This document shows, one piece after another, positions 1 through 64,000 of a DNA stretch of 64,000 nucleotides; within the stretch, counting starts at the first letter, position 1, and each line of letters begins with the position of its first letter. A program made the position numbers and the translations under genes. The DNA lies in assembly GCA_963668175.1 (NCBI GenBank), contig OY764159.1:3968001-4032000 (forward strand). The letters run 5' to 3'. This DNA is from Syntrophales bacterium. GTDB taxonomy: Bacteria; Desulfobacterota; Syntrophia; Syntrophales; PHBD01. A model generated the notes under the pieces. It had not been told where the DNA came from. It did not search any database and saw only the letters and a program-made list of their open reading frames with translations.

Positions 1-906
1 GTCTCTATCTATAATTTGTTCCCAGAAGAATTTAAGATGTCCGCTTCCGTCGATAACAGGTTTCTCCCGGCATAATTTCTCTGCGACGTTGACGATACAC
101 TTGTTGGCCTGTGAATAGGGATGCAGTTCCGAAAGCACCTGCTGCTTCCTTACCGCTTCCTGCATCTTTTCGTCATGAAGGATGAATCCCAGATATTCAA
201 TAGCCAGTCCCAGGAAATGATCCGTTGCCTGGGAAAGGCGCGCATAGACCTCCTTGGCTTCGGTCTGGTTCTTCACCATATTGACCAGGAGTTTGAACCT
301 TTTCTTGCCGTGCCGCTGATAGAGGACCTTGATCAGGGCATAGGCGTCGGTGAGGGACGTCGGCTCCCGGGTTGCAATTACGATAATCTCTTCCGCGGCC
401 ATGTTGAAATACATTACATTTCCGGCAATGCCCGCCGCCGTATCGATCAGCAGGTAATCCAAGTCTTCGTTCAGGCTGTTCAATTCATCGAGAAGGGCCA
501 GCTTTTGCTCTTTCGTCAGGTCCGCCATCTCCTGTACTCCCGAGGCGGAAGGCAGGATCCTGATACCGCCCGGGCCTTCCACAATCGTTTCCGCGATACT
601 CCGGTCGCCCGCGAGAACGTGGGAGAGATTGAATTTCGGAGTCAGTCCGAGGATCACGTCGATGTTGGCGAGCCCCATGTCCGCGTCCAGGATCAGGACC
701 TTTTTTCCCATTTTCGAAAGGGCATATGCCAGGTTGGCCGAAATATTCGTTTTGCCGACCCCTCCTTTGCCGCTCGTAATGGAGATGACCCGGATGTGAT
801 GATCCCTGAAAGGCATCGCCTCATCGTCTTCCCGAAAAGCGGATGTTTCGCCGGCTCGCCCTTTTCTATTTTTCTTAATCTCTCTCAATCCTGCAGCCTG
901 GTCCAC
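1..906 (-). CDS. flhG: MinD/ParA-family flagellar number regulator FlhG/FleN (3' end runs off the window)
   Basis: Not in the ORF track. Manual translation from GTG at 906 (GGAGG upstream): MDQAAGLRE...IRVISITSGKGGVGKTNISANL...GHLKFFWEQ. Directly follows flhF. Confidence 0.93.
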   Translation of the reverse strand, partial: MDQAAGLREIKKNRKGRAGETSAFREDDEAMPFRDHHIRVISITSGKGGVGKTNISANLAYALSKMGKKVLILDADMGLANIDVILGLTPKFNLSHVLAGDRSIAETIVEGPGGIRILPSASGVQEMADLTKEQKLALLDELNSLNEDLDYLLIDTAAGIAGNVMYFNMAAEEIIVIATREPTSLTDAYALIKVLYQRHGKKRFKLLVNMVKNQTEAKEVYARLSQATDHFLGLAIEYLGFILHDEKMQEAVRKQQVLSELHPYSQANKCIVNVAEKLCREKPVIDGSGHLKFFWEQIIDRD

Positions 907-955
907 TTCTTACCTCCGTTAAGGAGCCTTTATATGAAACGACGGCATTCGAAAG

Positions 956-2122
956 TCAGTGCAGCATGCGCTTCACCAACATCTCCGCCAGTTTGCCGGG
1001 CGTCATTTGCTGAATATCCTGGGGGACATTCTGCCCGTTTGTGATATAGAGCACCGGTTTTCCCGTCTTTTCAACGACATTGTATATCAACCCGAAACGA
1101 TCGCATTCGTCCGTCTTGGTGAAAATCAGGTGATCGAAATCGAACACCTGGCGATACGTCTCCGCAGCCTCCGCGAGGTTCTCCCCGCTGGATGTGAGGC
1201 TCAGCAGCAGATCGATTTCAATCTGTCCTTCTCCCTTCACGGTATCTTTGAGCCTGTCCAGCGATTCCCGGTCAAGGTGATTTCTTCCCGGCGTGTCCAC
1301 AAGGACGACCTCCTTATTGGAGAAACGGCCCAACGATTTACGGAAGGATTCCCTGTCCGGGGCAATCTCCAAAGGGACATTAAGAATTTTTGCGTAAACC
1401 TTAAGCTGTTCGGCGGCGGCAATCCGAAAACTATCGGTCGTAATGAGACCGACACTGGCCTTCCGGTCGATTGCATAATGGGCGGCGAGTTTCGCCAGCG
1501 TCGTTGTCTTGCCGACGCCTGTGGGCCCGATAAACGCCTTGATCCGGGAGTTCCTGATATTTCGGCCCGCTGCCATGACCGCCGTCCTGATATAATTCTC
1601 CGCCGCGCGGGAAGCCCCCCCGGCGGTCAATATATCATGATCCGCACAATCGTGCCTCAATTTATCGACGAGAACACAGGCCCTTTGCTTGGATACACCT
1701 CCCGCCACCAACCGGCTGAATATCTGCGGCAGCTGATCTTTCCGCTCACCGCGGCTGCGCAGACCGATGACATCGAAAAAGGCCTCCATCATGCCACGGA
1801 ACTCGTCCATATCCTTTTTAAGAGGATTTTGCACGGTGAATCTTAGCAGATTATCCCTGAGACTGTCGACTTCTTTCCTTAGGGATTTGTAATCCCGCAT
1901 ATTTTCATAGGCCCCATGATCCGCCGATTCAAACCCGGTTTTCCGGTCCGGGGAATCTGTAAATGCATTCTTCTCGTCCGTCGCCGCCATGACTTCTATC
2001 AGGCCGGCCTTTTCACCGCCCAGCCGCTTGGTCGACAAGACAATGGCCTCCGGCCCCAAATCGCTCTTGATCATTGCGATGGCTTCCCGAATGCTTGACG
2101 CTTCGTATCTTCTGATATGCAT
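956..2122 (-). CDS. flhF: Flagellar biosynthesis SRP-type GTPase FlhF
   Basis: GPTGVGKTT, DTPG, TKTDE and GQNVPQD motifs. Start moved to MHIRRY (2122), just after the flhA stop. Confidence 0.95.
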   Translation of the reverse strand: MHIRRYEASSIREAIAMIKSDLGPEAIVLSTKRLGGEKAGLIEVMAATDEKNAFTDSPDRKTGFESADHGAYENMRDYKSLRKEVDSLRDNLLRFTVQNPLKKDMDEFRGMMEAFFDVIGLRSRGERKDQLPQIFSRLVAGGVSKQRACVLVDKLRHDCADHDILTAGGASRAAENYIRTAVMAAGRNIRNSRIKAFIGPTGVGKTTTLAKLAAHYAIDRKASVGLITTDSFRIAAAEQLKVYAKILNVPLEIAPDRESFRKSLGRFSNKEVVLVDTPGRNHLDRESLDRLKDTVKGEGQIEIDLLLSLTSSGENLAEAAETYRQVFDFDHLIFTKTDECDRFGLIYNVVEKTGKPVLYITNGQNVPQDIQQMTPGKLAEMLVKRMLH

Positions 2123-2123
2123 G

Positions 2124-4196
2124 CTACAACTCCACCATACCCAGGGACTTGATATTGGCATCGTGCGTGATCTCGTTATGCGAGATTACGATAATATTGG
2201 GGAAAAAACGTTCCAGGATTTTCCGCAGATGAATCCTCGTATTCGGGGAACACAGGATGATCGGCTGGAGGCCTTTGGCCGTAAAAGTGCCGATGAAGTT
2301 TTGGAGGCTCGCAATCAGCCGTTTGACCATCCCCGGGTCGGGAGAAACGAACGACTCATATTCGGTATGCTGAATCGAGTGACTGATCATGTCCTCCACA
2401 TTCGGAGACACCATGACGACGCTGATATTCCCTTCGCCGTCCTGGTATTGCTTGGTGATGGCCCGGGCCAGCGACTGACGGACATACCCGGTGAGCAGAT
2501 CGACATTCTTGGTCATGGTAACGTAGTCGGCCAATATCTCTATGACGGCCAGCAGATTACGTATCGACAGTCTCTCTTTGAGAAGCCGCTGAAGGACTTT
2601 CTGGAGAATCCCGACAGACACGACCTTGGGCACCAATTCATTGACAACCTTGGGATAACTCGCCGCCAGATTGTCCAGCAGCGTCTGAACTTCCTGCCGC
2701 CCCAGAAGCTCATCGGCGTGCGACTTGACCAGTTCCGTCAGGTGCGTCGTCACCACCGTGGCCGGATCGACCACAACGAATCCCCTCGCCTGGACGATCT
2801 CCCGCTCACGATCAGGCACCCATACGGCCGGGATACCGAATGCGGGTTCCCTCGTTTCTATACCGGCCGGTTTCGGGCCTTTTTCGTCGACCGTTATGGC
2901 CAGGTGATGGCCGAGCATCAATTCGCCCTTTGCGATTTCGATGCCCTTGATGCTGATGGAATATTCGCTCGGCTTCAAGCGCAGGTTATCCCGTATGTGG
3001 ATGGCGGGCATTACAAACCCCATCTCCAGGGCCAGTTGTCTGCGCATGGCCTTGATCCGCTGCAGCAGTTCGCCGCCTTGCGAAGAATCCACGAGGGGTA
3101 TGAGGCCGTACCCGACTTCCAGTCCCATGAGGTCCGGCGGGGCAATGACTTCCTCCATTTCGGAGGGTTCCGGAGGCGCCTCTTCAACCGCAAGCGTTTC
3201 CCTTCTCTCCGAAGCGGTAAACAACTGGTAGGCCAGGAACCCGAAGAGGGAGGCCATGACGATAAAGGCAAATTTAGGCATCCCAGGGATCAGGGCGAAG
3301 GAAAAGATGATGGCCGACGCCATACCGATGGCCCTGGGCTGAGAGAACAGCTGCTTCTTGACATCTTCTCCCAGGTCCGTTTCGGCCGCCGTCCTGGTAA
3401 CCAGCATGCCGACGGATGTTGAGACGATGATGGCGGGGACCTGCGTTACCAGGCCGTCGCCCACGGTCAGAATCGTATACGTCCTGGCGGCCGTCGCGAC
3501 ATCCATCCCCTGTTGCAGGACGCCCACGATGAGTCCGCCGATGATGTTGATCAGAAGAACGACGACGCCGGCCATCGCTTCGCCGCTGATAAACTTGCTG
3601 GCACCGTCCATGGCACCGTAAAAATTCGCCTCGTCTGCGATTTCCTTCCTTCGGCGGCGCGCTTCGGCCTCGTTGATCAAACCCGTGTTCAAATCGGCGT
3701 CGATGGCCATCTGCTTGCCGGGCATGGCATCGAGGGTGAATCTTGCCGCCACTTCCGCGATCCTCGTCGCACCTTTGGTGATGACGATCAGGTTGATGAG
3801 GACGAGAACACAGAAGATGACGATTCCGACGGCATAATTCCCCCCCACGACGAAGCTGCCGAAGGCCTGGATGACCTTGCCGGCGGCACCGGTGCCTTCT
3901 TTACCATGCAGCAGGATGAGGCGGGCGGAGGCGACATTCAGCGACAATCTTAGGAGCGTGCTTCCCAGAAGCACGGACGGAAAAGCGGAAAATTCGAGGG
4001 GTCGCAAAACGTACATGGACATCATCAGGATAACGACGGACAGGGTGATGTTGAACGCCAGCAGCAAATCCAGAACGATGGTGGGCAGCGGAATGACCAG
4101 CACGAACAGAATTCCGACCACGGCGGCGCCGAGCATCGCACTGCTGCTCTGATTCAGGGCCGCCATGAAGCCGCCTCTCATAGTTGTATCTGCCAT
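2124..4196 (-). CDS. flhA: Flagellar export gate protein FlhA
   Basis: FHIPEP signature RIAEVAARFTLDAMPGKQMAIDADL; 690 aa. Confidence 0.97.
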   Translation of the reverse strand: MADTTMRGGFMAALNQSSSAMLGAAVVGILFVLVIPLPTIVLDLLLAFNITLSVVILMMSMYVLRPLEFSAFPSVLLGSTLLRLSLNVASARLILLHGKEGTGAAGKVIQAFGSFVVGGNYAVGIVIFCVLVLINLIVITKGATRIAEVAARFTLDAMPGKQMAIDADLNTGLINEAEARRRRKEIADEANFYGAMDGASKFISGEAMAGVVVLLINIIGGLIVGVLQQGMDVATAARTYTILTVGDGLVTQVPAIIVSTSVGMLVTRTAAETDLGEDVKKQLFSQPRAIGMASAIIFSFALIPGMPKFAFIVMASLFGFLAYQLFTASERRETLAVEEAPPEPSEMEEVIAPPDLMGLEVGYGLIPLVDSSQGGELLQRIKAMRRQLALEMGFVMPAIHIRDNLRLKPSEYSISIKGIEIAKGELMLGHHLAITVDEKGPKPAGIETREPAFGIPAVWVPDREREIVQARGFVVVDPATVVTTHLTELVKSHADELLGRQEVQTLLDNLAASYPKVVNELVPKVVSVGILQKVLQRLLKERLSIRNLLAVIEILADYVTMTKNVDLLTGYVRQSLARAITKQYQDGEGNISVVMVSPNVEDMISHSIQHTEYESFVSPDPGMVKRLIASLQNFIGTFTAKGLQPIILCSPNTRIHLRKILERFFPNIIVISHNEITHDANIKSLGMVEL

Positions 4197-4205
4197 ACGT
4201 ATCCT

Positions 4206-5273
4206 CTATATACGGATCGCTTTCTCTTTTAATCCGTAGACGTAAGCCAGTATCTCCGCTACGGCCTTATAGAGATTCTCCGGAATTTCCTCGTCAATAT
4301 CGACTATTTTATACAATAGTTGTGCCACGGGTTTGTTTTCGACGACAGGAACACCATTTTCTTCCGCAATCGCTTTAATTCTTTCGGCAATGACACCCGT
4401 TCCCTTGGCGACGACGACGGGGGCCATCATCTTATGCTGTTCGTACTGCAGTGCGACGGCTATATGGGTGGGGTTCGTTATCACGACATCCGCCTTGGGG
4501 ACGGCGGCCATCATTCTCCGGCGCGCCGCCTGGCGCTGCAGGCTCCTGATCTTTCCCCGGACGGCGGGATCACCTTCGATCTGCCTCTGTTCGTCTTTCA
4601 CTTCCTGCTTGGTCATCTTGATGCTTTCCTCGAATTGCCACTTCTGGAAAGCGTAATCCAGAATGGCCATGATAAGCAGCACCCAACAGGTATTCATGAT
4701 GATTTTAAAGGAAATCTCCCCAATATAAACCATGATGCCCCAAATGCTCTGGTCTACGAGCGGGAAGACGTTGGCCAGTTCGTTTCTCACGACGATATAG
4801 ACCACTATGCCGACAACGGTGATCTTGATGATGCTCTTGACAAGCTGGGCCAGCGCCTGAATAGAGACGAGATTTTTCAGACCGTTGATCGGGTTCATTT
4901 TTGACAATTGGGGCTTAATGACCTCCGGAGTAATCTTCAGGCCCACCTGGAATACGTTGGCCAAAAAGCCGACGATGCCGAGTGTCAGGAGCAAGGGCCA
5001 AAGCAGCATGAACACCTTGATGACATACCCGGAAAGAAGCGCCTGGATATTGTCGGTGCTTAAGGTCGTCTGGCTCGATACCCGGAAAGTGGCCTTCATG
5101 ATATCCATGAGATCGAGAAGCATCCGGCTGGTCCCGAAATAAAAGAAGATCAGGCTGGCAATCAGGATGGCAACGGACGTCACCTCCATGCTTTTAGCGA
5201 CCTGGCCTTTTTTCCTGGTCTCTTCCCGGCGCTTCCCGGTTGCTTTTTCGGTTTTTGACGGATCTTTGGCCAC
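4206..5273 (-). CDS. flhB: Flagellar export protein FlhB
   Basis: KTEKAT N-terminus, four TM segments, NPTH autocleavage motif. Confidence 0.97.
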   Translation of the reverse strand: MAKDPSKTEKATGKRREETRKKGQVAKSMEVTSVAILIASLIFFYFGTSRMLLDLMDIMKATFRVSSQTTLSTDNIQALLSGYVIKVFMLLWPLLLTLGIVGFLANVFQVGLKITPEVIKPQLSKMNPINGLKNLVSIQALAQLVKSIIKITVVGIVVYIVVRNELANVFPLVDQSIWGIMVYIGEISFKIIMNTCWVLLIMAILDYAFQKWQFEESIKMTKQEVKDEQRQIEGDPAVRGKIRSLQRQAARRRMMAAVPKADVVITNPTHIAVALQYEQHKMMAPVVVAKGTGVIAERIKAIAEENGVPVVENKPVAQLLYKIVDIDEEIPENLYKAVAEILAYVYGLKEKAIRI

Positions 5274-5392
5274 GATGTACCTATCTGTTTAATGACAATG
5301 GCGTCAAAAAGTCAGCGGTCTGGTCCGGCGGGAACCGGACGCCATCGGTCGCCCCGCTTTCTCCGGCATATTTCCGCTGTATCTTGCATGAT

Positions 5393-6166
5393 CTACGCCA
5401 TCAGCTTCATCAGCATGATCATCTGCTCCTCAAGGTTGATGAAATAGGTCTCGATCACCCTTAGGAATATCGGCATGGATAAACCCAGAAATATGAGTCC
5501 GACGGAAATCTGGAGAGGGAACCCGACGATCAGGATATTGATCTGGGGAACGGTCCTGGCAATCAGGGCCATACCCAAATTCGTAAAAAGCATCACCGCT
5601 ATGACGGGCGCACTGGCCTTGACGGCTATGATGAAGATATTTTGCGACAGCGTCAGCAAGGCCTGCGCGAGCGGACCGGTCATGTGGAAACCGAAAGGCG
5701 TGAGGATGCGATAACTGTCGGCGATAACCGTTATAAAGACATGATGGCCGTTGATGGACAAAAAGATCAGGAGGGCCATCAAATACTGCATCTCAGAAAT
5801 GATGGAGACGTTGATGTTGTTCATGGGATCGAGAACGTTTGCCATGGAAAATCCCATCTGCAGACCAATGAGTTCCCCGGCATACTGGATACCGGTGAAA
5901 ACGACCTGTACCGCAAATCCGATAACGACTCCGACCATGATCTCACCGGCCATCTGAAATATCATGGGAATGAGATCGGGGCTGACGGCGGGAATGACTT
6001 TCCTTACAAAGGGAAAGATGAGAAAGGCGATCACCAGGGATAGACCGGCCTTAATCCTGACCGGCACAGTCTTATGCCCCAATATGGGCATCATGACCAG
6101 AATCGTACTGACCCTGAGCAGGACGAGGACAAACTGCTGAATCGATTCGGCATTGAAAAGCGGCAT
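5393..6166 (-). CDS. fliR: Flagellar export protein FliR
   Basis: Hydrophobic, AGELIGLQMGFSMANVLDP and RTVPQINIL motifs. Start moved to MPLFN. Confidence 0.94.
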   Translation of the reverse strand: MPLFNAESIQQFVLVLLRVSTILVMMPILGHKTVPVRIKAGLSLVIAFLIFPFVRKVIPAVSPDLIPMIFQMAGEIMVGVVIGFAVQVVFTGIQYAGELIGLQMGFSMANVLDPMNNINVSIISEMQYLMALLIFLSINGHHVFITVIADSYRILTPFGFHMTGPLAQALLTLSQNIFIIAVKASAPVIAVMLFTNLGMALIARTVPQINILIVGFPLQISVGLIFLGLSMPIFLRVIETYFINLEEQMIMLMKLMA

Positions 6167-6245
6167 CAGCAACGCGCCGTTCCCCCTATGGTTAAGATCG
6201 GCGGCGGGGAACAGCGGATTTCCGCGGCCAGGCCCCCCTTGCCGG

Positions 6246-6515
6246 TCATTTGACGTAATTCGGTATATTGGAAAACAGGTTATGTGCAAAGGTCACGAGC
6301 AGGTTGATCATCCAGGGAAGCGCCGCCACAAGCGCCACAAAACAGGCGACGATCTTCGGAACGAACGTCAGGGTCATCTCCTGAATCTGGGTGACGGCTT
6401 GAAACAGACTGATCAATATGCCGACCACCAGCCCCACGATGAGAACCGGAGCCGCAGTGAGCAGCGTCACCTTGATGGTCTCCGCCATGATTCCGACGAT
6501 AAAGTCCGCACTCAT
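6246..6515 (-). CDS. fliQ: Flagellar export protein FliQ
   Basis: FQAVTQIQEMTLTFVPK. Start at MSADF with GGAG upstream. Confidence 0.96.
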   Translation of the reverse strand: MSADFIVGIMAETIKVTLLTAAPVLIVGLVVGILISLFQAVTQIQEMTLTFVPKIVACFVALVAALPWMINLLVTFAHNLFSNIPNYVK

Positions 6516-6528
6516 CTTTTTGCTCCTC

Positions 6529-7311
6529 TTAACGAAAACTCTGCACCAGCGAGCCCACAATCAGGTACCAGCCGTCTACCAATACGAACAAAAGCAGTTT
6601 AAAGGGCAGGCTCACCATCATGGGCGGCAGCATCATCATACCCATGGATAGGAGGATACTGGAAACGACCATGTCTATGACAAAAAAAGGCAAGAAGATC
6701 ATAAAGCCGATCTGGAATGCCGTCTTCAATTCGCTGATGATAAAAGCTGGTACTGCGACAATCATGGATACATCGGAGGGTTTTTCCGGACGCTTCTCCT
6801 TCGAAATCTTGACGAAAAGGGCAAGGTCTTTCTCCCGGGTCTGCTTCATCATGAAGTCCTTGACCGGCGCGACGGCCTGATCGAAGGCCTGTTCGCCCGA
6901 TATCTGTTCATTGTAATAAGGCTTCAGCGCTTCGGTGTTCACCCTTTGCCATACCGGCGACATGATGAAAAAAGTCAGAAACAGGGCCAGGCCGAGGATG
7001 ATCTGGTTGGGCGGCATTTGCGCCGTTCCTATCGCCTGGCGCAACAGGCCGAGCACGATGATAATCCTTGTAAAAGACGTCATCATAAGAAGAATGGCCG
7101 GAGCCAGGGTCAATACGGTCAGAGCGAAAAGAAGCTGAATGACGCCTGCAATCCGTCCCGGCGAATCGGCGGTTCCTCCGATGTTTAAGTTGATGTTGGG
7201 GATGGACAGGGGCTCGGCCGCCGCCGCATGGCATGGAAGAATCAGAGACGCGAGCAGTATGGCCGATAGGATAAGAAGCCTGCCCGTTTGACTGGAGGGA
7301 AAGGCCTTCAT
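6529..7311 (-). CDS. fliP: Flagellar export protein FliP
   Basis: MMTSFTRI, PPNQ, SELKTAFQIGF and LPFKLLLFVLVDGW. Confidence 0.97.
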   Translation of the reverse strand: MKAFPSSQTGRLLILSAILLASLILPCHAAAAEPLSIPNINLNIGGTADSPGRIAGVIQLLFALTVLTLAPAILLMMTSFTRIIIVLGLLRQAIGTAQMPPNQIILGLALFLTFFIMSPVWQRVNTEALKPYYNEQISGEQAFDQAVAPVKDFMMKQTREKDLALFVKISKEKRPEKPSDVSMIVAVPAFIISELKTAFQIGFMIFLPFFVIDMVVSSILLSMGMMMLPPMMVSLPFKLLLFVLVDGWYLIVGSLVQSFR

Positions 7312-7712
7312 GGACTCTGCCTGTCCTTTCCGGCTGACCGGAACGATTTCAAGGTATCTTTGTATCGGAGGAATTGTTCCATGAGGGACGGCATCGCAGC
7401 CTGCGGTATGTCGGGGGATTTTTTCATCCTCTCTTTCATTTCCGGATTCGATATCGTCGTAATGACGGACATCTGATTGTTGGAAACACCGACAACAATC
7501 AATTCCCCGAGAATATCCACCAGCATGATACTGTTTCTGGGCCCCAGATACTTCGTCGCCACAACATGGATCATAGAGCCGTCGTCGCCGCCTATCAGGG
7601 GCTGGCGCAGAAACTTTCTGAAAAGATAAGCCGCCGCGATCATTATGCCCAAAACGAGGGATAGGGCAAAAATCATCTTCAGAAATGACGGCAGAAAAGC
7701 GGTTGGTTCCAT
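7308..7712 (-). CDS. fliO: Flagellar protein FliO/FliZ
   Basis: Single N-terminal TM followed by a beta-rich LGPRNSIMLVDI region; lies between fliN and fliP. Confidence 0.88.
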   Translation of the reverse strand: MEPTAFLPSFLKMIFALSLVLGIMIAAAYLFRKFLRQPLIGGDDGSMIHVVATKYLGPRNSIMLVDILGELIVVGVSNNQMSVITTISNPEMKERMKKSPDIPQAAMPSLMEQFLRYKDTLKSFRSAGKDRQSP

Positions 7713-7744
7713 CGGTTCCTCGATTACGGATTGTCTTGCGGCAC

Positions 7745-8224
7745 CTACCGCAGCTTGTTGACCCTTTCGACAGGTGAAACGATGTCGGTCAGACGAACGC
7801 CGAATTTTTCGTTCACGACCACGACCTCCCCCCTGGCGATCAATTTCTGGTTGATGAAGACATCCATCGGCTCACCCGCCAGTTTACTCAGCTCGATGAC
7901 CGACCCCTGGCCGAGCTGCAGGAGCTCGCTGATCAACATCCTGTTCCTTCCCAACTCGACGGACAGGGTCAAAGGAATGTCGAGGATGAAATCCAGCTCC
8001 ATCGTTCCTGCCTTCGGAGGTTCTTTCTTTATCTCGGTGAAACTGGCTTCGCTGACCGCCGCCTTGGATACGGGATGGCTCGACTGTTCCATCTCTTCCT
8101 TGACGTCATCCCATCCGATTTCTTCATCGGCTTTCTGCGCGGGCGGCTCGGGTGCCGGCGGAGGCGCGCCGTCACCGTCCTGCTTCAGTTCTTTCAATAA
8201 GGCATCCAATTCACTCTGATCCAT
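7745..8224 (-). CDS. fliN: Flagellar motor switch protein FliN
   Basis: ILDIPLTLSVELG and ARGEVVVVNEKFGVR (SpoA domain). Confidence 0.95.
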   Translation of the reverse strand: MDQSELDALLKELKQDGDGAPPPAPEPPAQKADEEIGWDDVKEEMEQSSHPVSKAAVSEASFTEIKKEPPKAGTMELDFILDIPLTLSVELGRNRMLISELLQLGQGSVIELSKLAGEPMDVFINQKLIARGEVVVVNEKFGVRLTDIVSPVERVNKLR

Positions 8225-9212
8225 AATCCATACCTTCTTTCGAAGAAATCACTTCACAAATCTGAACGGCCTGGCTTCCTTTGTAAATACCGGGATAAGC
8301 TCTGAATTTTGGAACCCCTTCGACGTAAACCTCCAACGGATCGGAAGCGTACTGCTCCAGGGGGATGACATCGCCTTTCTTCAGATTGATGACTTCGCGG
8401 GCATCGAGTTCCGCATGCCCCAGTTCGACCAGCAGATCGACCTTCGACGTGATGAGACTTCTCCGGAAACGGCCTATCCAGGCCTTGTCGACCTCCATCT
8501 GTTCGCTCTGGAACCCCGCCTGCAGCTTATCCCTGATCGGTTCCAGCATGGAATAGGGGATACACATGGAAATGATTCCGGACGAATATTCGATCTCCAC
8601 CTCGAAGTTTGCCACGACGACGACATCCGTCGGAGGAACGATCTGAACGAACTGGGGATTGATCTCCGACCGCTGATAACTGACCTTGATATCGATAAGC
8701 GCTTTCCATGCCTTTTCGAGATCATCCAAGGCGTTTTCGACGATCTTCTTGATCAGATTATTTTCAATGGGCGTAAACTCCCGTCCTTCGATCTTGAAAC
8801 CTTCCTTGCCTGATCCGCCGAAAAGGATATCGACCAGTGTGAAAATGATCTTGGATTCCACGACAACGATGGCACTCCCCCTCATGGGATCCATCCGGAA
8901 GAGATGGAGGCTTGTCGGCACCGGCAATGTCTTGAGGAATTCGCCGAATTTGATCATATCGACGGACACGGCGCTGACGCTGACAACCTTCCGAAGAATG
9001 GAAGAGAGGGTCGTCCGGAACATCCGGGCAAACTTCTCGTTGGTCATTTCCAGCGTCGGCATCCTGCCCCGGATGATGCGGTCCTGGCTGGTAAGATCAT
9101 AGCCTATGATCTCGCTGGGGTCCCGGATCTCCTCGATCTCCGTTTCAATTTCTCCGCCGGTTATGCCTCTTAAGAGGGCATCGACCTCATCCTGGGAAAG
9201 GATATGGGACAT
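8211..9212 (-). CDS. fliM: Flagellar motor switch protein FliM
   Basis: LSQDEVDALL CheY-binding peptide, FGGSG, C-terminal SpoA domain. Confidence 0.97.
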   Translation of the reverse strand: MSHILSQDEVDALLRGITGGEIETEIEEIRDPSEIIGYDLTSQDRIIRGRMPTLEMTNEKFARMFRTTLSSILRKVVSVSAVSVDMIKFGEFLKTLPVPTSLHLFRMDPMRGSAIVVVESKIIFTLVDILFGGSGKEGFKIEGREFTPIENNLIKKIVENALDDLEKAWKALIDIKVSYQRSEINPQFVQIVPPTDVVVVANFEVEIEYSSGIISMCIPYSMLEPIRDKLQAGFQSEQMEVDKAWIGRFRRSLITSKVDLLVELGHAELDAREVINLKKGDVIPLEQYASDPLEVYVEGVPKFRAYPGIYKGSQAVQICEVISSKEGMDYGSE

Positions 9213-9279
9213 TCAAGAACCTCTCTTGTTGTAAATCTAAATAAAAAAGTCCGCGCGGATTCTCATCATTCGCGACGAA

Positions 9280-9774
9280 TTACTGGATGACAAAATCCAG
9301 AAAGTAGACCTTTTCGATCTTGCCCTTTGTTAAATAGCTGTTGACCCTCATCTGGATCTCTTCCCGGAGCCTCTGTTTCCCGCCCGTTTCCATCAAGTCC
9401 TTATAAGACTTGGCCGACAGGAGGTCCAGGATGTTATCGCGGATTTTCGGCTTAATCTGGTCGAGCTCCGCAACGGTGAGCGGATCCGAAACTTCGAGTT
9501 GAATGACCGCTTTGAGATATCGTTGTCCTTCGTTGTCGACCAGATTGACAATAAACGGTTCCATGGCCCACAGAGCTCCTATGGGTGGCTTCTGGTGGGC
9601 CGTTTCCTTCTTTGGGGCGGCCATTTTTACAAAATAGTAGTAGGCCCCCCCGGCGCCGCCTCCCAGAACAATGACCACGATACCGATGATGATGATCCAT
9701 TTCATCATCGATCCCTTACCCTTGGCCGGTTGTTCCTGTTCTGTCTTATCCTCGTCTTTATCCTCTTTCGCCAT
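9280..9774 (-). CDS. fliL: Flagellar basal body-associated protein FliL
   Basis: N-terminal TM, PFIVNL, RYLK, C-terminal VYFLDFVIQ. Start moved to MAKED. Confidence 0.93.
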   Translation of the reverse strand: MAKEDKDEDKTEQEQPAKGKGSMMKWIIIIGIVVIVLGGGAGGAYYYFVKMAAPKKETAHQKPPIGALWAMEPFIVNLVDNEGQRYLKAVIQLEVSDPLTVAELDQIKPKIRDNILDLLSAKSYKDLMETGGKQRLREEIQMRVNSYLTKGKIEKVYFLDFVIQ

Positions 9775-9857
9775 GAAGACACCTCGATATGAATAGTCTA
9801 TTACTCCCGGGAAGATGAACGATAAACCACACCCTGTCATAGACTGTAAAAATATAC

Positions 9858-9873
9858 AGCAAAGAGCATACCA
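9858..9873 (-). promoter_or_regulatory. sigma54 -24/-12 promoter for the fliL operon
   Basis: Minus strand TGGTATGCTCTTTGCT (GG-N10-GC), about 85 bp upstream of fliL. Confidence 0.75.
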
Positions 9874-10011
9874 GGGTATGGTTCAGGATAGTATCAGATT
9901 TTTATGAATAATACAACGATGTTAACAATTGACAGCAGCATGACGGCCGGCCATGATCGCTGGGGAAAGGTCTTTTTTGACAAAGGGTCAATTCTTTGAC
10001 ATCTTTTCAAG

Positions 10012-10061
10012 AAAAAATAAAAAACGTTTCAGAGGCGAGGGATACCTTCGCCTCTGAAACG
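10012..10061 (-). terminator. Intrinsic terminator after flgE
   Basis: 17-bp near-perfect inverted repeat (CGTTTCAGAGGCGA.../...TCGCCTCTGAAACG) followed by a T-tract on the minus strand. Confidence 0.88.
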
Positions 10062-10091
10062 AACAGATCATAAACGGTGGCTTATTGGATT

Positions 10092-11333
10092 TTATTGTCT
10101 GATGGCCATTAAGGTCGACAACATCGAATCCGCCGTGGTGATGACCTTGGCATTGGCCTGATAGGCCCTCTGGGCGGAAATCATGTTCATGAACTCCTTG
10201 GCTGTGTCCACATTCGATGTCTCCAGAGTGCTCGCATCTAGTTGACCAAGTCCGGCGGAATCGGGAGCGTTGAAGACGGCCTGCCCCGAACTGAAGGACT
10301 GGGCAAAGTAGTTCCCCACTTTCGACAAGCCGGTGGCACAAGGGAATTTGGCCAACATAACCCGGGCTATGTCCTGTGTCTGACCGTTGGTGAAGAGCCC
10401 CGTGACGACCCCCGAGCTGTCGACGCTGATGCTCTTCAGGCTGCCGGCGGGGTGCCCGTTGGAATAGAGTTGATTGGTGACCGACGTGGAGGCGTATTGC
10501 GTCAGGGAAAGGGCGCCGGTCCCCGTCAGATTCCACGTCACATCGGGAAATGTCGCACCGCCGGGATATACGAATCCGCTGGTATTGAACGAATAGGAAG
10601 CCGGAGATGTCAGGGCTCCGCTCGAGTTAAAGGTGAGAGGGCTGGCCGCACCGGTAGGGGTCAGCGTCAGGGTCGCCGTGACGGTTCCCGCCGCTCCCGT
10701 CTTGGTCAGGGTGGCCGTCGGGACCCACTGACCGGACGTCGCCGATTTCGTATAGGTTATAGTCAGTGTATGGTCGTTGCCCAAGGAGTCGTATACGGTC
10801 TGGGCGGTCTGATAGGTGGTGCCTGTAGCGGCATCTGCATTCAAATTAGCCGCGATACTGATGGTCGTCGAAGCCACGGGCGCCGACTGGACGGCCCCTA
10901 ATTGGAGAGAGGTCAGGGCCGTCGATTCGACGCCGTTGGTAATGATATGCCCTTGAACTTGAAAATCTTTCGTGTCGACCAAATAACCGTCCTTATCGAG
11001 GTGAAACGATCCGGCCCTTGTGTACAGGCGGGTTCCGGACGAATCGGTCACGATAAAGAAACCTTCGCCGTCAACCGCAAGATCCAAACCGGAGGATGTC
11101 GTTTCGAACGGTCCTTGTGTGAAATCGTTCTCGATGTTCTGGACATTGACTCCCTGACCGACCTGCGTGCCCGAACTTCCCGTTGTCAGGCTCTGGTTCA
11201 GCATGCTTTCGAAATAGATCGATCCCCCCTTAAAACCCAAGGTATTGGAATTGGCCAGGTTGTTGCCGATAACGTCCAGTTCCTTGGAAGCAGCGGCCAG
11301 CCCTGTTGTTCCTATGGATATTGCACTTGACAT
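10092..11333 (-). CDS. flgE: Flagellar hook protein FlgE
   Basis: IGNNLANSNTLGFK, DLAVDGEGFF, YTRAGSF and LETSNVD...QRAYQANAK. Confidence 0.96.
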   Translation of the reverse strand: MSSAISIGTTGLAAASKELDVIGNNLANSNTLGFKGGSIYFESMLNQSLTTGSSGTQVGQGVNVQNIENDFTQGPFETTSSGLDLAVDGEGFFIVTDSSGTRLYTRAGSFHLDKDGYLVDTKDFQVQGHIITNGVESTALTSLQLGAVQSAPVASTTISIAANLNADAATGTTYQTAQTVYDSLGNDHTLTITYTKSATSGQWVPTATLTKTGAAGTVTATLTLTPTGAASPLTFNSSGALTSPASYSFNTSGFVYPGGATFPDVTWNLTGTGALSLTQYASTSVTNQLYSNGHPAGSLKSISVDSSGVVTGLFTNGQTQDIARVMLAKFPCATGLSKVGNYFAQSFSSGQAVFNAPDSAGLGQLDASTLETSNVDTAKEFMNMISAQRAYQANAKVITTADSMLSTLMAIRQ

Positions 11334-11389
11334 CGCTTGCGCCTCCTATCTCTCGTGCTTTAAAATCTTGCCATTGCCTTCGCAGGAAT

Positions 11390-12046
11390 CTATGCCTGCG
11401 TCGTTTTCACAGATACGATCGAGCTGAAAGGTACATCCTGCCCGTTGATCGTGAGATATATGCTGTTGTTTTTGAATTGAACGCCGGTAACGATTCCCGT
11501 GACCATGGTCGTGGCGGAGACATTATTTCCGCCTTTGTCGGTCGCTTTGACGCTGAATGTATAATTCCCTTTGGTCACATTTGCGGTGTTCCAGGTCACA
11601 GTGTTTGCGCCTTTGGCCTGGTCCGTATAATTCAGGGTGTCCACGAGTGTGCCGTGTTCATCGTAAATACTGACGGTGACTTGCTTGGCGTCCTTGTCCA
11701 AACTGTATGTCAGAGCCGTTGAATCGCCGTTGACCACAACACTGTTCCCGGCCGTGGTCGTCACTTGTTTCCCGATCAGGGATATCGACTGGGCCTCCGT
11801 ACTGGCATTCTGGGCCGAACTCATATTTGCCAGTTGCGTACTCATATTTGTCAATTGTTCCAAACTGGTGAACTGCGCCAGTTGGGCGGCAAAATCGGTC
11901 CCATCGACAGGTTTGAGAGGATCCTGGTTTTTCAACTGAGCCAAAAGCATCTTCAGGAAATCGTCCTTACCCAAGGTTTTCTTGCTGGTTGTCGTGCTTG
12001 CGGCACTGGATATACTGCTGCTGTCGACATAAGGTGTGCTAGTCAT
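11390..12046 (-). CDS. flgD: Flagellar hook capping protein FlgD
   Basis: FLKMLLAQLKNQDPLKP...AQLAQFTSLEQ. Confidence 0.96.
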   Translation of the reverse strand: MTSTPYVDSSSISSAASTTTSKKTLGKDDFLKMLLAQLKNQDPLKPVDGTDFAAQLAQFTSLEQLTNMSTQLANMSSAQNASTEAQSISLIGKQVTTTAGNSVVVNGDSTALTYSLDKDAKQVTVSIYDEHGTLVDTLNYTDQAKGANTVTWNTANVTKGNYTFSVKATDKGGNNVSATTMVTGIVTGVQFKNNSIYLTINGQDVPFSSIVSVKTTQA

Positions 12047-12073
12047 TCCCTTTCACCTCATATTTCTTTCTCG

Positions 12074-13441
12074 TTATATAAAAACACTGATTATCCCCGA
12101 ACTTTCTTCCGCACGTATTCGGTTCAGCGCGGGATATTCGTCGGTTGCCGTTTCCCGACCGCCGGCATTGGAACCGCCGTCATTCCCCCAGAAGGCACTA
12201 CCCCCGGCATACTCGCGGAAGTTTCTGCCCTGACTGCCATTCTGCCATTGAATATTGAAGCGATCCATCTGCAGGCCGCGATCCTGCAAGGCATTCTTAA
12301 GATCGTCGAGATGGGTCTGGAGAATCTGCCGGACGTCCTTATTGTCCGCCATAACCGTCACTTCGACGCGGTTGCTTCGGACCCGGACATCCATATCCAG
12401 CGTTCCCAAAGACGGCGGATTCAACTTTAGCTTGACCCTCCCTTCGCCCTTCTCGAGAAGTTCCCGGGAATTGACGATTTGTTCGATCAGGTCCTGGGGC
12501 CTCAGATTGGCCGTCGATTCCGTCTGGGACGGAGGCAACTTTTCGCTGCCCGTTACGTTCTGGCGCTGATCCACGACTGTACCCAGGATGGTTTTTGTCG
12601 ATATGTTCATACTTTCATGGCCGGCATTCTCTCCTGCCGCTGTTTTTGTTTCCTGAAGGAGCGCATTGGTTACATTGCTGTCACGGCCGGCAAGTGACAT
12701 CTTTTCCTTCTGGGTTTCGAGAAGCATATCGTTAATGCCGGCCTCATTTGTCAGCGGTTCCTGGCTGCCTGTCAATTTATCCGGGACATGAGTATCGTTT
12801 TTTTGCACACCGGAATTTTTCTGCAGGTCCTTGTCCCGGCTCATGTATTTCTTTAACGCATCGGCTAAATCTTTATTATCCGTAACGTTCTCTTTCTTTA
12901 GCGACGACGCGTTTTTAACCTGAGCAAGTATTTCGTTTACCTTCTCGTCGGAGATGCCGCTTTGCTTCAACAGCGCGGCAATATCTTTCAGAAAGGCACT
13001 CTCCTCGGCCGAATTTGCAGCATCTGCGTCCTTTGCCGCTTCAGTTGCTGCAGTAGCTGTCACTTCGGCTGTCTGTTTATTTTTAGCCACATCTTCACTG
13101 CTTTTATCGCTTTTTTCCTCTTTAGATGTTTTGTCGGCGGCAGTCTGCTGATTCGTATGACTGTCCGCATCGGTTTTTCTTTCACGCTGCGTTTTCGTAT
13201 CGGCGGGTGCAGCCGCCTGATTCGTTTTCGGGGCCTGACCGTCCGCACTCTTTTTTTGGCCGTATTCTTGAGTTGTTATCCTGTTCTGGAGGATATTGGC
13301 AAACATGGACATGACATCCGTGGAGGACGAATCGGCGTCGCCTTCCTTCTTTTCTGACTTTTGCCTCTGCGACACGGCATCGGAATAATCTGCCGCTTTC
13401 GAGTTGGTTTCCGCTGCGCCGGTTCGAAACGATTCCATCAT
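12074..13441 (-). CDS. fliK: Flagellar hook-length control protein FliK
   Basis: Low-complexity N-terminus and C-terminal LKLNPPSLG T3S4 domain; precedes flgD. Confidence 0.9.
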   Translation of the reverse strand: MMESFRTGAAETNSKAADYSDAVSQRQKSEKKEGDADSSSTDVMSMFANILQNRITTQEYGQKKSADGQAPKTNQAAAPADTKTQRERKTDADSHTNQQTAADKTSKEEKSDKSSEDVAKNKQTAEVTATAATEAAKDADAANSAEESAFLKDIAALLKQSGISDEKVNEILAQVKNASSLKKENVTDNKDLADALKKYMSRDKDLQKNSGVQKNDTHVPDKLTGSQEPLTNEAGINDMLLETQKEKMSLAGRDSNVTNALLQETKTAAGENAGHESMNISTKTILGTVVDQRQNVTGSEKLPPSQTESTANLRPQDLIEQIVNSRELLEKGEGRVKLKLNPPSLGTLDMDVRVRSNRVEVTVMADNKDVRQILQTHLDDLKNALQDRGLQMDRFNIQWQNGSQGRNFREYAGGSAFWGNDGGSNAGGRETATDEYPALNRIRAEESSGIISVFI

Positions 13442-13464
13442 TCACCTTCCTTTTCGAGTGGTAA

Positions 13465-13480
13465 AGCAAGCGGCGTGCCA
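13465..13480 (-). promoter_or_regulatory. sigma54 promoter for fliK-flgD-flgE
   Basis: Minus strand TGGCACGCCGCTTGCT, a full consensus match. An IHF-like TAACAACATATTA lies at 13510-13522. Confidence 0.88.
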
Positions 13481-13802
13481 CCGGGAACAGCTTCGTTATT
13501 TACAAGCAATAACAACATATTACATTTTATACTCCATCACGCATGTTTGAGAAACAGGAAATATTTGCCCGCGTATCGGGACAGAAGATGAACAGAAAAT
13601 GCCTGCCGATCAAGAAAGGTTGCGGTCTATTTCTTCCGGACGCCGGCATGATCACCCGCCCGGTCTGTCGCAGTCGTTTTTTATTGACAAGTCGCGACGA
13701 TACAAGGTAACAGGAAGCCTGGAGATGCTGCGTAACGCCAACCCCGCAGCCTTGAAACGAAAAGGCGGCGAGATGGAAGAAGAGGAGGCACGATAACACT
13801 CT

Positions 13803-14276
13803 ATGGACGTAAGGTTTATCAACCCGTTTCTTGAAGCAACCGTTGAAGTTCTAAAGACAATGGCATTCGTCATCCCGACACCGGGAAAACCTTTCGCCCA
13901 TCAGAAGGGGGAACCCGCCTTCGGCGACGTTTCGGGAGTTATCGGTCTATCCGGGCAGGCCAAGGGGTCGCTGGCGCTCAGTTTCAAGGAATCGTGCATC
14001 CTGGTGATTATCACCAACATGCTGGGCGAAACCTATAAGGAGATCAACAATGAAGTGGCCGACGCCGTCGGTGAACTCACCAATATGATCTCCGGGGTGG
14101 CGAGGAAGAAGCTGGAGGCAAGCGGATTAACCATCACGGCGGCTATCCCGTCTGTCATTGTGGGGAAGAACCATTCAATACAGCATGTTCTGGGCGGTCC
14201 CAGCGTCATTATCCCCTTCCATATCGGGGAAAACACCTTCGTCGTCGACGTTTGCGTTTCTGCTGACGGAAACTGA
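13803..14276 (+). CDS. cheX: Chemotaxis phosphatase CheX
   Basis: FINPFLEA, SGVIGLSG and DAVGELTNMISG (ExxN). Confidence 0.92.
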   Translation: MDVRFINPFLEATVEVLKTMAFVIPTPGKPFAHQKGEPAFGDVSGVIGLSGQAKGSLALSFKESCILVIITNMLGETYKEINNEVADAVGELTNMISGVARKKLEASGLTITAAIPSVIVGKNHSIQHVLGGPSVIIPFHIGENTFVVDVCVSADGN

Positions 14277-14299
14277 CGGCCTTTTACTTTCGCGAAAAC

Positions 14300-14917
14300 C
14301 TATTGCCCCGGGGCAGCCGGCTTGTCTTCGGGGACGAATTTGCCTGCCCGGGTGATCTCTTTCGTTATTTCGACCGCCTTCGTGGGATTGATGTAACCCC
14401 ACATAATGCCGGCTTTATCCCTTTTCATGTTCATTGTGATGGCCGCAGCTGTCTGCACGTCCATCCTTTCCATCATGGCTCCCGCTTTGTCGGGCGGCGT
14501 CGCCTCATAGACTTTCGCCAGATCCTTGTACTTCTTGTTGGCCGATACCTTGTCCGCCTCCAGTTTGGCCGTCAACTGCTCCTCCAGCTTACGCAGAACG
14601 TCGATTTTTGCTGCGATTTCGGTCTTCAAGGCGGACAGTTTCTGTTCTTCGCCCTTGACGGCCACTTCCCGGCTGTCGAGTTCGGCGTTCCTCTTCTGCA
14701 GAGCAGATGCAAGGTCTCTTTCCTTTTGAAGGGGATCGGCTCCTGCTTCCTTCGGAGCCGGCTGTTCGGCCGTTTTGCCGGTCGGCTGTGCAATGGCCAA
14801 AGACGTGAGATACGATCCGGCATTCTCCATTTTTTGCCAGAATTCACCGATGATGGATATTTTCGCCAGGAAAAGAACTATGACGAATATCTGGATGATG
14901 ACAATCATTTTTTTCAT
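14300..14917 (-). CDS. MotE/YlxF/FlbB-like flagellar protein (coiled coil + MgtE_N-like)
   Basis: N-terminal TM, coiled coil and LAKVYEATPPDKAG motif; canonical position after fliJ. Confidence 0.8.
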   Translation of the reverse strand: MKKMIVIIQIFVIVLFLAKISIIGEFWQKMENAGSYLTSLAIAQPTGKTAEQPAPKEAGADPLQKERDLASALQKRNAELDSREVAVKGEEQKLSALKTEIAAKIDVLRKLEEQLTAKLEADKVSANKKYKDLAKVYEATPPDKAGAMMERMDVQTAAAITMNMKRDKAGIMWGYINPTKAVEITKEITRAGKFVPEDKPAAPGQ

Positions 14918-15354
14918 GACGCTCTCCTACTGAAGCCCTGTAAGGAAATTTCGTCCAGAACCTTACGCTCCCGCAGTTCATTAGTGATCTCATATTCACG
15001 ACGCTGGCGCTTCTTCAAATTCTCCAGCATCTTTCTTTTCTTGACCGCTTCGACGACTTCCTGCCGCTTGGCTTCCACGGCATCCTGCGCCATGACGACA
15101 ACCGCCTGTTGGCGATCGACCCGGCCGTGGAGGAATTCAATATATGAAACGTACATGCCGATATCGGCGGCCGTTACCTCCCGATCCTGCATCTCCCTGA
15201 GGCATCCGATACTTGCCCGTCTCTCTTCCTTCAAGGCTTCCAACAGACCCGCTTCTTTCTCCAGGTTCCTCTTCTTTTCGGAAAATTCCCTGAGCAATGT
15301 ATCCTCAAAAGCCTTTCTTGCATTCAGAACCGATTCCAGCCGAAACTTAAACAT
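14914..15354 (-). CDS. fliJ: Flagellar export protein FliJ
   Basis: FKFRLESVL N-terminus, coiled coil, C-terminal LDE; follows fliI. Confidence 0.92.
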   Translation of the reverse strand: MFKFRLESVLNARKAFEDTLLREFSEKKRNLEKEAGLLEALKEERRASIGCLREMQDREVTAADIGMYVSYIEFLHGRVDRQQAVVVMAQDAVEAKRQEVVEAVKKRKMLENLKKRQRREYEITNELRERKVLDEISLQGFSRRAS

Positions 15355-15460
15355 GGCAACCCCAAAGGCATCCCTTCCGAATCTTTCGATTCAAGATATG
15401 AGGACATTAAAACCCACCCGATCCATCTTCGAATGGCAAAAACTGTCTTCCCGGAGGCCG

Positions 15461-16783
15461 TCACTGAAGGAGGTCTGACAATTCCTTTAGCGACCTTCCG
15501 AAATTGACCTTTTCACTGATGCCCTGTTTCAGATACGCATTGACGCGGTCGATCATTTTAATGGCATAGTCGATCTCGGGATTGCTGCCATGGACATAGG
15601 CCCCGATATTGATCAAATCTTCAGCTCTCCTGTATGTCGCGACGATATTCAGAAGGCGGTTGGCTTTATCGCGATGTTCCTCCTCGACGATGTCGATCAT
15701 GACTCTGCTGACGCTGTCCAGGACATCAACCGCCGGATAGTGGTTCCGGTTCGCTAAATCCCTCGAAAGGGTGATATGCCCGTCAAGAATGGCCCGCGTC
15801 GAATCGGATACCGGCTCATTAAAATCGTCGCCCTCGACCAGAATCGTATACAGCCCTGTAATACTCCCCGACCCTTCCAGGGTGCCGGCGCGTTCAAGCA
15901 ATTTGGGCAGGAGCGAGAAGACGGACGGCGTATACCCCTTGGTAGCCGGCGGTTCCCCCACGGATAACCCCACTTCTCGCTGGGCCATGGCAAAACGCGT
16001 CAGCGAATCGACCATCAGAAGGACGTGAAGCCCCCGGTCGCGGAAATACTCGGATACGGCCGTGGCTACATACGCCGCCCTCATCCGGATCAAGGGATGC
16101 CGGTCCGAAGCGGAAACGACAACCACCGACCTTGCCAATCCTTCCTCCCCCAGATTCTTTTCCAGAAATTCTCTGACTTCCCGACCTCTTTCGCCGATAA
16201 GACCTATGACATTCACATCGGCATTCGTATTTTTAGCCATCATGCCCAGAAGGACGCTCTTGCCGACGCCGGACCCCGCATAGATACCCATTCTCTGGCC
16301 TCTCCCGCAGCTGAAAAGACCGTTGATAACGCGGATTCCCAAGTCCATCGGCTCACTGATGGGGTCCCGCTGCAGCGGATTAATCGGTTCGGCGTACAGA
16401 GGAAAACTCTTCTCGTATTCGATCGGTCCCTTGCCGTCGATAGGGTTCCCCAATCCGTCTATAACGCGCCCCAGAAGCTTCGGTCCTACGCCGATATTGG
16501 CCTTCCGGCCGTAGGAAAGGATCCTGCAGCCCGGCCCTAATCCCTGAAGGGTTTCCAGGGGCATCAGAAGCACTTTTCCCTTCCTGAACCCGACCACTTC
16601 GGCCATGATGGGACATTGTTGCGCACTGTCACCGTGGGGAAAAATGGCGCACATATCTCCGATGGACGCGATCGGGCCATGCCCCTCCACGACCAGCCCG
16701 ATGATCTCACTAACCTTGCCGTAGACGACGATAGGGTTGGCTTCCCGGACCAGTCGCTCATATTTTTTCAAATGGACTTGCAT
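15461..16783 (-). CDS. fliI: Flagellar export ATPase FliI
   Basis: AGSGVGKS, GERGREV and DSLTRFAMAQRE. Confidence 0.97.
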   Translation of the reverse strand: MQVHLKKYERLVREANPIVVYGKVSEIIGLVVEGHGPIASIGDMCAIFPHGDSAQQCPIMAEVVGFRKGKVLLMPLETLQGLGPGCRILSYGRKANIGVGPKLLGRVIDGLGNPIDGKGPIEYEKSFPLYAEPINPLQRDPISEPMDLGIRVINGLFSCGRGQRMGIYAGSGVGKSVLLGMMAKNTNADVNVIGLIGERGREVREFLEKNLGEEGLARSVVVVSASDRHPLIRMRAAYVATAVSEYFRDRGLHVLLMVDSLTRFAMAQREVGLSVGEPPATKGYTPSVFSLLPKLLERAGTLEGSGSITGLYTILVEGDDFNEPVSDSTRAILDGHITLSRDLANRNHYPAVDVLDSVSRVMIDIVEEEHRDKANRLLNIVATYRRAEDLINIGAYVHGSNPEIDYAIKMIDRVNAYLKQGISEKVNFGRSLKELSDLLQ

Positions 16784-16836
16784 ACGTGCATTCGGGTCTT
16801 TCTTAACGGATACCTCAAAAGACCGGCATCCGACCT

Positions 16837-17526
16837 TCAGGTATCGTTTCCGGACAGAAGGGTTTTCATCTCGCCGAGCTGCCTGTCGACTCTGGCATCC
16901 ACTTCCCCGAAAAGGGATTCGATAACCGCCCCGCCTTTCATGATTTTATCGTCTTCTTCAAGAATGATGTGCTTCACACCGTCGATCGCCTGGAAGAAAT
17001 CGGACTTGATCTCCAGCATATACCGATAATCCTGCGGATTGAGCCTGATCTTCAGCTCTTCCTTGTCTACGATGCTTTTGATGGCATCTGTCAGAACGGC
17101 CTTGATCACATCCCGATTCGTCTGAACCTCCTGATGAACGACCTTTTCCGCTATGGCATAAGCAAGTCCGACAATATCCCGTTCAGCACCTTCCAGGATA
17201 TGCTGTTTCAGAGAATCGATTTCCCTGATCGCCTCTGCGAGCGCCTGGACCGTATGAGAGGCATCCTGCCTCTGTTTCTCGATCCCTTTTTTAAACCCCT
17301 CATCATAACCCCGTTGGAACGATGCCTTCTTCTCCCTGTTAAGGGCGGCTTCATGATCGAGTCGTTCCTGTTCTTTCTTCGATATTTTAGTCGCCGCCGA
17401 AATACCGTCCTGATCGTCGGCAGATTTATATTGCATCCGCATGAACTCGGCGGAAGCAACATCTTCCGGATCGACGATGGTAACCGCTTCGGCCTTAATG
17501 ACCTTGCCACTTTTAGACAAATTCAT
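16837..17526 (-). CDS. fliH: Flagellar assembly protein FliH
   Basis: GxxxG repeats (GYDEGFKKG), LNPQD and GGAVIES..GEVDAR. Confidence 0.92.
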   Translation of the reverse strand: MNLSKSGKVIKAEAVTIVDPEDVASAEFMRMQYKSADDQDGISAATKISKKEQERLDHEAALNREKKASFQRGYDEGFKKGIEKQRQDASHTVQALAEAIREIDSLKQHILEGAERDIVGLAYAIAEKVVHQEVQTNRDVIKAVLTDAIKSIVDKEELKIRLNPQDYRYMLEIKSDFFQAIDGVKHIILEEDDKIMKGGAVIESLFGEVDARVDRQLGEMKTLLSGNDT

Positions 17527-18511
17527 CGGACGCTTCGCCGCCTCTTGAAATGACGATCTTTCCTTCCGTCTCCAGCCGCTTGGTCACTTCCACGATATTC
17601 CTTTGACTGGTTTCCACCTCGGAGAGTCGGATCGGAGGCATCATTTCGATATCCTCCTTCAGCATTTCCGCTCCGCGCTTGGACATATTGCGGAAAACCT
17701 TCTGCCTGGATGGTTCGTCGACGACCTTGAGGGCCCGCGCCAGGTCTTCCGTGCTGACCTCTCTCAGCATCTCCTGGATGCTCTTGTCGTCCAGTTTGAG
17801 CACATCTTCAAAATTGAACATCAGGTTTCTGATTTGGGCTGCCAGCTCCGGGTCGGCATCCTCAAGAGAAGTCATGATGGCGCTTTCGTTCGTACGGCTC
17901 ATCGTATTCAATATCTCCGCGATCATGCGAACGCCGCCTAATTGCTGATCGGTCGAACCTCCGACAAGGATCTGCTTTTCCAGTGTTTTCGCAACTTCCT
18001 CGATGAACTCATAGGGAACGCTTTTCAGGGTTGCCATTCTCTTCGTGATCTCAAACTGCATGGCGGGTGAAAAGTTTTCGAGAATCTGGGCGGCCTGATC
18101 GGGCTTCAAATGCGCCAGAATCAATGCGATCGTCTGCGGATGCTCCGTTCTGGTAAAGTCCATGAGGACCTTGGGATCGACATCCCGGAGCTTGTCGATA
18201 ATGGGATTGTCGAAGGATCTCGCCGATTCGACATCGGACATGAGCTCAGACGCTTCCGTCTCGCCGAGGGCTTTGTAAACGATCGTCTTGGTAACGCCCT
18301 CGTGAACGCTAAGCATATCTCCTTTTTCTCTGGCCAGGGTTACGAACTCCTTGGCGATGGCGTTAATCGTATCTCCCGGTATGCTCTTGATTCTGGTCAT
18401 ATACCGGGTAATACGCTTGATTTCCGAAGGCCGGAAATTCTTCATGACTTCCGCTGCGAGGTCCTCGCCTAAAAGCAGAAGCATGATGGCCGCCTTCTCT
18501 TCGCTTGTCAT
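17513..18511 (-). CDS. fliG: Flagellar motor switch protein FliG
   Basis: KAAIMLLLLG, EHPQTIALIL and MFNFED. Confidence 0.97.
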   Translation of the reverse strand: MTSEEKAAIMLLLLGEDLAAEVMKNFRPSEIKRITRYMTRIKSIPGDTINAIAKEFVTLAREKGDMLSVHEGVTKTIVYKALGETEASELMSDVESARSFDNPIIDKLRDVDPKVLMDFTRTEHPQTIALILAHLKPDQAAQILENFSPAMQFEITKRMATLKSVPYEFIEEVAKTLEKQILVGGSTDQQLGGVRMIAEILNTMSRTNESAIMTSLEDADPELAAQIRNLMFNFEDVLKLDDKSIQEMLREVSTEDLARALKVVDEPSRQKVFRNMSKRGAEMLKEDIEMMPPIRLSEVETSQRNIVEVTKRLETEGKIVISRGGEASDEFV

Positions 18512-18558
18512 CGCTCATCCCTTTTCATTCTTATTGAATTTGAAAATATAATAATAGA

Positions 18559-20112
18559 TTACAGCCAGCTTCGCAATAGCTCGGCGAATTTTTTCGAATC
18601 GGCGGCTGCCAACTGCTTGACCAGATCCGCTTCCGTGGCGGGCTTTTCTTCCCCGGTCAAGGCCTTGAGTCCCGGCAGAGCGCCTTCGGCCCTGGTTTCA
18701 CCCGGAATGGCCGCAGCGGCTGCGCCGGCAGGCAAAGCCTCGGCTCCCGGTTCGCGATACACGGGTGGTGCCATCAGGGTCTTGACCAGCGGCCTCACGA
18801 CAAACATGAACACCAGGAATATCGCGGCGAAAATGGCTGCATATTTGATTAAAGGAGAGAAGGTGGCCGTTGCGCTGACAACTTTATCCTGCCAGGTTCC
18901 TGCAAATCCCGCTTCGGTATCCTTCTGGAAAGGCATACTGGTGACGACAACCTGATCACCCCGGGTAGCATTGAAACCTGCCGACTTTCTGACGACATCC
19001 TCCAGGGTGTCCAGTTCCTTCTTGTCTCTGGGCTGAAAGGTTTCGGCTCCCTTGGCATCTTTCGTATACGTTCCGTCGACCATGACGGCAATGGACAGCT
19101 TCTTGATTTCGCCGACGGGCATGACGGTCTTGCTCGTTACCTTGTTTATTTCATAATTGATAAGCTCATCCGATTTCTCCTGCTGGGGCGTTCCTGCTCC
19201 GGCTCCGGTAGCCATCTGCTTTTCCGCTTGCTTTTGACTGCTTCTGACAACCGGCGATTCGGGATCGAATGTTTCTTCCGTCTTCTCCGTCACCCGGAAA
19301 TCGATATCGGCGGCAACCCGCACCACAGCCTTACCGGACCCGACAACATTTTCCAGCATGGACTTGATCTGTGCAGCCAGGTCTTTTTCCACGGTCCTCT
19401 GATATTCGACCTGGGAATTGGAAAGATTGGTCAGCTTCGATCCGCTCTTATTTTTCGAGAGGATGTTTCCCTGACTGTCGACGACCATGACGTCCTCGGC
19501 ATTCAATCCTTCAACGCTGCTGGCAACGAGGTGGGCGATGCCCTCGATCTGGGGCTGCTGTAGTGTCCGCCCCCCTTTCAATTTAACCGTGACGGAAGCC
19601 GTCGGCTTTTTCTGCTGCTCGATGAAAAGCGAATCCCTGGGAATAACGATATGGACCCTGCTGCTCGCGATTTCATCAAGACTGTTGATCGTTCTCGATA
19701 ATTCGCCCTGGAGGGCCCTTCGGTAATTGAGCTGCTGCTCAAACTCCGTGGCCCCCATCATTTTTTTGTCAAAGATTTCGAATCCGACACCCCCGCCCTG
19801 GGGCAGCCCCGATGCAGCCAGTTCGAGCCTCGTCTCCGCCACCTTGTCGGCGGGAACGGAAATCGTGCTGCCCGAGGCGGATATCTGATAGGGAATCTTC
19901 TTCTCCTGCAATTTTGAAACGATGCTCGAGGCATCTTCGCTGGTCAGGTTGGAAAACAGGACCCGATAATCCACCTGTCCCGTATAATAGACAACTCCTA
20001 TGATACCCAGAATGGCCACCGCGGCGACGACACCCAGGGATATCTTTTTGGCCGCTCCCAGGGCATTGAAATTCTTCCAGGCATTGGAAAACATTTGCAG
20101 GATAGGATTCAT
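18559..20112 (-). CDS. fliF: Flagellar MS-ring protein FliF
   Basis: Two TMs, GFEIFD, RALQGELSRTI and ASSVEGL. Confidence 0.96.
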   Translation of the reverse strand: MNPILQMFSNAWKNFNALGAAKKISLGVVAAVAILGIIGVVYYTGQVDYRVLFSNLTSEDASSIVSKLQEKKIPYQISASGSTISVPADKVAETRLELAASGLPQGGGVGFEIFDKKMMGATEFEQQLNYRRALQGELSRTINSLDEIASSRVHIVIPRDSLFIEQQKKPTASVTVKLKGGRTLQQPQIEGIAHLVASSVEGLNAEDVMVVDSQGNILSKNKSGSKLTNLSNSQVEYQRTVEKDLAAQIKSMLENVVGSGKAVVRVAADIDFRVTEKTEETFDPESPVVRSSQKQAEKQMATGAGAGTPQQEKSDELINYEINKVTSKTVMPVGEIKKLSIAVMVDGTYTKDAKGAETFQPRDKKELDTLEDVVRKSAGFNATRGDQVVVTSMPFQKDTEAGFAGTWQDKVVSATATFSPLIKYAAIFAAIFLVFMFVVRPLVKTLMAPPVYREPGAEALPAGAAAAAIPGETRAEGALPGLKALTGEEKPATEADLVKQLAAADSKKFAELLRSWL

Positions 20113-20228
20113 GGATCGATCGCTCTTACTTTGGATTTATGCGTCTGTAAAATTGGGTCAGCCCCGATTTTCCCAGCCATACTCCTGATTTTATTTCGCA
20201 TCGTCTTGATCGGCTGCCCGGATAGTCG

Positions 20229-20543
20229 CTACACGCTCATTCTCATGACTTCCTGGTAGGCATCGATGATTTTATTTCTGACCTGCAGCATCGCGCGGAA
20301 CGATATATCCGCTTTCTCAAGGGCAATCATCGCTTCGTGAATGCTTCCGGTTTTGTCCACCTGCACTTTCGTAATGGCCGCATCGGCATCCATCTGCAAT
20401 TTGTTGATATCCTGGATGGCGTCCTTCAGAACGGTCCCAAAACCTTTCTGGGTCGCCTGGGCTGCCGATGTACTTTTCTTGATATCGGGTACGGAAGGAG
20501 GGATAAGGCTTTTGCTGCTTATGGTTAATTTGTCATCCATCAC
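20229..20543 (-). CDS. fliE: Hook-basal body protein FliE
   Basis: QVRNKIIDAYQEVMRMSV. Confidence 0.96.
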   Translation of the reverse strand: MMDDKLTISSKSLIPPSVPDIKKSTSAAQATQKGFGTVLKDAIQDINKLQMDADAAITKVQVDKTGSIHEAMIALEKADISFRAMLQVRNKIIDAYQEVMRMSV

Positions 20544-20570
20544 AACCTCCTGTCAAAATGCATCGTAATC

Positions 20571-21011
20571 CTATTTGCCGATGTCCAGCGTTTTGAGCGC
20601 CATGCTCTTGGTGGCGTCGAATGCCGCCACATTTGCTTCATAGGCCCTGCTGGCAGTAATCATCTCGGTCATTTCCAGGGCAACATTCACATTCGGCATG
20701 AGCACGAACCCATTCTTGTCGGCATCCGGATGGGCCGGATCGTAGATCGTCTTCAGCGGTTCCTTGCTGTCGGCAACACTCCCGACTTTCACCGCATTTA
20801 AAGCATCCTTGATCTTCGAACGGAAATTTTCCTTGGTGGTTTCCTCCTTGATCGGGTCCGCCGCGAAGGAGATGACCTTTCGCTTATACGGCCCGCCTTC
20901 CGGCGTCCTGCTGGTACTGACATTGGCTATGTTGCCCGTCACGACATCCATCTTGGCCCTTTGGGCGGACAGACCGGAACTGCATATTTTAAAAGACGTA
21001 AAAAAATCCAT
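20571..21011 (-). CDS. flgC: Basal body rod protein FlgC
   Basis: SGLSAQR, NIANV, YDPAHPDAD, PNVN and RAYEAN. Confidence 0.97.
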   Translation of the reverse strand: MDFFTSFKICSSGLSAQRAKMDVVTGNIANVSTSRTPEGGPYKRKVISFAADPIKEETTKENFRSKIKDALNAVKVGSVADSKEPLKTIYDPAHPDADKNGFVLMPNVNVALEMTEMITASRAYEANVAAFDATKSMALKTLDIGK

Positions 21012-21012
21012 C

Positions 21013-21438
21013 TTACTTGGCCTCCTTCAAGACGTTCTGCAGACCTCTGAATTTTCTCGCCAGCATTTCAATCGTCGTATTATACATAAGTTGATTCTCG
21101 GCAAGATTTGCCATCTCGACGTCCAATTTCACCTTATCCCCTGTAATTTTTGCCTCATATTCCATATTCTGTCCGGAGTAATCCGGGAGATGTCGTTCAT
21201 GTGTACGTGATATCAGCACTTTCCTGCTTTCTTCGATGGCATCTTCCGTCTTGGCCAGCGTAAGTTTCCTGCGGCTGCCGAAGGCCTTCTTCAGGTCTGT
21301 TTTAAAATTGATTTCACTCGGTTTATAACCATCCGTATCCAGATTGGCGACATTAGACGCGATCACTTTATGACGCTTCGCCCGATAATCGGTCATAACC
21401 GACAACATATCGATGGTTTTAGAAAATAAGCCTTCCAT
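21013..21438 (-). CDS. flgB: Basal body rod protein FlgB
   Basis: IASNVANLDTDGYK and EMANLAENQLMY. Confidence 0.94.
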   Translation of the reverse strand: MEGLFSKTIDMLSVMTDYRAKRHKVIASNVANLDTDGYKPSEINFKTDLKKAFGSRRKLTLAKTEDAIEESRKVLISRTHERHLPDYSGQNMEYEAKITGDKVKLDVEMANLAENQLMYNTTIEMLARKFRGLQNVLKEAK

Positions 21439-21475
21439 GGCCGCCTTGTTTCATACAGTCGTTTTGTGAAGAAGA

Positions 21476-21491
21476 TGCAAAGGACATACCA
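21476..21491 (-). promoter_or_regulatory. sigma54 promoter for the flgB operon
   Basis: Minus strand TGGTATGTCCTTTGCA, 38 bp upstream of flgB. Confidence 0.8.
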
Positions 21492-21498
21492 ATCTTCT

Positions 21499-22908
21499 TC
21501 ACGATCCCTCCTGATCGTCCCACTTTCCCTCCAGGCCATACTCGTGAAGCTTGTTGCGCATGGTGCGCACGCTGATTCCCAGGATTCTCGAAGCCTTTGT
21601 TTTGTTTCCCTGCGCATTGTCCAGTGTCTTGTAGATGAGGGATTTCTCCATTTCCCGCAGCGTCATCGGCGTATCGCCGCCGGCCTCAGATTTGTCGACA
21701 GGAACTTCAGGAATCTTTGCCCCGCCGCAGGCCTCCAGATCGATATGTGCAGCCTCTATGGTCGGTCCCTGGACGATAAGAACCGCCCTTTCCATAAGAT
21801 TTTCGAGTTCCCTGATATTGCCCGGCCAGGCATATTTCTCCAGTCTGCTTAAGGCCTCGGGCGACAGATCCGGAGGCTTTTTTCCATTCATTTTACTGTA
21901 TTTCTTAATAAAATAGTCACTCAAGAGGGCTACGTCACTGTTCCGGTCCCGCAAGGGCGGAATTTTGACGGGTATGACATTGAGACGGTAATACAGATCG
22001 CTGCGGAATCTCTTATCCTCGATGGCTTGATGTAAATCGGTGTTTGTTGTGGCAATAATCCGAACATCGATCGGAACGGGTTCCTTGCCGCCCAGCCGGT
22101 CCACTTCCGATTCCTGGATCACCCGGAGCAGCTTTGCCTGCAATTGAATATCCATCTCGCTGATTTCATCCAGAAGCAGGGTACCGCCGTCCGCTTGCTC
22201 GAATTTGCCTGCCTTCCTCTGGGCAGCGCCGGTAAAGGCTCCTCTCTCATATCCGAACATTTCACTCTCAAGCAGATTATGCGGTATGGCTGCGCAGTTG
22301 ACGGCGACAAAAGGCATTTTGCTCCGATGGCTGTGACTGTGGATGTATCGGGCAAACAACTCCTTCCCCGTACCGCTTTCCCCCTGGATGAGAACGCTCG
22401 ACTTGCTTTTGGCCACATTCCGCATGAGTTCCAAAAGGTCCTTGACCTTTGGATGGTCGGAAATGATCTTTCTTCCCCTGTCGGTGTCGGCCGCCGCCTC
22501 ATCATAGTCATTTTTTTGACTATCTCCATTGGCGGACAGGACACTTTTTACGACCAGTTCCAGATCGGTCAGAGAGAAGGGCTTCATGATGAACTCGGCG
22601 GCCCCTTCCTTCATTGCTTCCACAGCCGTATTGACCGTACCATAGGCCGTTATCATAATGACGGCCGTGTCCGCCGATATTCTTTTAATTCCTCGCAGGA
22701 CTTCCAGACCGCTCATCTTCGGCATCCGCATATCGGTGATGACCGCCTCGAACTTGCCTTTCTCGAACATTGCCAGGGCGGCCTCGCCGTCCTCCGCCGT
22801 TTCTACGCCGTAACCGCAATTCTCCAAAGATTGGGAGAGGGCCATACGCATGGAGTGATCATCATCAACTATGAGAATTCGTTGCATTGCGTTGTCCTTT
22901 GGATTCAT
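21499..22908 (-). CDS. sigma54-dependent response regulator (FleR/FlrC-like)
   Basis: Intact receiver (VDDD, TDMRMP, TA, KP), [14 protein letters not shown] and Fis-type HTH. Confidence 0.92.
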
Positions 22909-24155
22909 CTTGAAATCGCGGGAACAGGTTCAATCCCGCTTCCTTCTTCGAGCAGCGGCAGCAAAACATTGAGCACGGCGCCGCCTTCAGTCCGGTTATC
23001 GGCGACGATCAATCCCTGGTGCATATCGAGGATGCTGTGCACAATGGCCAATCCGAGTCCGGAGCCCCGCTCCCTCGTACTGAAGAAGGGATCGAAAATT
23101 TTATCCAGGTGCTCTTCCGGTATCCCTGCCCCGCTGTCGGCAACCCTGATTTCTACATAAGACGCAGGGCGCCCGCCCATCCGGAGCCCCGTAAAGGGAT
23201 TCGTCGTTACATGGAGGATACCGCCCTCGGGCATGGCTTGCAAGGCATTGAGTATCAGGTTCAGAAAGACTTGTTTGAGCATCTCGGCATCGCCGTTGAT
23301 GAGTGGTTCAAAATCGGCGTATTGAATCGTCAGGGAGATATTCTCCTGGTTCATTAACTGGCGGGAAAAGACGATCACATCCTTAAGCACATCGTGGATA
23401 TTGATCCTTTTGAAAACCGGGCTGCGATTTCTGGCAAAAATCAGGAGATTGGATATTTTGTTGTCCATATTCTTGACGGAGGCGATAATATGCGACGCCC
23501 AGTTCTTCTCTTTTTCATTGTCCAGTTCCTTGACCAGAAGCGATGCGAACAATTCTATGCTTCCCAGGGGATTTCTGATCTCATGGGCAATATTGGCCGC
23601 CATCTCGCCCATGGCGACAAGCTTTTCCGTCCTCTTCGCCATGTCTTCCAGCATCTCGATTTTGGTAATGTCGCGTATGGCGAATACCGTTCCGGAGACG
23701 CGGCCATCCCAGGCTCGCACAGGGGAACCGAAAACCTCGAAGATTCTTCCTTTCTTCCTTATCTTGACGCCGGTGTCGCTCTCATAGGATGTGGATGTGA
23801 ATACTTTCTTGCCGCCGCCCTCGAAAGGCGCGCCCAATAAGTAACCGATATGCCTGCCCTGGAGGCTTGCCTGCGACTCTTCGAAATAAACCTCCGCGCA
23901 ACGGTTCACCGTCCGGATATTCCCATCGAGATCGGTAACGACGACTCCGGTGATGAGACTCGAGAGGATGTTCTCCAAGTCATTCGTGGCCTCTTTCTTT
24001 TCGGCGATCGCCTTCTCCAGCTCGATGTTCTTGGCTTCCATTTCCCGGTTAAGCCCGGCGAATTTCTCCTCGAGACTGGCATAGGATTCCTGGAGGCGAA
24101 TCGTCGCCTGATTGAATTCTTCAAAGGACTTTTGCAGAATATCGATTTCGTTCAT
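22905..24155 (-). CDS. Cytoplasmic PAS sensor histidine kinase (FleS/FlrB-like)
   Basis: N-terminal coiled coil, PAS, AHEIRNPL H-box, N/G1/F/G2 boxes; no TM; ATGA-coupled to the regulator. Confidence 0.92.
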   Translation of the reverse strand: MNEIDILQKSFEEFNQATIRLQESYASLEEKFAGLNREMEAKNIELEKAIAEKKEATNDLENILSSLITGVVVTDLDGNIRTVNRCAEVYFEESQASLQGRHIGYLLGAPFEGGGKKVFTSTSYESDTGVKIRKKGRIFEVFGSPVRAWDGRVSGTVFAIRDITKIEMLEDMAKRTEKLVAMGEMAANIAHEIRNPLGSIELFASLLVKELDNEKEKNWASHIIASVKNMDNKISNLLIFARNRSPVFKRINIHDVLKDVIVFSRQLMNQENISLTIQYADFEPLINGDAEMLKQVFLNLILNALQAMPEGGILHVTTNPFTGLRMGGRPASYVEIRVADSGAGIPEEHLDKIFDPFFSTRERGSGLGLAIVHSILDMHQGLIVADNRTEGGAVLNVLLPLLEEGSGIEPVPAISR

Positions 24156-24198
24156 GCCGCAAAGATTGCACAGGCAGCCATTCCGGCCGCTCTGCCCG

Positions 24199-26784
24199 TC
24201 ATTTCAGATACTGGGAATATTTCTTGGACCATTTGTCGCTTTCGGTTTGGTATTCGACGATCTTACTCCAAAAGGGACCGTCCTGGCTGGCTTTCAACAG
24301 CCCAAAGGCCTTGTCGGCCTCCGGATAATCCTGCAATCGCCAGGACTCTTTCCCGATTCTATAAATCGACCACAGCTTCTGTCCCTGCTCGGGTACGTAA
24401 TTCATGGCCTGACGATACATGGCCAACCCTTCTTTAAACCTCTTTTCGGCAAAATAGCAATCGCCCAGTCCCATATAGGCGTCGGCCAGGTACCGCGGCG
24501 AATATTTCTTCTCGTCCTTGCCGGCCGCTTCTATAATCTTCTGATAATATCTGATAGCGAGCGCACACATATTTTTTTCCTTCAGGGCGTCCGCATATTT
24601 GTCATAAATGGGCAATCCCTCCTCGACGCTTTTCGTTTTATTGAGAATATCGCGGTAGGACTGGACGGCCCTGTCGTAAAGCCCCTGATGAAAAGTAACA
24701 TCCGCCATCATGGCCTTCGCTTTGTTCATGACCGCCACATCCTTATTCTTGGTCTGGCTTAGTATGCTCTGCAGTTTCTGCTCGGCGTCCTTATACTTCC
24801 CCTTCAGCATATCGATCTCGACCATGGCCATGATGGCCTTGTTCTCATTTTGCGTACTGGTCGCGGCCTTCGTAAGTTCGTTATATACCAAAGAGGCGTC
24901 GTCATAAAGGCTTACAGCCTTCAAGCTTTCTCCAATTTTGAAGTATGTGTCGGAATCTGCGCTGCCATGCTTCCCCTTCACAAAGGCCGCAAAATACATA
25001 TCGGCAACGGCGACATGATCCCCTTTGTCGTAATACATGTCGACAAGTCTGGTGGCGAGAAGCCTGTAGTTCCTGAGTACTTCATCCAGGTACTTACCTT
25101 TGGGATATTTCTTGAGATAAGCGCCATAGACATCGAAAGCCTCCTTATAGCGGCCCACCTTCGACAGGGCGTGCCCCTTCATGGCCAGCACCTGTTCGGA
25201 CATATCACCCTCGGGCGTCTTCGTCAAAATATTGTCATAAGCGGTTATCGGCTCCCGGTAGTTTTCAACAGCCGCCATGAATGTCGGAATCTTCAGGCCG
25301 GGTTTTTCCACACCGATACCGGCCATGGCGACAGCGGCTTCCTTGGCTTCCTTGCTTTCGGGATATTTTTCGATGACTCTGCTGAATACCTTAAGAGCCA
25401 GGGGCGCCTGATTCAATTCGGCAAGAGTCCGCCCCATGGCCAGCATCGCCATCTTGGACCAATCATCGTCAGGGTACATGCTGACATAGTAAGAGAAAAT
25501 ATCATTGGCCTCGCCGAACCTTCGGGACCGGTAATAATGGTAGCCGAGGTCCAGGAGCATGAACCTGGGAATATCGGATAAATCGGGCCATTTCCTGAGT
25601 GCCTCACCGTACCAGATATCCGCATTGGCAGGCTGATTTTGCCGATAATAACCTTCCGCCACGATGAAATGGGCATATTTCGCCTGCGCCCCGTCGGGAT
25701 ATTTTTTCAGATAGGCTTGTGCCTTTTCGGAGGCTTCCTTGACCTTGCCGAGCTTGTTGAACATGTCCGCCGCCATGAACATGGCATCGGCGGCATACGG
25801 AGATTCGGGATAACGGGCCGCGAGCTTATCCAGGGATTGATTGGCCTCATAGAAGAAATTCAGTTGATCGTAGCATTTGGCCATTCGGAGGTAGACCAGA
25901 TCGTTGCCCTCGCGTACATCGGGATAACTGTTCAGTATCTCCTTATAGTAATCGACGGCGTTAAAATAATCCTGTTTTCCGTTCTTCTCCCCGAGGAAGA
26001 AATGGGTGTCGGCAAGACGCCTCAGGACCTTTTCCCGGATCACCGGATCGGAAGGTCTGCTCGCATTGAGCTTCTTTAAATTGACCAGCGCGCTTTCGTA
26101 ACGGCGTGCCTGAAAGTCTTGCATGGCCGTATTAAAAATCGGATCGCGGGTCTGGGGCTCAATCGGAACCGCAGGCCTTGCCGGGGGAGGTGGCGGAGGC
26201 GCAGGCAGTGCAGCCGTCGGCTCGGGCGGTTTGGCCGCCGCCTGCTCTTTTTTTGGCGCAGCGGCCTCTTTCTCACGTTGTGCAGCGGAAGCGGAAGCCG
26301 CAGCCACGGGCTTCCGTTCATTTACGCCCTGAGAATCGCGGGAACTTCGATCGGCATTGCTTTTACTGCTGTTCTTGACAGGGGCGGATACCTTGGCGGC
26401 GGCAGCCTTCGTTTCTTTCTTGTTGTTCGACGCCGGGGCGATTTCTTTACGGGAGGAAAAGTCGGAACGCTCGACCGCCGCATAATCAATGGCATGCTTC
26501 TGTTTCATCTCGACGGCGGCTTTTGCGGCACTGTCGGGGCTGTTGTACTGGCCGACATAGACTCGGTACCAGAGCCCTTTTCCCGGAATCTTAACCTTCT
26601 TATAATAAGCTTTATATCCCTTGGCATTCAGGGCCTTCACCTCCGCCTCGGCCTGGGCTGCCTTTTTGAACGACGCCTCATGTATACGGTAATAAGCCTT
26701 CGTCTGTTCCTTGCCTGAAGAAACAGCCGACAGGGCAATGACGGCCACAAGACTCAGAATGATGGCGGAAACAATGGTTTTCAT
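24199..26784 (-). CDS. Exported SPOR-domain + tetratricopeptide-repeat protein
   Basis: Signal peptide, SPOR-like GLWYRVYVGQY, Ala/Pro/Lys linker and many TPR-like repeats (..YP.S..A..A). Confidence 0.85.
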   Translation of the reverse strand: MKTIVSAIILSLVAVIALSAVSSGKEQTKAYYRIHEASFKKAAQAEAEVKALNAKGYKAYYKKVKIPGKGLWYRVYVGQYNSPDSAAKAAVEMKQKHAIDYAAVERSDFSSRKEIAPASNNKKETKAAAAKVSAPVKNSSKSNADRSSRDSQGVNERKPVAAASASAAQREKEAAAPKKEQAAAKPPEPTAALPAPPPPPPARPAVPIEPQTRDPIFNTAMQDFQARRYESALVNLKKLNASRPSDPVIREKVLRRLADTHFFLGEKNGKQDYFNAVDYYKEILNSYPDVREGNDLVYLRMAKCYDQLNFFYEANQSLDKLAARYPESPYAADAMFMAADMFNKLGKVKEASEKAQAYLKKYPDGAQAKYAHFIVAEGYYRQNQPANADIWYGEALRKWPDLSDIPRFMLLDLGYHYYRSRRFGEANDIFSYYVSMYPDDDWSKMAMLAMGRTLAELNQAPLALKVFSRVIEKYPESKEAKEAAVAMAGIGVEKPGLKIPTFMAAVENYREPITAYDNILTKTPEGDMSEQVLAMKGHALSKVGRYKEAFDVYGAYLKKYPKGKYLDEVLRNYRLLATRLVDMYYDKGDHVAVADMYFAAFVKGKHGSADSDTYFKIGESLKAVSLYDDASLVYNELTKAATSTQNENKAIMAMVEIDMLKGKYKDAEQKLQSILSQTKNKDVAVMNKAKAMMADVTFHQGLYDRAVQSYRDILNKTKSVEEGLPIYDKYADALKEKNMCALAIRYYQKIIEAAGKDEKKYSPRYLADAYMGLGDCYFAEKRFKEGLAMYRQAMNYVPEQGQKLWSIYRIGKESWRLQDYPEADKAFGLLKASQDGPFWSKIVEYQTESDKWSKKYSQYLK

Positions 26785-26902
26785 CTCAACGACGTCGTTC
26801 CTGTTGAAATTAATCGGTGGACATATACAAAATTATTATCTATATATCCCTCTCTATTCAAAGTTATAAAAATGTAGACATGGATAAACAAGAGCGTATC
26901 GT

Positions 26903-26918
26903 AGCAAATAATGTACCA
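26903..26918 (-). promoter_or_regulatory. sigma54 promoter for SPOR-TPR/kinase/regulator operon
   Basis: Minus strand TGGTACATTATTTGCT. Confidence 0.75.
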
Positions 26919-26982
26919 TCTCAGGTAGTATCTTTCTCCGGGACCGGCAGGCGGACAGACAGCGCCTCTTCCTGCTTCTCCA

Positions 26983-26998
26983 TGGCACACAATTTGCT
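26983..26998 (+). promoter_or_regulatory. sigma54 promoter for PilZ-motA-motB
   Basis: TGGCACACAATTTGCT, a full consensus match 50 bp before the ATG. Confidence 0.87.
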
Positions 26999-27047
26999 TA
27001 ATTTCCCCGTATACTTATGGCGCTCCCAACCGTGAAAGCGAGGCACG

Positions 27048-27596
27048 ATGGAAGAAGACAACTCTCAAAAAGTTGAAAGCCGGCGGGAGTATTCACGCGT
27101 TCAGGTCTATATTCCGATGGACTTCCGTCTTCTGCCCCCCGAGGACCGGCAGCATGTAAAGTCGCACTTGGCGGGCGACGCCATCCTGGCCGAATTCAGA
27201 GGCCTTCCCCCCGTCGAGGATTCGCTTACCGTCGAATGGCTGACCATATTAAACAGCAAACTTGACACGATCATCAGAATGTTGACGTTTGATCATGAAG
27301 GGTTTATCGGGCTCCCCTATGTTTCCGTCAATATCAGCGGCGGGGGCATGAAATTTGACACCCCGCAGGCTTATACGCCCGGCGACATCGTGGAGGTGCG
27401 GATCATGCTTTCGGCCCCGAGGAGGATCGCCCTCTATATTTACGGTCAGGTCATGAAGTCCGAACCGAAAGAGGACGTCTACTCAACGGCAATCAAGTAT
27501 ATTTTCATGGATGATGTCCTTCGGGACGAGATTATACAATTCGTCTTCGAAAAGGAAAGAGAAATCCTGAGAGAAAAAAGGAGGACCCTCTTCTAG
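27048..27596 (+). CDS. PilZ-domain c-di-GMP receptor
   Basis: RxxxR (RREYSR) and (D/N)xSxxG (NISGGG) motifs. Confidence 0.87.
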   Translation: MEEDNSQKVESRREYSRVQVYIPMDFRLLPPEDRQHVKSHLAGDAILAEFRGLPPVEDSLTVEWLTILNSKLDTIIRMLTFDHEGFIGLPYVSVNISGGGMKFDTPQAYTPGDIVEVRIMLSAPRRIALYIYGQVMKSEPKEDVYSTAIKYIFMDDVLRDEIIQFVFEKEREILREKRRTLF

Positions 27597-27599
27597 CCG

Positions 27600-28457
27600 A
27601 TGTTTGTCATTATTGGAAGTGTATTCGTCATATGTTGCGTCATAGGGGGATTCCTTCTCGCCCACGGGAACCTGTCCGTCTTGTTTCAGCCGACGGAGTT
27701 CCTGATTATCGGCGGCGCCGCAATAGGGGGATTTCTCATCGCCAACCCGATGAAGCTGATCAAGGCCGTCATCGCGAAGCTGCTCGGCATGTTCACCGGA
27801 AAAACCCGAACGAAACAGGATTATCTGGAAGCGCTGATGATGCTGAACGGCATTTTTTACAAGATCAGGCAGCAGGGCCTGGTTTCCATCGAGTCGGACG
27901 TCGACGAACCCGAAGCGAGCGCCTTGTTCAATGCCTATCCCAATATTTTGAAAAATCATCATGCCATTACCCTGGTCACGGATACGCTTCGCATGGTCAT
28001 GTCCACAACAATCGCATCCCATGAATTGGAAGCGCTCATCGATACCGAACTGGAAGCCCACCATGAAGAGGGTATGGCGCCGTCCCATGCCGTTTCCTTT
28101 GTGGCGGATTCACTCCCCGGCCTGGGAATCGTCGCCGCCGTTTTGGGCGTCGTTCTGACCATGGGAAAAATCGGAGAACCGCCGGAAGTACTGGGCCATC
28201 ATATCGGCGCCGCGCTGGTCGGGACTTTTCTCGGTGTTCTGCTTTGTTACGGGTTCGTCGGCCCGATGGGCAAGAACCTGGAGCACAGCGCCACAGAAGA
28301 CCTGCAATACTTGACGGTCCTCAAAGTGGCCCTGCTCGCTTTTATCGGCGGCGCCGCACCCAAAGTCGCCATCGAGTTCGGCAGGCGCGTCATTCCTGCC
28401 GATGCCAAACCGTCCTTCCTGGAACTGGAAGAAGTCGTCAGACAGGCTAAGAAATAA
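27600..28457 (+). CDS. motA: Flagellar stator protein MotA
   Basis: QPTEFLIIGGAAIG, PGLGIVAAVLGVV, ALVGTFLG and EFGRR. Confidence 0.96.
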   Translation: MFVIIGSVFVICCVIGGFLLAHGNLSVLFQPTEFLIIGGAAIGGFLIANPMKLIKAVIAKLLGMFTGKTRTKQDYLEALMMLNGIFYKIRQQGLVSIESDVDEPEASALFNAYPNILKNHHAITLVTDTLRMVMSTTIASHELEALIDTELEAHHEEGMAPSHAVSFVADSLPGLGIVAAVLGVVLTMGKIGEPPEVLGHHIGAALVGTFLGVLLCYGFVGPMGKNLEHSATEDLQYLTVLKVALLAFIGGAAPKVAIEFGRRVIPADAKPSFLELEEVVRQAKK

Positions 28458-29233
28458 TGGAAGAACGTCCAATTATCATAAAGAAAGTCAAGAAGAAAAG
28501 CGCCGGAGCCCATGGAGGATCGTGGAAGGTCGCCTACGCCGATTTCGTCACGGCCATGATGGCGTTCTTTCTCCTCTTGTGGCTGTTGTCCATGGTCTCT
28601 CCTGACAAACGGGCGGCGCTGTCGGAGTATTTCAGAAACTACAGTATTTTTAAGGAAATCGGCGCATCCATGCTGGGGGGCAAGGAGTCTTCCGTCATCA
28701 GCACCCAGATACAGGTCGTCCAGGGCCAGGCAGGCCGAACCCCCAGGCAGGAAATGGTCGATCCCGCCAAGAGCCTCACGCCCACCAAGGAAGAGATCGA
28801 AAAGCGACTGAAGACCTCCATCGCCGAAAAACTCGAATCCCTTAAGGATCAGGTGCTCATCGATATCGTCAATGCCGGGGTCAGGATCCAGATCGTCGAC
28901 AAGGAAGGCAGCGAAATGTTCCGTCTGGGGAGTGCCGATCCAACCGACAGGGCGAGGGAGGTACTCAAGGTGGTAGGCGATGTGATCGCCGAACTCCCGA
29001 ACCGTGTCGTCATTGAGGGACACACGGATGCCGCGCCTTTCCGCGGCGTCCAGAACACGAACTGGGAGCTGTCGACATCCCGGGCATCTTCGGCCAGACG
29101 GGAACTTGAGAAAAGGGGACTGGATCCGTCGAGAATCTCGAAGGTCATCGGATATGCGGATCAGGAACTCCTGATTCCCGAAGATCCGCGGGACGCCCGT
29201 AATCGACGCATCAGCATTATTCTTTTACAGTAG
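28457..29233 (+). CDS. motB: Flagellar stator protein MotB
   Basis: HGGSWKVAYADFVTAMMAFF and OmpA-like GHTD..NWELS..RA..NRRI. Confidence 0.96.
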   Translation: MEERPIIIKKVKKKSAGAHGGSWKVAYADFVTAMMAFFLLLWLLSMVSPDKRAALSEYFRNYSIFKEIGASMLGGKESSVISTQIQVVQGQAGRTPRQEMVDPAKSLTPTKEEIEKRLKTSIAEKLESLKDQVLIDIVNAGVRIQIVDKEGSEMFRLGSADPTDRAREVLKVVGDVIAELPNRVVIEGHTDAAPFRGVQNTNWELSTSRASSARRELEKRGLDPSRISKVIGYADQELLIPEDPRDARNRRISIILLQ

Positions 29234-29256
29234 AAGGCGTGATTTTCGCCCCGGCA

Positions 29257-29718
29257 CTATTCACCGAGGCAGACGTCAATGACGAATTTTCCGTCATCGG
29301 TTTCGAAGGGAATGATGATGCTCGGGGCACCGAGCACGTGGGCCACCTGATGGTTCTTCCCGGCCACCACCGTGGGAATGGCCGCCGTGATGATAAGCCC
29401 TTCTTTTTCGAGATGCTGTCTCGCCGCCCCGGAAACCATATTGGTGATTTCTCCGACGGCGTCTTTGATATCCCCGTTGATCGAACTGATCTCTTCGCCC
29501 AACATGTTCGAAACGATCTTTAAGATGCTCTTTTCACTGAAGCTGAGCGCCAGGGACCCTCTCATGGCTCCGGTCAGACCGATAATGCCGCTTATATCGC
29601 CGACGGCCTTATTGTCCTGCTTCAGATAGGGCTTCCCCATTCTCGGCTCTATAAATGCCATTGTCTTTAAAACGCTTTCCATGGCCTGGGAGAAAGCATT
29701 GATAAATATTACGTTCAT
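29257..29718 (-). CDS. cheX: Chemotaxis phosphatase CheX
   Basis: SGIIGLTG and DAVGEITNMVSG. Confidence 0.92.
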   Translation of the reverse strand: MNVIFINAFSQAMESVLKTMAFIEPRMGKPYLKQDNKAVGDISGIIGLTGAMRGSLALSFSEKSILKIVSNMLGEEISSINGDIKDAVGEITNMVSGAARQHLEKEGLIITAAIPTVVAGKNHQVAHVLGAPSIIIPFETDDGKFVIDVCLGE

Positions 29719-29748
29719 GTAGTTCCTTTATCCCGATAGGCAGTCCGA

Positions 29749-30129
29749 CTACATCTTCTCCAGTATCTTGGCAATCTTCTCGTTTAGGACTTCCGCCGTG
29801 AACGGTTTAACGATATAATTGCTGACACCCGACTTAACGGCTTCCACGACGTTGTCCTGCAGGGCTTCGGCCGTAACCATCAGAAAAGGAATCTTGGTCA
29901 GGTCGGCGTCTGCACGAACCGCCTTCAGCAATTCGAGTCCCGTCATATTCGGCATATTCCAGTCGGAGATCACCATATCAACCTTCTGCGCCTTGAGTAT
30001 TCGCATGGCGGCCACACCGTCCTCCGCTTCGACGATATCCTCGTACCCCACCTGTTTCAAAAGATTTCTGATCACTTTTCTCATTGTTGCGAAATCGTCT
30101 ACAACCAGTATCTTCAGATCCTTACCCAT
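29749..30129 (-). CDS. cheY: Chemotaxis response regulator CheY
   Basis: LVVDDFATMRK, SDWNMP, VTAEA and YIVKPFT (E. coli-type CheY). Confidence 0.95.
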   Translation of the reverse strand: MGKDLKILVVDDFATMRKVIRNLLKQVGYEDIVEAEDGVAAMRILKAQKVDMVISDWNMPNMTGLELLKAVRADADLTKIPFLMVTAEALQDNVVEAVKSGVSNYIVKPFTAEVLNEKIAKILEKM

Positions 30130-30253
30130 AACTTACCCCCATACATGATATCTTGTTATGATGACTCCAGACGACCGGGTAATGTCCTTGACCGTCCCTC
30201 CGGTCATTTTCGCGCTTCCGTTATGCTTCGTCAATCCGCGCTTACTAATCCAA

Positions 30254-30262
30254 ATTATACCA
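30254..30262 (-). promoter_or_regulatory. Extended -10 sigma70-type element upstream of cheY-cheX
   Basis: Minus strand TGGTATAAT (TGnTATAAT) in the 207-bp cheA-cheY gap; no clear -35. Confidence 0.5.
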
Positions 30263-30336
30263 AAAGGCAAGTCCTTTGATCCATATGGAAATGTTTGGAG
30301 AAAGTCGACGGAACACGGCAGACCAAGTTCTGCTGT

Positions 30337-32607
30337 CTACGCCGATTCACTCAACTCGAAAAGACCTTCCGTATCCAGGATGAGTCCTATATTCCCATCG
30401 CCCAGGATGGCTCCCCCCGATACCCCTTTGATGCTCTTCAGGCTTTCGCCCAGACTTTTGATGACGACTTCCGCCTTACCCAATATCTTGTCCACGAGGA
30501 GACATTTGGAACGGTCTTCCCCTTCCACGACAACCACGATTGACTCCCAGGGATTGACCTGTTCGGGTTCTATGTTGAAAAGTTCGTACAAACGCACAAG
30601 AGGCAACAACTGTCCCATCACGTTGATGGTCTCACCCCTGCCGACGACGGTCGTAATCGATTCTTTGGTCGGACGCAGCGTTTGCCGGATGGCCGTTGTC
30701 GGCAATATATAACGCTCCGTTCCGACCTTCACGATCATGCCGTCAATAATGGCCATGGTCAGCGGAAATCTCGTAATAAAAGTGGTCCCTTTTCCAAAGG
30801 TGCTTTCGATCTCCGCTTTGCCCCTCAGTTTTTCGATGGCCTGTTTCACGACATCCATACCCACGCCCCGGCCTGAAACATCCGTAACCTTTTCAGCGGT
30901 CGAGAGCCCCGGCAGGAAGATAAGCTTGAAGATGTCCTGGTCGGACATGCCGTCGGCGCTCTGGATGGAACCGTTCTTGATCGCCTTGGCGATGATCTTG
31001 TCTTTGTTCAACCCCCTGCCGTCATCGCTGATCTCGATGACGACACTGCCGCCGCCATGATACGCCTTCAACTGGATCAGGCCCTTTTCAGGCTTGCCCA
31101 CCCTTATTCTTTCCTCCGGCGTTTCCAGCCCGTGGTCCACGGAATTGCGGATCATGTGGACCAGGGGATTGTAGATTTCATCGACCATGTTCCGGTCGAT
31201 TTCCGTCTCTTCACCGACCAGCTCGACGGCGACATTCTTACCCGTATTTTTCGCCAGGTCTCTGACCAGGCGGGACATCCTCTGAAAGGTCTGTTTGATG
31301 GGGACCATTCGCAAACCCGTCGATACGCGCTGCAACCCGGATGTGATTCGGAACAGTTGGGCGATGTCGCGCATCAGGTTTCTGTCGGATCCCATGTTAT
31401 TGGTCAAACCCTGCTGGACCATGGACTGGGTGATGACCAACTCGCCCACCATATCGATCATATCATCCAGCTTGCGGATATCCACGCGGATCGTAGACAT
31501 GTCCGTAACCTGTTCCGTCTGTTTCCTCAAGGCCTGGGAGACCTGTTTCGGGGTCACTTTTCCCTCTTCGATGAGGACCTCGCCCACTTTCTTTTCCTGC
31601 GGTTTACCCGGTTCGGAGAGCGTTTTTTCCAGTTCGTCCCTGGATATGGCTCCTTCATCGACGAGGATGTCCCCCAATTTCTTCACCTTGCCCCCGATTT
31701 CCAGACCTTTGTCGATCTTTTCGACTCTGTCGACGAGATCAACCAGGTTCACTTTCATCGGGGTGATCGGCCGGTTTTCCAGTTGATCTCTCAACTGGCC
31801 GATCATGGTTTTCAGGGCGTCGGCACCGTCGAGAATGACATCGATCAAGGGCGGCGTAACCATGATGTTCCCGTTTCTGGCTTTATCCAGCAGGTTTTCC
31901 AGACTGTGCGCCAAGGTTCTTATCTTTTCGAGATTGAGGAAACTGGCCACGCCTTTGATCGAATGGAACGGCCGGAAAATCGTATTGATGTAATCCTTGT
32001 CTTCGGGGCTCTGCTCCAGGTTGAGAATGTTGACTTCGATCTCATCGATATACTCCAGGCCCTCGGTAATAAAGTCCCGCAGGAGGGCTTCGTCCTGGAC
32101 ATTGGCCAGTTTTTCAATGGGCTCGTCTTCATCCGCAGATTCCACCGGTTTTTCCTCAGCAACCTCAGCAGCCGGCTTCGCTTCCTCAAGGGAGACGGCT
32201 TCCTGCTCGGGTGCGGGTGCGGGTGCGGGTGCGGCCGCAACCGGAACTCTCTGGGCACCGATGAGGTTGGCGATGGTGTTGCGATAATCGGTCATGTCCC
32301 CCTTGAACTGAGACATATTCTTGTAATCATCTATGATCTTCTGCATAACGGAGACGCCTTTTTCGAAGGCGACAAATCCTTCTTCCCTGCTGGGAAGTGT
32401 GTCGAGAATGACTTTTTCCAGAAGACTGGTCAATCCCGCGGAAACCTCCTTAATTTCCGTGATTCCCGAGGACTCCGCTTCTTTCACCAAACCTTCCAAG
32501 AGATTGAGAAATTTACCAGCGGAAGGAACATCGATGTCCCTCTCATCCAGGAATAAGAATTCCGATGCCAGGCTTTCCACTAAACTGCCGATCGTCTCGT
32601 ATTTCAT
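30337..32607 (-). CDS. cheA: Chemotaxis histidine kinase CheA
   Basis: HPt FRPFHSIKG, HMIRNSVDHG, DDGRG, SGRGVGMDVV and C-terminal CheW-like domain. Confidence 0.96.
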   Translation of the reverse strand: MKYETIGSLVESLASEFLFLDERDIDVPSAGKFLNLLEGLVKEAESSGITEIKEVSAGLTSLLEKVILDTLPSREEGFVAFEKGVSVMQKIIDDYKNMSQFKGDMTDYRNTIANLIGAQRVPVAAAPAPAPAPEQEAVSLEEAKPAAEVAEEKPVESADEDEPIEKLANVQDEALLRDFITEGLEYIDEIEVNILNLEQSPEDKDYINTIFRPFHSIKGVASFLNLEKIRTLAHSLENLLDKARNGNIMVTPPLIDVILDGADALKTMIGQLRDQLENRPITPMKVNLVDLVDRVEKIDKGLEIGGKVKKLGDILVDEGAISRDELEKTLSEPGKPQEKKVGEVLIEEGKVTPKQVSQALRKQTEQVTDMSTIRVDIRKLDDMIDMVGELVITQSMVQQGLTNNMGSDRNLMRDIAQLFRITSGLQRVSTGLRMVPIKQTFQRMSRLVRDLAKNTGKNVAVELVGEETEIDRNMVDEIYNPLVHMIRNSVDHGLETPEERIRVGKPEKGLIQLKAYHGGGSVVIEISDDGRGLNKDKIIAKAIKNGSIQSADGMSDQDIFKLIFLPGLSTAEKVTDVSGRGVGMDVVKQAIEKLRGKAEIESTFGKGTTFITRFPLTMAIIDGMIVKVGTERYILPTTAIRQTLRPTKESITTVVGRGETINVMGQLLPLVRLYELFNIEPEQVNPWESIVVVVEGEDRSKCLLVDKILGKAEVVIKSLGESLKSIKGVSGGAILGDGNIGLILDTEGLFELSESA
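32208..32234. repeat. Perfect hexamer tandem repeat (CGGGTG)x4.5 in the cheA linker
   Basis: Read directly; encodes an Ala-Pro repeat in frame. Confidence 0.85.
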
Positions 32608-32610
32608 TTT

Positions 32611-34162
<1,552 letters not shown>

Positions 34163-34680
34163 CCACTCCTATGACTTCATGAAGAATTCTTTTTACATCC
34201 TCCGGCAGGAAGGGTTTCTTGATGAATCCTCTGGCTCCGCAATTGAACGCCTCTTCCATACGCTCGCTGCTACCTTCGGTAGTTATGACAATGAAAGGAA
34301 TGTCTCTATAAAGTTCGTCCTGTTTTAGTCTGTTCAGCAGTTCGAGCCCATTCATTTCCGGCATATTAATGTCCGAGAGGATGATATCGACCCATGATTT
34401 TGACAATACTTCAAGGGCTTCCACGCCATTTCCGGCCTCATAACAGTTATCCATTTTAAAACCTGAAATGGATATGATCTTTTTGATCACGGCACGCATG
34501 GAATTCGAATCGTCTACAATGAGCACATTAAACGACATAATATCTCCTTCTCATTGATCGCTGGGTTCTGTCATTCATTGACGACAAGCCCCAGAAAAGG
34601 CGGGACGTGGGAATCCCCCCCTCGCTCCGCACGGGAACAATGTTACCGGTCGTTGTTCCGTTCTCCTCCGCCTTCCGCTT

Positions 34681-35556
34681 TTATTCGGGCACAATATCTA
34701 TCAACTCCTGCGCGTGCTTCAAATCCTCATGCAACAGGACCATGCTCATTTCCAGATCTTTCAGGTGCAGATCGAACTTCTTGATGACGCCGCTGAGTCC
34801 TTTGTGAGCGAGTCCATCAGCCCCTCCGTCTATTCCCATCATCAGGCATGCCTGGTCCGCGAGATATACCAGCCATGATATGACATTCTCCTGACCGCCG
34901 CCCTCTCCATCCTGTTCCTGGAGAAGATCGGGGCGATGGTGATAGGCAATGGCGTCCCGAAGCTCCTTGGCAAAGTGCCAGTGATCTGCTATCCGGCCGC
35001 CCACTTCGGCGTGATTGATTCCGATGATTTCCTCTTCCGCTTCAAGGAACGAGTAATTCTTCATGGCGACAAGATCAATAATCTTCTTCAGGGATTCATA
35101 GACAAATTCCCCCAGGATGATCTTGCCGACATCATGGAGAAGGGCCGCCGTATAAAGCACCGGATCGTCTTTTTGAAAGATTTTTCTCGATAATATCTGC
35201 GACATGAGAGCCACGGACACGCAATGTTTCCATAATTCCTGCGGCTTTAAAAAATAACCTTTGGCCGGCTTTTTGTAAAAGCGGGAAATGCCTGCCGTCT
35301 GAATGACGCGAATCAGGTTTTCCTGGCCCAGATAAATGATGGCGTCCTGAACGGTCTTGATTTTCTGATGGGATCCGAAATAAGCCGAGTTGCTCATTTT
35401 TAATATATTGGCCGTAATCGAAGGATCGAACTTGATCACGTTGGCCATGTCCATAACGGAATAGTCGCCGCTGCGGACCAATTGGAGCGCCTTAAAAACG
35501 GTCTCCGGAAAGGCGGGGATTGTTTTTATTGACTGAAGAACCTTGTCGATCATCAT
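34681..35556 (-). CDS. HDOD-domain protein
   Basis: DPSITANILKMSNSAYFG, LLHDVGK, HAEVG and AIAYHH. Confidence 0.92.
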   Translation of the reverse strand: MMIDKVLQSIKTIPAFPETVFKALQLVRSGDYSVMDMANVIKFDPSITANILKMSNSAYFGSHQKIKTVQDAIIYLGQENLIRVIQTAGISRFYKKPAKGYFLKPQELWKHCVSVALMSQILSRKIFQKDDPVLYTAALLHDVGKIILGEFVYESLKKIIDLVAMKNYSFLEAEEEIIGINHAEVGGRIADHWHFAKELRDAIAYHHRPDLLQEQDGEGGGQENVISWLVYLADQACLMMGIDGGADGLAHKGLSGVIKKFDLHLKDLEMSMVLLHEDLKHAQELIDIVPE

Positions 35557-36035
35557 AACTCCTCCATCTGACCATTCGCACTCTTGACCAAGAATTTACC
35601 GCCAGCGATTTCCAATCGTACAGTCCGGTTATGATTCTTTCCGACATCCTCTTTTTCGATCAAAACGTTATTCTTCCAGAATATTTTTCTCAGCGCCGTG
35701 ATATTCTTCTGTCCGATCCGGAAGTAGTTCGTATCGTCCAGAATGCTTGCTCCCCCGGCAACCTTGACGATCATTCTTTTTTTATCCGCTCCCAGGGCGT
35801 AACACGACTTGAACAAGAGAGGAATTCCGGTATCGGCGAACATATAGGGATTCTCCTTTGCCTTGCCCGCATCCAATGTCGAGTCGGGAAGCATATAGTG
35901 CAAAAGTCCCCCAACCCGAACCACCGGATCATAGACGGACAATCCGATACAGGAGCCGAGGGCATAGGTTACAAGAACATCACCTACTTTATTGCTCACC
36001 TTCATATCAGAAATACCGACGACAATATCAGCCAT
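35553..36035 (-). CDS. cheD: Chemoreceptor glutamine deamidase CheD
   Basis: LGSCIG, LHYMLP, FADTG, KVAGGA and IGQKN. Confidence 0.95.
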   Translation of the reverse strand: MADIVVGISDMKVSNKVGDVLVTYALGSCIGLSVYDPVVRVGGLLHYMLPDSTLDAGKAKENPYMFADTGIPLLFKSCYALGADKKRMIVKVAGGASILDDTNYFRIGQKNITALRKIFWKNNVLIEKEDVGKNHNRTVRLEIAGGKFLVKSANGQMEEL

Positions 36036-36041
36036 AACGGA

Positions 36042-36860
36042 TCACTTTCGATAGACACTGGGCTCGACGTACTTAAAGGAGTGGTTCAGTCCCGTCAGAC
36101 TTTCTGAGTGCCCAACAAAGAAATATCCTCCTTTTTTAAGGCAATTGTAAAATCGATTAACCAGACCGCTCTGCGTTTCCTTGTCGAAATAGATCATGAC
36201 GTTCCGGCAGAAGATGATATCGAAGACAAAATCGGATGGAGGTGTCTCCATCAGATTGAATCTCATAAACTTGATCATGTCCTTCAGCTCTTTCCTGGCA
36301 CGGTAGTAACCTTCCCAGCGTTCGGACCCGTATTGAAAGTACTTCTTGATCAGTGCAGTAGGGACATTCTTAAATCTGTCTTTCGAGTAGATGCCGCTCA
36401 TGGCGGTCTTTAACACCCTTGTTGAGATATCCGTGGCCAGGAGCTGGACCTCCGAGCGCCTGGGTGCCGCCAGTTCTCTTGCTGTCATGGCCAAAGAATA
36501 AGGTTCTTCTCCCGTCGAGCAACCTGCACTCCAGATTCTGACCTTCTCTCCGGCACCCGCCGCTTCCATCATCAGTGGAAGAACATCCCTAAGTTTGCGG
36601 AAATGACTCTCTTCACGGAAGAAAAATGTGAGGTTTGTAGAGATGGAATCGATCATTACGATCAATTCGTCGGTACCTTCTCTGGTCGTGACATGTTTAT
36701 AATAATCGGCGAAAGATTTGAAACTTCCTTCACGCAACCGCTTTCCCAGGCGTGCCTTAACAAGCTCTCTCTTCTCTTCCCGAAGATTGATGCCACATTG
36801 TTCATAGACCAGACGTCGTATCTTGTCAAAATCGACGTCCCTCAATTCATAAGTAATCAT
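36042..36860 (-). CDS. cheR: Chemotaxis methyltransferase CheR
   Basis: TNLTFFFRE, WSAGCSTGEEPYS, ATDIS, CRNVMIYF and GHSESL. Confidence 0.97.
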   Translation of the reverse strand: MITYELRDVDFDKIRRLVYEQCGINLREEKRELVKARLGKRLREGSFKSFADYYKHVTTREGTDELIVMIDSISTNLTFFFREESHFRKLRDVLPLMMEAAGAGEKVRIWSAGCSTGEEPYSLAMTARELAAPRRSEVQLLATDISTRVLKTAMSGIYSKDRFKNVPTALIKKYFQYGSERWEGYYRARKELKDMIKFMRFNLMETPPSDFVFDIIFCRNVMIYFDKETQSGLVNRFYNCLKKGGYFFVGHSESLTGLNHSFKYVEPSVYRK

Positions 36861-36973
36861 ATACCCATATTAATCAGAGAAGTTATAACCTCGAACCGAT
36901 CGACGCCGATTGAATGCATCAATCGTAATTTACAAGCATCATGGGAAGACCCCGCCACGTCGAACAATTTGCA

Positions 36974-36989
36974 TGCAAAGATAATGCCT
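36974..36989 (-). promoter_or_regulatory. Probable sigma54 promoter for the cheR operon
   Basis: Minus strand AGGCATTATCTTTGCA (GG-N10-GC), about 115 bp upstream of cheR. Confidence 0.55.
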
Positions 36990-37309
36990 TCTAAATCAAC
37001 TATGCATATATATCGACAAGTGCTGAGAGTTTATTATCATTTTGTTTTTTTTGCAATAGAATATTGAGAGAAATCCGCATCCAGCAATGATTTCCGGCAA
37101 TGCCTGATATCGTATATGCGACGGCAGTCGTATACCTGTCATCGTCGGCCGCAGCCGGACAGACTTTTATAAAATTGTGATATCCGCACATTTTCTAGCA
37201 TTTTTTTTGCAATGATTTTGTCATTGTATGTTGTTTTTTTATTTCATTTGCCGTAATATGGCGCCACTTTACGAATGGGCACCGGCGCAGAGAACACTAT
37301 GATGCTCGC

Positions 37310-38728
37310 ATGGGCCGGCTATTATCATACATGAAAAGTGCGAATATATTGTTTGCCGGAAGTTCTGAGCCTGAGAGAGGCGTGCTCGTGGATTGGCTGA
37401 ACAACTACGGCCATAAAACCAGAGTTGCCGACAACGGTCACGAAGCCCTGAAGCTGTTCTCTTCCGGAAAGTATGAACTCGTCATTATCGATCTATCCCT
37501 TTCCAAAAAGAACGGTCTGCATCTCCTGACCTCCATCAAGGAAAAGAACCCGGAAACCCCCGTCATGATCATCAACGGTCAAGTCTGTTTCGACACGGCC
37601 GTCGAATCCATGAGATTGGGAGCATCCGATTACATCACGGAGCCCCAGGACAAAACAATGCTCAAAGGAGCCCTGGAGCGCATCCTTTCCTGCCCCAATT
37701 CGAAAGGAGAGCCTGACGCCACGCTAGAAAACGTGAAAGGAAAGGCCGACTTCGGCAAATTGATCGGATACAGCGATGCCATGAAGAGGGTTTTCGAGAT
37801 CATCGAAAAAGTCTCCAATTCGGACAGCACGGTAGTCATCTATGGGGAAAGCGGAACGGGAAAAGAATTGGTCGCCCGGGCCATTCATTACAACAGCGAC
37901 CGGAGGCAATCGCCTCTTATTCCCGTTAACTGCGGGGCCATACCGGAAGAGCTCCTCGAAAGCGAACTTTTCGGTCATGAAAAAGGCGCATTCACGGGGG
38001 CGATCCGGAATCGGATGGGCAGATTCGAACTGGCCCAGGAAGGAACCATCTTCCTCGATGAAATTGCCGACATGAGCCCGTCCTTGCAGGTAAAACTGCT
38101 GCGAGTCATTCAGGAAAGGCAGTTCGAGAGAATCGGCGGCGTAAAGACCATCGAGGCCAATGTCAGGATCATTGCCGCAACCAATCAGGACCTTGAGCAG
38201 GCCGTTACTGAGAAGAAATTCCGCGAGGACCTTTTCTACCGCATCAATGTTATCCCGATCCACATCCCGCCCCTGCGGGCAAGAGGTACGGATATCCTGA
38301 TCCTGTCCGATTACTTTTTGAAGAAATTCAATGAATCCAAGCGAAAAAACGTGACAGGGCTGTCCCCCGGTGTGATTGACATATTCCGAAGCTACTCCTG
38401 GCCGGGCAACGTGAGGGAGTTGGAGAATATCATCGAAATGCTGGTCGTCATGATAGAAGAAGGGGAAATTTCAGTCGAAGATTTGCCGAACAGACTCCGG
38501 CAGGTTGAAACCAACGGAGAGACCATTTCAAGCAGCGTCGATGTGCCCGATGGCGGCCTCAATTTCAACGACATGGTGGAACGATTTGAAAAAAACCTCC
38601 TTCTTACAGCCTTGAAAAAAACAGGCGGCGTCAAGAACAGAGCAGCAAAGCTGCTCAACCTCAATCGCACGACTCTTGTCGAGAAATTAAAAAGGTACGG
38701 CCTGGCCGACAAGGACGGCCGCGACTAG
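37310..38728 (+). CDS. sigma54 enhancer-binding protein with degenerate receiver (FleQ/FlrA-like)
   Basis: [34 protein letters not shown] and HTH LNRTTLVEKLK typical of the FleQ group. Start may be 37331. Confidence 0.88.
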   Translation: MGRLLSYMKSANILFAGSSEPERGVLVDWLNNYGHKTRVADNGHEALKLFSSGKYELVIIDLSLSKKNGLHLLTSIKEKNPETPVMIINGQVCFDTAVESMRLGASDYITEPQDKTMLKGALERILSCPNSKGEPDATLENVKGKADFGKLIGYSDAMKRVFEIIEKVSNSDSTVVIYGESGTGKELVARAIHYNSDRRQSPLIPVNCGAIPEELLESELFGHEKGAFTGAIRNRMGRFELAQEGTIFLDEIADMSPSLQVKLLRVIQERQFERIGGVKTIEANVRIIAATNQDLEQAVTEKKFREDLFYRINVIPIHIPPLRARGTDILILSDYFLKKFNESKRKNVTGLSPGVIDIFRSYSWPGNVRELENIIEMLVVMIEEGEISVEDLPNRLRQVETNGETISSSVDVPDGGLNFNDMVERFEKNLLLTALKKTGGVKNRAAKLLNLNRTTLVEKLKRYGLADKDGRD

Positions 38729-38993
38729 CGAAGCCCTCCGCAAGCGATGCAAGGCACACTCCCGGCAACCGCCGCACCTCAGCCCCCTGTTGTCTGTCCG
38801 GAAATAATCGATACCGTTCAGGAAAGACGGACAACTCTCAAGATATTCTTAGAAATCGAACGTTTGAAACTGTCCGAAAAAACGGACATGTCCGGCTGAT
38901 ATTCCGGCACAACCGGTCGGCATAATGCCTCTCCGGAAATCGCTGATATCGTCGAATGGTCCGGATTCCGCACAAACATCCGGGAGGAAGCCG

Positions 38994-39719
38994 TCACGGT
39001 TTCCCACTCATTTGCCCTGACGGAACCAGGACTTTCGTAATATAGAGATAGAGTTCGCGCGCATCCTTATCGGAAAGCTGAGCAGTCGAAAACACCGGCA
39101 TGGGCTTTTTGGGGTTGCGGAGAACGGAGATAAAAGCCTGGGGGTCATTCAGCGCCGCTGCCCCCCGGATAGGTTTATCGGGATCGACGATGTTGCCGGC
39201 GCCGGGATGGCAACTCGAACAACGGGCGGTGAAAATCTTTTCTCCTGCCTGGTACGACACCGGCACATCATGGGATTCGCCTCCGTAAACGAGGCGGGCG
39301 CCGAACCAGCCGAGCAAAGTGGCCGTGATAACCGCCAGGGTGACGCTTGCCAATACCAGGCCCTTCGGGGCCTTATCTCCCCGACGTCCGAAAAAGACGG
39401 CCGTCGCCAAGAGGATAAAAAGGATACAGGCTAGGATAAGTTTGAACTTGATGGGGTTGAGCCAGGAACCGTTGTAGAAGTGCTGCCAATCCGCCAAACC
39501 GAAAAGCACCGCCGGAAACCAGAAGATCAAGGCAAGGATGGCGCAATGGTGCGCCGAAACGGCCAAGTTTCTTCTTCCGAGAAGGGTCGACACCCAGCCG
39601 AAGAGAAAGGCGCCCACGGCTAGTCCGATCGGCATATGGACCAGGGCTGCATGGACGGGATCGGTAAAACCGATACGATTAAGAGACTGGTAGAAGGCGC
39701 TGATCCATGATTCTAGCAT
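38994..39719 (-). CDS. DUF2231-like membrane domain fused to a class I cytochrome c
   Basis: HAALVHMPIG, four TMs, CSSCH haem motif and distal MP. Confidence 0.8.
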   Translation of the reverse strand: MLESWISAFYQSLNRIGFTDPVHAALVHMPIGLAVGAFLFGWVSTLLGRRNLAVSAHHCAILALIFWFPAVLFGLADWQHFYNGSWLNPIKFKLILACILFILLATAVFFGRRGDKAPKGLVLASVTLAVITATLLGWFGARLVYGGESHDVPVSYQAGEKIFTARCSSCHPGAGNIVDPDKPIRGAAALNDPQAFISVLRNPKKPMPVFSTAQLSDKDARELYLYITKVLVPSGQMSGKP

Positions 39720-40195
39720 TTCGTTTCCCCTCCTCCGCTTATATGAGCAGGTCGTGTATTCGCTGCGGATATTAAAATCGATGACGAGGCAACTGCGGAC
39801 ATCAATGCCATTTTCGAATGTGAAACCTTGGCAAGAACCGCTTAAACAAATATATTATATAAAAATAACACGCTCGGAACAATGAGTAAAAAATGCATGC
39901 ATGGCGGTGGGCAAACCCTATCAAGACGACAGAAGATGCACTTCCAGGATAAAACCTTATTATCGGATTTTCAGCGATATAGGTAGCGAAAAACGCTCAG
40001 AATCGTCATGATCCCAGCGCTGAAAGCAAGGACAATTCTCATCATCAAAAAAACCGTGACCCTATACGTCGTAATCGGTATCTCCAGCTGCGCTGCAAAA
40101 TATGAGTAGTGCCCGCATCGACTTTGGAACTGTCATCGATTTTTCAAGACCATAGAAAGTCTTTTCATATAACCCTTCACGGATATCTCTCACAA

Positions 40196-40234
40196 TGAAA
40201 AACAGGGGATTGCCTAAATCAGCAATCCCCTTGT
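40196..40234 (-). terminator. Intrinsic terminator after tRNA-Pro
   Basis: GGGGATTGC-N8-GCAATCCCC hairpin followed by TGTTTTT on the minus strand. Confidence 0.75.
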
Positions 40235-40240
40235 TATGAC

Positions 40241-40317
40241 TGGTCGGGGCGGCAGGATTTGAACCTGCGACATCTTGCTCCCAAAGCAAGCGCGCTACCA
40301 AGCTGCGCTACGCCCCG
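40241..40317 (-). tRNA. tRNA-Pro (anticodon TGG)
   Basis: CGGGGCGTAGCGCAGCTTGGTAGCGCGCTTGCTTTGGGAGCAAGATGTCGCAGGTTCAAATCCTGCCGCCCCGACCA: 77 nt, cloverleaf, encoded CCA. Confidence 0.97.
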
Positions 40318-40363
40318 TTATAGGAAAACTCCGCCGTGTATTTATGACGGTTTTGTTATCAGG

Positions 40364-40996
40364 TTAAATGATGTCCCCCCGAACCGCGGTGTTGTCAAAA
40401 AACGGCTTCTTATGCCGCAGGTAAAGGGCGAACTGATCGAATGCACGGGCACGATGGCTCACGGCATTCTTCTCCTCCGCGGACATCTGCGCCACGGTCA
40501 TCTCGCGGTCGGGGAGAAAAAAGACCGGGTCGTAGCCGAATCCGTTGTTGCCGATCGCCCGCTCATGGATAAGACCGCGCCAGCGGCCTTCGAAGAATTC
40601 GTACCGGCCGTCGGGCATATAGAGCACCAGGACGCATACGAACGATGCCCCGCGCTTTTCCCGGGACACGTTCTCCATCTCCCGGAGAAGTTTTTGGATA
40701 TTGTCCTCGTCGGTCGCCTTCTCTCCCGCATACCTTGACGAATAGACGCCGGGACGGCCATCCAGATAATCGACCATGAGCCCTGAATCATCCGCCAGAA
40801 CCGGCTCTCCGGTGAATTCGGCAAACGTCTTCGCCTTCTTCAGTCCATTTTCCAGGAAGGTTCTTCCATCTTCAACGACATCGGGGGCATCGGCATACTC
40901 CTCCAGGGAGGCAAACGTCACCGGATAATCCTTCAACAGATCACGGATCTCCCTTATCTTTCCCTTGTTCTTCGATGCAAAGACGATCCTGTTCAG
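40364..40996 (-). CDS. rdgB: Non-canonical purine NTP pyrophosphatase (RdgB/HAM1), probable CTG start
   Basis: [22 protein letters not shown] and SHR. The conserved N-terminal [13 protein letters not shown] lies upstream of the ORF-track TTG at 40936. Confidence 0.93.
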
Positions 40997-41715
40997 ATGA
41001 TGCCTCCGACAATCTCCTTCTGCTTTCCGGTAATCTCGCGAATTCCCTTGAAGGCCGTATCAGTCATACGGTCCAAAAGCTGCCGGCTGAACGGTTTCTC
41101 CTCGGCCGTTCCCTGGACTTCCACGAAGAGGCCGCCGCCCGTCATGACAAAATTCATGTCGACTTCCGCCCGGGAGTCTTCCTCGTATTCGAGATCGAGC
41201 AGGACCTCGCCCCCGACGACGCCGACACTGACCGCCGATATATAATCGTGAATGGGAATATTCCTGACAATCTCTTTGTCTTTGAGTCTCTGAAACAGTC
41301 CCACCAGGGCGACAAAACCGCCTGTGATGGACGCGGTCCGCGTACCGCCATCGGCCTGGATGACATCGCAATCGATATAAATCGTTCTCTCGCCGAAGGC
41401 GGAAAGGTCGGTCACCGCCCGGAGAGATCGACCGATGAGCCTCTGTATCTCGTGAGTCCTTCCGCCCACTCTTCCCCGGGACGACTCTCTGGGCGTCCGT
41501 GTATGGGTCGACATGGGCAGCATGGCGTATTCGGCCGTCAGCCAGCCCCGTCCTGTGTTCTTGAGGAAGGGAGGCGCATTTTCTTCGATTGCGGCCGTAC
41601 AGATAACCTTGGTCCTTCCCATTTCAATCAGGACGGAACCTTCGGGATGAAAGAGATAGTCTTTGACGATCTTGATCTCTCTCAATTCATCCGGCTTTCG
41701 GCCGCTGATTCTCAC
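40993..41715 (-). CDS. rph: Ribonuclease PH
   Basis: [35 protein letters not shown] and EVQGTAE. Confidence 0.97.
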
Positions 41716-41769
41716 GATTTTCCGCTCCTTTCAGACTGTTTTCTGTTCCGCTCGGACACGGTCACGCTT

Positions 41770-42513
41770 CTACTGGGCTTCACGGATTCCCTTGCACAAA
41801 GCCTTGGCAAGAGCCTGCTTGGTCGTTTCATTGAGCAGAAGGTCCCGGTCGTTGTCGTTCGTAGCAAATCCCATCTCCACAACGACCGCCGGGATCGTCA
41901 AGCCTTCCAGCAATGGGACGGGGGCATCGCGAAGGCCTCTGTCCTTGTGGGGAAAGATGACGGCCAGGTTCTTCCCGATCATTTGCGCAAGCCTGACGCT
42001 GTCGTTTAAATACTTGTTCTTCACCATATCTTTCAGGATGGCTTTAGAATCGTTCTGCCCCCCCGGAAGGGATTTGAACCCCGGGAAATAGACTTCGTAC
42101 CCTGACGACTTCTTGTCGAAACCCGCGTTCACATGGAGGCTGATCACGATGTCCGCCTTGGCGGTCCGGATTAATTTCAGCCGGTCCTCGACGGTCATCG
42201 TCGTATCCGCCGATCGGGTCAGGCGGATCTGAAATTGTCCCGATTGAGCCAGGTCTTTTTCCATCAACTGGGCAATCCGCAGCGTCAGGTCTTTCTCCTT
42301 GACACCACCGGACAGACTGACCCCGCTATCGGAACCTCCGTGGGCGGCGTCGATGATGACGACCTTTCTCTCCTGCGCCGCCTTGGCGTAAAAACAGGGA
42401 ATAGCAAGACCGACCGCGACGAAAGCGCACAGGCCTATTCCCGCAAGTTTCAGCAACCGTCCCATCCGTTTCATCCATCCTCCGCTTACGTTCTTATTCA
42501 GGCGGAGTTTCAT
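41770..42513 (-). CDS. N-acetylmuramoyl-L-alanine amidase (Amidase_3)
   Basis: IDAAHGG, EKD, SLHVNA and VEMGF; N-terminal hydrophobic signal. Start may be about 42474. Confidence 0.9.
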   Translation of the reverse strand: MKLRLNKNVSGGWMKRMGRLLKLAGIGLCAFVAVGLAIPCFYAKAAQERKVVIIDAAHGGSDSGVSLSGGVKEKDLTLRIAQLMEKDLAQSGQFQIRLTRSADTTMTVEDRLKLIRTAKADIVISLHVNAGFDKKSSGYEVYFPGFKSLPGGQNDSKAILKDMVKNKYLNDSVRLAQMIGKNLAVIFPHKDRGLRDAPVPLLEGLTIPAVVVEMGFATNDNDRDLLLNETTKQALAKALCKGIREAQ

Positions 42514-42559
42514 ACAGCAAAGGGCAATATCCTGTCAAATCGAATATGACAACGGTATT

Positions 42560-44733
42560 TCATCCCTTTCTGATTCTCTCCACCGACTCTACGCCTTTGA
42601 GTTTCTTGATGGCCGAGGCCACTCTATTATACTCGTTCAAATCATTAACATCGATTGTAAAATCGCAGATCGCTTTCCTGTCCGGATTGTCCGTATCGAC
42701 CTCCGCATGCCTGATATTGATGTCCAACCCGGAGATTGTGCTGCTGACCTCGGCGAGGACGCCCTTCTTATCATCGCAGATCACCCGCATGAAAACCGGA
42801 TAGGACTGCTTCTCCTTGATATTCCATTCGACATCGACGAGCCGGTCGGATTCCATGTCCCGAACGTTTGAACAATTCACCGTATGAATCACGATTCCCC
42901 TACCCCGGGATATATAACCGATAATCTCGTCGCCGGGGATGGGATCGCAGCACTTGCCGAACCTGACCATGACGTCCTCGATGCCCGTCAGCGATATGCC
43001 CACGGACGACGATACGGAACTGGTCTTGCCTATCTTACGGACAATGGTCTTCTTGACTTTTTCCAGAAGCGACTCGCCCGCCTGATCGTAATCGTCCGGC
43101 AGGAAATAGCGCACGACGTGCTTCGGCGAGATCTTTCCGAACCCGATCGTCGCCAGAAGATCATCCAATGTGTGGAGCGAGTAGTCCTCAAAAACCCTTT
43201 TCATCTCTTCCGATTTTGAGGCCTGACTGAATTTCAAATGGTTCTTTTGAATTCCTTCTCGACAAGGTCCTTGCCGAGGGCAATGCTTCTGGTCCTCTCT
43301 TCCGCCTGCACCCAGGCCCTGATCTTTGCCCGGGCCTTCGGGGTGACGGCGTTCTTCAGCCAATCCTTGCTGGGATGGTGGCCCGCCTGGGTCAGGATCT
43401 CCACCGTATCGCCGTTTTGCAGTTCGTATTTCAGCGGGACGATATTGCGGTTCACCTTGGCGCCGATGCACTGATTGCCGACATCCGTGTGGATGCTGTA
43501 GGCAAAGTCGATGGGAGTGGCGCCCTTGGGAAACGCCCTGACATCGCCGCCGGGGGTGAAGACGTAAACCTCGTCGGGGAAGAGAGCGAGCTTCAGGCTG
43601 GACATATACTCGCGGGGATTCAAGACTTCGTGCTGGGCTTCCAGGAGTTCGCGGAGCTTCTTGATCTGTTCGTCATCGTCGCTCTCCTGGGTCCGCTTTT
43701 CCTTGTATCGCCAGTGGGCCGCAATACCCGCTTCCGCCCATTCATGCATGTCCCTGGTTCTTATCTGGATTTCGATCCGCTCTCCGTAGGGTCCGATGAC
43801 AGTGGTATGGAGCGAACGGTAATTGTTGGCCTTCGGGATGGCAATGTAGTCCTTGAACCGGCCCGGAACGGGTTTCCACCGGGCATGAACGACGCTGAGC
43901 GCCTCGTAGCATTCCTTCTCTACGTTGGAATCGAGAATGACCCGGAAAGCGATAAGATCGTAGACCTCGTCGAACTTGATATGCTGGGATTCCATCTTTG
44001 AGTAAATGCTGTAAAGGTGTTTCGCTCGGCCCTCCACTTCCGCCTTAAGGTCGAACTTCTCCATTTCCCGCTGGATGAGGCCCTTGACCTCTTCGGTATA
44101 TTTTTCCCGCTGTTCTTTTTTGGAAGCGAGGCGCCGCGACAGATCCCAGTACGCGTCGGGCTCGATATAACGGAAGGAAACGTCTTCCAACTCCACCTTC
44201 ATCCAGTAAATACCAAGCCGGTTCGCCAGAGGGGCATAGAGTTCCAGGGTCTCCTTGGCGATATACAGCTGCTTTTCCGGAGGATGAAACTGGAGGGTTC
44301 TCATGTTATGGATCCGGTCGGCCAGCCTGACGAGCAGGATACGGATATCGGCTGACATCGCCAGGATCATCTTCCGGAAATTCTCCGCCTGCCTTTCTTC
44401 CTGGCTTCCGAACGTAATCTTGCTGATCTTGGTCAGACCCTCGACGAGAAAAGCCACGTCCTTACCGAACAAGTCCTTGACCTGATCGATCGTCGTGAGC
44501 GTATCTTCCACGGTATCGTGCAACAGACCGGTAATCACGGTGGCGGCGTCCAGCTTCATGTCGGCGAGAATGGAGGATACTTCCATGGGATGGGTCAGGT
44601 AAGGCTCCCCGGAAAGGCGCAGCTGCCCCTGATGAACCGATGCGGAGAAGATGTAGGCCTTCTCGATCTGTTCCAATTCATCCTTCGTCAGGTACGACTG
44701 GGTCTTATCCAGGATGTCGGTGATACGAATCAT
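42560..44733 (-). pseudogene. rel: Bifunctional (p)ppGpp synthetase/hydrolase Rel, split by a 1-nt frameshift near 43245-43248 (real or sequencing error)
   Basis: 44733-43234 encodes HD (LLHDTVED), synthetase (RFKDY, YRSLHT) and TGS. A different frame down to 42560 encodes ZFD (KCCDPIPGD) and ACT. Adding one A gives a 724-aa protein. Confidence 0.88.
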
Positions 44734-44894
44734 AACGGTAACGGGCTCATCCTATTCTCAAAACGGGCGCGGCAAGGCAAACGGACAATACATTCCCGCC
44801 GGCCGGGGTTGAAACGGCGTTTCCCTCTGCCCGGGTCCGCGATCTTCCGACCGGTCGTCGCTTCATTTCCGGCGGCGTCGACTGTTCCTTCAAT

Positions 44895-46607
44895 CTACAG
44901 GGCCTCACGAATAAAACCGGCAATAAACGCCTCCGCTTCGTCGAGCGATAACGCCTTGACCTCCCCCGTTTTCCGGATTTTCACCTCAACCTTGCCCTCG
45001 GCCAGTCTCTTGGGGCCGACGGTAACCCTCAAAGGTATTCCGATCAGATCCGCATCGTTGAATTTCACACCCGCCCTTTCGTCCCGGTCGTCGAAGAGCA
45101 CATCCACTCCTTTATCCGCCAGGGATTCATAGAGTTTTCCGGCGACTTCCGCCAGGCGAGGCTCGTTGATATTCACCGGCGTGATGATCACATGGAAAGG
45201 GGCGATCGGCACCGGCCAGATGATTCCGTTTTCGTCGTTGTTCTGTTCGATACTCGCGGCAACGGTTCGCCCCACGCCGATTCCGTAGCAGCCCATGATC
45301 ATCGTCTGCTCCTGACCGCTCTTGTCCAGATAGACGGCCTTCATGGCCTCGCTGTATTTGGTCCCGAGTTTAAAGACATGGCCGACCTCGATGCCCCGGG
45401 CAAAACGAAGCTCGCCCTGGCAGCGGGGACAGGGGTCGCTTTCCCTTGCTACTCTGAGATCCGCGAAAACATCGACCTTGAAGTCCCTGCCGATGTTGAC
45501 GTTTTTCACATGATAATCTTCCTTGTTGGCCCCCATGACGCAATTGACCATATTGAGCAGCGAATAGTCGGCCAGAACCTTCGCCTTGATCCCGACGGCG
45601 CCGACAAATCCCCTCGGGGCCCTGGCCGCCGCCATGATCATGTCGTCCATGGCCATTTCCAGCTCATTGCACTTCAGGAGATTCTTGACCTTGATCTCGT
45701 TCACTTCCTCGTCGCCCCGAATGAGAACGGCCACGGGCTTGCCGTCGGCGCTGAATATGAGCGTCTTGACGACCGCCTGCGGCGTCACGCCGAGAAAGGC
45801 GCAGACCTCTTCGATCGTCCTGACATTCGGCGTATGGACTTCCGTGAGGGGCAGGAAAGTCTTTTCGTCGACGGCCAGTTTTTCCGGCCTGGCAATTTCC
45901 GCCTTCTCCAGGTTGGCCGCATAGTCGCACCGGTTGCAGAAGACGACGGCGTCTTCCCCTGTGTCGGCCATAACCATGAATTCATGGGAGAAATTTCCCC
46001 CGATGGAGCCGGTATCCGCCTCAACGGCCCGGAATCGCAGGCCGCATCGCCTGAAGATGGCATGGTAAGCATCGTACATTTTTTTGTAACTGATATCGGC
46101 CCCCTCTTGATCGACGTCGAAACTGTAGGCATCCTTCATGCCGAACTCACGGCACCGCATGACGCCGAAGCGCGGCCGGATCTCGTCGCGGAACTTGGTT
46201 TGAATCTGATAAAGATTCCTGGGCAACTGCCGATAGGTTTTGATTTCATTCCTGACCAGTTCGGTGACGACCTCCTCATGGGTAGGCCCCAGGCAGCACT
46301 CACGGTCGTGGCGGTCCCGGAAACGCAGAAGCTCCTTGCCGTAATGCTCCCATCGTCCCGACTCCTGCCACAATTCCGCCGGCTGCACCGCCGGCATGAA
46401 GATCTCCTGCGCCCCGGCCCGGTTCATTTCCTCCCGGATGATTTGTTCCACCTTGCGGATGACCCTGTATCCCAATGGCAGATAGGTATAGATGCCTGCC
46501 GTCAGCTTCCGGATCATCCCCGCCCGCAGCATGAGCTGATGGCTTACAACTTCCGCATCGGATGGAATTTCTCTGATCGTGGGTAAGAACATTTCCGAGT
46601 AACGCAT
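44895..46607 (-). CDS. proS: Proline--tRNA ligase (with INS editing domain)
   Basis: [29 protein letters not shown] and MGCYGIG. Confidence 0.97.
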
Positions 46608-46658
46608 GATGCCTCCTTCGTCGATAAGTTATCCTTGATGGAAGGGCGCCCCTCTTCT

Positions 46659-47723
46659 TCAGCCCTTCATTGCATTCACTTCTTCAAGCAGTGCTTTGAC
46701 AAAATCCTTTTCCTTGACCTTCCGGACGATCTTGCCCTTTTTGAAGAGCATGCCGACCTTCCGGCCGCCGGCAATGCCGACATCCGCCTCGGCGGCCTCT
46801 CCGGGACCATTGACGACGCAGCCCATCAGGGCGATTTTCAGATAATCCCTGCTGCCGGCCAGCTTCTCCTCGACTTCGCCGACCAGTTTGAAGAGGTCGA
46901 TCTCGCAACGGCCGCACGTGGGGCAGGAGATAATATCCGGCCCGATCCGGCGAATACCGAGGGAACGCAGAATCCCGTAAGCGATACCGATTTCATGGAC
47001 CGGATTGCCCGTAACGGAGACCCGGATGGTATCGCCGATGCCCTCCGCCAGGAGCGCGCCGATGCCTATGGACGACTTGATGGCGGCATTCAGGAGACTT
47101 CCCGCTTCCGTTACGCCGAGATGAAGGGGGTAATCGGTCTTTTTTGCCGCCAGCCTGTATGCGCCGATCATGGTCTTCACGTCCGACGATTTTAAGGAAA
47201 GCTTGATTGCACTGAAACCCATATCCTCGAACAGGGCGGCATTCCTGAGGGCGCTCTCCGCCAGGGCCTCGGCCGTCGGCCCCTTATGCTTGGCGAGGAT
47301 ATCCTTTTCGAGAGAGCCGGCGTTGATGCCGATACGGATAGCAATCCCGGCCGCCTTGGCTTCTCTGACGACCTCCCTGACTTTTCCTGTCTCCATGTTC
47401 CCGGGATTGATGCGGATACAGTCGACCCCGGCATGGATGGCCTTGACGGCCAGACGGTGGTTAAAATGGATGTCCGCGATAAGGGGAATGGCGATCCCGC
47501 TTTTGATGTCCGCCAATCGTCCCGCCGCGTCCTCATCGGGAACGGCGACCCGGACGATTTCACAACCGGCCTCTTCAAGCTCCCTGATCTGCCCGACCGT
47601 GGCCTCGACGTCCCTCGTATCGGTGCATGTCATCGATTGTACGGTTATCGGCGCCCCGCCGCCGACGGGGACATCGCCTACCAGGATCTTCCTTGTTTTT
47701 CTTCTTTTAACGGTTTTTTCCAA
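46659..47723 (-). CDS. ispG: 4-hydroxy-3-methylbut-2-en-1-yl diphosphate synthase
   Basis: VQSM, ADIHF, RINPGN, CPTCGR and GCVVNGPGE. Confidence 0.97.
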   Translation of the reverse strand: MEKTVKRRKTRKILVGDVPVGGGAPITVQSMTCTDTRDVEATVGQIRELEEAGCEIVRVAVPDEDAAGRLADIKSGIAIPLIADIHFNHRLAVKAIHAGVDCIRINPGNMETGKVREVVREAKAAGIAIRIGINAGSLEKDILAKHKGPTAEALAESALRNAALFEDMGFSAIKLSLKSSDVKTMIGAYRLAAKKTDYPLHLGVTEAGSLLNAAIKSSIGIGALLAEGIGDTIRVSVTGNPVHEIGIAYGILRSLGIRRIGPDIISCPTCGRCEIDLFKLVGEVEEKLAGSRDYLKIALMGCVVNGPGEAAEADVGIAGGRKVGMLFKKGKIVRKVKEKDFVKALLEEVNAMKG

Positions 47724-47883
47724 TCATCAACCTCAGACGACCGCTGCCGGCCGGTTAAACCCTTCGTGCCGACTGTTAAAAAAGCGGCCCCGGAGATGAC
47801 GTGCGCCATCCAAGAATCAAATCCGGGGAGATACCCGATCCTGCGGTCGGCTTTTACAACACTCTGCCAAAAGATGAGATTTT

Positions 47884-47912
47884 TTTATAACATGAAGGCA
47901 AGATAAAGGCAA
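47884..47912 (-). promoter_or_regulatory. sigma70 promoter for the ispG operon
   Basis: Minus strand TTGCCT-N17-TATAAA with an extended TG. Confidence 0.6.
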
Positions 47913-48009
47913 TCGCCGATCTAGGACGGTTTTTGCCCTGATCACCCAAGGAAACACCGCGAATCAGAGGACTTTTTCTCTCGCCTTTCCATGCCGCCGC
48001 GGCTTCATC

Positions 48010-48038
48010 TTGACGGAGACGTCCAGGCAAATTATAGT
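48010..48038 (+). promoter_or_regulatory. sigma70 promoter for the TIGR03790-like gene
   Basis: TTGACG-N17-TATAGT. Confidence 0.68.
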
Positions 48039-48142
48039 GAGACGATAAGATTCTTTTTCAGTCATTGATCTGGAAAACGACGAACCGCATTACACAATAG
48101 TCTTGTCAAAGGTCCATGCCGGACCTCCTGCGGGAAGGACAT

Positions 48143-49465
48143 ATGAATTTGAAGACCAACGACACGCATCGCACAACGTCTCTGAGAAGATTCTTGCCGC
48201 TTATTTTATGCTTTGCCGCGGGCCTGTGTGTGCTCATGGAACCGGGCAAGTGCTGGCCCCTGGACGCCAAAGAAATCATCGTCATTGCCAACCGGAACGT
48301 TCCGGACAGCAAAGCCCTCGCCTTCTACTACATGACCCGTCGCGGCATCCCCGCCGAAAACCTTCTTGTCCTTGCTCTGACGGACGAAGAGCATTGCTCC
48401 CGGGAAGAATACAATCAAGAGGCCGTCATTCCCGTGCGCAGGTTTCTCCAGGCAAAAGACCCCGAAAACCGGAGATTTCGCTGCATCGTCACCATGCACG
48501 GCGTTCCGCTCGTCGTGAACGGTTCCGGCCTGAACGTCAAGGATACAGCGAAAATTGCCGCCCTGAGGGATAGGATTAAGAATATACGGTCGGAACTGGC
48601 GAAGCAGTCCTTGAGCGAAAAAGAGAAGGATAAGGCCTATAAAGAAAAGATCGAGCCCCTGGAGCGGCAAGTCACAGCCGTCAGCAAAGCGGACAGCAGC
48701 GCCTCGTTCGATTCGGAGATAGCACTGGTTCGTGAGGCCGACTATCCCCTTGCCGGTTGGGTTCCCAATCCTTACTATCTGGGCTACCGGGGAAAATCGA
48801 TTAAGAACATGCCGTCCAAGGCCTTTATGATCGCGCGCCTGGACGGCCCCTCGAAACAGATCGTCACCCGGATCATCGACGACAGTCTTGCCGCCGAAGC
48901 CGGGGGATTGCGCGGCACAGCCTATTTCGACGCCCGCTGGCCCGACCCGGGGAAGAAGCAGTTGACCGGATATGCCTTCTACGACCGCTCCCTTCATTTG
49001 GCGGCGAAGCAGATCAGGGATAACGCCGTCATGCCCGTCGTGTTGGATGAAAAGGAACGGCTTTTTCAGCCGGGTGAGGCGCCCAATGCAGCCCTCTACT
49101 GCGGTTGGTACAGCCTAGCGAAATATGTCGATGCCTTCACCTGGGTGCCTGGTGCCGTTGGGTACCATATAGCGAGCGAGGAATGCGAGACGCTGAGAAA
49201 ACCCGGAAGCCGGGTATGGTGCAAGGTCATGCTCGAAAAGGGCGTCGCCGCCACGATCGGTCCCGTCAGCGAACCCTATGTCCAGGCTTTCCCGGTACCC
49301 GAAGTTTTTTTCACGTTCCTGATCAGCGGCCGCCTGACCCTGGCGGAATGTTACGCCCTCAGCAACCCCTTTCTGTCCTGGAAGATGGTCCTCATCGGCG
49401 ACCCGCTGTACCGGCCCTTCAAATACCGGGTGAACGCCGAGATGCCCGGACCGCACCGCCCATGA
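48143..49465 (+). CDS. TIGR03790-family exported protein
   Basis: Signal peptide, LAFYYMTRRGIP, ARLDGP, GWYS, GPVSEPY and IGDPLYRPF. Alternative start 48116. Confidence 0.78.
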   Translation: MNLKTNDTHRTTSLRRFLPLILCFAAGLCVLMEPGKCWPLDAKEIIVIANRNVPDSKALAFYYMTRRGIPAENLLVLALTDEEHCSREEYNQEAVIPVRRFLQAKDPENRRFRCIVTMHGVPLVVNGSGLNVKDTAKIAALRDRIKNIRSELAKQSLSEKEKDKAYKEKIEPLERQVTAVSKADSSASFDSEIALVREADYPLAGWVPNPYYLGYRGKSIKNMPSKAFMIARLDGPSKQIVTRIIDDSLAAEAGGLRGTAYFDARWPDPGKKQLTGYAFYDRSLHLAAKQIRDNAVMPVVLDEKERLFQPGEAPNAALYCGWYSLAKYVDAFTWVPGAVGYHIASEECETLRKPGSRVWCKVMLEKGVAATIGPVSEPYVQAFPVPEVFFTFLISGRLTLAECYALSNPFLSWKMVLIGDPLYRPFKYRVNAEMPGPHRP

Positions 49466-49576
49466 CCCGCCTTCACGGTTTCAGCAGGAAAGACGGCGGC
49501 TCAGGGTTTCATCCGACGGCATCGGAATGGTGTTGAGGGAAATAGTGAACGGCGCTTGATTCTTCATCCGTCGCGC

Positions 49577-50206
49577 CTAACGGAAGCAGGTCGGAATATC
49601 GTCCAGCGGCAAGAAGGCACAGGCCGTATAACGGCCGTCATGGCTTAAGCTCATGTCAAAGGGCGCACGATCCCCTCGAATCAGGACCCGGGGGACAGAA
49701 GCATATCCTGCGATGCCGATATCGTTCCCAGGCAACCCCAGATGACGGGACAGGAAAGCGATCCCGGCTTCTCTTACCAGAGCCGATTCGTCGGCGTTTG
49801 CATCGTTCCACCGGCAGACATCGGAAAGGATCGCATTGAGATCATCGTCCGAACCAGTGCAGGCCAGGCCATGCACATAATCGCTGTCTGAAAAGATACG
49901 AACATGAACGGCACCGACAGGCGTTTCCACCCTCCCGCGGACCGCAGTATCCCCATCGCTGCACCTCAATGTTACTTCGTAGCTGCGCGGTATCGAACAG
50001 ACTGGCGGCGCCAGTTTCGAGATCGCTTTGTATGCCGATTCCTTGGCTGCCCAGAGGGACCATAGAGCCCGGTCCGCCTCGGCGGAGTCAAGGATCATAC
50101 GCTGTTCAGCGGGTGTAAAGACGCGATTGACGAAGCGCCGATCCCTGCTCTTCCCCCTGTTTTCGGGATCGGTCAAATCCACCACATCGTTGCCGACGAA
50201 AGGCAA
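49577..50206 (-). CDS. 4'-phosphopantetheinyl transferase
   Basis: VGNDVVD, WAAKESAYKA and SLSHDG. TTG start at 50206 with GGAGGAGG upstream. Confidence 0.9.
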   Translation of the reverse strand: MPFVGNDVVDLTDPENRGKSRDRRFVNRVFTPAEQRMILDSAEADRALWSLWAAKESAYKAISKLAPPVCSIPRSYEVTLRCSDGDTAVRGRVETPVGAVHVRIFSDSDYVHGLACTGSDDDLNAILSDVCRWNDANADESALVREAGIAFLSRHLGLPGNDIGIAGYASVPRVLIRGDRAPFDMSLSHDGRYTACAFLPLDDIPTCFR

Positions 50207-50942
50207 AATAGGCCTCCTCCATGCGCGCCAGTTGCCGGATGATCTGTGCGGCGTAATGCCTCTGAGCGCGAAGCCCCGATTTCTCCGGCCGTTCCAGGTC
50301 CAACGTCTCGACATATACGGTGAAACGTTCGTCTCTCCGGGGAATCGTCCCCCAGGTTTCCTGGCCGTCGCCGCGGAGATAGACACACAGAACGCGGCAG
50401 TCTCCGCACGATTCCAGGAACCGGCCGGCGCCATAGGAAACGTTGTCGACGTCCACGCGACCGGTTCGCGAGCGGCCGCCCTCGGGAAATATCAGGAGGC
50501 TTTGTTTCTCCCCCAGAAGATACCGGCAGCGCGCCATCACGTCCTTCATCTCTTCGCTGTCGCCGCCCCGGTGAACGGGAACGCACTTGGCGAGATAACA
50601 GAGAGCGGTCAGGATAAAGCTTTTCTGGAAGTTGTCCCGTTCGGGCAGATTCCAGGGCAGGCACCGAAAATCGAACAAGTGCCGCTTCAGAGAGAACATA
50701 GCGTAGATGATAATGGCCGAATCCACCATGGTCAAATGATTGGCGCAAATCAGCCAGGGGCCGTCGTGGCCAGCCGTTTTGACGCGGCATTCCTCCCGGA
50801 TGCGGCGCAAATCCCTGATGCGGTAACCCCTCAGCCTGAGAAAGGCGAAATAGGCAGGGGCCAGAAGAAAGACGAACATCCCGCCCAGGAAGTACTGCCA
50901 CTTTAGGCTTGTCTTGAAGGAAATCTTCCTCATGACGCTCAA
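50106..50942 (-). CDS. PlsC-like lysophospholipid acyltransferase
   Basis: NHLTMVD (HX4D), FPEGGRS and an N-terminal TM. Confidence 0.88.
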   Translation of the reverse strand: MSVMRKISFKTSLKWQYFLGGMFVFLLAPAYFAFLRLRGYRIRDLRRIREECRVKTAGHDGPWLICANHLTMVDSAIIIYAMFSLKRHLFDFRCLPWNLPERDNFQKSFILTALCYLAKCVPVHRGGDSEEMKDVMARCRYLLGEKQSLLIFPEGGRSRTGRVDVDNVSYGAGRFLESCGDCRVLCVYLRGDGQETWGTIPRRDERFTVYVETLDLERPEKSGLRAQRHYAAQIIRQLARMEEAYFAFRRQRCGGFDRSRKQGEEQGSALRQSRLYTR

Positions 50943-51187
50943 TGCAGCTTCTTCTTAACCAGGGCAATGGCATCGCCGATGGTCCGGATCTTATCGGCCT
51001 CGTCGTCGTCGATCGTTACGCCGAAGACGTCCTCGCAGCGGATGATGACATCCACGAGCCTGGCCGAATTGACCTTCAGGTCCTTGAGGATGTGGGTCTC
51101 CGCGGTCGCCTTGTCCAGAAGGGCGACATCCTTCGTGTAGTTCTTCAAAATTCCCGTGATTTCCGTAAAAATCTGCTGTTCATCCAT
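50939..51187 (-). CDS. Acyl carrier protein (atypical DLKVNSARLVD motif)
   Basis: 82 aa with ACP pattern EDVFGVTIDD..A.KI.TIGD; Ser retained at the start of helix II. Confidence 0.9.
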   Translation of the reverse strand: MDEQQIFTEITGILKNYTKDVALLDKATAETHILKDLKVNSARLVDVIIRCEDVFGVTIDDDEADKIRTIGDAIALVKKKLH

Positions 51188-51205
51188 AACTTATGATCCT
51201 CCTTG

Positions 51206-52483
51206 CTATTCCTTCCATTTTTTAAATATGAGACAACTGTTCACGTCGCCAAAACCGAAGCCGGCCTTGGCGATGACGTTTAATTCGGGATAATCCAGGC
51301 ATGTCCTGGGAATCCGGTCCGTATAGGCCTCGATGTCCGGGTGGATGTCTTCGCAGTTCACCGACGGGTGAAGAAAACCCTTATAGAGCTGCAGGACAAC
51401 GGCGACGCACTCGATGGCGCCGGTCGCACCGAGGCAGTGCCCAATGAGCGACTTCGTCGCATTGATATAGGGAAATCTCTCCGGTCCCCGACCCAGGGCC
51501 TCCGACCAGTTTTTCACTTCGATGGGATCGGCATAGGTTGCCGTAAGGTGGCCGTTGATCGCATCGATGGCCTCCGGTTCGATACCCGCCTCTTGAACGG
51601 CGTTTCTGATGCAGCGTCCGACGCCCTCGGGATTCGGCGCCGTCATGGACCCTCCTTGCCGGTGCCCTCCGCAGTTGACTGCGCCGCTGAGAATCTCGGC
51701 ATATATCCGTGCCCCGCGGGCCAAAGCCGTCTCCAGCTCTTCCAGGACCAGGACAGCCCCGCCGGCACCCGGCACGAAGCCGCAGGCGCTGGCGCTCATC
51801 GGTCGCGACGCCGCCTCCGGATGTTCGTTGAACTTGCGGCAAATGACGCGCATGGCATCGAAACCGGACCAGATATAAGGTGACGCACCTTCCGATCCGC
51901 CGGCCAGCATCCTTTTAGCCAGTCCCATTCGTATCCGCAGGAAGGCGTCGATGATCGCCTCGTTACCCGTGCTGCATGCGGCCGAATTGGACGTAACCTG
52001 GTTGCCCAGGGCCAGTAAACCCGCGATGCGGGCACTGGTCCCGCTGTTCATCACCTGTTCGACGATCCGGCTCCCCAGGCGGCGGACTTTTCCCTCGTTG
52101 ACCATGGGCACGACGGACTTGGCGATCGTATCCATTCCGCCTATGCCGGAGCCGATAATCGCCCCGGTGTCCCAATCAACCCTGTCGTCGTCGGCTTCCG
52201 GCACTTCAAACCCTGCATCCGTCCAGGCATCGACGGCCGACACGGAGGCGTAGCCGATATTGTCGTTGATCGACATCAGTTTCTCGTGATCGAAATAGCG
52301 TTTCCGGATTGCATCGAAATCCTGCGGTACGCCGCCTACCTGACAGGCAAAGCTCAAATCCCTGAGTTCAGGGAGAAAGCGGATGCCCGACCGGCCTTCC
52401 CGCAACGCCGCTTCAAAGGCTTCCAGGCCGTGGCCATTCGGCGCGGCCACTCCCATACCCGTTATCACAACCCTATTTTTCAT
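51206..52483 (-). CDS. fabF: Beta-ketoacyl-ACP synthase (FabF/FabB family)
   Basis: RVVITGMG and Cys-His-His triad (AACSTG, NGHLTAT, GHCLGA). Start at MKNRV. Confidence 0.9.
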   Translation of the reverse strand: MKNRVVITGMGVAAPNGHGLEAFEAALREGRSGIRFLPELRDLSFACQVGGVPQDFDAIRKRYFDHEKLMSINDNIGYASVSAVDAWTDAGFEVPEADDDRVDWDTGAIIGSGIGGMDTIAKSVVPMVNEGKVRRLGSRIVEQVMNSGTSARIAGLLALGNQVTSNSAACSTGNEAIIDAFLRIRMGLAKRMLAGGSEGASPYIWSGFDAMRVICRKFNEHPEAASRPMSASACGFVPGAGGAVLVLEELETALARGARIYAEILSGAVNCGGHRQGGSMTAPNPEGVGRCIRNAVQEAGIEPEAIDAINGHLTATYADPIEVKNWSEALGRGPERFPYINATKSLIGHCLGATGAIECVAVVLQLYKGFLHPSVNCEDIHPDIEAYTDRIPRTCLDYPELNVIAKAGFGFGDVNSCLIFKKWKE

Positions 52484-52952
52484 CGAGAACAACCCCCATA
52501 CCGGCCAGCACGGCGCTGCACACGGCTTCTCCGTTTTCCTTTTCCATGCCGACCCTGACTCTGATTGCATTGTTGCGGAAATAGACCTTCTCGCCGCGTA
52601 TTACCACGCGCTCGCCCGGTTCGACCATCCCGGTGAACTCGACACCGTCCGCAAAGGTAAATAGCGTGACCATGCTATCTGTCTTCCCGGGAGCCATCTT
52701 GCCCTGCACAATGCCAAGATAGATACCGAAGGCCACAACACCCGTCTGGGCCATCGTTTCCACGAGAATGACCCCCGGCGTCACGGGACGGCCCGGAAAA
52801 TGGCCCCGGTAAAAATATTCGTCCTCGTGAAAGCGATAGGAACCGACGATATGGTTCTCGTCAATCTCCAGGATATCGTCGATGAAGCGAAACGGCGCCT
52901 GCTGGGGAACCGCCGCCAGAATCCGTTTCTGCAAAAGGGGATCAACCTCCAT
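52473..52952 (-). CDS. fabZ: FabZ-type 3-hydroxyacyl-ACP dehydratase
   Basis: PFRFID and GHFPGRPVTPGVILVETMAQ (His/Glu dyad). Confidence 0.88.
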   Translation of the reverse strand: MEVDPLLQKRILAAVPQQAPFRFIDDILEIDENHIVGSYRFHEDEYFYRGHFPGRPVTPGVILVETMAQTGVVAFGIYLGIVQGKMAPGKTDSMVTLFTFADGVEFTGMVEPGERVVIRGEKVYFRNNAIRVRVGMEKENGEAVCSAVLAGMGVVLDEK

Positions 52953-53673
52953 AGAGCCCTCCATTGACGTGGATGACGCTGCCCGTGATGTAGGACCCTT
53001 TGGAGGCCAGAAAAGCAACAACCTCTGCCACCTCCGAAGCCCGTCCTATCCTGGCGAGCGGTATTTTTTCCAGAATCCGCTCCTTGATCTCGTCCGGCAA
53101 CCCGGCCGTCATTTCCGTATCGATAAAACCCGGCGCCACGGAGTTGACCAGGATATTACGTCCCTTCATCTCCTGGGCCAAAGACTTCGAGAAGGCGTCA
53201 AGGGCCGCTTTTTCCATGGTATAGGGAATCTGGCCGCCGTTCCCCGTGTGTCCTACCACGCTGGAGATATTAACGATCCGGCCGCTGTCCTGGCGGAGCA
53301 TAAAGAGCCTGATGACCCTCTTGGTCAGGTACCAGACGCCTCGCATAACCGATCTCTGTTCGTCGAACTGCTCCATCTTCATGCTGTTGATGTCGGCGTT
53401 GATCGACATCCCGGCGTTGTTGACGAGCACATCCACACGCCCGGCCTTGTCCCTGATCTCGCCGATCATGGCATCAACCTCTTCCGGCCGGGAAAGATCC
53501 GCCCGCACCAGAAAACCGTCGCCTATATCCGCCAACACGGCGGCCGCATCCCGTTCGCTGCTGCGGTAATGGATGCCCAGCCGGAATCCCTGTTCGGCAA
53601 GGGCATAGCAGCAGGCGGCACCGATATTACGGCCGCCGCCCGTCACCACAGCCACTTTTTTTTCATTCGTCAT
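52942..53673 (-). CDS. fabG: 3-oxoacyl-ACP reductase (SDR)
   Basis: TGGGRNIG, NNAG, YTMEK (YxxxK) and PGFIDTEMT. Confidence 0.88.
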   Translation of the reverse strand: MTNEKKVAVVTGGGRNIGAACCYALAEQGFRLGIHYRSSERDAAAVLADIGDGFLVRADLSRPEEVDAMIGEIRDKAGRVDVLVNNAGMSINADINSMKMEQFDEQRSVMRGVWYLTKRVIRLFMLRQDSGRIVNISSVVGHTGNGGQIPYTMEKAALDAFSKSLAQEMKGRNILVNSVAPGFIDTEMTAGLPDEIKERILEKIPLARIGRASEVAEVVAFLASKGSYITGSVIHVNGGLYGG

Positions 53674-54262
53674 TTTTCACCATGATTCCGCCGGTGGAAT
53701 ATCCGGACCGCATGGGATAATCCCGGTAGGCGATGTCCTTGAATATCCCCGTTCGTGCTTCTTGAACGGTCATGACCAGTTCGTCGTCGACGAAGACCCG
53801 GCCATCCCCGATGGCAATGCTCGCCCCCGACTCCTTCAAATGCGAATAGCGTCTCACATCCACTTCATAGCGGACGCACCGGTTATAGGGCCGGATCTGT
53901 CCGTTGAACGACACCTCCCCGCAGCCGAGGGCCCTTCCCGACCCCAGGGCACCGCTCCAGGTGCAGAAGTAGCCGAGGAGCTGCCATATGGCATCCACAC
54001 AGAGGCATCCCGGCTGAACGGGATCGCCCAGCATATGGCACTGGAAATACCAGGCATCCAGCCGGACGTCCTGCTCCGCAACGACGGACCCGCGCCGGCC
54101 TTCGCTTTTTATGGAGAGGATGCGGTCCACCATCAGAAACGGCGGTGCCGGCAGCCTGCCGTCGAAATCCGCGGGAGGGTCCTCGATCAATCTTCCATAG
54201 GCAAAGGCCAGCAATTCCTCGAAACGGAATTCATGGCGCTGTCGATACTCGTTATAGGTCAT
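53663..54262 (-). CDS. fabA: FabA-type dehydratase/trans-2,cis-3 isomerase
   Basis: LPAPPFLMVDRI, CHMLGDPVQPGCLCVDAIWQ (His/Asp dyad) and GRALG. Confidence 0.9.
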   Translation of the reverse strand: MTYNEYRQRHEFRFEELLAFAYGRLIEDPPADFDGRLPAPPFLMVDRILSIKSEGRRGSVVAEQDVRLDAWYFQCHMLGDPVQPGCLCVDAIWQLLGYFCTWSGALGSGRALGCGEVSFNGQIRPYNRCVRYEVDVRRYSHLKESGASIAIGDGRVFVDDELVMTVQEARTGIFKDIAYRDYPMRSGYSTGGIMVKNDE

Positions 54263-54305
54263 CCCGTCATCTTCTTCGATTCAAGTACCGTAAAAACGCT
54301 TCCAT

Positions 54306-55292
54306 CTATGCTTCAACGGACAGGAGCATATGGCCCCAGGTCAATCCCGCCCCAACCAGGGCGATTGCCGCCTGGTCGCCGGGACGGAGTTCATCCCAGT
54401 GCTGGCTCAAGACGGAAGGCCCTCCGGCGCAGCCCTGGTTTCCGTAAAATTCGACATTATGCCAGTGGTCCCCTTCGGCGACGCCGCACCGTTCGCAGAC
54501 GGTCTGCAACATTCCCAGATTGGCCTGATGGCCGATGAATATCAGGCAGGCACCGTTGTTCCTTGCTTCGGATTGCAGAGTCCGCAGGGAATCGGTTGTC
54601 CGCCGGATCGCAAAACCCTGAACGGCGCTTCCATCCTGCCAGAAATACCCGTTCCGCGGCACCCTGGCCTTGTCCCACGACGACGGTTTGGAGCCGCATT
54701 CGCAGTGGGTGACGATTTTCCCGGCCGGGACCGACGCCGACACGACGCAGGCGGCACTGCCATCGCCAAAGAGGACGGCGTTGGCCCGGTCGGAATAATC
54801 GATCGAACGGGTCACATTGTCCGGCTGGACAAGGAGGATGAACGGCGGCAAGGCCTCCGGCCTCATCCTGGACAGGAAATTCATCTGGACGCCGAAAGTG
54901 GAGCAGGCCGAATTCAGATCGAAGCAGGGGGCTTCGATGCCCAGTTCGGAGGCAATCGTGGCGGCCTCGGCGGGCGTTAGTGTATCGGGGATGGAACTGC
55001 CGGATATGACGAGGCCGATATCGCAAGACGAAAGGCCGGCACGCTCAAGGGCCATCCGGGCGGCGGCGGCGCCCGTCTTGGCGTTGCATGTCATACTGGC
55101 CTCATAGGCCTCCCTCGGATCCCTGTTCTTCGTTTGTTTGATATAATCGAGGGGAAGGACGGAATGACGGGTGTGAATCCCGACCCGTTCCAGAATCCAT
55201 TCTTCGCTCGTACCGATGTCCAGCTCTTCCAGGAACCGGTTTGTGATGATGTTGTCGGGATGGTAATGGCCGATGCCGTGCAGATATAACAT
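54306..55292 (-). CDS. fabH: Ketoacyl-ACP synthase III
   Basis: Cys-His-Asn triad (SACSTF, HQAN, YGN), LFGDG and GAGLTWG. Confidence 0.9.
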   Translation of the reverse strand: MLYLHGIGHYHPDNIITNRFLEELDIGTSEEWILERVGIHTRHSVLPLDYIKQTKNRDPREAYEASMTCNAKTGAAAARMALERAGLSSCDIGLVISGSSIPDTLTPAEAATIASELGIEAPCFDLNSACSTFGVQMNFLSRMRPEALPPFILLVQPDNVTRSIDYSDRANAVLFGDGSAACVVSASVPAGKIVTHCECGSKPSSWDKARVPRNGYFWQDGSAVQGFAIRRTTDSLRTLQSEARNNGACLIFIGHQANLGMLQTVCERCGVAEGDHWHNVEFYGNQGCAGGPSVLSQHWDELRPGDQAAIALVGAGLTWGHMLLSVEA

Positions 55293-55296
55293 ACGC

Positions 55297-56496
55297 TTAT
55301 AAGATCTCCCGTCCGATAATCATGTTTTGAACCTCCCTCACACCCTCATAAATATCGATGATATGCGCATCCCGAACCAGTTTCGAAATCTCGTACTCGG
55401 CCGTAAAGCCGTACCCCCCATGCAGGTGCAGACCCTCGTTGGCGCAGTAAAGGGCGGCCTCCGCCGCCGTATTTTTAGCCAGCGATGCATAGAGCCCCCG
55501 GTCCTCCGCCTTTTCCTGAACCTTGAAGGCCGCCTTCATCAGGGCGAGTTCGGCCAGTTCGACCTTTTTCCACAGGGATACGATCGTCTCCCTGGCGACG
55601 GGCAGGTCGGCGATCCTCTGGCCGAATTGCTGGCGCATCTTCGTGTACTCGACCGTCACATCGAGGGCGCGCCTCGCAAGGCCGACGCCGATGGCCGCCA
55701 CCATCGGCCTGGCGTAATCCAGGACGTCGACGATGTATTTGAAGCCCTGCCTTCGATCGCCGATGATCTGATCGTCTTCCAGGACGACATCCTCGAAGCT
55801 GACGCTCGCCGTGTTCGACATGCGCTGGCCCAGTTTATCCTCAGGCTTGCCGATGACGACCCTGCCGCCTCCCGCAAGGACAACTTCGCGCCCCCTGCCA
55901 GTCTCCACACCCGCATCGCCGGGCAGCAGCGGGGGAACCGGAACGACGACACAGGCCATGAAGTTCCCCGTCGGCTTGCCGACTTTGCAGAAAACGGTGA
56001 ACTGGGAGGCGAAGGACGCATTCGTGATGAAGCATTTGGACCCGTTCAGGACATATTTGCCGTCATTCCGTTTGCCGATGAAGGTCGTCATCGCCGAATT
56101 GTCCGATCCCGCATTGGGTTCCGTGAGACAGAAGGATGCCAGCAGCGGTTTCTCCGTGAACGGCCTGAGAAAGGCCTCTTTCTGGGACTGTGTACCCTGC
56201 TGGGCTATGGCCGCATTGGCCAGGTCGTTGCACATGGCGGAGGTGGAAATTCCCGTATCGCCGTAAGAAAGCTCCCGGATGATCAATGCCGACGATACGA
56301 CATCGACCTCGTATCCCTTGACGGATTCGGGAATGCATAGGTTTAGAATCCCGAGTTCCCATATCTTCGTAATGATATCCCAGGGAAATCGATGCTCCCC
56401 ATCCCATACCAGGACGTTGGGCGTGATTTCGCTCCGGACGAACCTGACGACGGTGTCGATATACATTTGCTGCTGCTCTGTTAGCGTGAAATCCAC
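55297..56496 (-). CDS. Acyl-CoA/acyl-ACP dehydrogenase family flavoprotein
   Basis: LTEPNAGSD, LNGSKCFITN, RQQFG, HGGYG and IYEG. Confidence 0.92.
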   Translation of the reverse strand: MDFTLTEQQQMYIDTVVRFVRSEITPNVLVWDGEHRFPWDIITKIWELGILNLCIPESVKGYEVDVVSSALIIRELSYGDTGISTSAMCNDLANAAIAQQGTQSQKEAFLRPFTEKPLLASFCLTEPNAGSDNSAMTTFIGKRNDGKYVLNGSKCFITNASFASQFTVFCKVGKPTGNFMACVVVPVPPLLPGDAGVETGRGREVVLAGGGRVVIGKPEDKLGQRMSNTASVSFEDVVLEDDQIIGDRRQGFKYIVDVLDYARPMVAAIGVGLARRALDVTVEYTKMRQQFGQRIADLPVARETIVSLWKKVELAELALMKAAFKVQEKAEDRGLYASLAKNTAAEAALYCANEGLHLHGGYGFTAEYEISKLVRDAHIIDIYEGVREVQNMIIGREIL

Positions 56497-56549
56497 GATC
56501 GATCCTTATAATAATGTTCGGCAAGTGCCGTTTAACACATCCGGCAATC

Positions 56550-57497
56550 TCAGTTGGAACCGGCAAATATCCTCATCGCCGCCGACAGGGTCGTCACGGA
56601 GAGGCAGTCGACCTGCATGGTTTTGAAGAATTCCCGAAGGGGCCGGCCCGGTCCTATTTCATAGATCGCCGCCGAATGTTTCGAGAGTGCCGCCATGTTG
56701 CTCCTCCACTGCACAGGATTGCTGATCTGGAAGACGAGATCCCGGATCACTTCATCGACCAGATCGCTGTGGAACCCCCCCGTATAATTGGACGTTACAC
56801 GGGTTGTCCTTCGCATATCGAGCGCCGAGGCCATTTCCTGAAGCGCATCTTCGAACGGCCTTTCGATTCTTCTCATGAACCGGCTGTGAAACGGCGCGCT
56901 CACATTGAGAGGTACAAAGTGAAAATTCTGATCGTCCGGCATCGTCCCCATGACCCGGAGGGCGGCAGCCGACATGGAATCGGCCGACCCGCTGATCACA
57001 ACCTGCTGAATGGAATTGACGTTGGCGACATCGACGGGAAGATCGTCGAGGGCCTTTTGAATGGCTCCGGCGTCGAGACGGTCGGAGATGACTGCCGACA
57101 TGCCGCCGATCCCTATGGGCGCCGCATCCTGCATCAATCTTCCCCGAAGGTGGACGATCTTCAGCGCATCGGCGAAAGGCAGGGCCCCGGCGGCAACCAG
57201 CGCGGTGAATTCGCCGAGGCTGTGACCGCCGAAAATATCCGGTTCGAATCCGAAAAGACTCTTTAATCCCCGGAGCATGGCGATCTCCGTCGTCAGAATG
57301 CACGGCTGCGTGTATTCCGTAAGGTCGAGCCTCGCATCTTCGCCGAAGCAAAGTTCCCCGACATTCCATCCCAGGGCATCGGATGCCTCTGCATATGTAT
57401 CGCGGCTTGCGACAATACGATCGTAAAAATCCTTACCCATGCCGGGTCTCTGTGACCCCTGGCCGGGAAACACGGCGGCTACTTGACGTTCTTTCAT
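56550..57497 (-). CDS. fabD: Malonyl-CoA:ACP transacylase
   Basis: FPGQGSQ, GHSLGE, RGRLM and SAPFHS. Confidence 0.94.
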   Translation of the reverse strand: MKERQVAAVFPGQGSQRPGMGKDFYDRIVASRDTYAEASDALGWNVGELCFGEDARLDLTEYTQPCILTTEIAMLRGLKSLFGFEPDIFGGHSLGEFTALVAAGALPFADALKIVHLRGRLMQDAAPIGIGGMSAVISDRLDAGAIQKALDDLPVDVANVNSIQQVVISGSADSMSAAALRVMGTMPDDQNFHFVPLNVSAPFHSRFMRRIERPFEDALQEMASALDMRRTTRVTSNYTGGFHSDLVDEVIRDLVFQISNPVQWRSNMAALSKHSAAIYEIGPGRPLREFFKTMQVDCLSVTTLSAAMRIFAGSN

Positions 57498-57962
57498 CGG
57501 TATCCCCTCCTGCCCGTTGTTTCAATCCATCCGTTATGCCGTTCGCGCATCGCGCTGCATGACGACGACGCAGAAGCACTATCCATGCCAATCGCGACCG
57601 GCGGTCACACGAACAGATTTAACTTGTCGAATATAAAAGGTTATAAATCGATTTATTCACCGGCCGTGCGGCTGGACAGGAAGGGATACGGGCCCGGTTT
57701 TTCTGCATACGCTTTTTCACAGTGCGAACGGGGCTACACAACCGGGAGCGCCCAGTAGCGGCTTCGAAAACTACGGCCGGCCTTTGCGATTCCGTTGAGA
57801 CAACCTTGATCATTGACCGCCTTGGTGATATAAGGGCTATGCAGTAAATATTCTCTTTCCTTTTCCTTAACTGGCATCCTTTGCAGTCAAATTGCATTCT
57901 TTACGCCGGACGCGCCATCAAGCCTTCCGGACGTGGTTCAGTCATCATTTTCATAATCTATT

Positions 57963-59645
57963 ATGAGGATTCGATCGATGCTTCATGAACCTACTCACCT
58001 GGAAATGAAACAGGAAATTGAAGATTTCAAAGAAGCCCTGGCGGCGCAGAAACAGATTGAAGAAGCCCTCAGGGAAAGCAAGCAGATCTACAAAATGATC
58101 TCCGAAAAATCGTTTGCCGGCATCTATGTCGTGCAGGACGGTAAATTCCGTGCCGTCAACCCCAGTGCCGCCTTCTATGCCGGATACACGATAGGGGAGT
58201 TAACCGGAATGAAATCGGACTGCATCGTCCATCCCGACGACCGTCTCCAAGTTAAGCGCGATGCCCGCGCCATGCTGCGGGGCGAACGGGTATCGCCCTA
58301 TGAATTCCGGATCATCACGAAAGACGGTCAAATACGCTGGATCATGGAAACGGTGACGTCCATATTCTTCGAAGGGCGGCCGGCCATCCTCGGCAATTCG
58401 ATGAACATCACCGATCGCAAGCAGATCGAAGAACGATTGAAGGAGTCCGAAAACCTTTACCGGGCCATCTTCGAGACGACACCCGCGGCGACCATCATCG
58501 TCGAAGAAGATACGACCATCTCCCTCGTCAATTCGCAATTCGAAAAGCTTTCCGGCTACCGCAAAGAGGAGTGGGAAGGTAAGAAGTCGTGGACCGAGTT
58601 CGCAGCACCCAAAGATGTCGAACGCATGATGCATTATCATCACCGGCGGCGCACGAGCCCCGGCCTGGTACCCCGGAATTACGAATTCAGCCTCATCGAC
58701 AGTCTCGGCCGCACGCGGGAAGTGACACTCATCGTCGATATGATTCCGGGGACGAAGAAGAGCGTCGCCTCGCTGCTCGATATCACGGAACGCAAGAGGT
58801 CCGAGGAAAAGATGCTGGAGAGCGAGAACCTGTACCGGACCATTTTCGAAACCACGGGCACGGCAACCATCATCGTGGAAGAAGACATGACGGTATCCCT
58901 CGTCAATACGGAGTTCGAGAAGATGTCCGGGTCACCCAAATCCTGCTGGGAGGGAAAGAGAAGCTGGACGGAGTTCGCATCGAAAAAGGACGTTACCAGA
59001 ATGAAGAAGTACCACTTCGCCCGGAGGGTGGACCCCAATCTGGCGCCCCGAAACTATGAATTCGGCTTCATCGACCGGCAGAAAAACCTCAAGGACACCA
59101 TCATCACCATTTCAATGATCCCCGGAACCAAGAAGAGCGTGGCTTCCTTTGTCGATATCACCGAACGGAAACGGGCCGAAAAGGAATTGAAAAAAAGGGA
59201 GGCGGAACTGCAGATCAATTCCGCCAACCTGCAGGAGGTCAATACGGCCCTCCGGATTCTTCTGAAGCAAAGGGAAGAGGACAAGAACGAATTGGAAAGC
59301 AAGGTCCTGTCGAACGTCAAGGAGCTGGTTCTGCCCTATATCGATAAGATCAAGAAGCTTCGCATGGACAAGAGGGGACTGGCCTATATCGAAAGCCTCG
59401 AATCGAACCTGAAGGACATCATCTCGCCGTTTTCCTACAAGCTGTCCTCCCAATATCTCAATCTGACGCCGAAGGAACTGCAAGTGGCCAACCTGATCCG
59501 GGAGGGAAAAACGAGCAAGGAGATTGCCGAAATGACCAATGTCTCCCGCAGCGCCATCGATATCCACCGTTACCGCATCCGGAACAAGCTGGGACTGAAC
59601 AACAAGAAAGCGAATCTCCGTTCATACCTGTCATCTTTCACATAA
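57963..59645 (+). CDS. Triple-PAS LuxR-family transcriptional regulator
   Basis: Three PAS/PAC repeats ending in (N/D)IT(D/E)RK, and C-terminal LTPKELQVA..GKTSKEIA..HRYRIRNKLG. Start may be 57978. Confidence 0.92.
   Translation: MRIRSMLHEPTHLEMKQEIEDFKEALAAQKQIEEALRESKQIYKMISEKSFAGIYVVQDGKFRAVNPSAAFYAGYTIGELTGMKSDCIVHPDDRLQVKRDARAMLRGERVSPYEFRIITKDGQIRWIMETVTSIFFEGRPAILGNSMNITDRKQIEERLKESENLYRAIFETTPAATIIVEEDTTISLVNSQFEKLSGYRKEEWEGKKSWTEFAAPKDVERMMHYHHRRRTSPGLVPRNYEFSLIDSLGRTREVTLIVDMIPGTKKSVASLLDITERKRSEEKMLESENLYRTIFETTGTATIIVEEDMTVSLVNTEFEKMSGSPKSCWEGKRSWTEFASKKDVTRMKKYHFARRVDPNLAPRNYEFGFIDRQKNLKDTIITISMIPGTKKSVASFVDITERKRAEKELKKREAELQINSANLQEVNTALRILLKQREEDKNELESKVLSNVKELVLPYIDKIKKLRMDKRGLAYIESLESNLKDIISPFSYKLSSQYLNLTPKELQVANLIREGKTSKEIAEMTNVSRSAIDIHRYRIRNKLGLNNKKANLRSYLSSFT
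58443..59192 (+). repeat. Internal tandem duplication of a 375-nt PAS unit
   Basis: Both units read ESENLYRxIFETT...PRNYEF...MIPGTKKSVAS..DITERKR; starts at 58443 and 58818. Confidence 0.85.
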
Positions 59646-60196
59646 TATTACATTTTATGTATAATATTTATCGAGTTATTTTAATATTGCATTTTATTCC
59701 CTCTTTTCCTAAATCTTACATACTTCTCAATCAACACTTTCTACGCCGGCTGCGACTGAACAAGATACAGTCTGTCGGGAATTCAGTCGTATTCATATTC
59801 ACATAGATGATTCACCCATTCATACGGTTCGCTTCGTAGTGCCTGATTGCGTGCGAAGGTGAAAGTACCTCAAGCAGTCTTAAGAACAATATATTCTCCA
59901 CTTAACGGACATGTGCACGGTCATGGGGGATGCCTGAGGATGATCGGCGAAGTCGGCAAAGCGCCGACCGTCGTACCTTTATCCCGCTGAGCGGCTATCA
60001 AATTCATGGTTGGCAGGGCGTTATTCGCCGCGCTGTATCTTCTTCTGTCTCTTGGAAGAATTACGGAAGAAGGATTGTAGCGTGCGGAAGCAAGATGGTG
60101 TATATGAAGCCGATGTTCCAACCATGCAGTTAAAAACCGATCATCAGTGGCACGAACGGCCCAGGCCGTAAAAAAATACAATGAAGGAGATTTATC

Positions 60197-61051
60197 ATGG
60201 AAATCAAGAAGGTCTGCGTATTGGGAGCAGGATTGATGGGAAACGGCATAGCGCAGGTGTGCGCCCAGGCGGGCTATACGGTGACGCTTCGTGACATCGA
60301 GCAGAGGTTCATCGACGGCGGCATGAAGACGATCACGAAGAACCTGAGCAAGGACGTGGAGAAGGGAAAACGGAGCCAGGAGGAGATGGACGCGATCCTC
60401 GGCCGGATCAAGCCGACGCTGGATATGAAGGAAGCGGCGACGGGGGCGGACATCGTCGTGGAAGTCGTGATCGAAGTGATGGACGTAAAGAAGCAGGTTT
60501 ACACGGAACTGGAAAAGATCGTTCCGGACCACTGTCTCTACTTCACGAACACGTCGGGACTGAGCATTACGGAGATGGCGGCGATCACGAAACGGCCGGA
60601 CCGTTTCATCGGGACGCACTTCTTCAACCCGGTGCCGGTGATGCGCCTGCTTGAGATCATCCGGGGTTACGAGACGTCGGAGGAGACGCTGGAGACGGCG
60701 AAAGCCTGGGGGAAGAAGATCGGCAAGGAAGTGATCGTGGTGAAAGAGGCGCCGGCGTTTGCGGTGAACCGGATCCTGTGCGTGATGCTGAACGAGGCGT
60801 TCTTTGCGCTGGACGAGGGGATAGCGACGGCGGAGGATATCGACAAGGGGATGGTGCTGGGCTGCAATCATCCGATCGGCCCGCTGGCCCTGTCGGACCT
60901 GGTGGGCAACGAGACGCTCCTGCGGGTGGTGGAAGGTCTGCACCGCGAGCTGGGGGACAAGTACCGTCCGGCTCCGCTGTTGAGGAAACTGGTGAGGGCG
61001 GGCCGCTACGGCAGAAAGACGGGCAAAGGGGTTTACGAATATACGAAGTGA
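60197..61051 (+). CDS. hbd: 3-hydroxybutyryl-CoA / 3-hydroxyacyl-CoA dehydrogenase
   Basis: [23 protein letters not shown] and [10 protein letters not shown]; strong AAGGAG RBS. Confidence 0.92.
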
Positions 61052-61214
61052 TTGTTGCGGCCGCACTGGAAAAGAAACCGGGGGGAGTCCCATGCGGCAG
61101 ACGGATAAGGCAGACAAGGAAAGGAGGTGAAGACGTAGTAAGCGGGCAGCAGATTCCTATACGTGAGATCTTATCGACCAGCATTTCGTGAAGTCATCAA
61201 AAGGAGGGAACGTT

Positions 61215-62540
61215 ATGCCAGTCTTTAGCCATTACGTTAAGAACAAATTCAAGAAACCGGCACCCCTGAAGGGCGTCCGGGTTCTTGAAGTATGCACGCT
61301 CCTGTTCGGACCGTCCGGTCCGTCATTTCTGGCCGAGATGGGGGCCGAAGTGATCAAGATCGAATTGCCGCCCATGGGCGACGTAACCCGCTCCCTGAAC
61401 CCGTTCGGATGGTTCTACAAGGAGCAGTCGCCGATGTTCATGCATATCAATCCGAACAAGTATTATATGGCCCTGGATCTCCATATCGACATCGGACAGC
61501 AGATATTCAAGGAACTGGCGGCCAAATCCGACATTATCGAATTCAACTTAAGACCAGGCGTCACCCGCCGCTGGAACATCGGCTACGAACAGATCAGGGA
61601 GGTGAATCCGGGCATCATCTACATCGAAAAGAACGGTTTCGGTCAGTGGGGTCTCTACGCCGAGCAGGACCGGCCCTCAAATGACGGAGCAGCCCAGGCC
61701 CTGGCCGGATATGCGTGGATGTCGAGTTTTCCGGGCCGCCCACCGCTGAAGCAGGCCATCTGGATCTGCGATTACTACGGCGGCCTCATGGGCGAAGTAG
61801 CCGTCCTAGCCGCTTTGCACCACCGCAAAAAGACCGGCAAAGGTCAGTTCATCGAAATGTCGCAGATAGAAAACATCATGAGAACGATGGGCTGGGTATG
61901 GCCTTATCAGCAATTCACCGGCAAAGGCGTCGATCCGGTGGGGAACCGCGACATGTGCATCTGCCCGGCCGATACGTTCCTCTGCAAAGACAATCTGCTT
62001 GTTGCCCTTGCCGCCCCGGCGCCCGACGAATTCAAGGGGCTGTGCATCGCCATGGGGAAGCCCGAACTGGCTGAAGACCCCCGTTTCAAGGAACATACCG
62101 TCCGCCTGAAGGACGAAAACGCCTTGGCCATCCTTTCAATCATCGCCGACTGGGCCAGGACGAAGACCGCGGAAGAAATCGAAAATCTCGGTAAAGTAAA
62201 CTGTTTTTCCGCCACAAGGCTCCACAACGCCAAGGACATGAACACCGATCCACACCGCCGTGAGCGCGATTTCGTCAAAGAGATCGACGATCCCATGTAC
62301 GGCTGTTATATGGAGCATGAATTTCCGGTCATGATGTCGAAAACGCCGCCGAAGATCAAATGGACGGTCCGGCCGGTGGGTTTCGACAACGACTACGTCA
62401 TGGTGAAAATCCTCGGAAGAAACCAGGCCCAGATCGACGAATTATACATGCACGGCGTTCTGGGGAGATGGAAAGACCAACAGGGACGGCGGCCGCCGTC
62501 GGACTGGGACCAGCAATCCGGTCTTATCATAAGGAGGTGA
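61215..62540 (+). CDS. Family III (CaiB/BaiF) CoA-transferase, subunit with catalytic Asp
   Basis: PLKGVRVLE, GAEVIKIE, GFGQWG and ICDYYGG. Start at MPVFS with GGAGG. Confidence 0.9.
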   Translation: MPVFSHYVKNKFKKPAPLKGVRVLEVCTLLFGPSGPSFLAEMGAEVIKIELPPMGDVTRSLNPFGWFYKEQSPMFMHINPNKYYMALDLHIDIGQQIFKELAAKSDIIEFNLRPGVTRRWNIGYEQIREVNPGIIYIEKNGFGQWGLYAEQDRPSNDGAAQALAGYAWMSSFPGRPPLKQAIWICDYYGGLMGEVAVLAALHHRKKTGKGQFIEMSQIENIMRTMGWVWPYQQFTGKGVDPVGNRDMCICPADTFLCKDNLLVALAAPAPDEFKGLCIAMGKPELAEDPRFKEHTVRLKDENALAILSIIADWARTKTAEEIENLGKVNCFSATRLHNAKDMNTDPHRRERDFVKEIDDPMYGCYMEHEFPVMMSKTPPKIKWTVRPVGFDNDYVMVKILGRNQAQIDELYMHGVLGRWKDQQGRRPPSDWDQQSGLIIRR

Positions 62541-62546
62541 TTCATT

Positions 62547-63896
62547 ATGGCAGACCATAAGAGACCCAAATGGGCGGACTGGGCGGACTATATCAGGGCG
62601 CAGGACGATCCGTTGAAGAACTTCGAGAAGCCCGAGGCGCTCGACGATCTCGTTGTCCTGGACTTGAGCTCGCGGAGCATGGCCGGATGCTATTGTTCAT
62701 CGCTCCTTGCGGAATTGGGTGCCTTGACGATCCGTATCGAACAGCCAGGGGGAGACCTTGTCAGGACGTATTCCCCCAACGGCTTCATGCACCGAGACAC
62801 CGGTATGGCCTATCTCCAGGAAGGCCGCAACAAATACCATATCACCCTGAACCTGGAAACCGAAGAAGGCAGGGACATCCTCAAGGCGCTGGTCGCCAAC
62901 GCCGACATCCTGATTGAAACCTACCCGGCGGGCAAGATGGATCAATGGGGCATCGGTTATGAAGCCTTAAGCGAAATCAACCCAAGACTCATTTTCACGT
63001 CGATAAGCGGCTACGGCCAATTCGGGCCGGAAAGCGGGCGCAACCAGTACGACTACGACAATGTCTCCCAGGCACGTTCAGGCGTTCAATATGCCACCGG
63101 CGAAGTCCTGCCGGAAGGGAAGACGCTGGCAGACATGCCCTATGCGACATCCACCAAGGCCGGACCATGGATCGCCTGGGCCACTTCCGGCACTTTCGGG
63201 GCCGTCGGCATCCTCGCTGCCGTCTATTACCGAGAACTGACCGGCGAAGGTCAGGCCATCGACATTGCCACACCGGAAGCCTACGAACGGCTCAACGATT
63301 ACATGCTTCACTGGTATGCCGACCAGGGCGTCGTCAACGAGCGCTTCGGCAACCTCGACACCTGCCTGTGGCTCTACGGATTCTATCCCACCAAAGACGG
63401 CGGCGTCTTCCTCGGGGGGCTGCGGCTGGAGATGTGGAAGGCCTTCGTGGACATCATCGGCAAATACGACGAATGGGGCGCCGACCAGTGGACATCGCTG
63501 GCGCCTTTCATGAAGAAAGACTGGCAGCTCAAATATCAATCCATGATCAACCCGGAAACGGAGAAATACACCAGTCACGAATTGACGGAAAAGTCCATCG
63601 AATACGCCAAAAGCGGGCGCCTGGCGCCGATCACGCCGGTAGTGGCCGAAATCGTCCCGCCCCAGAAAACCATGCAGGACGAGGTGTGGCGTGACCGCGG
63701 CATCTTCACCCCCGTCCAGGACCCGGTCTACGGTTCCGTGATATGCGCCCAGTCGCAGTGGAAATCGACAGAAACGCCCCCGCGGACCAAGTGGGTCTGC
63801 CGGCCGGTGGGATTCGACAACGGTTACATCTATCTGAAATACCTTGGCTTCGGCCCGGTGAAACAGAAGGAATTGGAAGAAAAGGGCATCATTTAA
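62547..63896 (+). CDS. Family III (CaiB/BaiF) CoA-transferase, subunit lacking catalytic Asp
   Basis: ALDDLVVLD, EGRNK, SGYGQFGP and GEGQAID. IAWATSG stands at the Asp position. Confidence 0.88.
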   Translation: MADHKRPKWADWADYIRAQDDPLKNFEKPEALDDLVVLDLSSRSMAGCYCSSLLAELGALTIRIEQPGGDLVRTYSPNGFMHRDTGMAYLQEGRNKYHITLNLETEEGRDILKALVANADILIETYPAGKMDQWGIGYEALSEINPRLIFTSISGYGQFGPESGRNQYDYDNVSQARSGVQYATGEVLPEGKTLADMPYATSTKAGPWIAWATSGTFGAVGILAAVYYRELTGEGQAIDIATPEAYERLNDYMLHWYADQGVVNERFGNLDTCLWLYGFYPTKDGGVFLGGLRLEMWKAFVDIIGKYDEWGADQWTSLAPFMKKDWQLKYQSMINPETEKYTSHELTEKSIEYAKSGRLAPITPVVAEIVPPQKTMQDEVWRDRGIFTPVQDPVYGSVICAQSQWKSTETPPRTKWVCRPVGFDNGYIYLKYLGFGPVKQKELEEKGII

Positions 63897-63900
63897 GGAG

Positions 63901-63936
63901 GCCTTTCGCAGGGAAACCGGTTTACCTGCGAAGGGC
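63901..63936 (+). other. Stem-loop right after the second CoA-transferase (no U-tract)
   Basis: GCCTTTCGCAGG-GAAACCGGTTTA-CCTGCGAAGGGC. Confidence 0.6.
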
Positions 63937-64000
63937 GGCACCATAGCACCAAGTGCGGCGAAAGCGAAGAAATAAGTCCCCGGCCCGGATGATGTCCGGG

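Follow-up and report, generated by a model that had tools for sequence, protein, structure and literature searches.

How does a bacterial fatty acid synthase complete its elongation cycle when its operon holds no gene for a known enoyl reductase, and what is such an operon for? A locus of this kind lies on the minus strand of the window, the 64,000-nucleotide stretch of Syntrophales DNA analysed here. The original prediction described ten genes at 49577..57497 in the order fabD, acyl-CoA dehydrogenase (ACAD), fabH, fabA, fabG, fabZ, beta-ketoacyl-ACP synthase (KS), ACP, PlsC-like acyltransferase and 4'-phosphopantetheinyl transferase (PPTase).

Organization of the operon

All ten genes are present in the predicted order on a single strand, as established from the open reading frames and from Pfam and NCBIfam assignments that agree with those made earlier (Table 1).

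Table 1. Genes and promoter element of the operon, with window coordinates and the matches on which each assignment is based.
Feature	Position	Strand	Matches and motifs
fabD, malonyl-CoA:ACP transacylase, 315 aa	56550..57497	-	PF00698; TIGR00128 238 bits, cut-off 261
ACAD-family flavoprotein, candidate enoyl-ACP reductase, 399 aa	55297..56496	-	PF02771 + PF02770 + PF00441
fabH-like KAS III, 328 aa	54306..55292	-	PF08541 + PF08545; NF006829 179 bits, cut-off 249
fabA, 3-hydroxyacyl-ACP dehydratase/isomerase, 199 aa	53663..54262	-	NF003509 200 bits, above cut-off 124
fabG, 3-oxoacyl-ACP reductase, 243 aa	52942..53673	-	235 bits, cut-off 298; Y-x3-K (YTMEK)
fabZ-like dehydratase, ORF 182 aa	52473..53021	-	PF07977 62 bits; FabZ models 73-79 bits, cut-off 113
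beta-ketoacyl-ACP synthase I/II type, ORF 454 aa	51206..52570	-	FabF-type 295 bits, FabB-type 259 bits, both below cut-off
private ACP, 82 aa	50939..51187	-	51.5 bits, cut-off 66; DLKVNSARLVD motif
PlsC/LPLAT-family acyltransferase, 278 aa, TTG start	50106..50942	-	PF01553 48.4 bits, cut-off 23; HX4D + FPEGGRS
4'-phosphopantetheinyl transferase, ORF 285 aa	49577..50434	-	PF01648 49 bits
sigma-54-type -24/-12 promoter element TGGCATGGATAGTGCT	57575..57590	-	about 80-93 nt upstream of the fabD ATG

FabD, KAS III, KR, DH, KS I/II and ACP are encoded by separate genes with Pfam matches above the gathering scores, which is the arrangement of a type II fatty acid synthase (FAS II). FabA alone exceeds its NCBIfam equivalog cut-off, and all other members of the operon fall below theirs. 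The open reading frames of fabZ, KS and PPTase are longer than the real genes. The lengths of relatives point to 52964 or 52952 as the probable start of fabZ (about 160 aa) and to 52483 as that of KS (425 aa); the PPTase probably begins at the TTG at 50206 (209 aa), which is preceded by the Shine-Dalgarno sequence GGAGGAGG. With these revised starts, neighbouring genes are at most 53 nt apart and overlap by at most 101 nt. The acyltransferase is encoded by the TTG frame, which carries PF01553; an overlapping ATG frame at 50173-50973 has no family match.

The catalytic motifs, predicted to be intact, can be seen in the translations. Those of FabG (Y-x3-K) and the ACAD (IYEG) were confirmed by alignment, which was used for these two proteins alone; the others were read by eye. 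By this reading FabD carries GHSLG, FabH Cys/His/Asn, FabA His/Asp, FabZ His/Glu, KS Cys/His/His, the PlsC-like protein HX4D and the ACP the serine of NSA. Pfam and NCBIfam revealed no FabI, FabK, FabL or FabV gene within 49577..57497, so that the predicted lack of a known-class enoyl reductase gene in the operon is borne out.

Conservation and distribution

The operon is genuine and conserved in syntrophic Syntrophales, and the notion of an operon confined to this genome is not supported. The 63 related loci that reach from the ACAD through the PPTase all show the order ACAD-FabG-FabZ-KS-ACP-PlsC, with no non-colinear case; the ACAD served as the anchor for collecting these loci, so that its presence there is given by construction. 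Among the same complete loci, FabH is found in 53, FabD in 49 and FabA in 25. An ACAD ortholog with 69-76% identity occurs in every Syntrophales genome (14/14) and in no other genome (0/387) of a 401-genome Desulfobacterota sample, and the KS is 71-82% identical throughout the order. Among 1.84 billion representatives, the ACAD family forms one full-length cluster at 74% identity and is still isolated at 50% identity; the nearest sequences outside the cluster are one partial match at 45% and then full-length matches that are at most 39% identical. A literature search yielded no publication on this operon, in line with its proposed status as an undescribed system.

The ACAD-family protein and the enoyl reductase position

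ACADs normally oxidise acyl-CoA and pass the electrons to ETF. The N-terminal, middle and C-terminal ACAD domains all match the operon flavoprotein, and its IYEG motif, which contains the catalytic Glu, aligns with the IYEG of pig MCAD (PDB code 3mdd). The protein is closest to the MCAD, Bcd and AcrC types: the best NCBIfam match is AcrC (251 bits, cut-off 640), and the PDB matches include 5ol2 (204 bits; a Bcd deposited as 'Acyl-CoA dehydrogenase') and CarC (6fah, 167 bits). Among carrier-protein-dependent members, it matches prolyl-ACP dehydrogenase (4irn) with 133 bits, the RedW/PigA models with 162-166 bits and, weakly, MbtN with 39.5 bits. Because it carries ACAD domains only, with no SDR or NMO fold, it would represent a new class of enoyl reductase (ENR) instead of joining an existing one. 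ENRs of the ACAD type are not known, and a 2022 review of ENRs mentions acyl-CoA dehydrogenase not once. The operon contains no etf or other electron-donor gene.

Five genomes outside the Syntrophales possess the same operon without the ACAD and with an SDR of 313-349 aa in its slot. The best NCBIfam match of this slot SDR is FabL in all three proteins scanned (106-121 bits, cut-off 328), and its best PDB match is Bacillus subtilis FabL (3oic). Its Y-x6-K aligns with the Escherichia coli FabI signature, whereas the operon FabG has Y-x3-K. The slot SDR is closest to B. subtilis FabL (3oic/3oid) and shares the Y-x6-K, but it differs from the FabL type in its length, which includes an inserted stretch of about 80 aa, and in a score far below the FabL cut-off. 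It occurs in seven of the 401 genomes, in none of the 14 Syntrophales, and is absent from the genome studied here. Since the sister operons hold a Y-x6-K SDR of the ENR type in its slot, the ACAD is most likely the enoyl-ACP reductase of the operon and an unreported type of ENR, whose direction, ACP-dependence and electron donor we infer. The displacement argument sets one event, in the Syntrophales, against a few out-group lineages, and two out-group variants (L104 and L106) lack FabG, so that the role of the slot SDR in these two is not beyond doubt. A pathway without enoyl reduction, as originally envisaged, is not supported; given the slot that the ACAD occupies, the acyl chain is probably fully reduced in every cycle.

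The genome has no FabV and no FabI, and no FabL above cut-off. It contains three FabK-like genes (237-305 bits, cut-off 453), one of which lies 12 kb upstream of the operon, outside the window. FabK-like genes were found in 36 of 41 related genomes, all below the equivalog cut-off, and FabL above cut-off in none of the 41, in a census that covered FabI, FabK, FabL and FabV. FabK-like proteins could supply enoyl reduction in trans. Four operon-bearing genomes (G415, G418, G419 and G432; completeness 92% for G418 and 97% for G432) have the ACAD and no FabK-like gene, FabI or FabV at the thresholds used. SDRs outside the operon were classified individually in G415, G418 and G432, whereas G419 has 31 SDRs. 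At a threshold of E<=1e-55, none of those in G415, G418 and G432 matches FabI or FabL, and of the ten, three have no family match.

The ACAD might instead work as an oxidative acyl-ACP dehydrogenase. It would put a 2,3 double bond back into an acyl-ACP, whether completed or of intermediate length, and so feed FabA isomerisation in a FabX-like backtracking or make an MbtN-like 2-enoyl lipid tail, while a FabK-like protein reduces in trans. The family is normally oxidative, and carrier-protein-dependent members such as 4irn and, with its weak match, MbtN exist. In the window FabA is the second gene downstream of the ACAD, but 38 of the 63 complete loci have no operon FabA and still keep the ACAD. 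The FabK-like genes of the 36 genomes would fit reduction in trans, whereas the four genomes lacking FabK, FabI and FabV matches would not, and the slot of the ACAD is taken in sister operons by an SDR of the reductase type. FabX, a flavin dehydrogenase/isomerase that acts on acyl-ACP (PMC8626469), offers a precedent, and on balance we regard the oxidative role as unlikely.

Carrier protein, acyltransferase and promoter

The operon had been proposed to encode a self-contained, ACP-dependent pathway, and its own ACP, PPTase and terminal acyltransferase support this. The operon ACP scores 41-52 bits against AcpP cut-offs of 66-70 (TIGR00517 among the models); the DLKVNSARLVD motif is invariant, and helix II contains basic residues, unlike that of the canonical AcpP of the same genome. 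The operon PPTase is the second in the genome, which has AcpS at 1618 kb. PF01553 and HX4D, seen as NHLTMVD in the translation, place the acyltransferase in the PlsC/LPLAT family. Its best NCBIfam match is the acyltransferase part of Aas, acyl-ACP--phospholipid O-acyltransferase, and it reaches 29.6 bits with the PlsC model TIGR00530 (cut-off 103).

The genome has a separate canonical AcpP-FabF pair at 669-670 kb, behind yceD, and a separate canonical PlsC at 651 kb. A canonical AcpP above cut-off is present in 39 of the 41 genomes; the other two, of one genus, have no canonical AcpP match. The operon itself departs from a canonical housekeeping locus in its gene order, which is not plsX-fabH-fabD-fabG-acpP-fabF, and in an ACP below cut-off.

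A sigma-54 element with the consensus TGGCATGGATTGTGCT precedes fabD in 42 of 60 FabD-first related loci, against a chance expectation that we estimate at about 0.003 per locus. In relatives, a divergent histidine kinase and sigma-54 activator, or a lone activator, adjoins the operon; the orthologs of the kinase and the enhancer-binding protein are located at 4040818-4043750 in this genome. The GG-N10-GC arrangement of the -24/-12 element, its conservation and the cognate enhancer-binding protein predict that the operon is under sigma-54 control.

Overlap with housekeeping lipid synthesis

The operon FabZ and FabA are the only good ones in the genome, two weak hotdog proteins being the only others in the FabZ search, and the same pattern holds across the order sample, in a dehydratase search that covered FabZ and FabA. 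The genome has two FabD genes, one of them the operon fabD, and in at least nine of the 41 related genomes the only FabD match adjoins the operon. By virtue of holding the only good FabZ and FabA, the operon is partly housekeeping; the sole FabZ and FabA found, and the sole FabD in some genomes, suggest that the module joined bulk lipid synthesis in the Syntrophales. The alternative against which the original prediction was set, that this is the only FAS of the genome with a normal reductase elsewhere, is half true: the only good FabZ and FabA are here and a FabK-like gene is elsewhere.

These observations raise the question of whether the operon is a plain housekeeping FAS II in an unusual order, with redundant extra ACP, PPTase and PlsC and a FabK-like enzyme as the normal reductase. 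The sole good dehydratases and, in some genomes, the sole FabD are what such a role would require, the KS and ACAD show 70-82% identity within the order, as core functions would, and the two genomes mentioned above have no canonical AcpP match. Against this stand the canonical AcpP of the remaining 39 genomes, accompanied here by FabF, the canonical PlsC and AcpS elsewhere in the genome, the basic helix II of the private ACP, and the sigma-54 promoter with its dedicated sensor kinase and activator; moreover, four out-group genomes (G045, G117, G145 and G297) carry a canonical FabZ besides the operon. A purely housekeeping role appears improbable, somewhat more so than the oxidative one. A secondary-metabolite cluster of the type II PKS, aryl-polyene-like or polyunsaturated kind, making something other than a membrane lipid, is very improbable, for although a private ACP and PPTase, an operon without a classical ENR and weak matches to flexirubin FlxB (190 bits, cut-off 340) and cispentacin proteins recall one, 49577..57497 holds a single KS with no second KS-like gene, chain-length factor, cyclase, thioesterase or exporter, the terminal enzyme is an LPLAT, the operon occurs throughout an order, and its ENR slot is always filled by a reductase-type gene.

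Proposed pathway

We consider that the operon encodes a sigma-54-controlled second FAS II with a private carrier protein and the ACAD as its enoyl-ACP reductase, and put the probability of this reading at roughly 0.55. The PPTase would activate the private ACP, FabD would load malonate and the FabH-like enzyme would prime the chain. Elongation would proceed through KS, FabG and FabZ, and the ACAD-family flavoprotein would reduce the trans-2-enoyl-ACP. FabA may divert a cis-3 intermediate to give unsaturated chains, and the PlsC-like enzyme is expected to hand the completed chain over from the private ACP to a lyso-glycerolipid. Family membership is the basis for all of these steps; which way the ACAD reaction runs, its dependence on ACP and its source of electrons are inferred, as are the acyl acceptor and the product.

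A broader proposal, which we advance only tentatively, is that the ACAD-fold flavoprotein constitutes a new class of bacterial ENR. It would work with the housekeeping AcpP as well as with the private ACP, would be the sole ENR of some Syntrophales, and would be supplied with electrons by ETF or by carriers linked to ferredoxin instead of using NAD(P)H directly; the operon would be a lipid-remodelling module controlled by a membrane sensor and sigma-54. If so, electrons linked to ETF or ferredoxin would let energy-limited syntrophs conserve energy during lipid synthesis.

Comparison with known systems

The canonical FAS II with a FabA/FabB anaerobic branch for unsaturated fatty acids is that of E. 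coli. The operon shares its enzyme set (FabD, FabH, FabG, FabZ, FabA, KS I/II and ACP) and differs in gene order, in the basic helix II of the ACP, in its own PPTase and LPLAT, in the sigma-54 promoter and in the ACAD that replaces FabI/K/L/V. Reduction of enoyl thioesters in vivo by ACAD-type enzymes is carried out by butyryl-CoA dehydrogenase/EtfAB, acryloyl-CoA reductase AcrC and caffeyl-CoA reductase CarC. The operon ACAD has their fold and catalytic Glu; these enzymes, however, act on CoA thioesters and have etfAB adjacent, whereas the presumed substrate here is ACP-bound and the operon has no etf gene. Prolyl-ACP dehydrogenase (4irn), MbtN and PigA/RedW share the fold and accept carrier-protein-bound thioesters, but they are oxidative, belong to NRPS or siderophore pathways and have low identity to the operon ACAD. 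The rhizobial acpXL-fabZXL-fabF2XL-fabF1XL-lpxXL cluster follows the same logic: it combines a private ACP with dedicated FabZ and KS, and its terminal acyltransferase puts a special acyl chain in place. That acyltransferase is of the LpxL type and acts on lipid A, whereas the operon has a PF01553 LPLAT.

Two further systems resemble the operon in part. Enterococcus faecalis fabI-fabN-fabO, as described by Dong and Cronan (2022, PMC9671860), has a normal FabI and no private ACP, PPTase or acyltransferase, but likewise encodes a dedicated enoyl reductase beside a FabA-like dehydratase/isomerase and a FabB-like KS. Helicobacter pylori FabX (PMC8626469) has the NMO/FabK fold and a 4Fe-4S cluster and is neither an ACAD nor a reductase; as is proposed for the operon ACAD, it is a flavoenzyme that acts on acyl-ACP and stands in for a classical component of FAS II.

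Gene content of the operon

The fatty-acid synthase (FAS)/lipid set that the original prediction had read on one strand is borne out by Pfam and NCBIfam assignments: ten consecutive ORFs were called at positions 49577-57497 of the minus strand. The NCBIfam equivalog cut-off is reached by FabA alone and all other members score lower, which marks the set as divergent rather than as standard housekeeping enzymes. No FabI, FabK, FabL or FabV gene was found inside the operon.

Features of the operon and its surroundings (window positions)
Feature	Position	Strand	Assignment and remarks
fabD	within 49577-57497	minus	FabD; Pfam/NCBIfam
ACAD	55297-56496	minus	three-domain acyl-CoA dehydrogenase; Pfam/NCBIfam
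fabH		minus	FabH-like KAS III; Pfam/NCBIfam
fabA		minus	FabA; NF003509, 200 bits (cut-off 124)
fabG		minus	FabG; Pfam/NCBIfam
fabZ	probable start 52964 or 52952	minus	FabZ-like dehydratase; Pfam/NCBIfam
KS	probable start 52483	minus	beta-ketoacyl-ACP synthase, FabF/FabB type; Pfam/NCBIfam
ACP	50939-51187	minus	acyl carrier protein, 82 aa; Pfam/NCBIfam
PlsC-like	50106-50942	minus	acyltransferase, TTG-start frame; PF01553
PPTase	most likely start TTG 50206	minus	phosphopantetheinyl transferase; PF01648
ATG frame	50173-50973		overlaps the acyltransferase; no Pfam/NCBIfam family match
GG-N10-GC element	57590-57575		TGGCATGGATAGTGCT; ~80-93 nt upstream of the fabD ATG
Flanking ORF	48116-49465	plus	449 aa; no Pfam match
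Flanking ORF	59921-61117	minus	398 aa; no Pfam match
RelA/SpoT	42560-44733	minus	split over two ORFs in different frames, 238 nt overlap

The ORFs of FabZ, KS and PPTase exceed the likely genes, and the starts of the first two were placed from gene lengths in relatives. The TTG of the PPTase is preceded by GGAGGAGG. With the revised starts, neighbouring genes are separated by up to 53 nt or overlap by up to 101 nt. A long dual-coding overlap of the PlsC-like gene and the PPTase was ruled out, as protein-level conservation of the PPTase frame does not extend beyond WRxWRRxIL..GNDVVDL in the upstream direction.

Among NCBIfam models, the PlsC-like protein best matches the acyltransferase portion of Aas (acyl-ACP--phospholipid O-acyltransferase), and this points to acyl-ACP as the predicted donor and a lysolipid as the acceptor. 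A search of the ESM Atlas with this protein confirmed PF01553 clusters in Thermodesulfobacteriota and Myxococcota. The cultured relative Syntrophus gentianae has an ortholog of it.

Outside the operon, the two RelA/SpoT ORFs of the window encode 499 aa with HD, RelA_SpoT and TGS domains and 303 aa with RelA_AH_RIS and ACT domains; the arrangement could be explained by a frameshift, by a sequencing error or by a gene that is genuinely split.

Conservation and distribution

In species-representative genomes, 317 relatives were confirmed by a scan. The titles of the 80 best loci all read Syntrophaceae, Syntrophales, Smithella or something broader (e.g. Deltaproteobacteria, Pseudomonadota). Sixty-three of these 80 loci span ACAD to PPTase, and the core order ACAD-FabG-FabZ-KS-ACP-PlsC is kept in all 63, with no non-colinear case; the spanning loci were anchored on ACAD, whose presence there is by construction. 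The operon is thus conserved, and not unique to the window. FabH (53 loci), FabD (49) and FabA (25) are found in part of the spanning loci, and the exact ten-gene form of the window in 14.

Homologues of ACAD number in the hundreds at 74-91% identity and, where named, belong to Syntrophales, Syntrophaceae or Deltaproteobacteria. An ortholog (E<=1e-100) was detected in 14 of the 401 genomes of the phylum sample, namely the genome of the window (G000) and all 13 others of its order, and in none of the 387 genomes outside the order. Within 1.84 billion representatives clustered at 50% identity, the family constitutes one full-length cluster (74% identity) and fragments, followed by one partial match at 45% and by further full-length proteins that are at most 39% identical.

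An FMN-reductase-like gene lies downstream of the operon in 17 of the 80 loci, and a carboxyltransferase (HMGL-like and PYC_OADA) lies near it in 33; both were left out of the operon because neither is linked to it in G000. In Smithella-type operons the carboxyltransferase is found between fabD and ACAD (L039:8438-9907, L065:8449-9891) or downstream (L022:17008-18495), and it may supply malonyl-CoA by transcarboxylation.

The probable reductase position

Orthologs of the PlsC-like protein (42-54% identity) were identified in five genomes from other families of the phylum (G045, G117, G297, G236, G145). Their loci always contain FabZ-KS-ACP-PlsC-PPTase, with FabD, FabH, FabA and FabG being variable, and none has an ACAD. 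The position held by ACAD in Syntrophales is occupied in these out-group operons by an SDR of 313-349 aa. This protein matches PF13561 with 121-133 bits and, weakly (22-29 bits, three of four scanned), PF12241, the FabV/TER catalytic region. Its best NCBIfam model is the FabL enoyl-ACP reductase in all three proteins scanned, at 106-121 bits against a cut-off of 328, and its top PDB match is Bacillus subtilis FabL (3oic), with 2,4-dienoyl-CoA reductase in third place. The signature GYAAISAAK (Y-x6-K) aligns with Y156-x6-K163 of Escherichia coli FabI, whereas the FabG of the operon has Y-x3-K. The SDR occurs in 7 of the 401 genomes, the five named, each time at the operon, and G040 and G366; it is absent from all 14 Syntrophales genomes, and G000 has no close homologue. 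Two out-group variants without FabG (L104 and L106, the latter also without PlsC) qualify the comparison with the SDR. In L106, from G040, the PPTase domain is followed C-terminally, in the same protein, by ~570 aa without a Pfam match (L106:13994-15985).

ACAD and the SDR of enoyl-ACP reductase (ENR) type are therefore mutually exclusive at one operon position. Mainly on this ground, ACAD is most likely the enoyl-ACP reductase of the operon, and one of an unreported kind; its direction, carrier and electron donor, like the product of the operon, are what we infer. The original prediction that the operon lacks an enoyl reductase was not supported. The AlphaFold models of ACAD (mean pLDDT 70, built on a shallow alignment of 40 sequences) and of the out-group SDR (pLDDT 57, from five sequences) were too uncertain for structure searches.

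The alternative that a known ENR serves the operon was considered in a sample of 41 genomes of the order. FabK-like genes (E<=1e-40, all below the cut-off) are present in 36 of them and absent from G414, G415, G418, G419 and G432, where only PF03060 fragments of at most 33 bits were detected. All of these five have the ACAD ortholog. With E. coli FabI as the query, G414 alone yielded a true FabI (42% identity); the other matches were one at 34% in G082, generic SDRs at 23-31% and one partial match at 39%. FabV was not detected in G415, G418, G419 or G432, and FabL exceeded its cut-off in none of the 41 genomes. Four genomes of 92-99% completeness (G415, G418, G419, G432) thus carry the operon with no FabI, FabK or FabV match in a search that covered reductases of the SDR and NMO types. 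At the thresholds used, FabL is also excluded in three of them (G415, G418, G432), where the SDRs outside the operon (four, five and one, respectively) have no FabI or FabL match at E<=1e-55: seven match FabG-type or generic SDR models and three have no match at that threshold. The 31 SDRs of G419 were covered by the order-wide FabL search only.

Bacterial FAS II varies most at enoyl-ACP reduction, and the reductase is a drug target. If the assignment of ACAD is true, an ENR of the ACAD fold would be a mechanistically different class, flavin-dependent and possibly ETF-dependent, and it offers a directly testable case. The bacterial classes named in a 2022 review are FabI, FabK, FabL, FabV, FabL2, FabI2 and FabMG, all of SDR or NMO folds, and the term 'acyl-CoA dehydrogenase' does not occur there (PMC9260719). 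ACAD falls into none of the known classes, and neither the operon nor an ACAD-type ENR turned up in our literature search. Functionally the operon would resemble a type II FAS, and FabA would make it akin to the anaerobic unsaturated-fatty-acid branch; the locus does not correspond to a canonical fab locus. A close analogue is the fabI-fabN-fabO operon of Enterococcus faecalis, which pairs an ENR with FabA-like and FabB-like genes (PMC9671860). The closest analogues of ACAD itself include reductive ACADs working with ETF and carrier-protein-dependent ACADs; FabX is also among the closest analogues.

Regulation and the private carrier

The GG-N10-GC element upstream of fabD is of the sigma-54 type. 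Of 60 FabD-first loci, 42 share this element (consensus TGGCATGGATTGTGCT) no more than 350 nt upstream of fabD; among 17 ACAD-first loci it was detected in one. A loose sigma-54 pattern matches the window 57 times against 50 expected, which is not above chance, and the element is therefore to be weighed by its position and conservation. A scan for sigma-70 promoters and terminators gave nothing beyond chance. Relatives have two regulatory genes immediately upstream, one for a divergent histidine kinase (with a 7TM sensor region in L039) and one for a response regulator of the sigma-54 enhancer-binding kind; the out-group operons have a divergent sigma-54 activator. The G000 orthologs of the kinase and regulator (52% and 65% identity) are located 15 kb upstream, at genome positions 4040818-4043750. 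The intervening stretch (window 57963-64000 and on to genome position 4043750) contains a PAS-LuxR regulator, two family III CoA-transferases, a FabK-like gene, beta-oxidation genes (an ACAD other than that of the operon, an acyl-CoA ligase and a thiolase) and an EF-hand protein, and it appears to have been inserted between operon and regulators.

The ACP of the operon is 62-84% identical over 33 sequences, with DLKVNSARLVD invariant. Lys and Arg occur in its helix II, in contrast to the acidic DSLDLVELIMEMEE of the canonical AcpP of G000; such a basic helix would fit a distinct set of partners.

Housekeeping synthesis in G000 and across the order

The window corresponds to G000:C1:3968001-4032000 of a closed genome of 4.57 Mb. 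A search of sequencing runs listed none of RNA; the four DNA-type runs listed stem from a single study. A canonical AcpP-FabF pair is located behind yceD at 669-670 kb, a canonical PlsC at 651 kb (117 bits) and AcpS at 1618 kb; the operon is a second system, as AcpP, FabF and PlsC have canonical copies elsewhere. The AcpP-FabF pair is not accompanied by plsX, fabH, fabD or fabG. The whole-genome search detected neither FabV nor FabI, and no FabL over the cut-off. Of FabK-like NMO genes there are three, with scores of 237-305 bits (cut-off 453); one lies beyond the window at 4037.9 kb, 12 kb upstream of fabD. PF07977 has four matches, two inside the operon; the others are weak hotdog proteins of 38 bits (728 kb, radical-SAM/KS cluster) and 18 bits (biotin cluster), and the operon copies are the only FabZ-grade and FabA genes found. 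The proposal of a dedicated pathway stands in that the synthase is predicted to be regulated and has a private ACP, but on the dehydratase side it is partly housekeeping.

Across the 41-genome order sample, PF07977 is found in 37 genomes, and its strong matches are the FabA/FabZ pair of this operon, ~1.2 kb apart; hardly any genome has a second FabZ-grade match. Canonical AcpP exceeds its cut-off in 39 of the 41 genomes, always apart from the operon ACP, which scores 38-43 bits. Canonical FabD exceeds its cut-off in 25, and in at least nine (G082, G180, G210, G401, G402, G415, G416, G418, G419) the sole FabD match is beside the operon. Judged from these gene counts, the operon is an ancestrally separate system on which Syntrophales would now rely for dehydratase and often for transacylase activity. 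An order of environmentally important syntrophs, with almost no FabZ outside the operon, would then conduct bulk fatty-acid synthesis via a sigma-54-regulated accessory operon, which bears on the reading of lipid biomarkers and on metabolic models of methanogenic communities.

G000 has two FabD genes, the second of which lies in a fabH-ACP-phaC-fabG-fabD cluster at 907-911 kb (L003:8947-13780). There, fabH, an 82-aa ACP-like ORF, a class I PHA-synthase-like gene (526 bits), fabG and a canonical-scoring fabD share one strand; a PHA synthase between FAS genes is unusual. The region at 724-740 kb (L006) combines two radical SAM enzymes (one with DUF4070), a deacetylase-methyltransferase fusion, KS genes, ACPs, a hotdog protein, a PF01553 acyltransferase and a DUF4139/4140 protein, and is another predicted ACP-dependent lipid pathway. 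At 4430-4437 kb (L007:1953-8976), a biotin cluster with FAS-like genes comprises bioA, hotdog, SDR, ACP, nitroreductase, KS, an unknown gene, bioF and bioD, and resembles the Desulfovibrio-type pimeloyl-ACP route. Three further KS-like genes and an ACP are located at 4454-4466 kb.

Follow-up and report, generated by a model that had tools for sequence, protein, structure and literature searches.

A candidate enoyl reductase with the acyl-CoA dehydrogenase fold in a fatty acid synthesis operon of Syntrophales

What does a homologue of acyl-CoA dehydrogenases (ACADs) do inside a type II fatty acid synthesis (FAS II) operon? The question is raised by a minus-strand ORF (55297–56496; GTG start, 399 aa) in the window, the 64,000-nucleotide stretch of Syntrophales DNA that was analyzed. 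The gene is embedded in the order FabD-ACAD-FabH-FabA-FabG-FabZ-FabF-ACP-PlsC-PPTase, with FabD 53 nt upstream and FabH, the next gene in coordinates, starting (55292) 4 nt past the ACAD stop. A preliminary description had placed the ACAD second in a biosynthetic operon and ending 4 nt before fabH, and the coordinates agree on both points. The operon supplies FabD, FabH, FabA, FabG, FabZ, FabF, an ACP and a phosphopantetheinyl transferase (PPTase), and searches with Pfam and NCBIfam found no FabI/K/L-like gene in this set. Among these FAS II genes, which otherwise include no enoyl reductase, the ACAD fills the position of one.

The neighboring genes are all encoded on the minus strand. First comes a FabD-like malonyl-CoA:ACP transacylase (56550–57497, 315 aa; PF00698, 111 bits; TIGR00128, 238 bits, below the cut-off of 260.9). 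The ACAD is followed by a FabH-like KAS III (54306–55292, 328 aa; PF08541 and PF08545; NF006829, 179 bits, below the cut-off of 249), a FabA-like dehydratase/isomerase (53663–54262, 199 aa) whose NF003509 score of 200 bits exceeds the cut-off of 124, and a FabG-like ketoreductase (52942–53673, 243 aa; PF13561, 185 bits; TIGR01830, 235 bits, below the cut-off of 298). The ORF of the FabZ-like dehydratase (52473–53021; PF07977, 62 bits) spans 182 aa with a true start probably near 52964, and the homologue in locus L030 has 162 aa. The FabF/FabB-like elongating ketosynthase (51206–52570; PF00109 and PF02801) has an ORF of 454 aa with a likely start at M30 (52483); it scored 295 bits with TIGR03150 and 259 bits with the FabB model, both below the cut-offs. 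A private ACP (50939–51187, 82 aa; PF00550) carries the motif DLKVNSARLVD, which is invariant in the 26 sequences aligned. The operon closes with a PlsC-type acyltransferase (50106–50942, 278 aa; PF01553, 48 bits) and the PPTase (49577–50434; PF01648, 49 bits), an ORF of 285 aa with an uncertain start that overlaps the acyltransferase ORF. Describing the operon as a plain second FAS beside a full housekeeping set calls for some qualification: acpP and fabF of the housekeeping set form a pair by themselves, the other FabH-FabG-FabD set of the genome flanks a PHA synthase gene, and relatives have a single FabD each.

A putative sigma-54-type −24/−12 element, TGGCATGGATAGTGCT (GG-N10-GC; 57575–57590, minus strand), lies about 78 nt upstream of the FabD start and is a consensus match only. 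It was found by eye and then with a looser pattern, a strict pattern (at most one mismatch) giving nothing upstream of FabD. Of 73 related loci, 28 have a near-identical element (TGGCAYGGATTGTGCT) ahead of the first gene of the cluster, compared with none of 73 control stretches inside the ACAD gene. A general scan of 49000–58100 stayed at chance level, with 5 promoter-like hits for 4.5 expected and 12 terminator-like hits for 8.4 expected.

By its three domains, catalytic Glu and fold, the ACAD is an intact member of the acyl-CoA dehydrogenase superfamily. PF02771 (88 bits), PF02770 (66 bits) and PF00441 (127 bits) were all matched above their cut-offs, and the closest solved structure is MCAD (236 bits, about 34% identity). 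The AlphaFold model has a mean pLDDT of 94.8, and a Foldseek search with it gave TM-scores of 0.89–0.91 to MCAD, Bcd, and SCAD. Glu384 of the IYEG motif (codon 55345–55347, minus strand) aligns with MCAD Glu376; the preliminary description had the catalytic Glu as kept, and it is indeed identical in 81/81 clade sequences, as is the FAD-contact residue Thr158. No homology to the FabI, FabL, FabV, or FabK families was detected, the ACAD families being the sole matches in Pfam and NCBIfam. The top NCBIfam model was that of the acryloyl-CoA reductase AcrC (NF042972), whose cut-off of 640 bits is well above the 251 bits obtained. Eight conserved basic residues (K60, R248, R249, R294, R302, K310, R333, and R387) are specific to the clade and absent from other ACADs.

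The clade is also marked by an insert of 21 residues (187–207, VPPLLPGDAGVETGRGREVVL; 55876–55938, minus strand), placed by alignment in the middle beta-domain, directly ahead of GKPEDKLGQR. This confirms as real an insertion of roughly 20 aa noted earlier before KPEDKLGQR. The insert columns are at least 90% gap in 57 ACADs from outside the clade, while all 80 related loci have the insert at constant length (±1); its presence in 80/80 homologues led us to reject an origin by frameshift or misassembly. Its first half is variable, and its second half belongs to the conserved motif REIxLPxGGKIxIGKPEDKLGQR. In the AlphaFold model, residues 190–199 have a mean pLDDT of 57, and strands are predicted at 203–206 and 212–215.

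By its sequence, the ACAD forms an isolated clade. The genome encodes 25 other ACAD paralogues, all at most 33% identical to it. A library of representatives at 50% identity held one full-length member of the clade (74% identity), and the next full-length single-domain matches reached at most 39%, a figure that leaves aside the intermediate matches P0128 (45%), P0179 (44%), and P0192 (43%). We sampled 401 genomes of the phylum, 14 from the same order (Syntrophales) and 387 others, with an orthologue threshold of E ≤ 1e-120: an orthologue was found in 14/14 genomes of the order and in 0/387 of the others. In 61 related loci the sequence extends for 6 kb or more downstream of the ACAD; 59 of these continue with FabG-FabZ-FabF-ACP-PlsC-PPTase, and in these conserved operons beta-oxidation genes never adjoin the ACAD. 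FabH is missing from seven of the 61 loci and is reduced to remnants in two more; FabA is present in only 23. Retention of the ACAD in genomes without the private ACP and ketosynthase shows that its role is not tied to that ACP, an observation just as compatible with action at the CoA level. Two genomes of one genus (G240 and G296, 99–100% complete) are without the private ketosynthase and acyltransferase, yet keep a FabD-ACAD-FabG-like trio whose FabD is the sole one in the genome. Separately, we note that this trio links the ACAD to housekeeping synthesis. No description of the operon was found among open-access papers on acyl-ACP dehydrogenases, on Syntrophus/Smithella ACP or lipids, or on ACADs together with enoyl-ACP reductases.

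The evidence that bears most on function comes from homologous operons outside the order. Twelve of these (L110–L114, L116–L120, L131, and L132) have the gene order in common, with FabD, FabH, FabG, and FabF 45–69% identical to those of the window, and the ACAD is absent from 12/12. Its slot, directly after FabD where FabD is present, is taken by an SDR of about 313 aa. The best match of the SDR-family profile was Bacillus subtilis FabL (3oic), with the Tyr-x6-Lys motif aligned to YttvgvsK of FabL. FabL was also the top NCBIfam model, at 106–121 bits and below the cut-off of 328; the Pfam Enoyl_reductase cut-off was passed by two of four members tested, and weak matches to the trans-2-enoyl-CoA reductase family were seen. 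A fold search with an SDR model gave its highest TM-scores for FabI structures (0.70–0.73), at flat E-values that do not separate enoyl reductases from ketoreductases. On these profile matches, the SDR looks like an enoyl reductase, although in L114, L131, and L132 it could be the ketoreductase because these three operons are without FabG. Seven of the 401 genomes encode the SDR, with no overlap with the 14 ACAD-bearing genomes, and it was found neither in the 80 ACAD-type loci nor elsewhere in the genome of the window. ACAD and SDR are mutually exclusive across the sample. A tree from a quick version of the tree search, with an unresolved base, groups the ketosynthases of the ACAD-type and SDR-type operons together (SH-aLRT 99) and sets them off from the six others of the genome, and we regard the two types as orthologous operons on this basis. 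By position, the ACAD takes the place of a reductase-type SDR at the slot after FabD.

The absence of the ACAD from most homologous operons had been named beforehand as a result that would refute the roles proposed in the preliminary description. Outside the order this is literally what was found, yet the FabL-like SDR that fills the slot argues for a reductase. The proposal in the preliminary description that the ACAD is the missing enoyl reductase gains comparative support from the Tyr-x6-Lys SDR in the slot of the 12 ACAD-less operons and by mutual exclusion; the reductive direction, the ACP carrier and the ETF donor are what we infer. The best explanation is that the ACAD does the job carried out in homologous operons from other Desulfobacterota by a FabL-like NAD(P)H-dependent reductase. 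That it is a reductive enoyl-thioester reductase of the FAS II operon, probably with ETF-type electrons, is the reading we favor, at about an even chance of being right.

In such a cycle, FabD would charge the private ACP with malonate, FabH and FabF would carry out condensation, FabG would reduce the keto group and FabZ, with FabA in some variants, would dehydrate the product. The trans-2-enoyl thioester would then receive a hydride at C3 from the FAD of the ACAD and a proton at C2 from Glu384. This is the usual ACAD reaction reversed, for which butyryl-CoA dehydrogenase/Etf, acryloyl-CoA reductase, and caffeyl-CoA reductase are precedents. Transfer of the finished chain to a lipid acceptor would fall to the PlsC-type acyltransferase.

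Electrons would most likely come from an ETF encoded elsewhere in the genome. As had been stated before, no etf genes are nearby: a search of the window and of the 80 related loci detected no ETF-alpha homologue, and the three ETF-alpha genes of the genome lie at about 0.11, 1.00, and 3.70 Mb, more than 270 kb from the window (3.968–4.032 Mb). In MCAD, the ETF-docking pocket and a salt bridge have been placed at F23, G60, L61, T64, L73, L75, I83, and E212 (PMC10925408). The counterparts of these positions in the ACAD clade (Y12, G49, I/L/V50, L53, Y/F62, I/V64, I72, and E219) are hydrophobic or identical and are conserved, which points to a retained ETF docking site and lends indirect support to enoyl reduction with ETF-derived electrons.

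The best surviving alternative is an enzyme acting at the CoA level. The ACAD would interconvert enoyl-CoA and acyl-CoA (e.g. crotonyl-CoA and butyryl-CoA), supplying or removing the FabH primer, or it would be a beta-oxidation enzyme that merely travels with the operon; a FabK-like enzyme would reduce enoyl-ACP in trans. Such enzymes are at hand: FabK-like paralogues occur in every genome examined (5/5 and that of the window), at 220–305 bits and below the cut-off of 453, and the operon need not encode a reductase because these could supply one. FabI was not found with the queries used, PRK08415.1 (which we take to be a FabI model) giving at most 55 bits and three of the 24 SDR matches of the genome being compared with NCBIfam, and the Pfam search for FabV had no match in this genome and was equally silent in all control genomes. 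The nearest characterized relatives of the ACAD (MCAD, Bcd, and AcrC) are all CoA-thioester enzymes, the ACAD outlasts the private ACP and ketosynthase, and the displaced SDR itself has the weak match to trans-2-enoyl-CoA reductases. Against this, the ACAD is kept in the seven of 61 loci without FabH and the two with FabH remnants, is no more than 33% identical to the other 25 ACADs of the genome and has no beta-oxidation neighbors in 59/61 operons. An operon that duplicates all other FAS II functions would, moreover, miss the reductase alone, and would do so in both operon types. We consider a CoA-level role unlikely.

More doubtful still is a tailoring dehydrogenase, which would put a double bond into a finished ACP-bound chain for an unusual unsaturation (alpha,beta or at another position), the reductase of the cycle coming from elsewhere. 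MbtN introduces an alpha,beta double bond and TcsD one at another position. The operon resembles specialized-lipid clusters in having its own ACP, PPTase, and acyltransferase, and the eight basic residues of the clade could form an ACP-docking surface. The MbtN model (NF037942), however, has a cut-off of 700 bits and gave only 39.5, and tailoring would leave unexplained both the enoyl-reductase-like SDR in the same slot elsewhere and the survival of FabD-ACAD-FabG-like sets without the private ACP.

An acyl-ACP dehydrogenase serving as an O2-independent desaturase, which would convert saturated acyl-ACP into trans-2-enoyl-ACP for isomerization to cis-3 by FabA, can draw on the FabA two genes downstream in the window with its score above the curated cut-off, on the oxidative direction normal for ACADs and on the existence of ACP-acting ACADs, a prolyl-ACP dehydrogenase (4irn) being a 133-bit relative; it is nonetheless very improbable, the least favored of the three, because FabA is present in only 23/61 ACAD-type loci, and with 7/12 SDR-type operons also having it, FabA occurs independently of the slot gene. 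This part of the preliminary description is not supported: the displaced gene is FabL-like and of a C=C-reducing, NAD(P)H-dependent type, running as a desaturase would be implausible on thermodynamic grounds, and FabA needs no dehydrogenase for its trans-2 intermediate, which the E. coli enzyme makes itself from 3-hydroxyacyl-ACP.

Returning to the enoyl reductase reading, the closest functional parallels are Bcd/EtfAB, AcrC, and CarC, which have in common with the operon ACAD the fold, FAD, and the catalytic Glu of the YEG motif, and which reduce enoyl thioesters, the direction proposed here; the top matches include the Bcd structures 1buc, 4l1f, and 5ol2. These reductive ACADs have etf genes (etfB-etfA) adjacent. 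The operon ACAD differs from them in having no adjacent etf, an AcrC score (251) far below 640 and the 21-aa insert, and its neighbors are FAS II genes, one of them for an ACP, instead of fermentation genes. With MCAD it has in common Glu212 and the positions of the ETF-docking pocket; Trp166 of MCAD is Phe156 in 81/81 clade sequences, and the clade has its own insert and basic residues and a biosynthetic rather than catabolic context. FabL, FabI, FabV, and FabK would have the same role in the cycle, and a FabL-like enzyme fills the same slot in the sister operons, but they are related to the operon ACAD neither in sequence nor in fold and use NAD(P)H directly, whereas enzymes of the ACAD family have no nicotinamide site.

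Carrier-bound thioesters are the substrates of MbtN, FkbI, TcsD, and RedW/PigA/AnaB, ACAD-fold enzymes of biosynthetic clusters. The operon ACAD scored 166 bits with the RedW model, 162 with the PigA model and 133 with 4irn, the model scores, that of MbtN given above included, being far below the cut-offs (650, 500, and 700). These carrier-dependent enzymes oxidize their substrates, unlike what is proposed here, and to our knowledge none of them is part of a fatty acid elongation cycle. Helicobacter pylori FabX, the analogue for the desaturase reading, is a flavoenzyme that ties the interconversion of acyl-ACP and enoyl-ACP to anaerobic unsaturated fatty acid synthesis; it is of the FabK/nitronate-monooxygenase-like family, oxidative, and also isomerizes. 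The operon ACAD belongs to another family, and the FabA coupling on which this analogy would rest is not conserved.

Of the steps in bacterial fatty acid synthesis, enoyl reduction varies the most; it is also a classic drug target, with only a handful of enzyme classes known. If our reading is correct, a reductase of the ACAD fold, probably linked to ETF, would add a class with a different electron source. We would suggest tentatively, with rather less than even confidence, that the clade adds a fifth structural class to the bacterial enoyl-ACP reductases, one that draws electrons from the ETF pool instead of NAD(P)H and replaced a FabL-like reductase in an ancestor of Syntrophales, and that it may serve housekeeping fatty acid synthesis in some lineages because it stays paired with the sole FabD. 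The clean swap of SDR and ACAD at one operon slot provides a directly testable gene pair. Annotation pipelines name the enzyme a beta-oxidation “acyl-CoA dehydrogenase”, and it may consequently be misplaced when the metabolism of Syntrophus and Smithella is reconstructed. Membrane-lipid synthesis would, if the reading is true, be tied to the redox economy of the syntrophs that drive methanogenic degradation, and could use up ETF-level electrons from beta-oxidation, those that these organisms have most difficulty in disposing of.

The acyl-CoA dehydrogenase homologue (ACAD) of 399 residues is encoded from a GTG start at 55297–56496 on the minus strand, as the second of ten co-directional genes. 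It is preceded by FabD (56550–57497) and followed on the same strand by FabH (54306–55292), which starts 4 nt past the ACAD stop, FabA (53663–54262), FabG (52942–53673), FabZ, FabF, an 82-residue ACP (50939–51187), a PlsC-type acyltransferase and a phosphopantetheinyl transferase (PPTase). This private ACP carries Asn-Ser in place of the usual Asp-Ser, within a DLKVNSARLVD motif that is invariant in 26/26 aligned ACPs of the clade. Taken at their longest, the acyltransferase and PPTase ORFs share 329 nt in different frames (50106–50434, minus strand) and the PPTase start is uncertain; comparable overlaps are seen in related loci (e.g. about 320 nt in L115). A 449-residue ORF (48116–49465, plus strand) with an N-terminal hydrophobic stretch separates the operon from ispG; neither a Pfam match nor a counterpart among 80 related loci was found for it.

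The ACAD ORF scores above the Pfam cut-offs for all three ACAD domains, and its nearest solved structure is medium-chain acyl-CoA dehydrogenase (MCAD, 236 bits), whose Glu376 pairs in the alignment with the Glu of the ACAD IYEG motif. Among NCBIfam models AcrC comes out on top (251 bits; cut-off 640). The AlphaFold prediction, for which 71 sequences were aligned, has a mean pLDDT of 94.8 and fits MCAD, Bcd, and SCAD structures at TM-scores of 0.89–0.91. Residues 187–207 form an insertion relative to 57 ACADs outside the clade; its first part is modelled with little confidence (residues 190–199 average a pLDDT of 57) and its end as an extra beta-hairpin directly N-terminal to the conserved GKPEDKLGQR motif. 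The insert is found in 80/80 related loci, with a variable first half and a conserved second half. ORF coordinates and alignments thus uphold what the preliminary description had said of the position as second gene, the 4-nt gap to FabH, the IYEG Glu and the insert.

In a word-indexed protein search, the best 120 matches to the ACAD were all of near-identical length and at least 74% identical, and every named source among them was a Syntrophales, Syntrophaceae, or Smithella assembly. When 1.84 billion cluster representatives were scanned in full, one full-length relative emerged (74% identity); apart from three intermediate matches at 43–45%, there is then a gap down to ordinary single-domain ACADs at 39% or less. 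None of the 25 other ACAD paralogues of the same genome is more than 33% identical to it. Of 401 genomes sampled from the phylum, the 14 that belong to the window's order all have an orthologue (E ≤ 1e-120), which was found in none of the other 387. Among the 80 related loci fetched from genome assemblies, 61 reach 6 kb or more beyond the ACAD on its downstream side: 23 of these carry FabH-FabA-FabG-FabZ-FabF-ACP-PlsC-PPTase, 29 the same set minus FabA (two with FabH remnants only), seven lack both FabH and FabA, and two have FabD-ACAD alone. Where at least 3.6 kb upstream was available (63 loci), FabD adjoins the ACAD in 26, lies ~2 kb upstream in 26 and ~1 kb upstream in one, and was not found upstream in 10. 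The ~2-kb gap is filled by a 5S-type carboxyltransferase gene, identified in the Smithella-type operon of L030 only (8438–9907, plus strand; HMGL-like and PYC_OADA domains), which may supply malonyl-CoA by transcarboxylation.

A sigma-54-type −24/−12 element, TGGCATGGATAGTGCT (57590–57575, minus strand), lies ~78 nt upstream of FabD. Near-identical elements (TGGCAYGGATTGTGCT) precede the first cluster gene by 60–200 nt in 28/73 related loci versus 0/73 control stretches; L003, L026–L029, and L033 are among the loci that have one before FabD or the ACAD. L030 has a sensor kinase and a sigma-54 activator just upstream of its operon. The window's operon is adjoined by a divergent PAS-LuxR regulator gene (57963–59645, plus strand) with a close counterpart in L001 only; other relatives have a sensor kinase and sigma-54 activator there. 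Further along is a catabolic-looking set of genes (60197–63896, plus strand) encoding a 3-hydroxyacyl-CoA dehydrogenase together with two CoA-transferases of family III; past the window (genome 4032105–4038869) come another ACAD gene, whose product shares 29% identity with the ACAD of the operon, and the FabK-like gene that scores highest in the genome.

The PlsC-type acyltransferase of the operon occurs in 17/401 genomes of the phylum, five of them outside the window's order. Around these five, gene order is kept and the proteins are 42–66% identical to those of the window, and the ACAD is absent; its slot—directly after FabD, where present, and before FabH or FabG—holds a gene for a ~313-residue short-chain reductase (SDR). 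In three of the five operons the SDRs are 52–56% identical to one another. Searches with the SDR added five metagenomic contigs (L116–L120), four of which show FabD-SDR and then fab genes in the window's order and one of which (L120) starts at the SDR, and two genomes (L131, L132) with FabD-SDR-FabH-FabZ-FabF-ACP-PPTase. No ACAD match was found within the stretch examined of any of these twelve operons. The SDR occurs in 7/401 genomes, with no overlap with the 14 ACAD genomes, and was found in 0/80 ACAD-type loci and not in the window's own genome. A quick tree places the ketosynthases of both operon types in one clade (SH-aLRT 99), apart from the genome's six other ketosynthases; the basal branching is without support.

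The SDR profile (37 members) best matches B. subtilis FabL (enoyl-ACP reductase III, 3oic; 83 bits), and the family's invariant Tyr215 and Lys222 line up with the FabL Tyr-x6-Lys. A single-sequence search gave 2,4-dienoyl-CoA reductase, a noroxomaritidine reductase, and FabL as best PDB matches. FabL is also the top NCBIfam model, at 106–121 bits against a cut-off of 328; the Pfam cut-off for the trans-2-enoyl-CoA reductase catalytic domain is passed by two of four members, and precomputed annotation assigns many homologues to that family. A fold search with the SDR model (pLDDT 91.8) ranked FabI structures highest (TM-scores 0.70–0.73), with ketoreductases similar. Judged by these matches, the SDR is most likely an enoyl reductase; FabG is missing in 3/12 SDR-type operons (L114, L131, L132), so that the SDR there could conceivably be a ketoreductase.

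Operons that are otherwise orthologous, and that encode every other type II fatty-acid synthase function, have either the ACAD or an SDR of the C=C-reducing type in one and the same slot. Non-orthologous displacement of the enoyl reductase is the simplest reading of this swap. Of the readings considered, the suggestion that the ACAD is the missing enoyl reductase has the most support, and we give it about an even chance of being right. Since NAD(P)H-dependent enoyl reductases run in the reductive direction only, we infer that the ACAD also works reductively on an enoyl thioester, as Bcd, AcrC, and CarC do. ACADs have no nicotinamide site, so a protein electron donor would be needed, presumably ETF, and ACP would be the carrier of the substrate. 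PMC10925408 lists the MCAD positions that hold the recognition loop of ETF and the salt bridge of Glu212; in the ACAD clade these are conserved and either hydrophobic or identical to MCAD. The same paper describes the pocket as largely conserved across ACADs generally, which makes this weak support for an ETF donor. Eight basic residues, among them an Arg-Arg pair (248–249) and Arg387, three residues past the catalytic Glu, are conserved in the clade and lacking in other ACADs, and might together offer the strongly acidic ACP a surface on which to dock.

A role of the ACAD at the CoA level is the strongest alternative. In one genus, two genomes that are close to complete (G240, G296) lack the private ketosynthase and acyltransferase and keep FabD-ACAD with a FabG-like SDR; the reduced trio, without private ketosynthase, ACP or acyltransferase, is found at L127 (G240, 4796–7902), L128 (G296), and L075 (9001–12054). 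G240, G296, and G180 have no FabD other than that next to the ACAD; G394 has a single FabD sited away from the ACAD, and the window's genome has two. The role of the ACAD is accordingly not bound to the private ACP, and some lineages may use it for housekeeping synthesis; both patterns suit a CoA-level role as well as a general reductase. The window's genome is without a tidy housekeeping fab cluster: an acpP-fabF pair stands alone, and its other FabH, FabG (above the curated cut-off) and FabD flank a PHA synthase (PhaC) gene at 907–912 kb (L129), an unusual layout for such genes. It is also possible that a FabK-like protein supplies the reductase in trans, since paralogues exist in this genome (the best at 305 bits against a cut-off of 453, its gene ~6 kb past the window's end, and two more at ~238 bits each) and in five relatives (one to six per genome). 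As the preliminary description noted, no etf genes are nearby: the window holds no ETF-alpha gene, the genome's three copies lie elsewhere, and an ETF-alpha search found none beside the ACAD in any of the 80 related loci. Its other proposal, a dehydrogenase giving trans-2-enoyl-ACP to FabA, is unlikely, as FabA accompanies the ACAD in only 23/61 loci and the SDR in 7/12 operons and is thus an independent, optional module.

Neither this operon nor an enoyl-ACP reductase of the ACAD type is described in the open-access papers and preprints searched. The family to which the ACAD belongs is a known one; this form of it is new, and its proposed role, not described before, can be tested directly.
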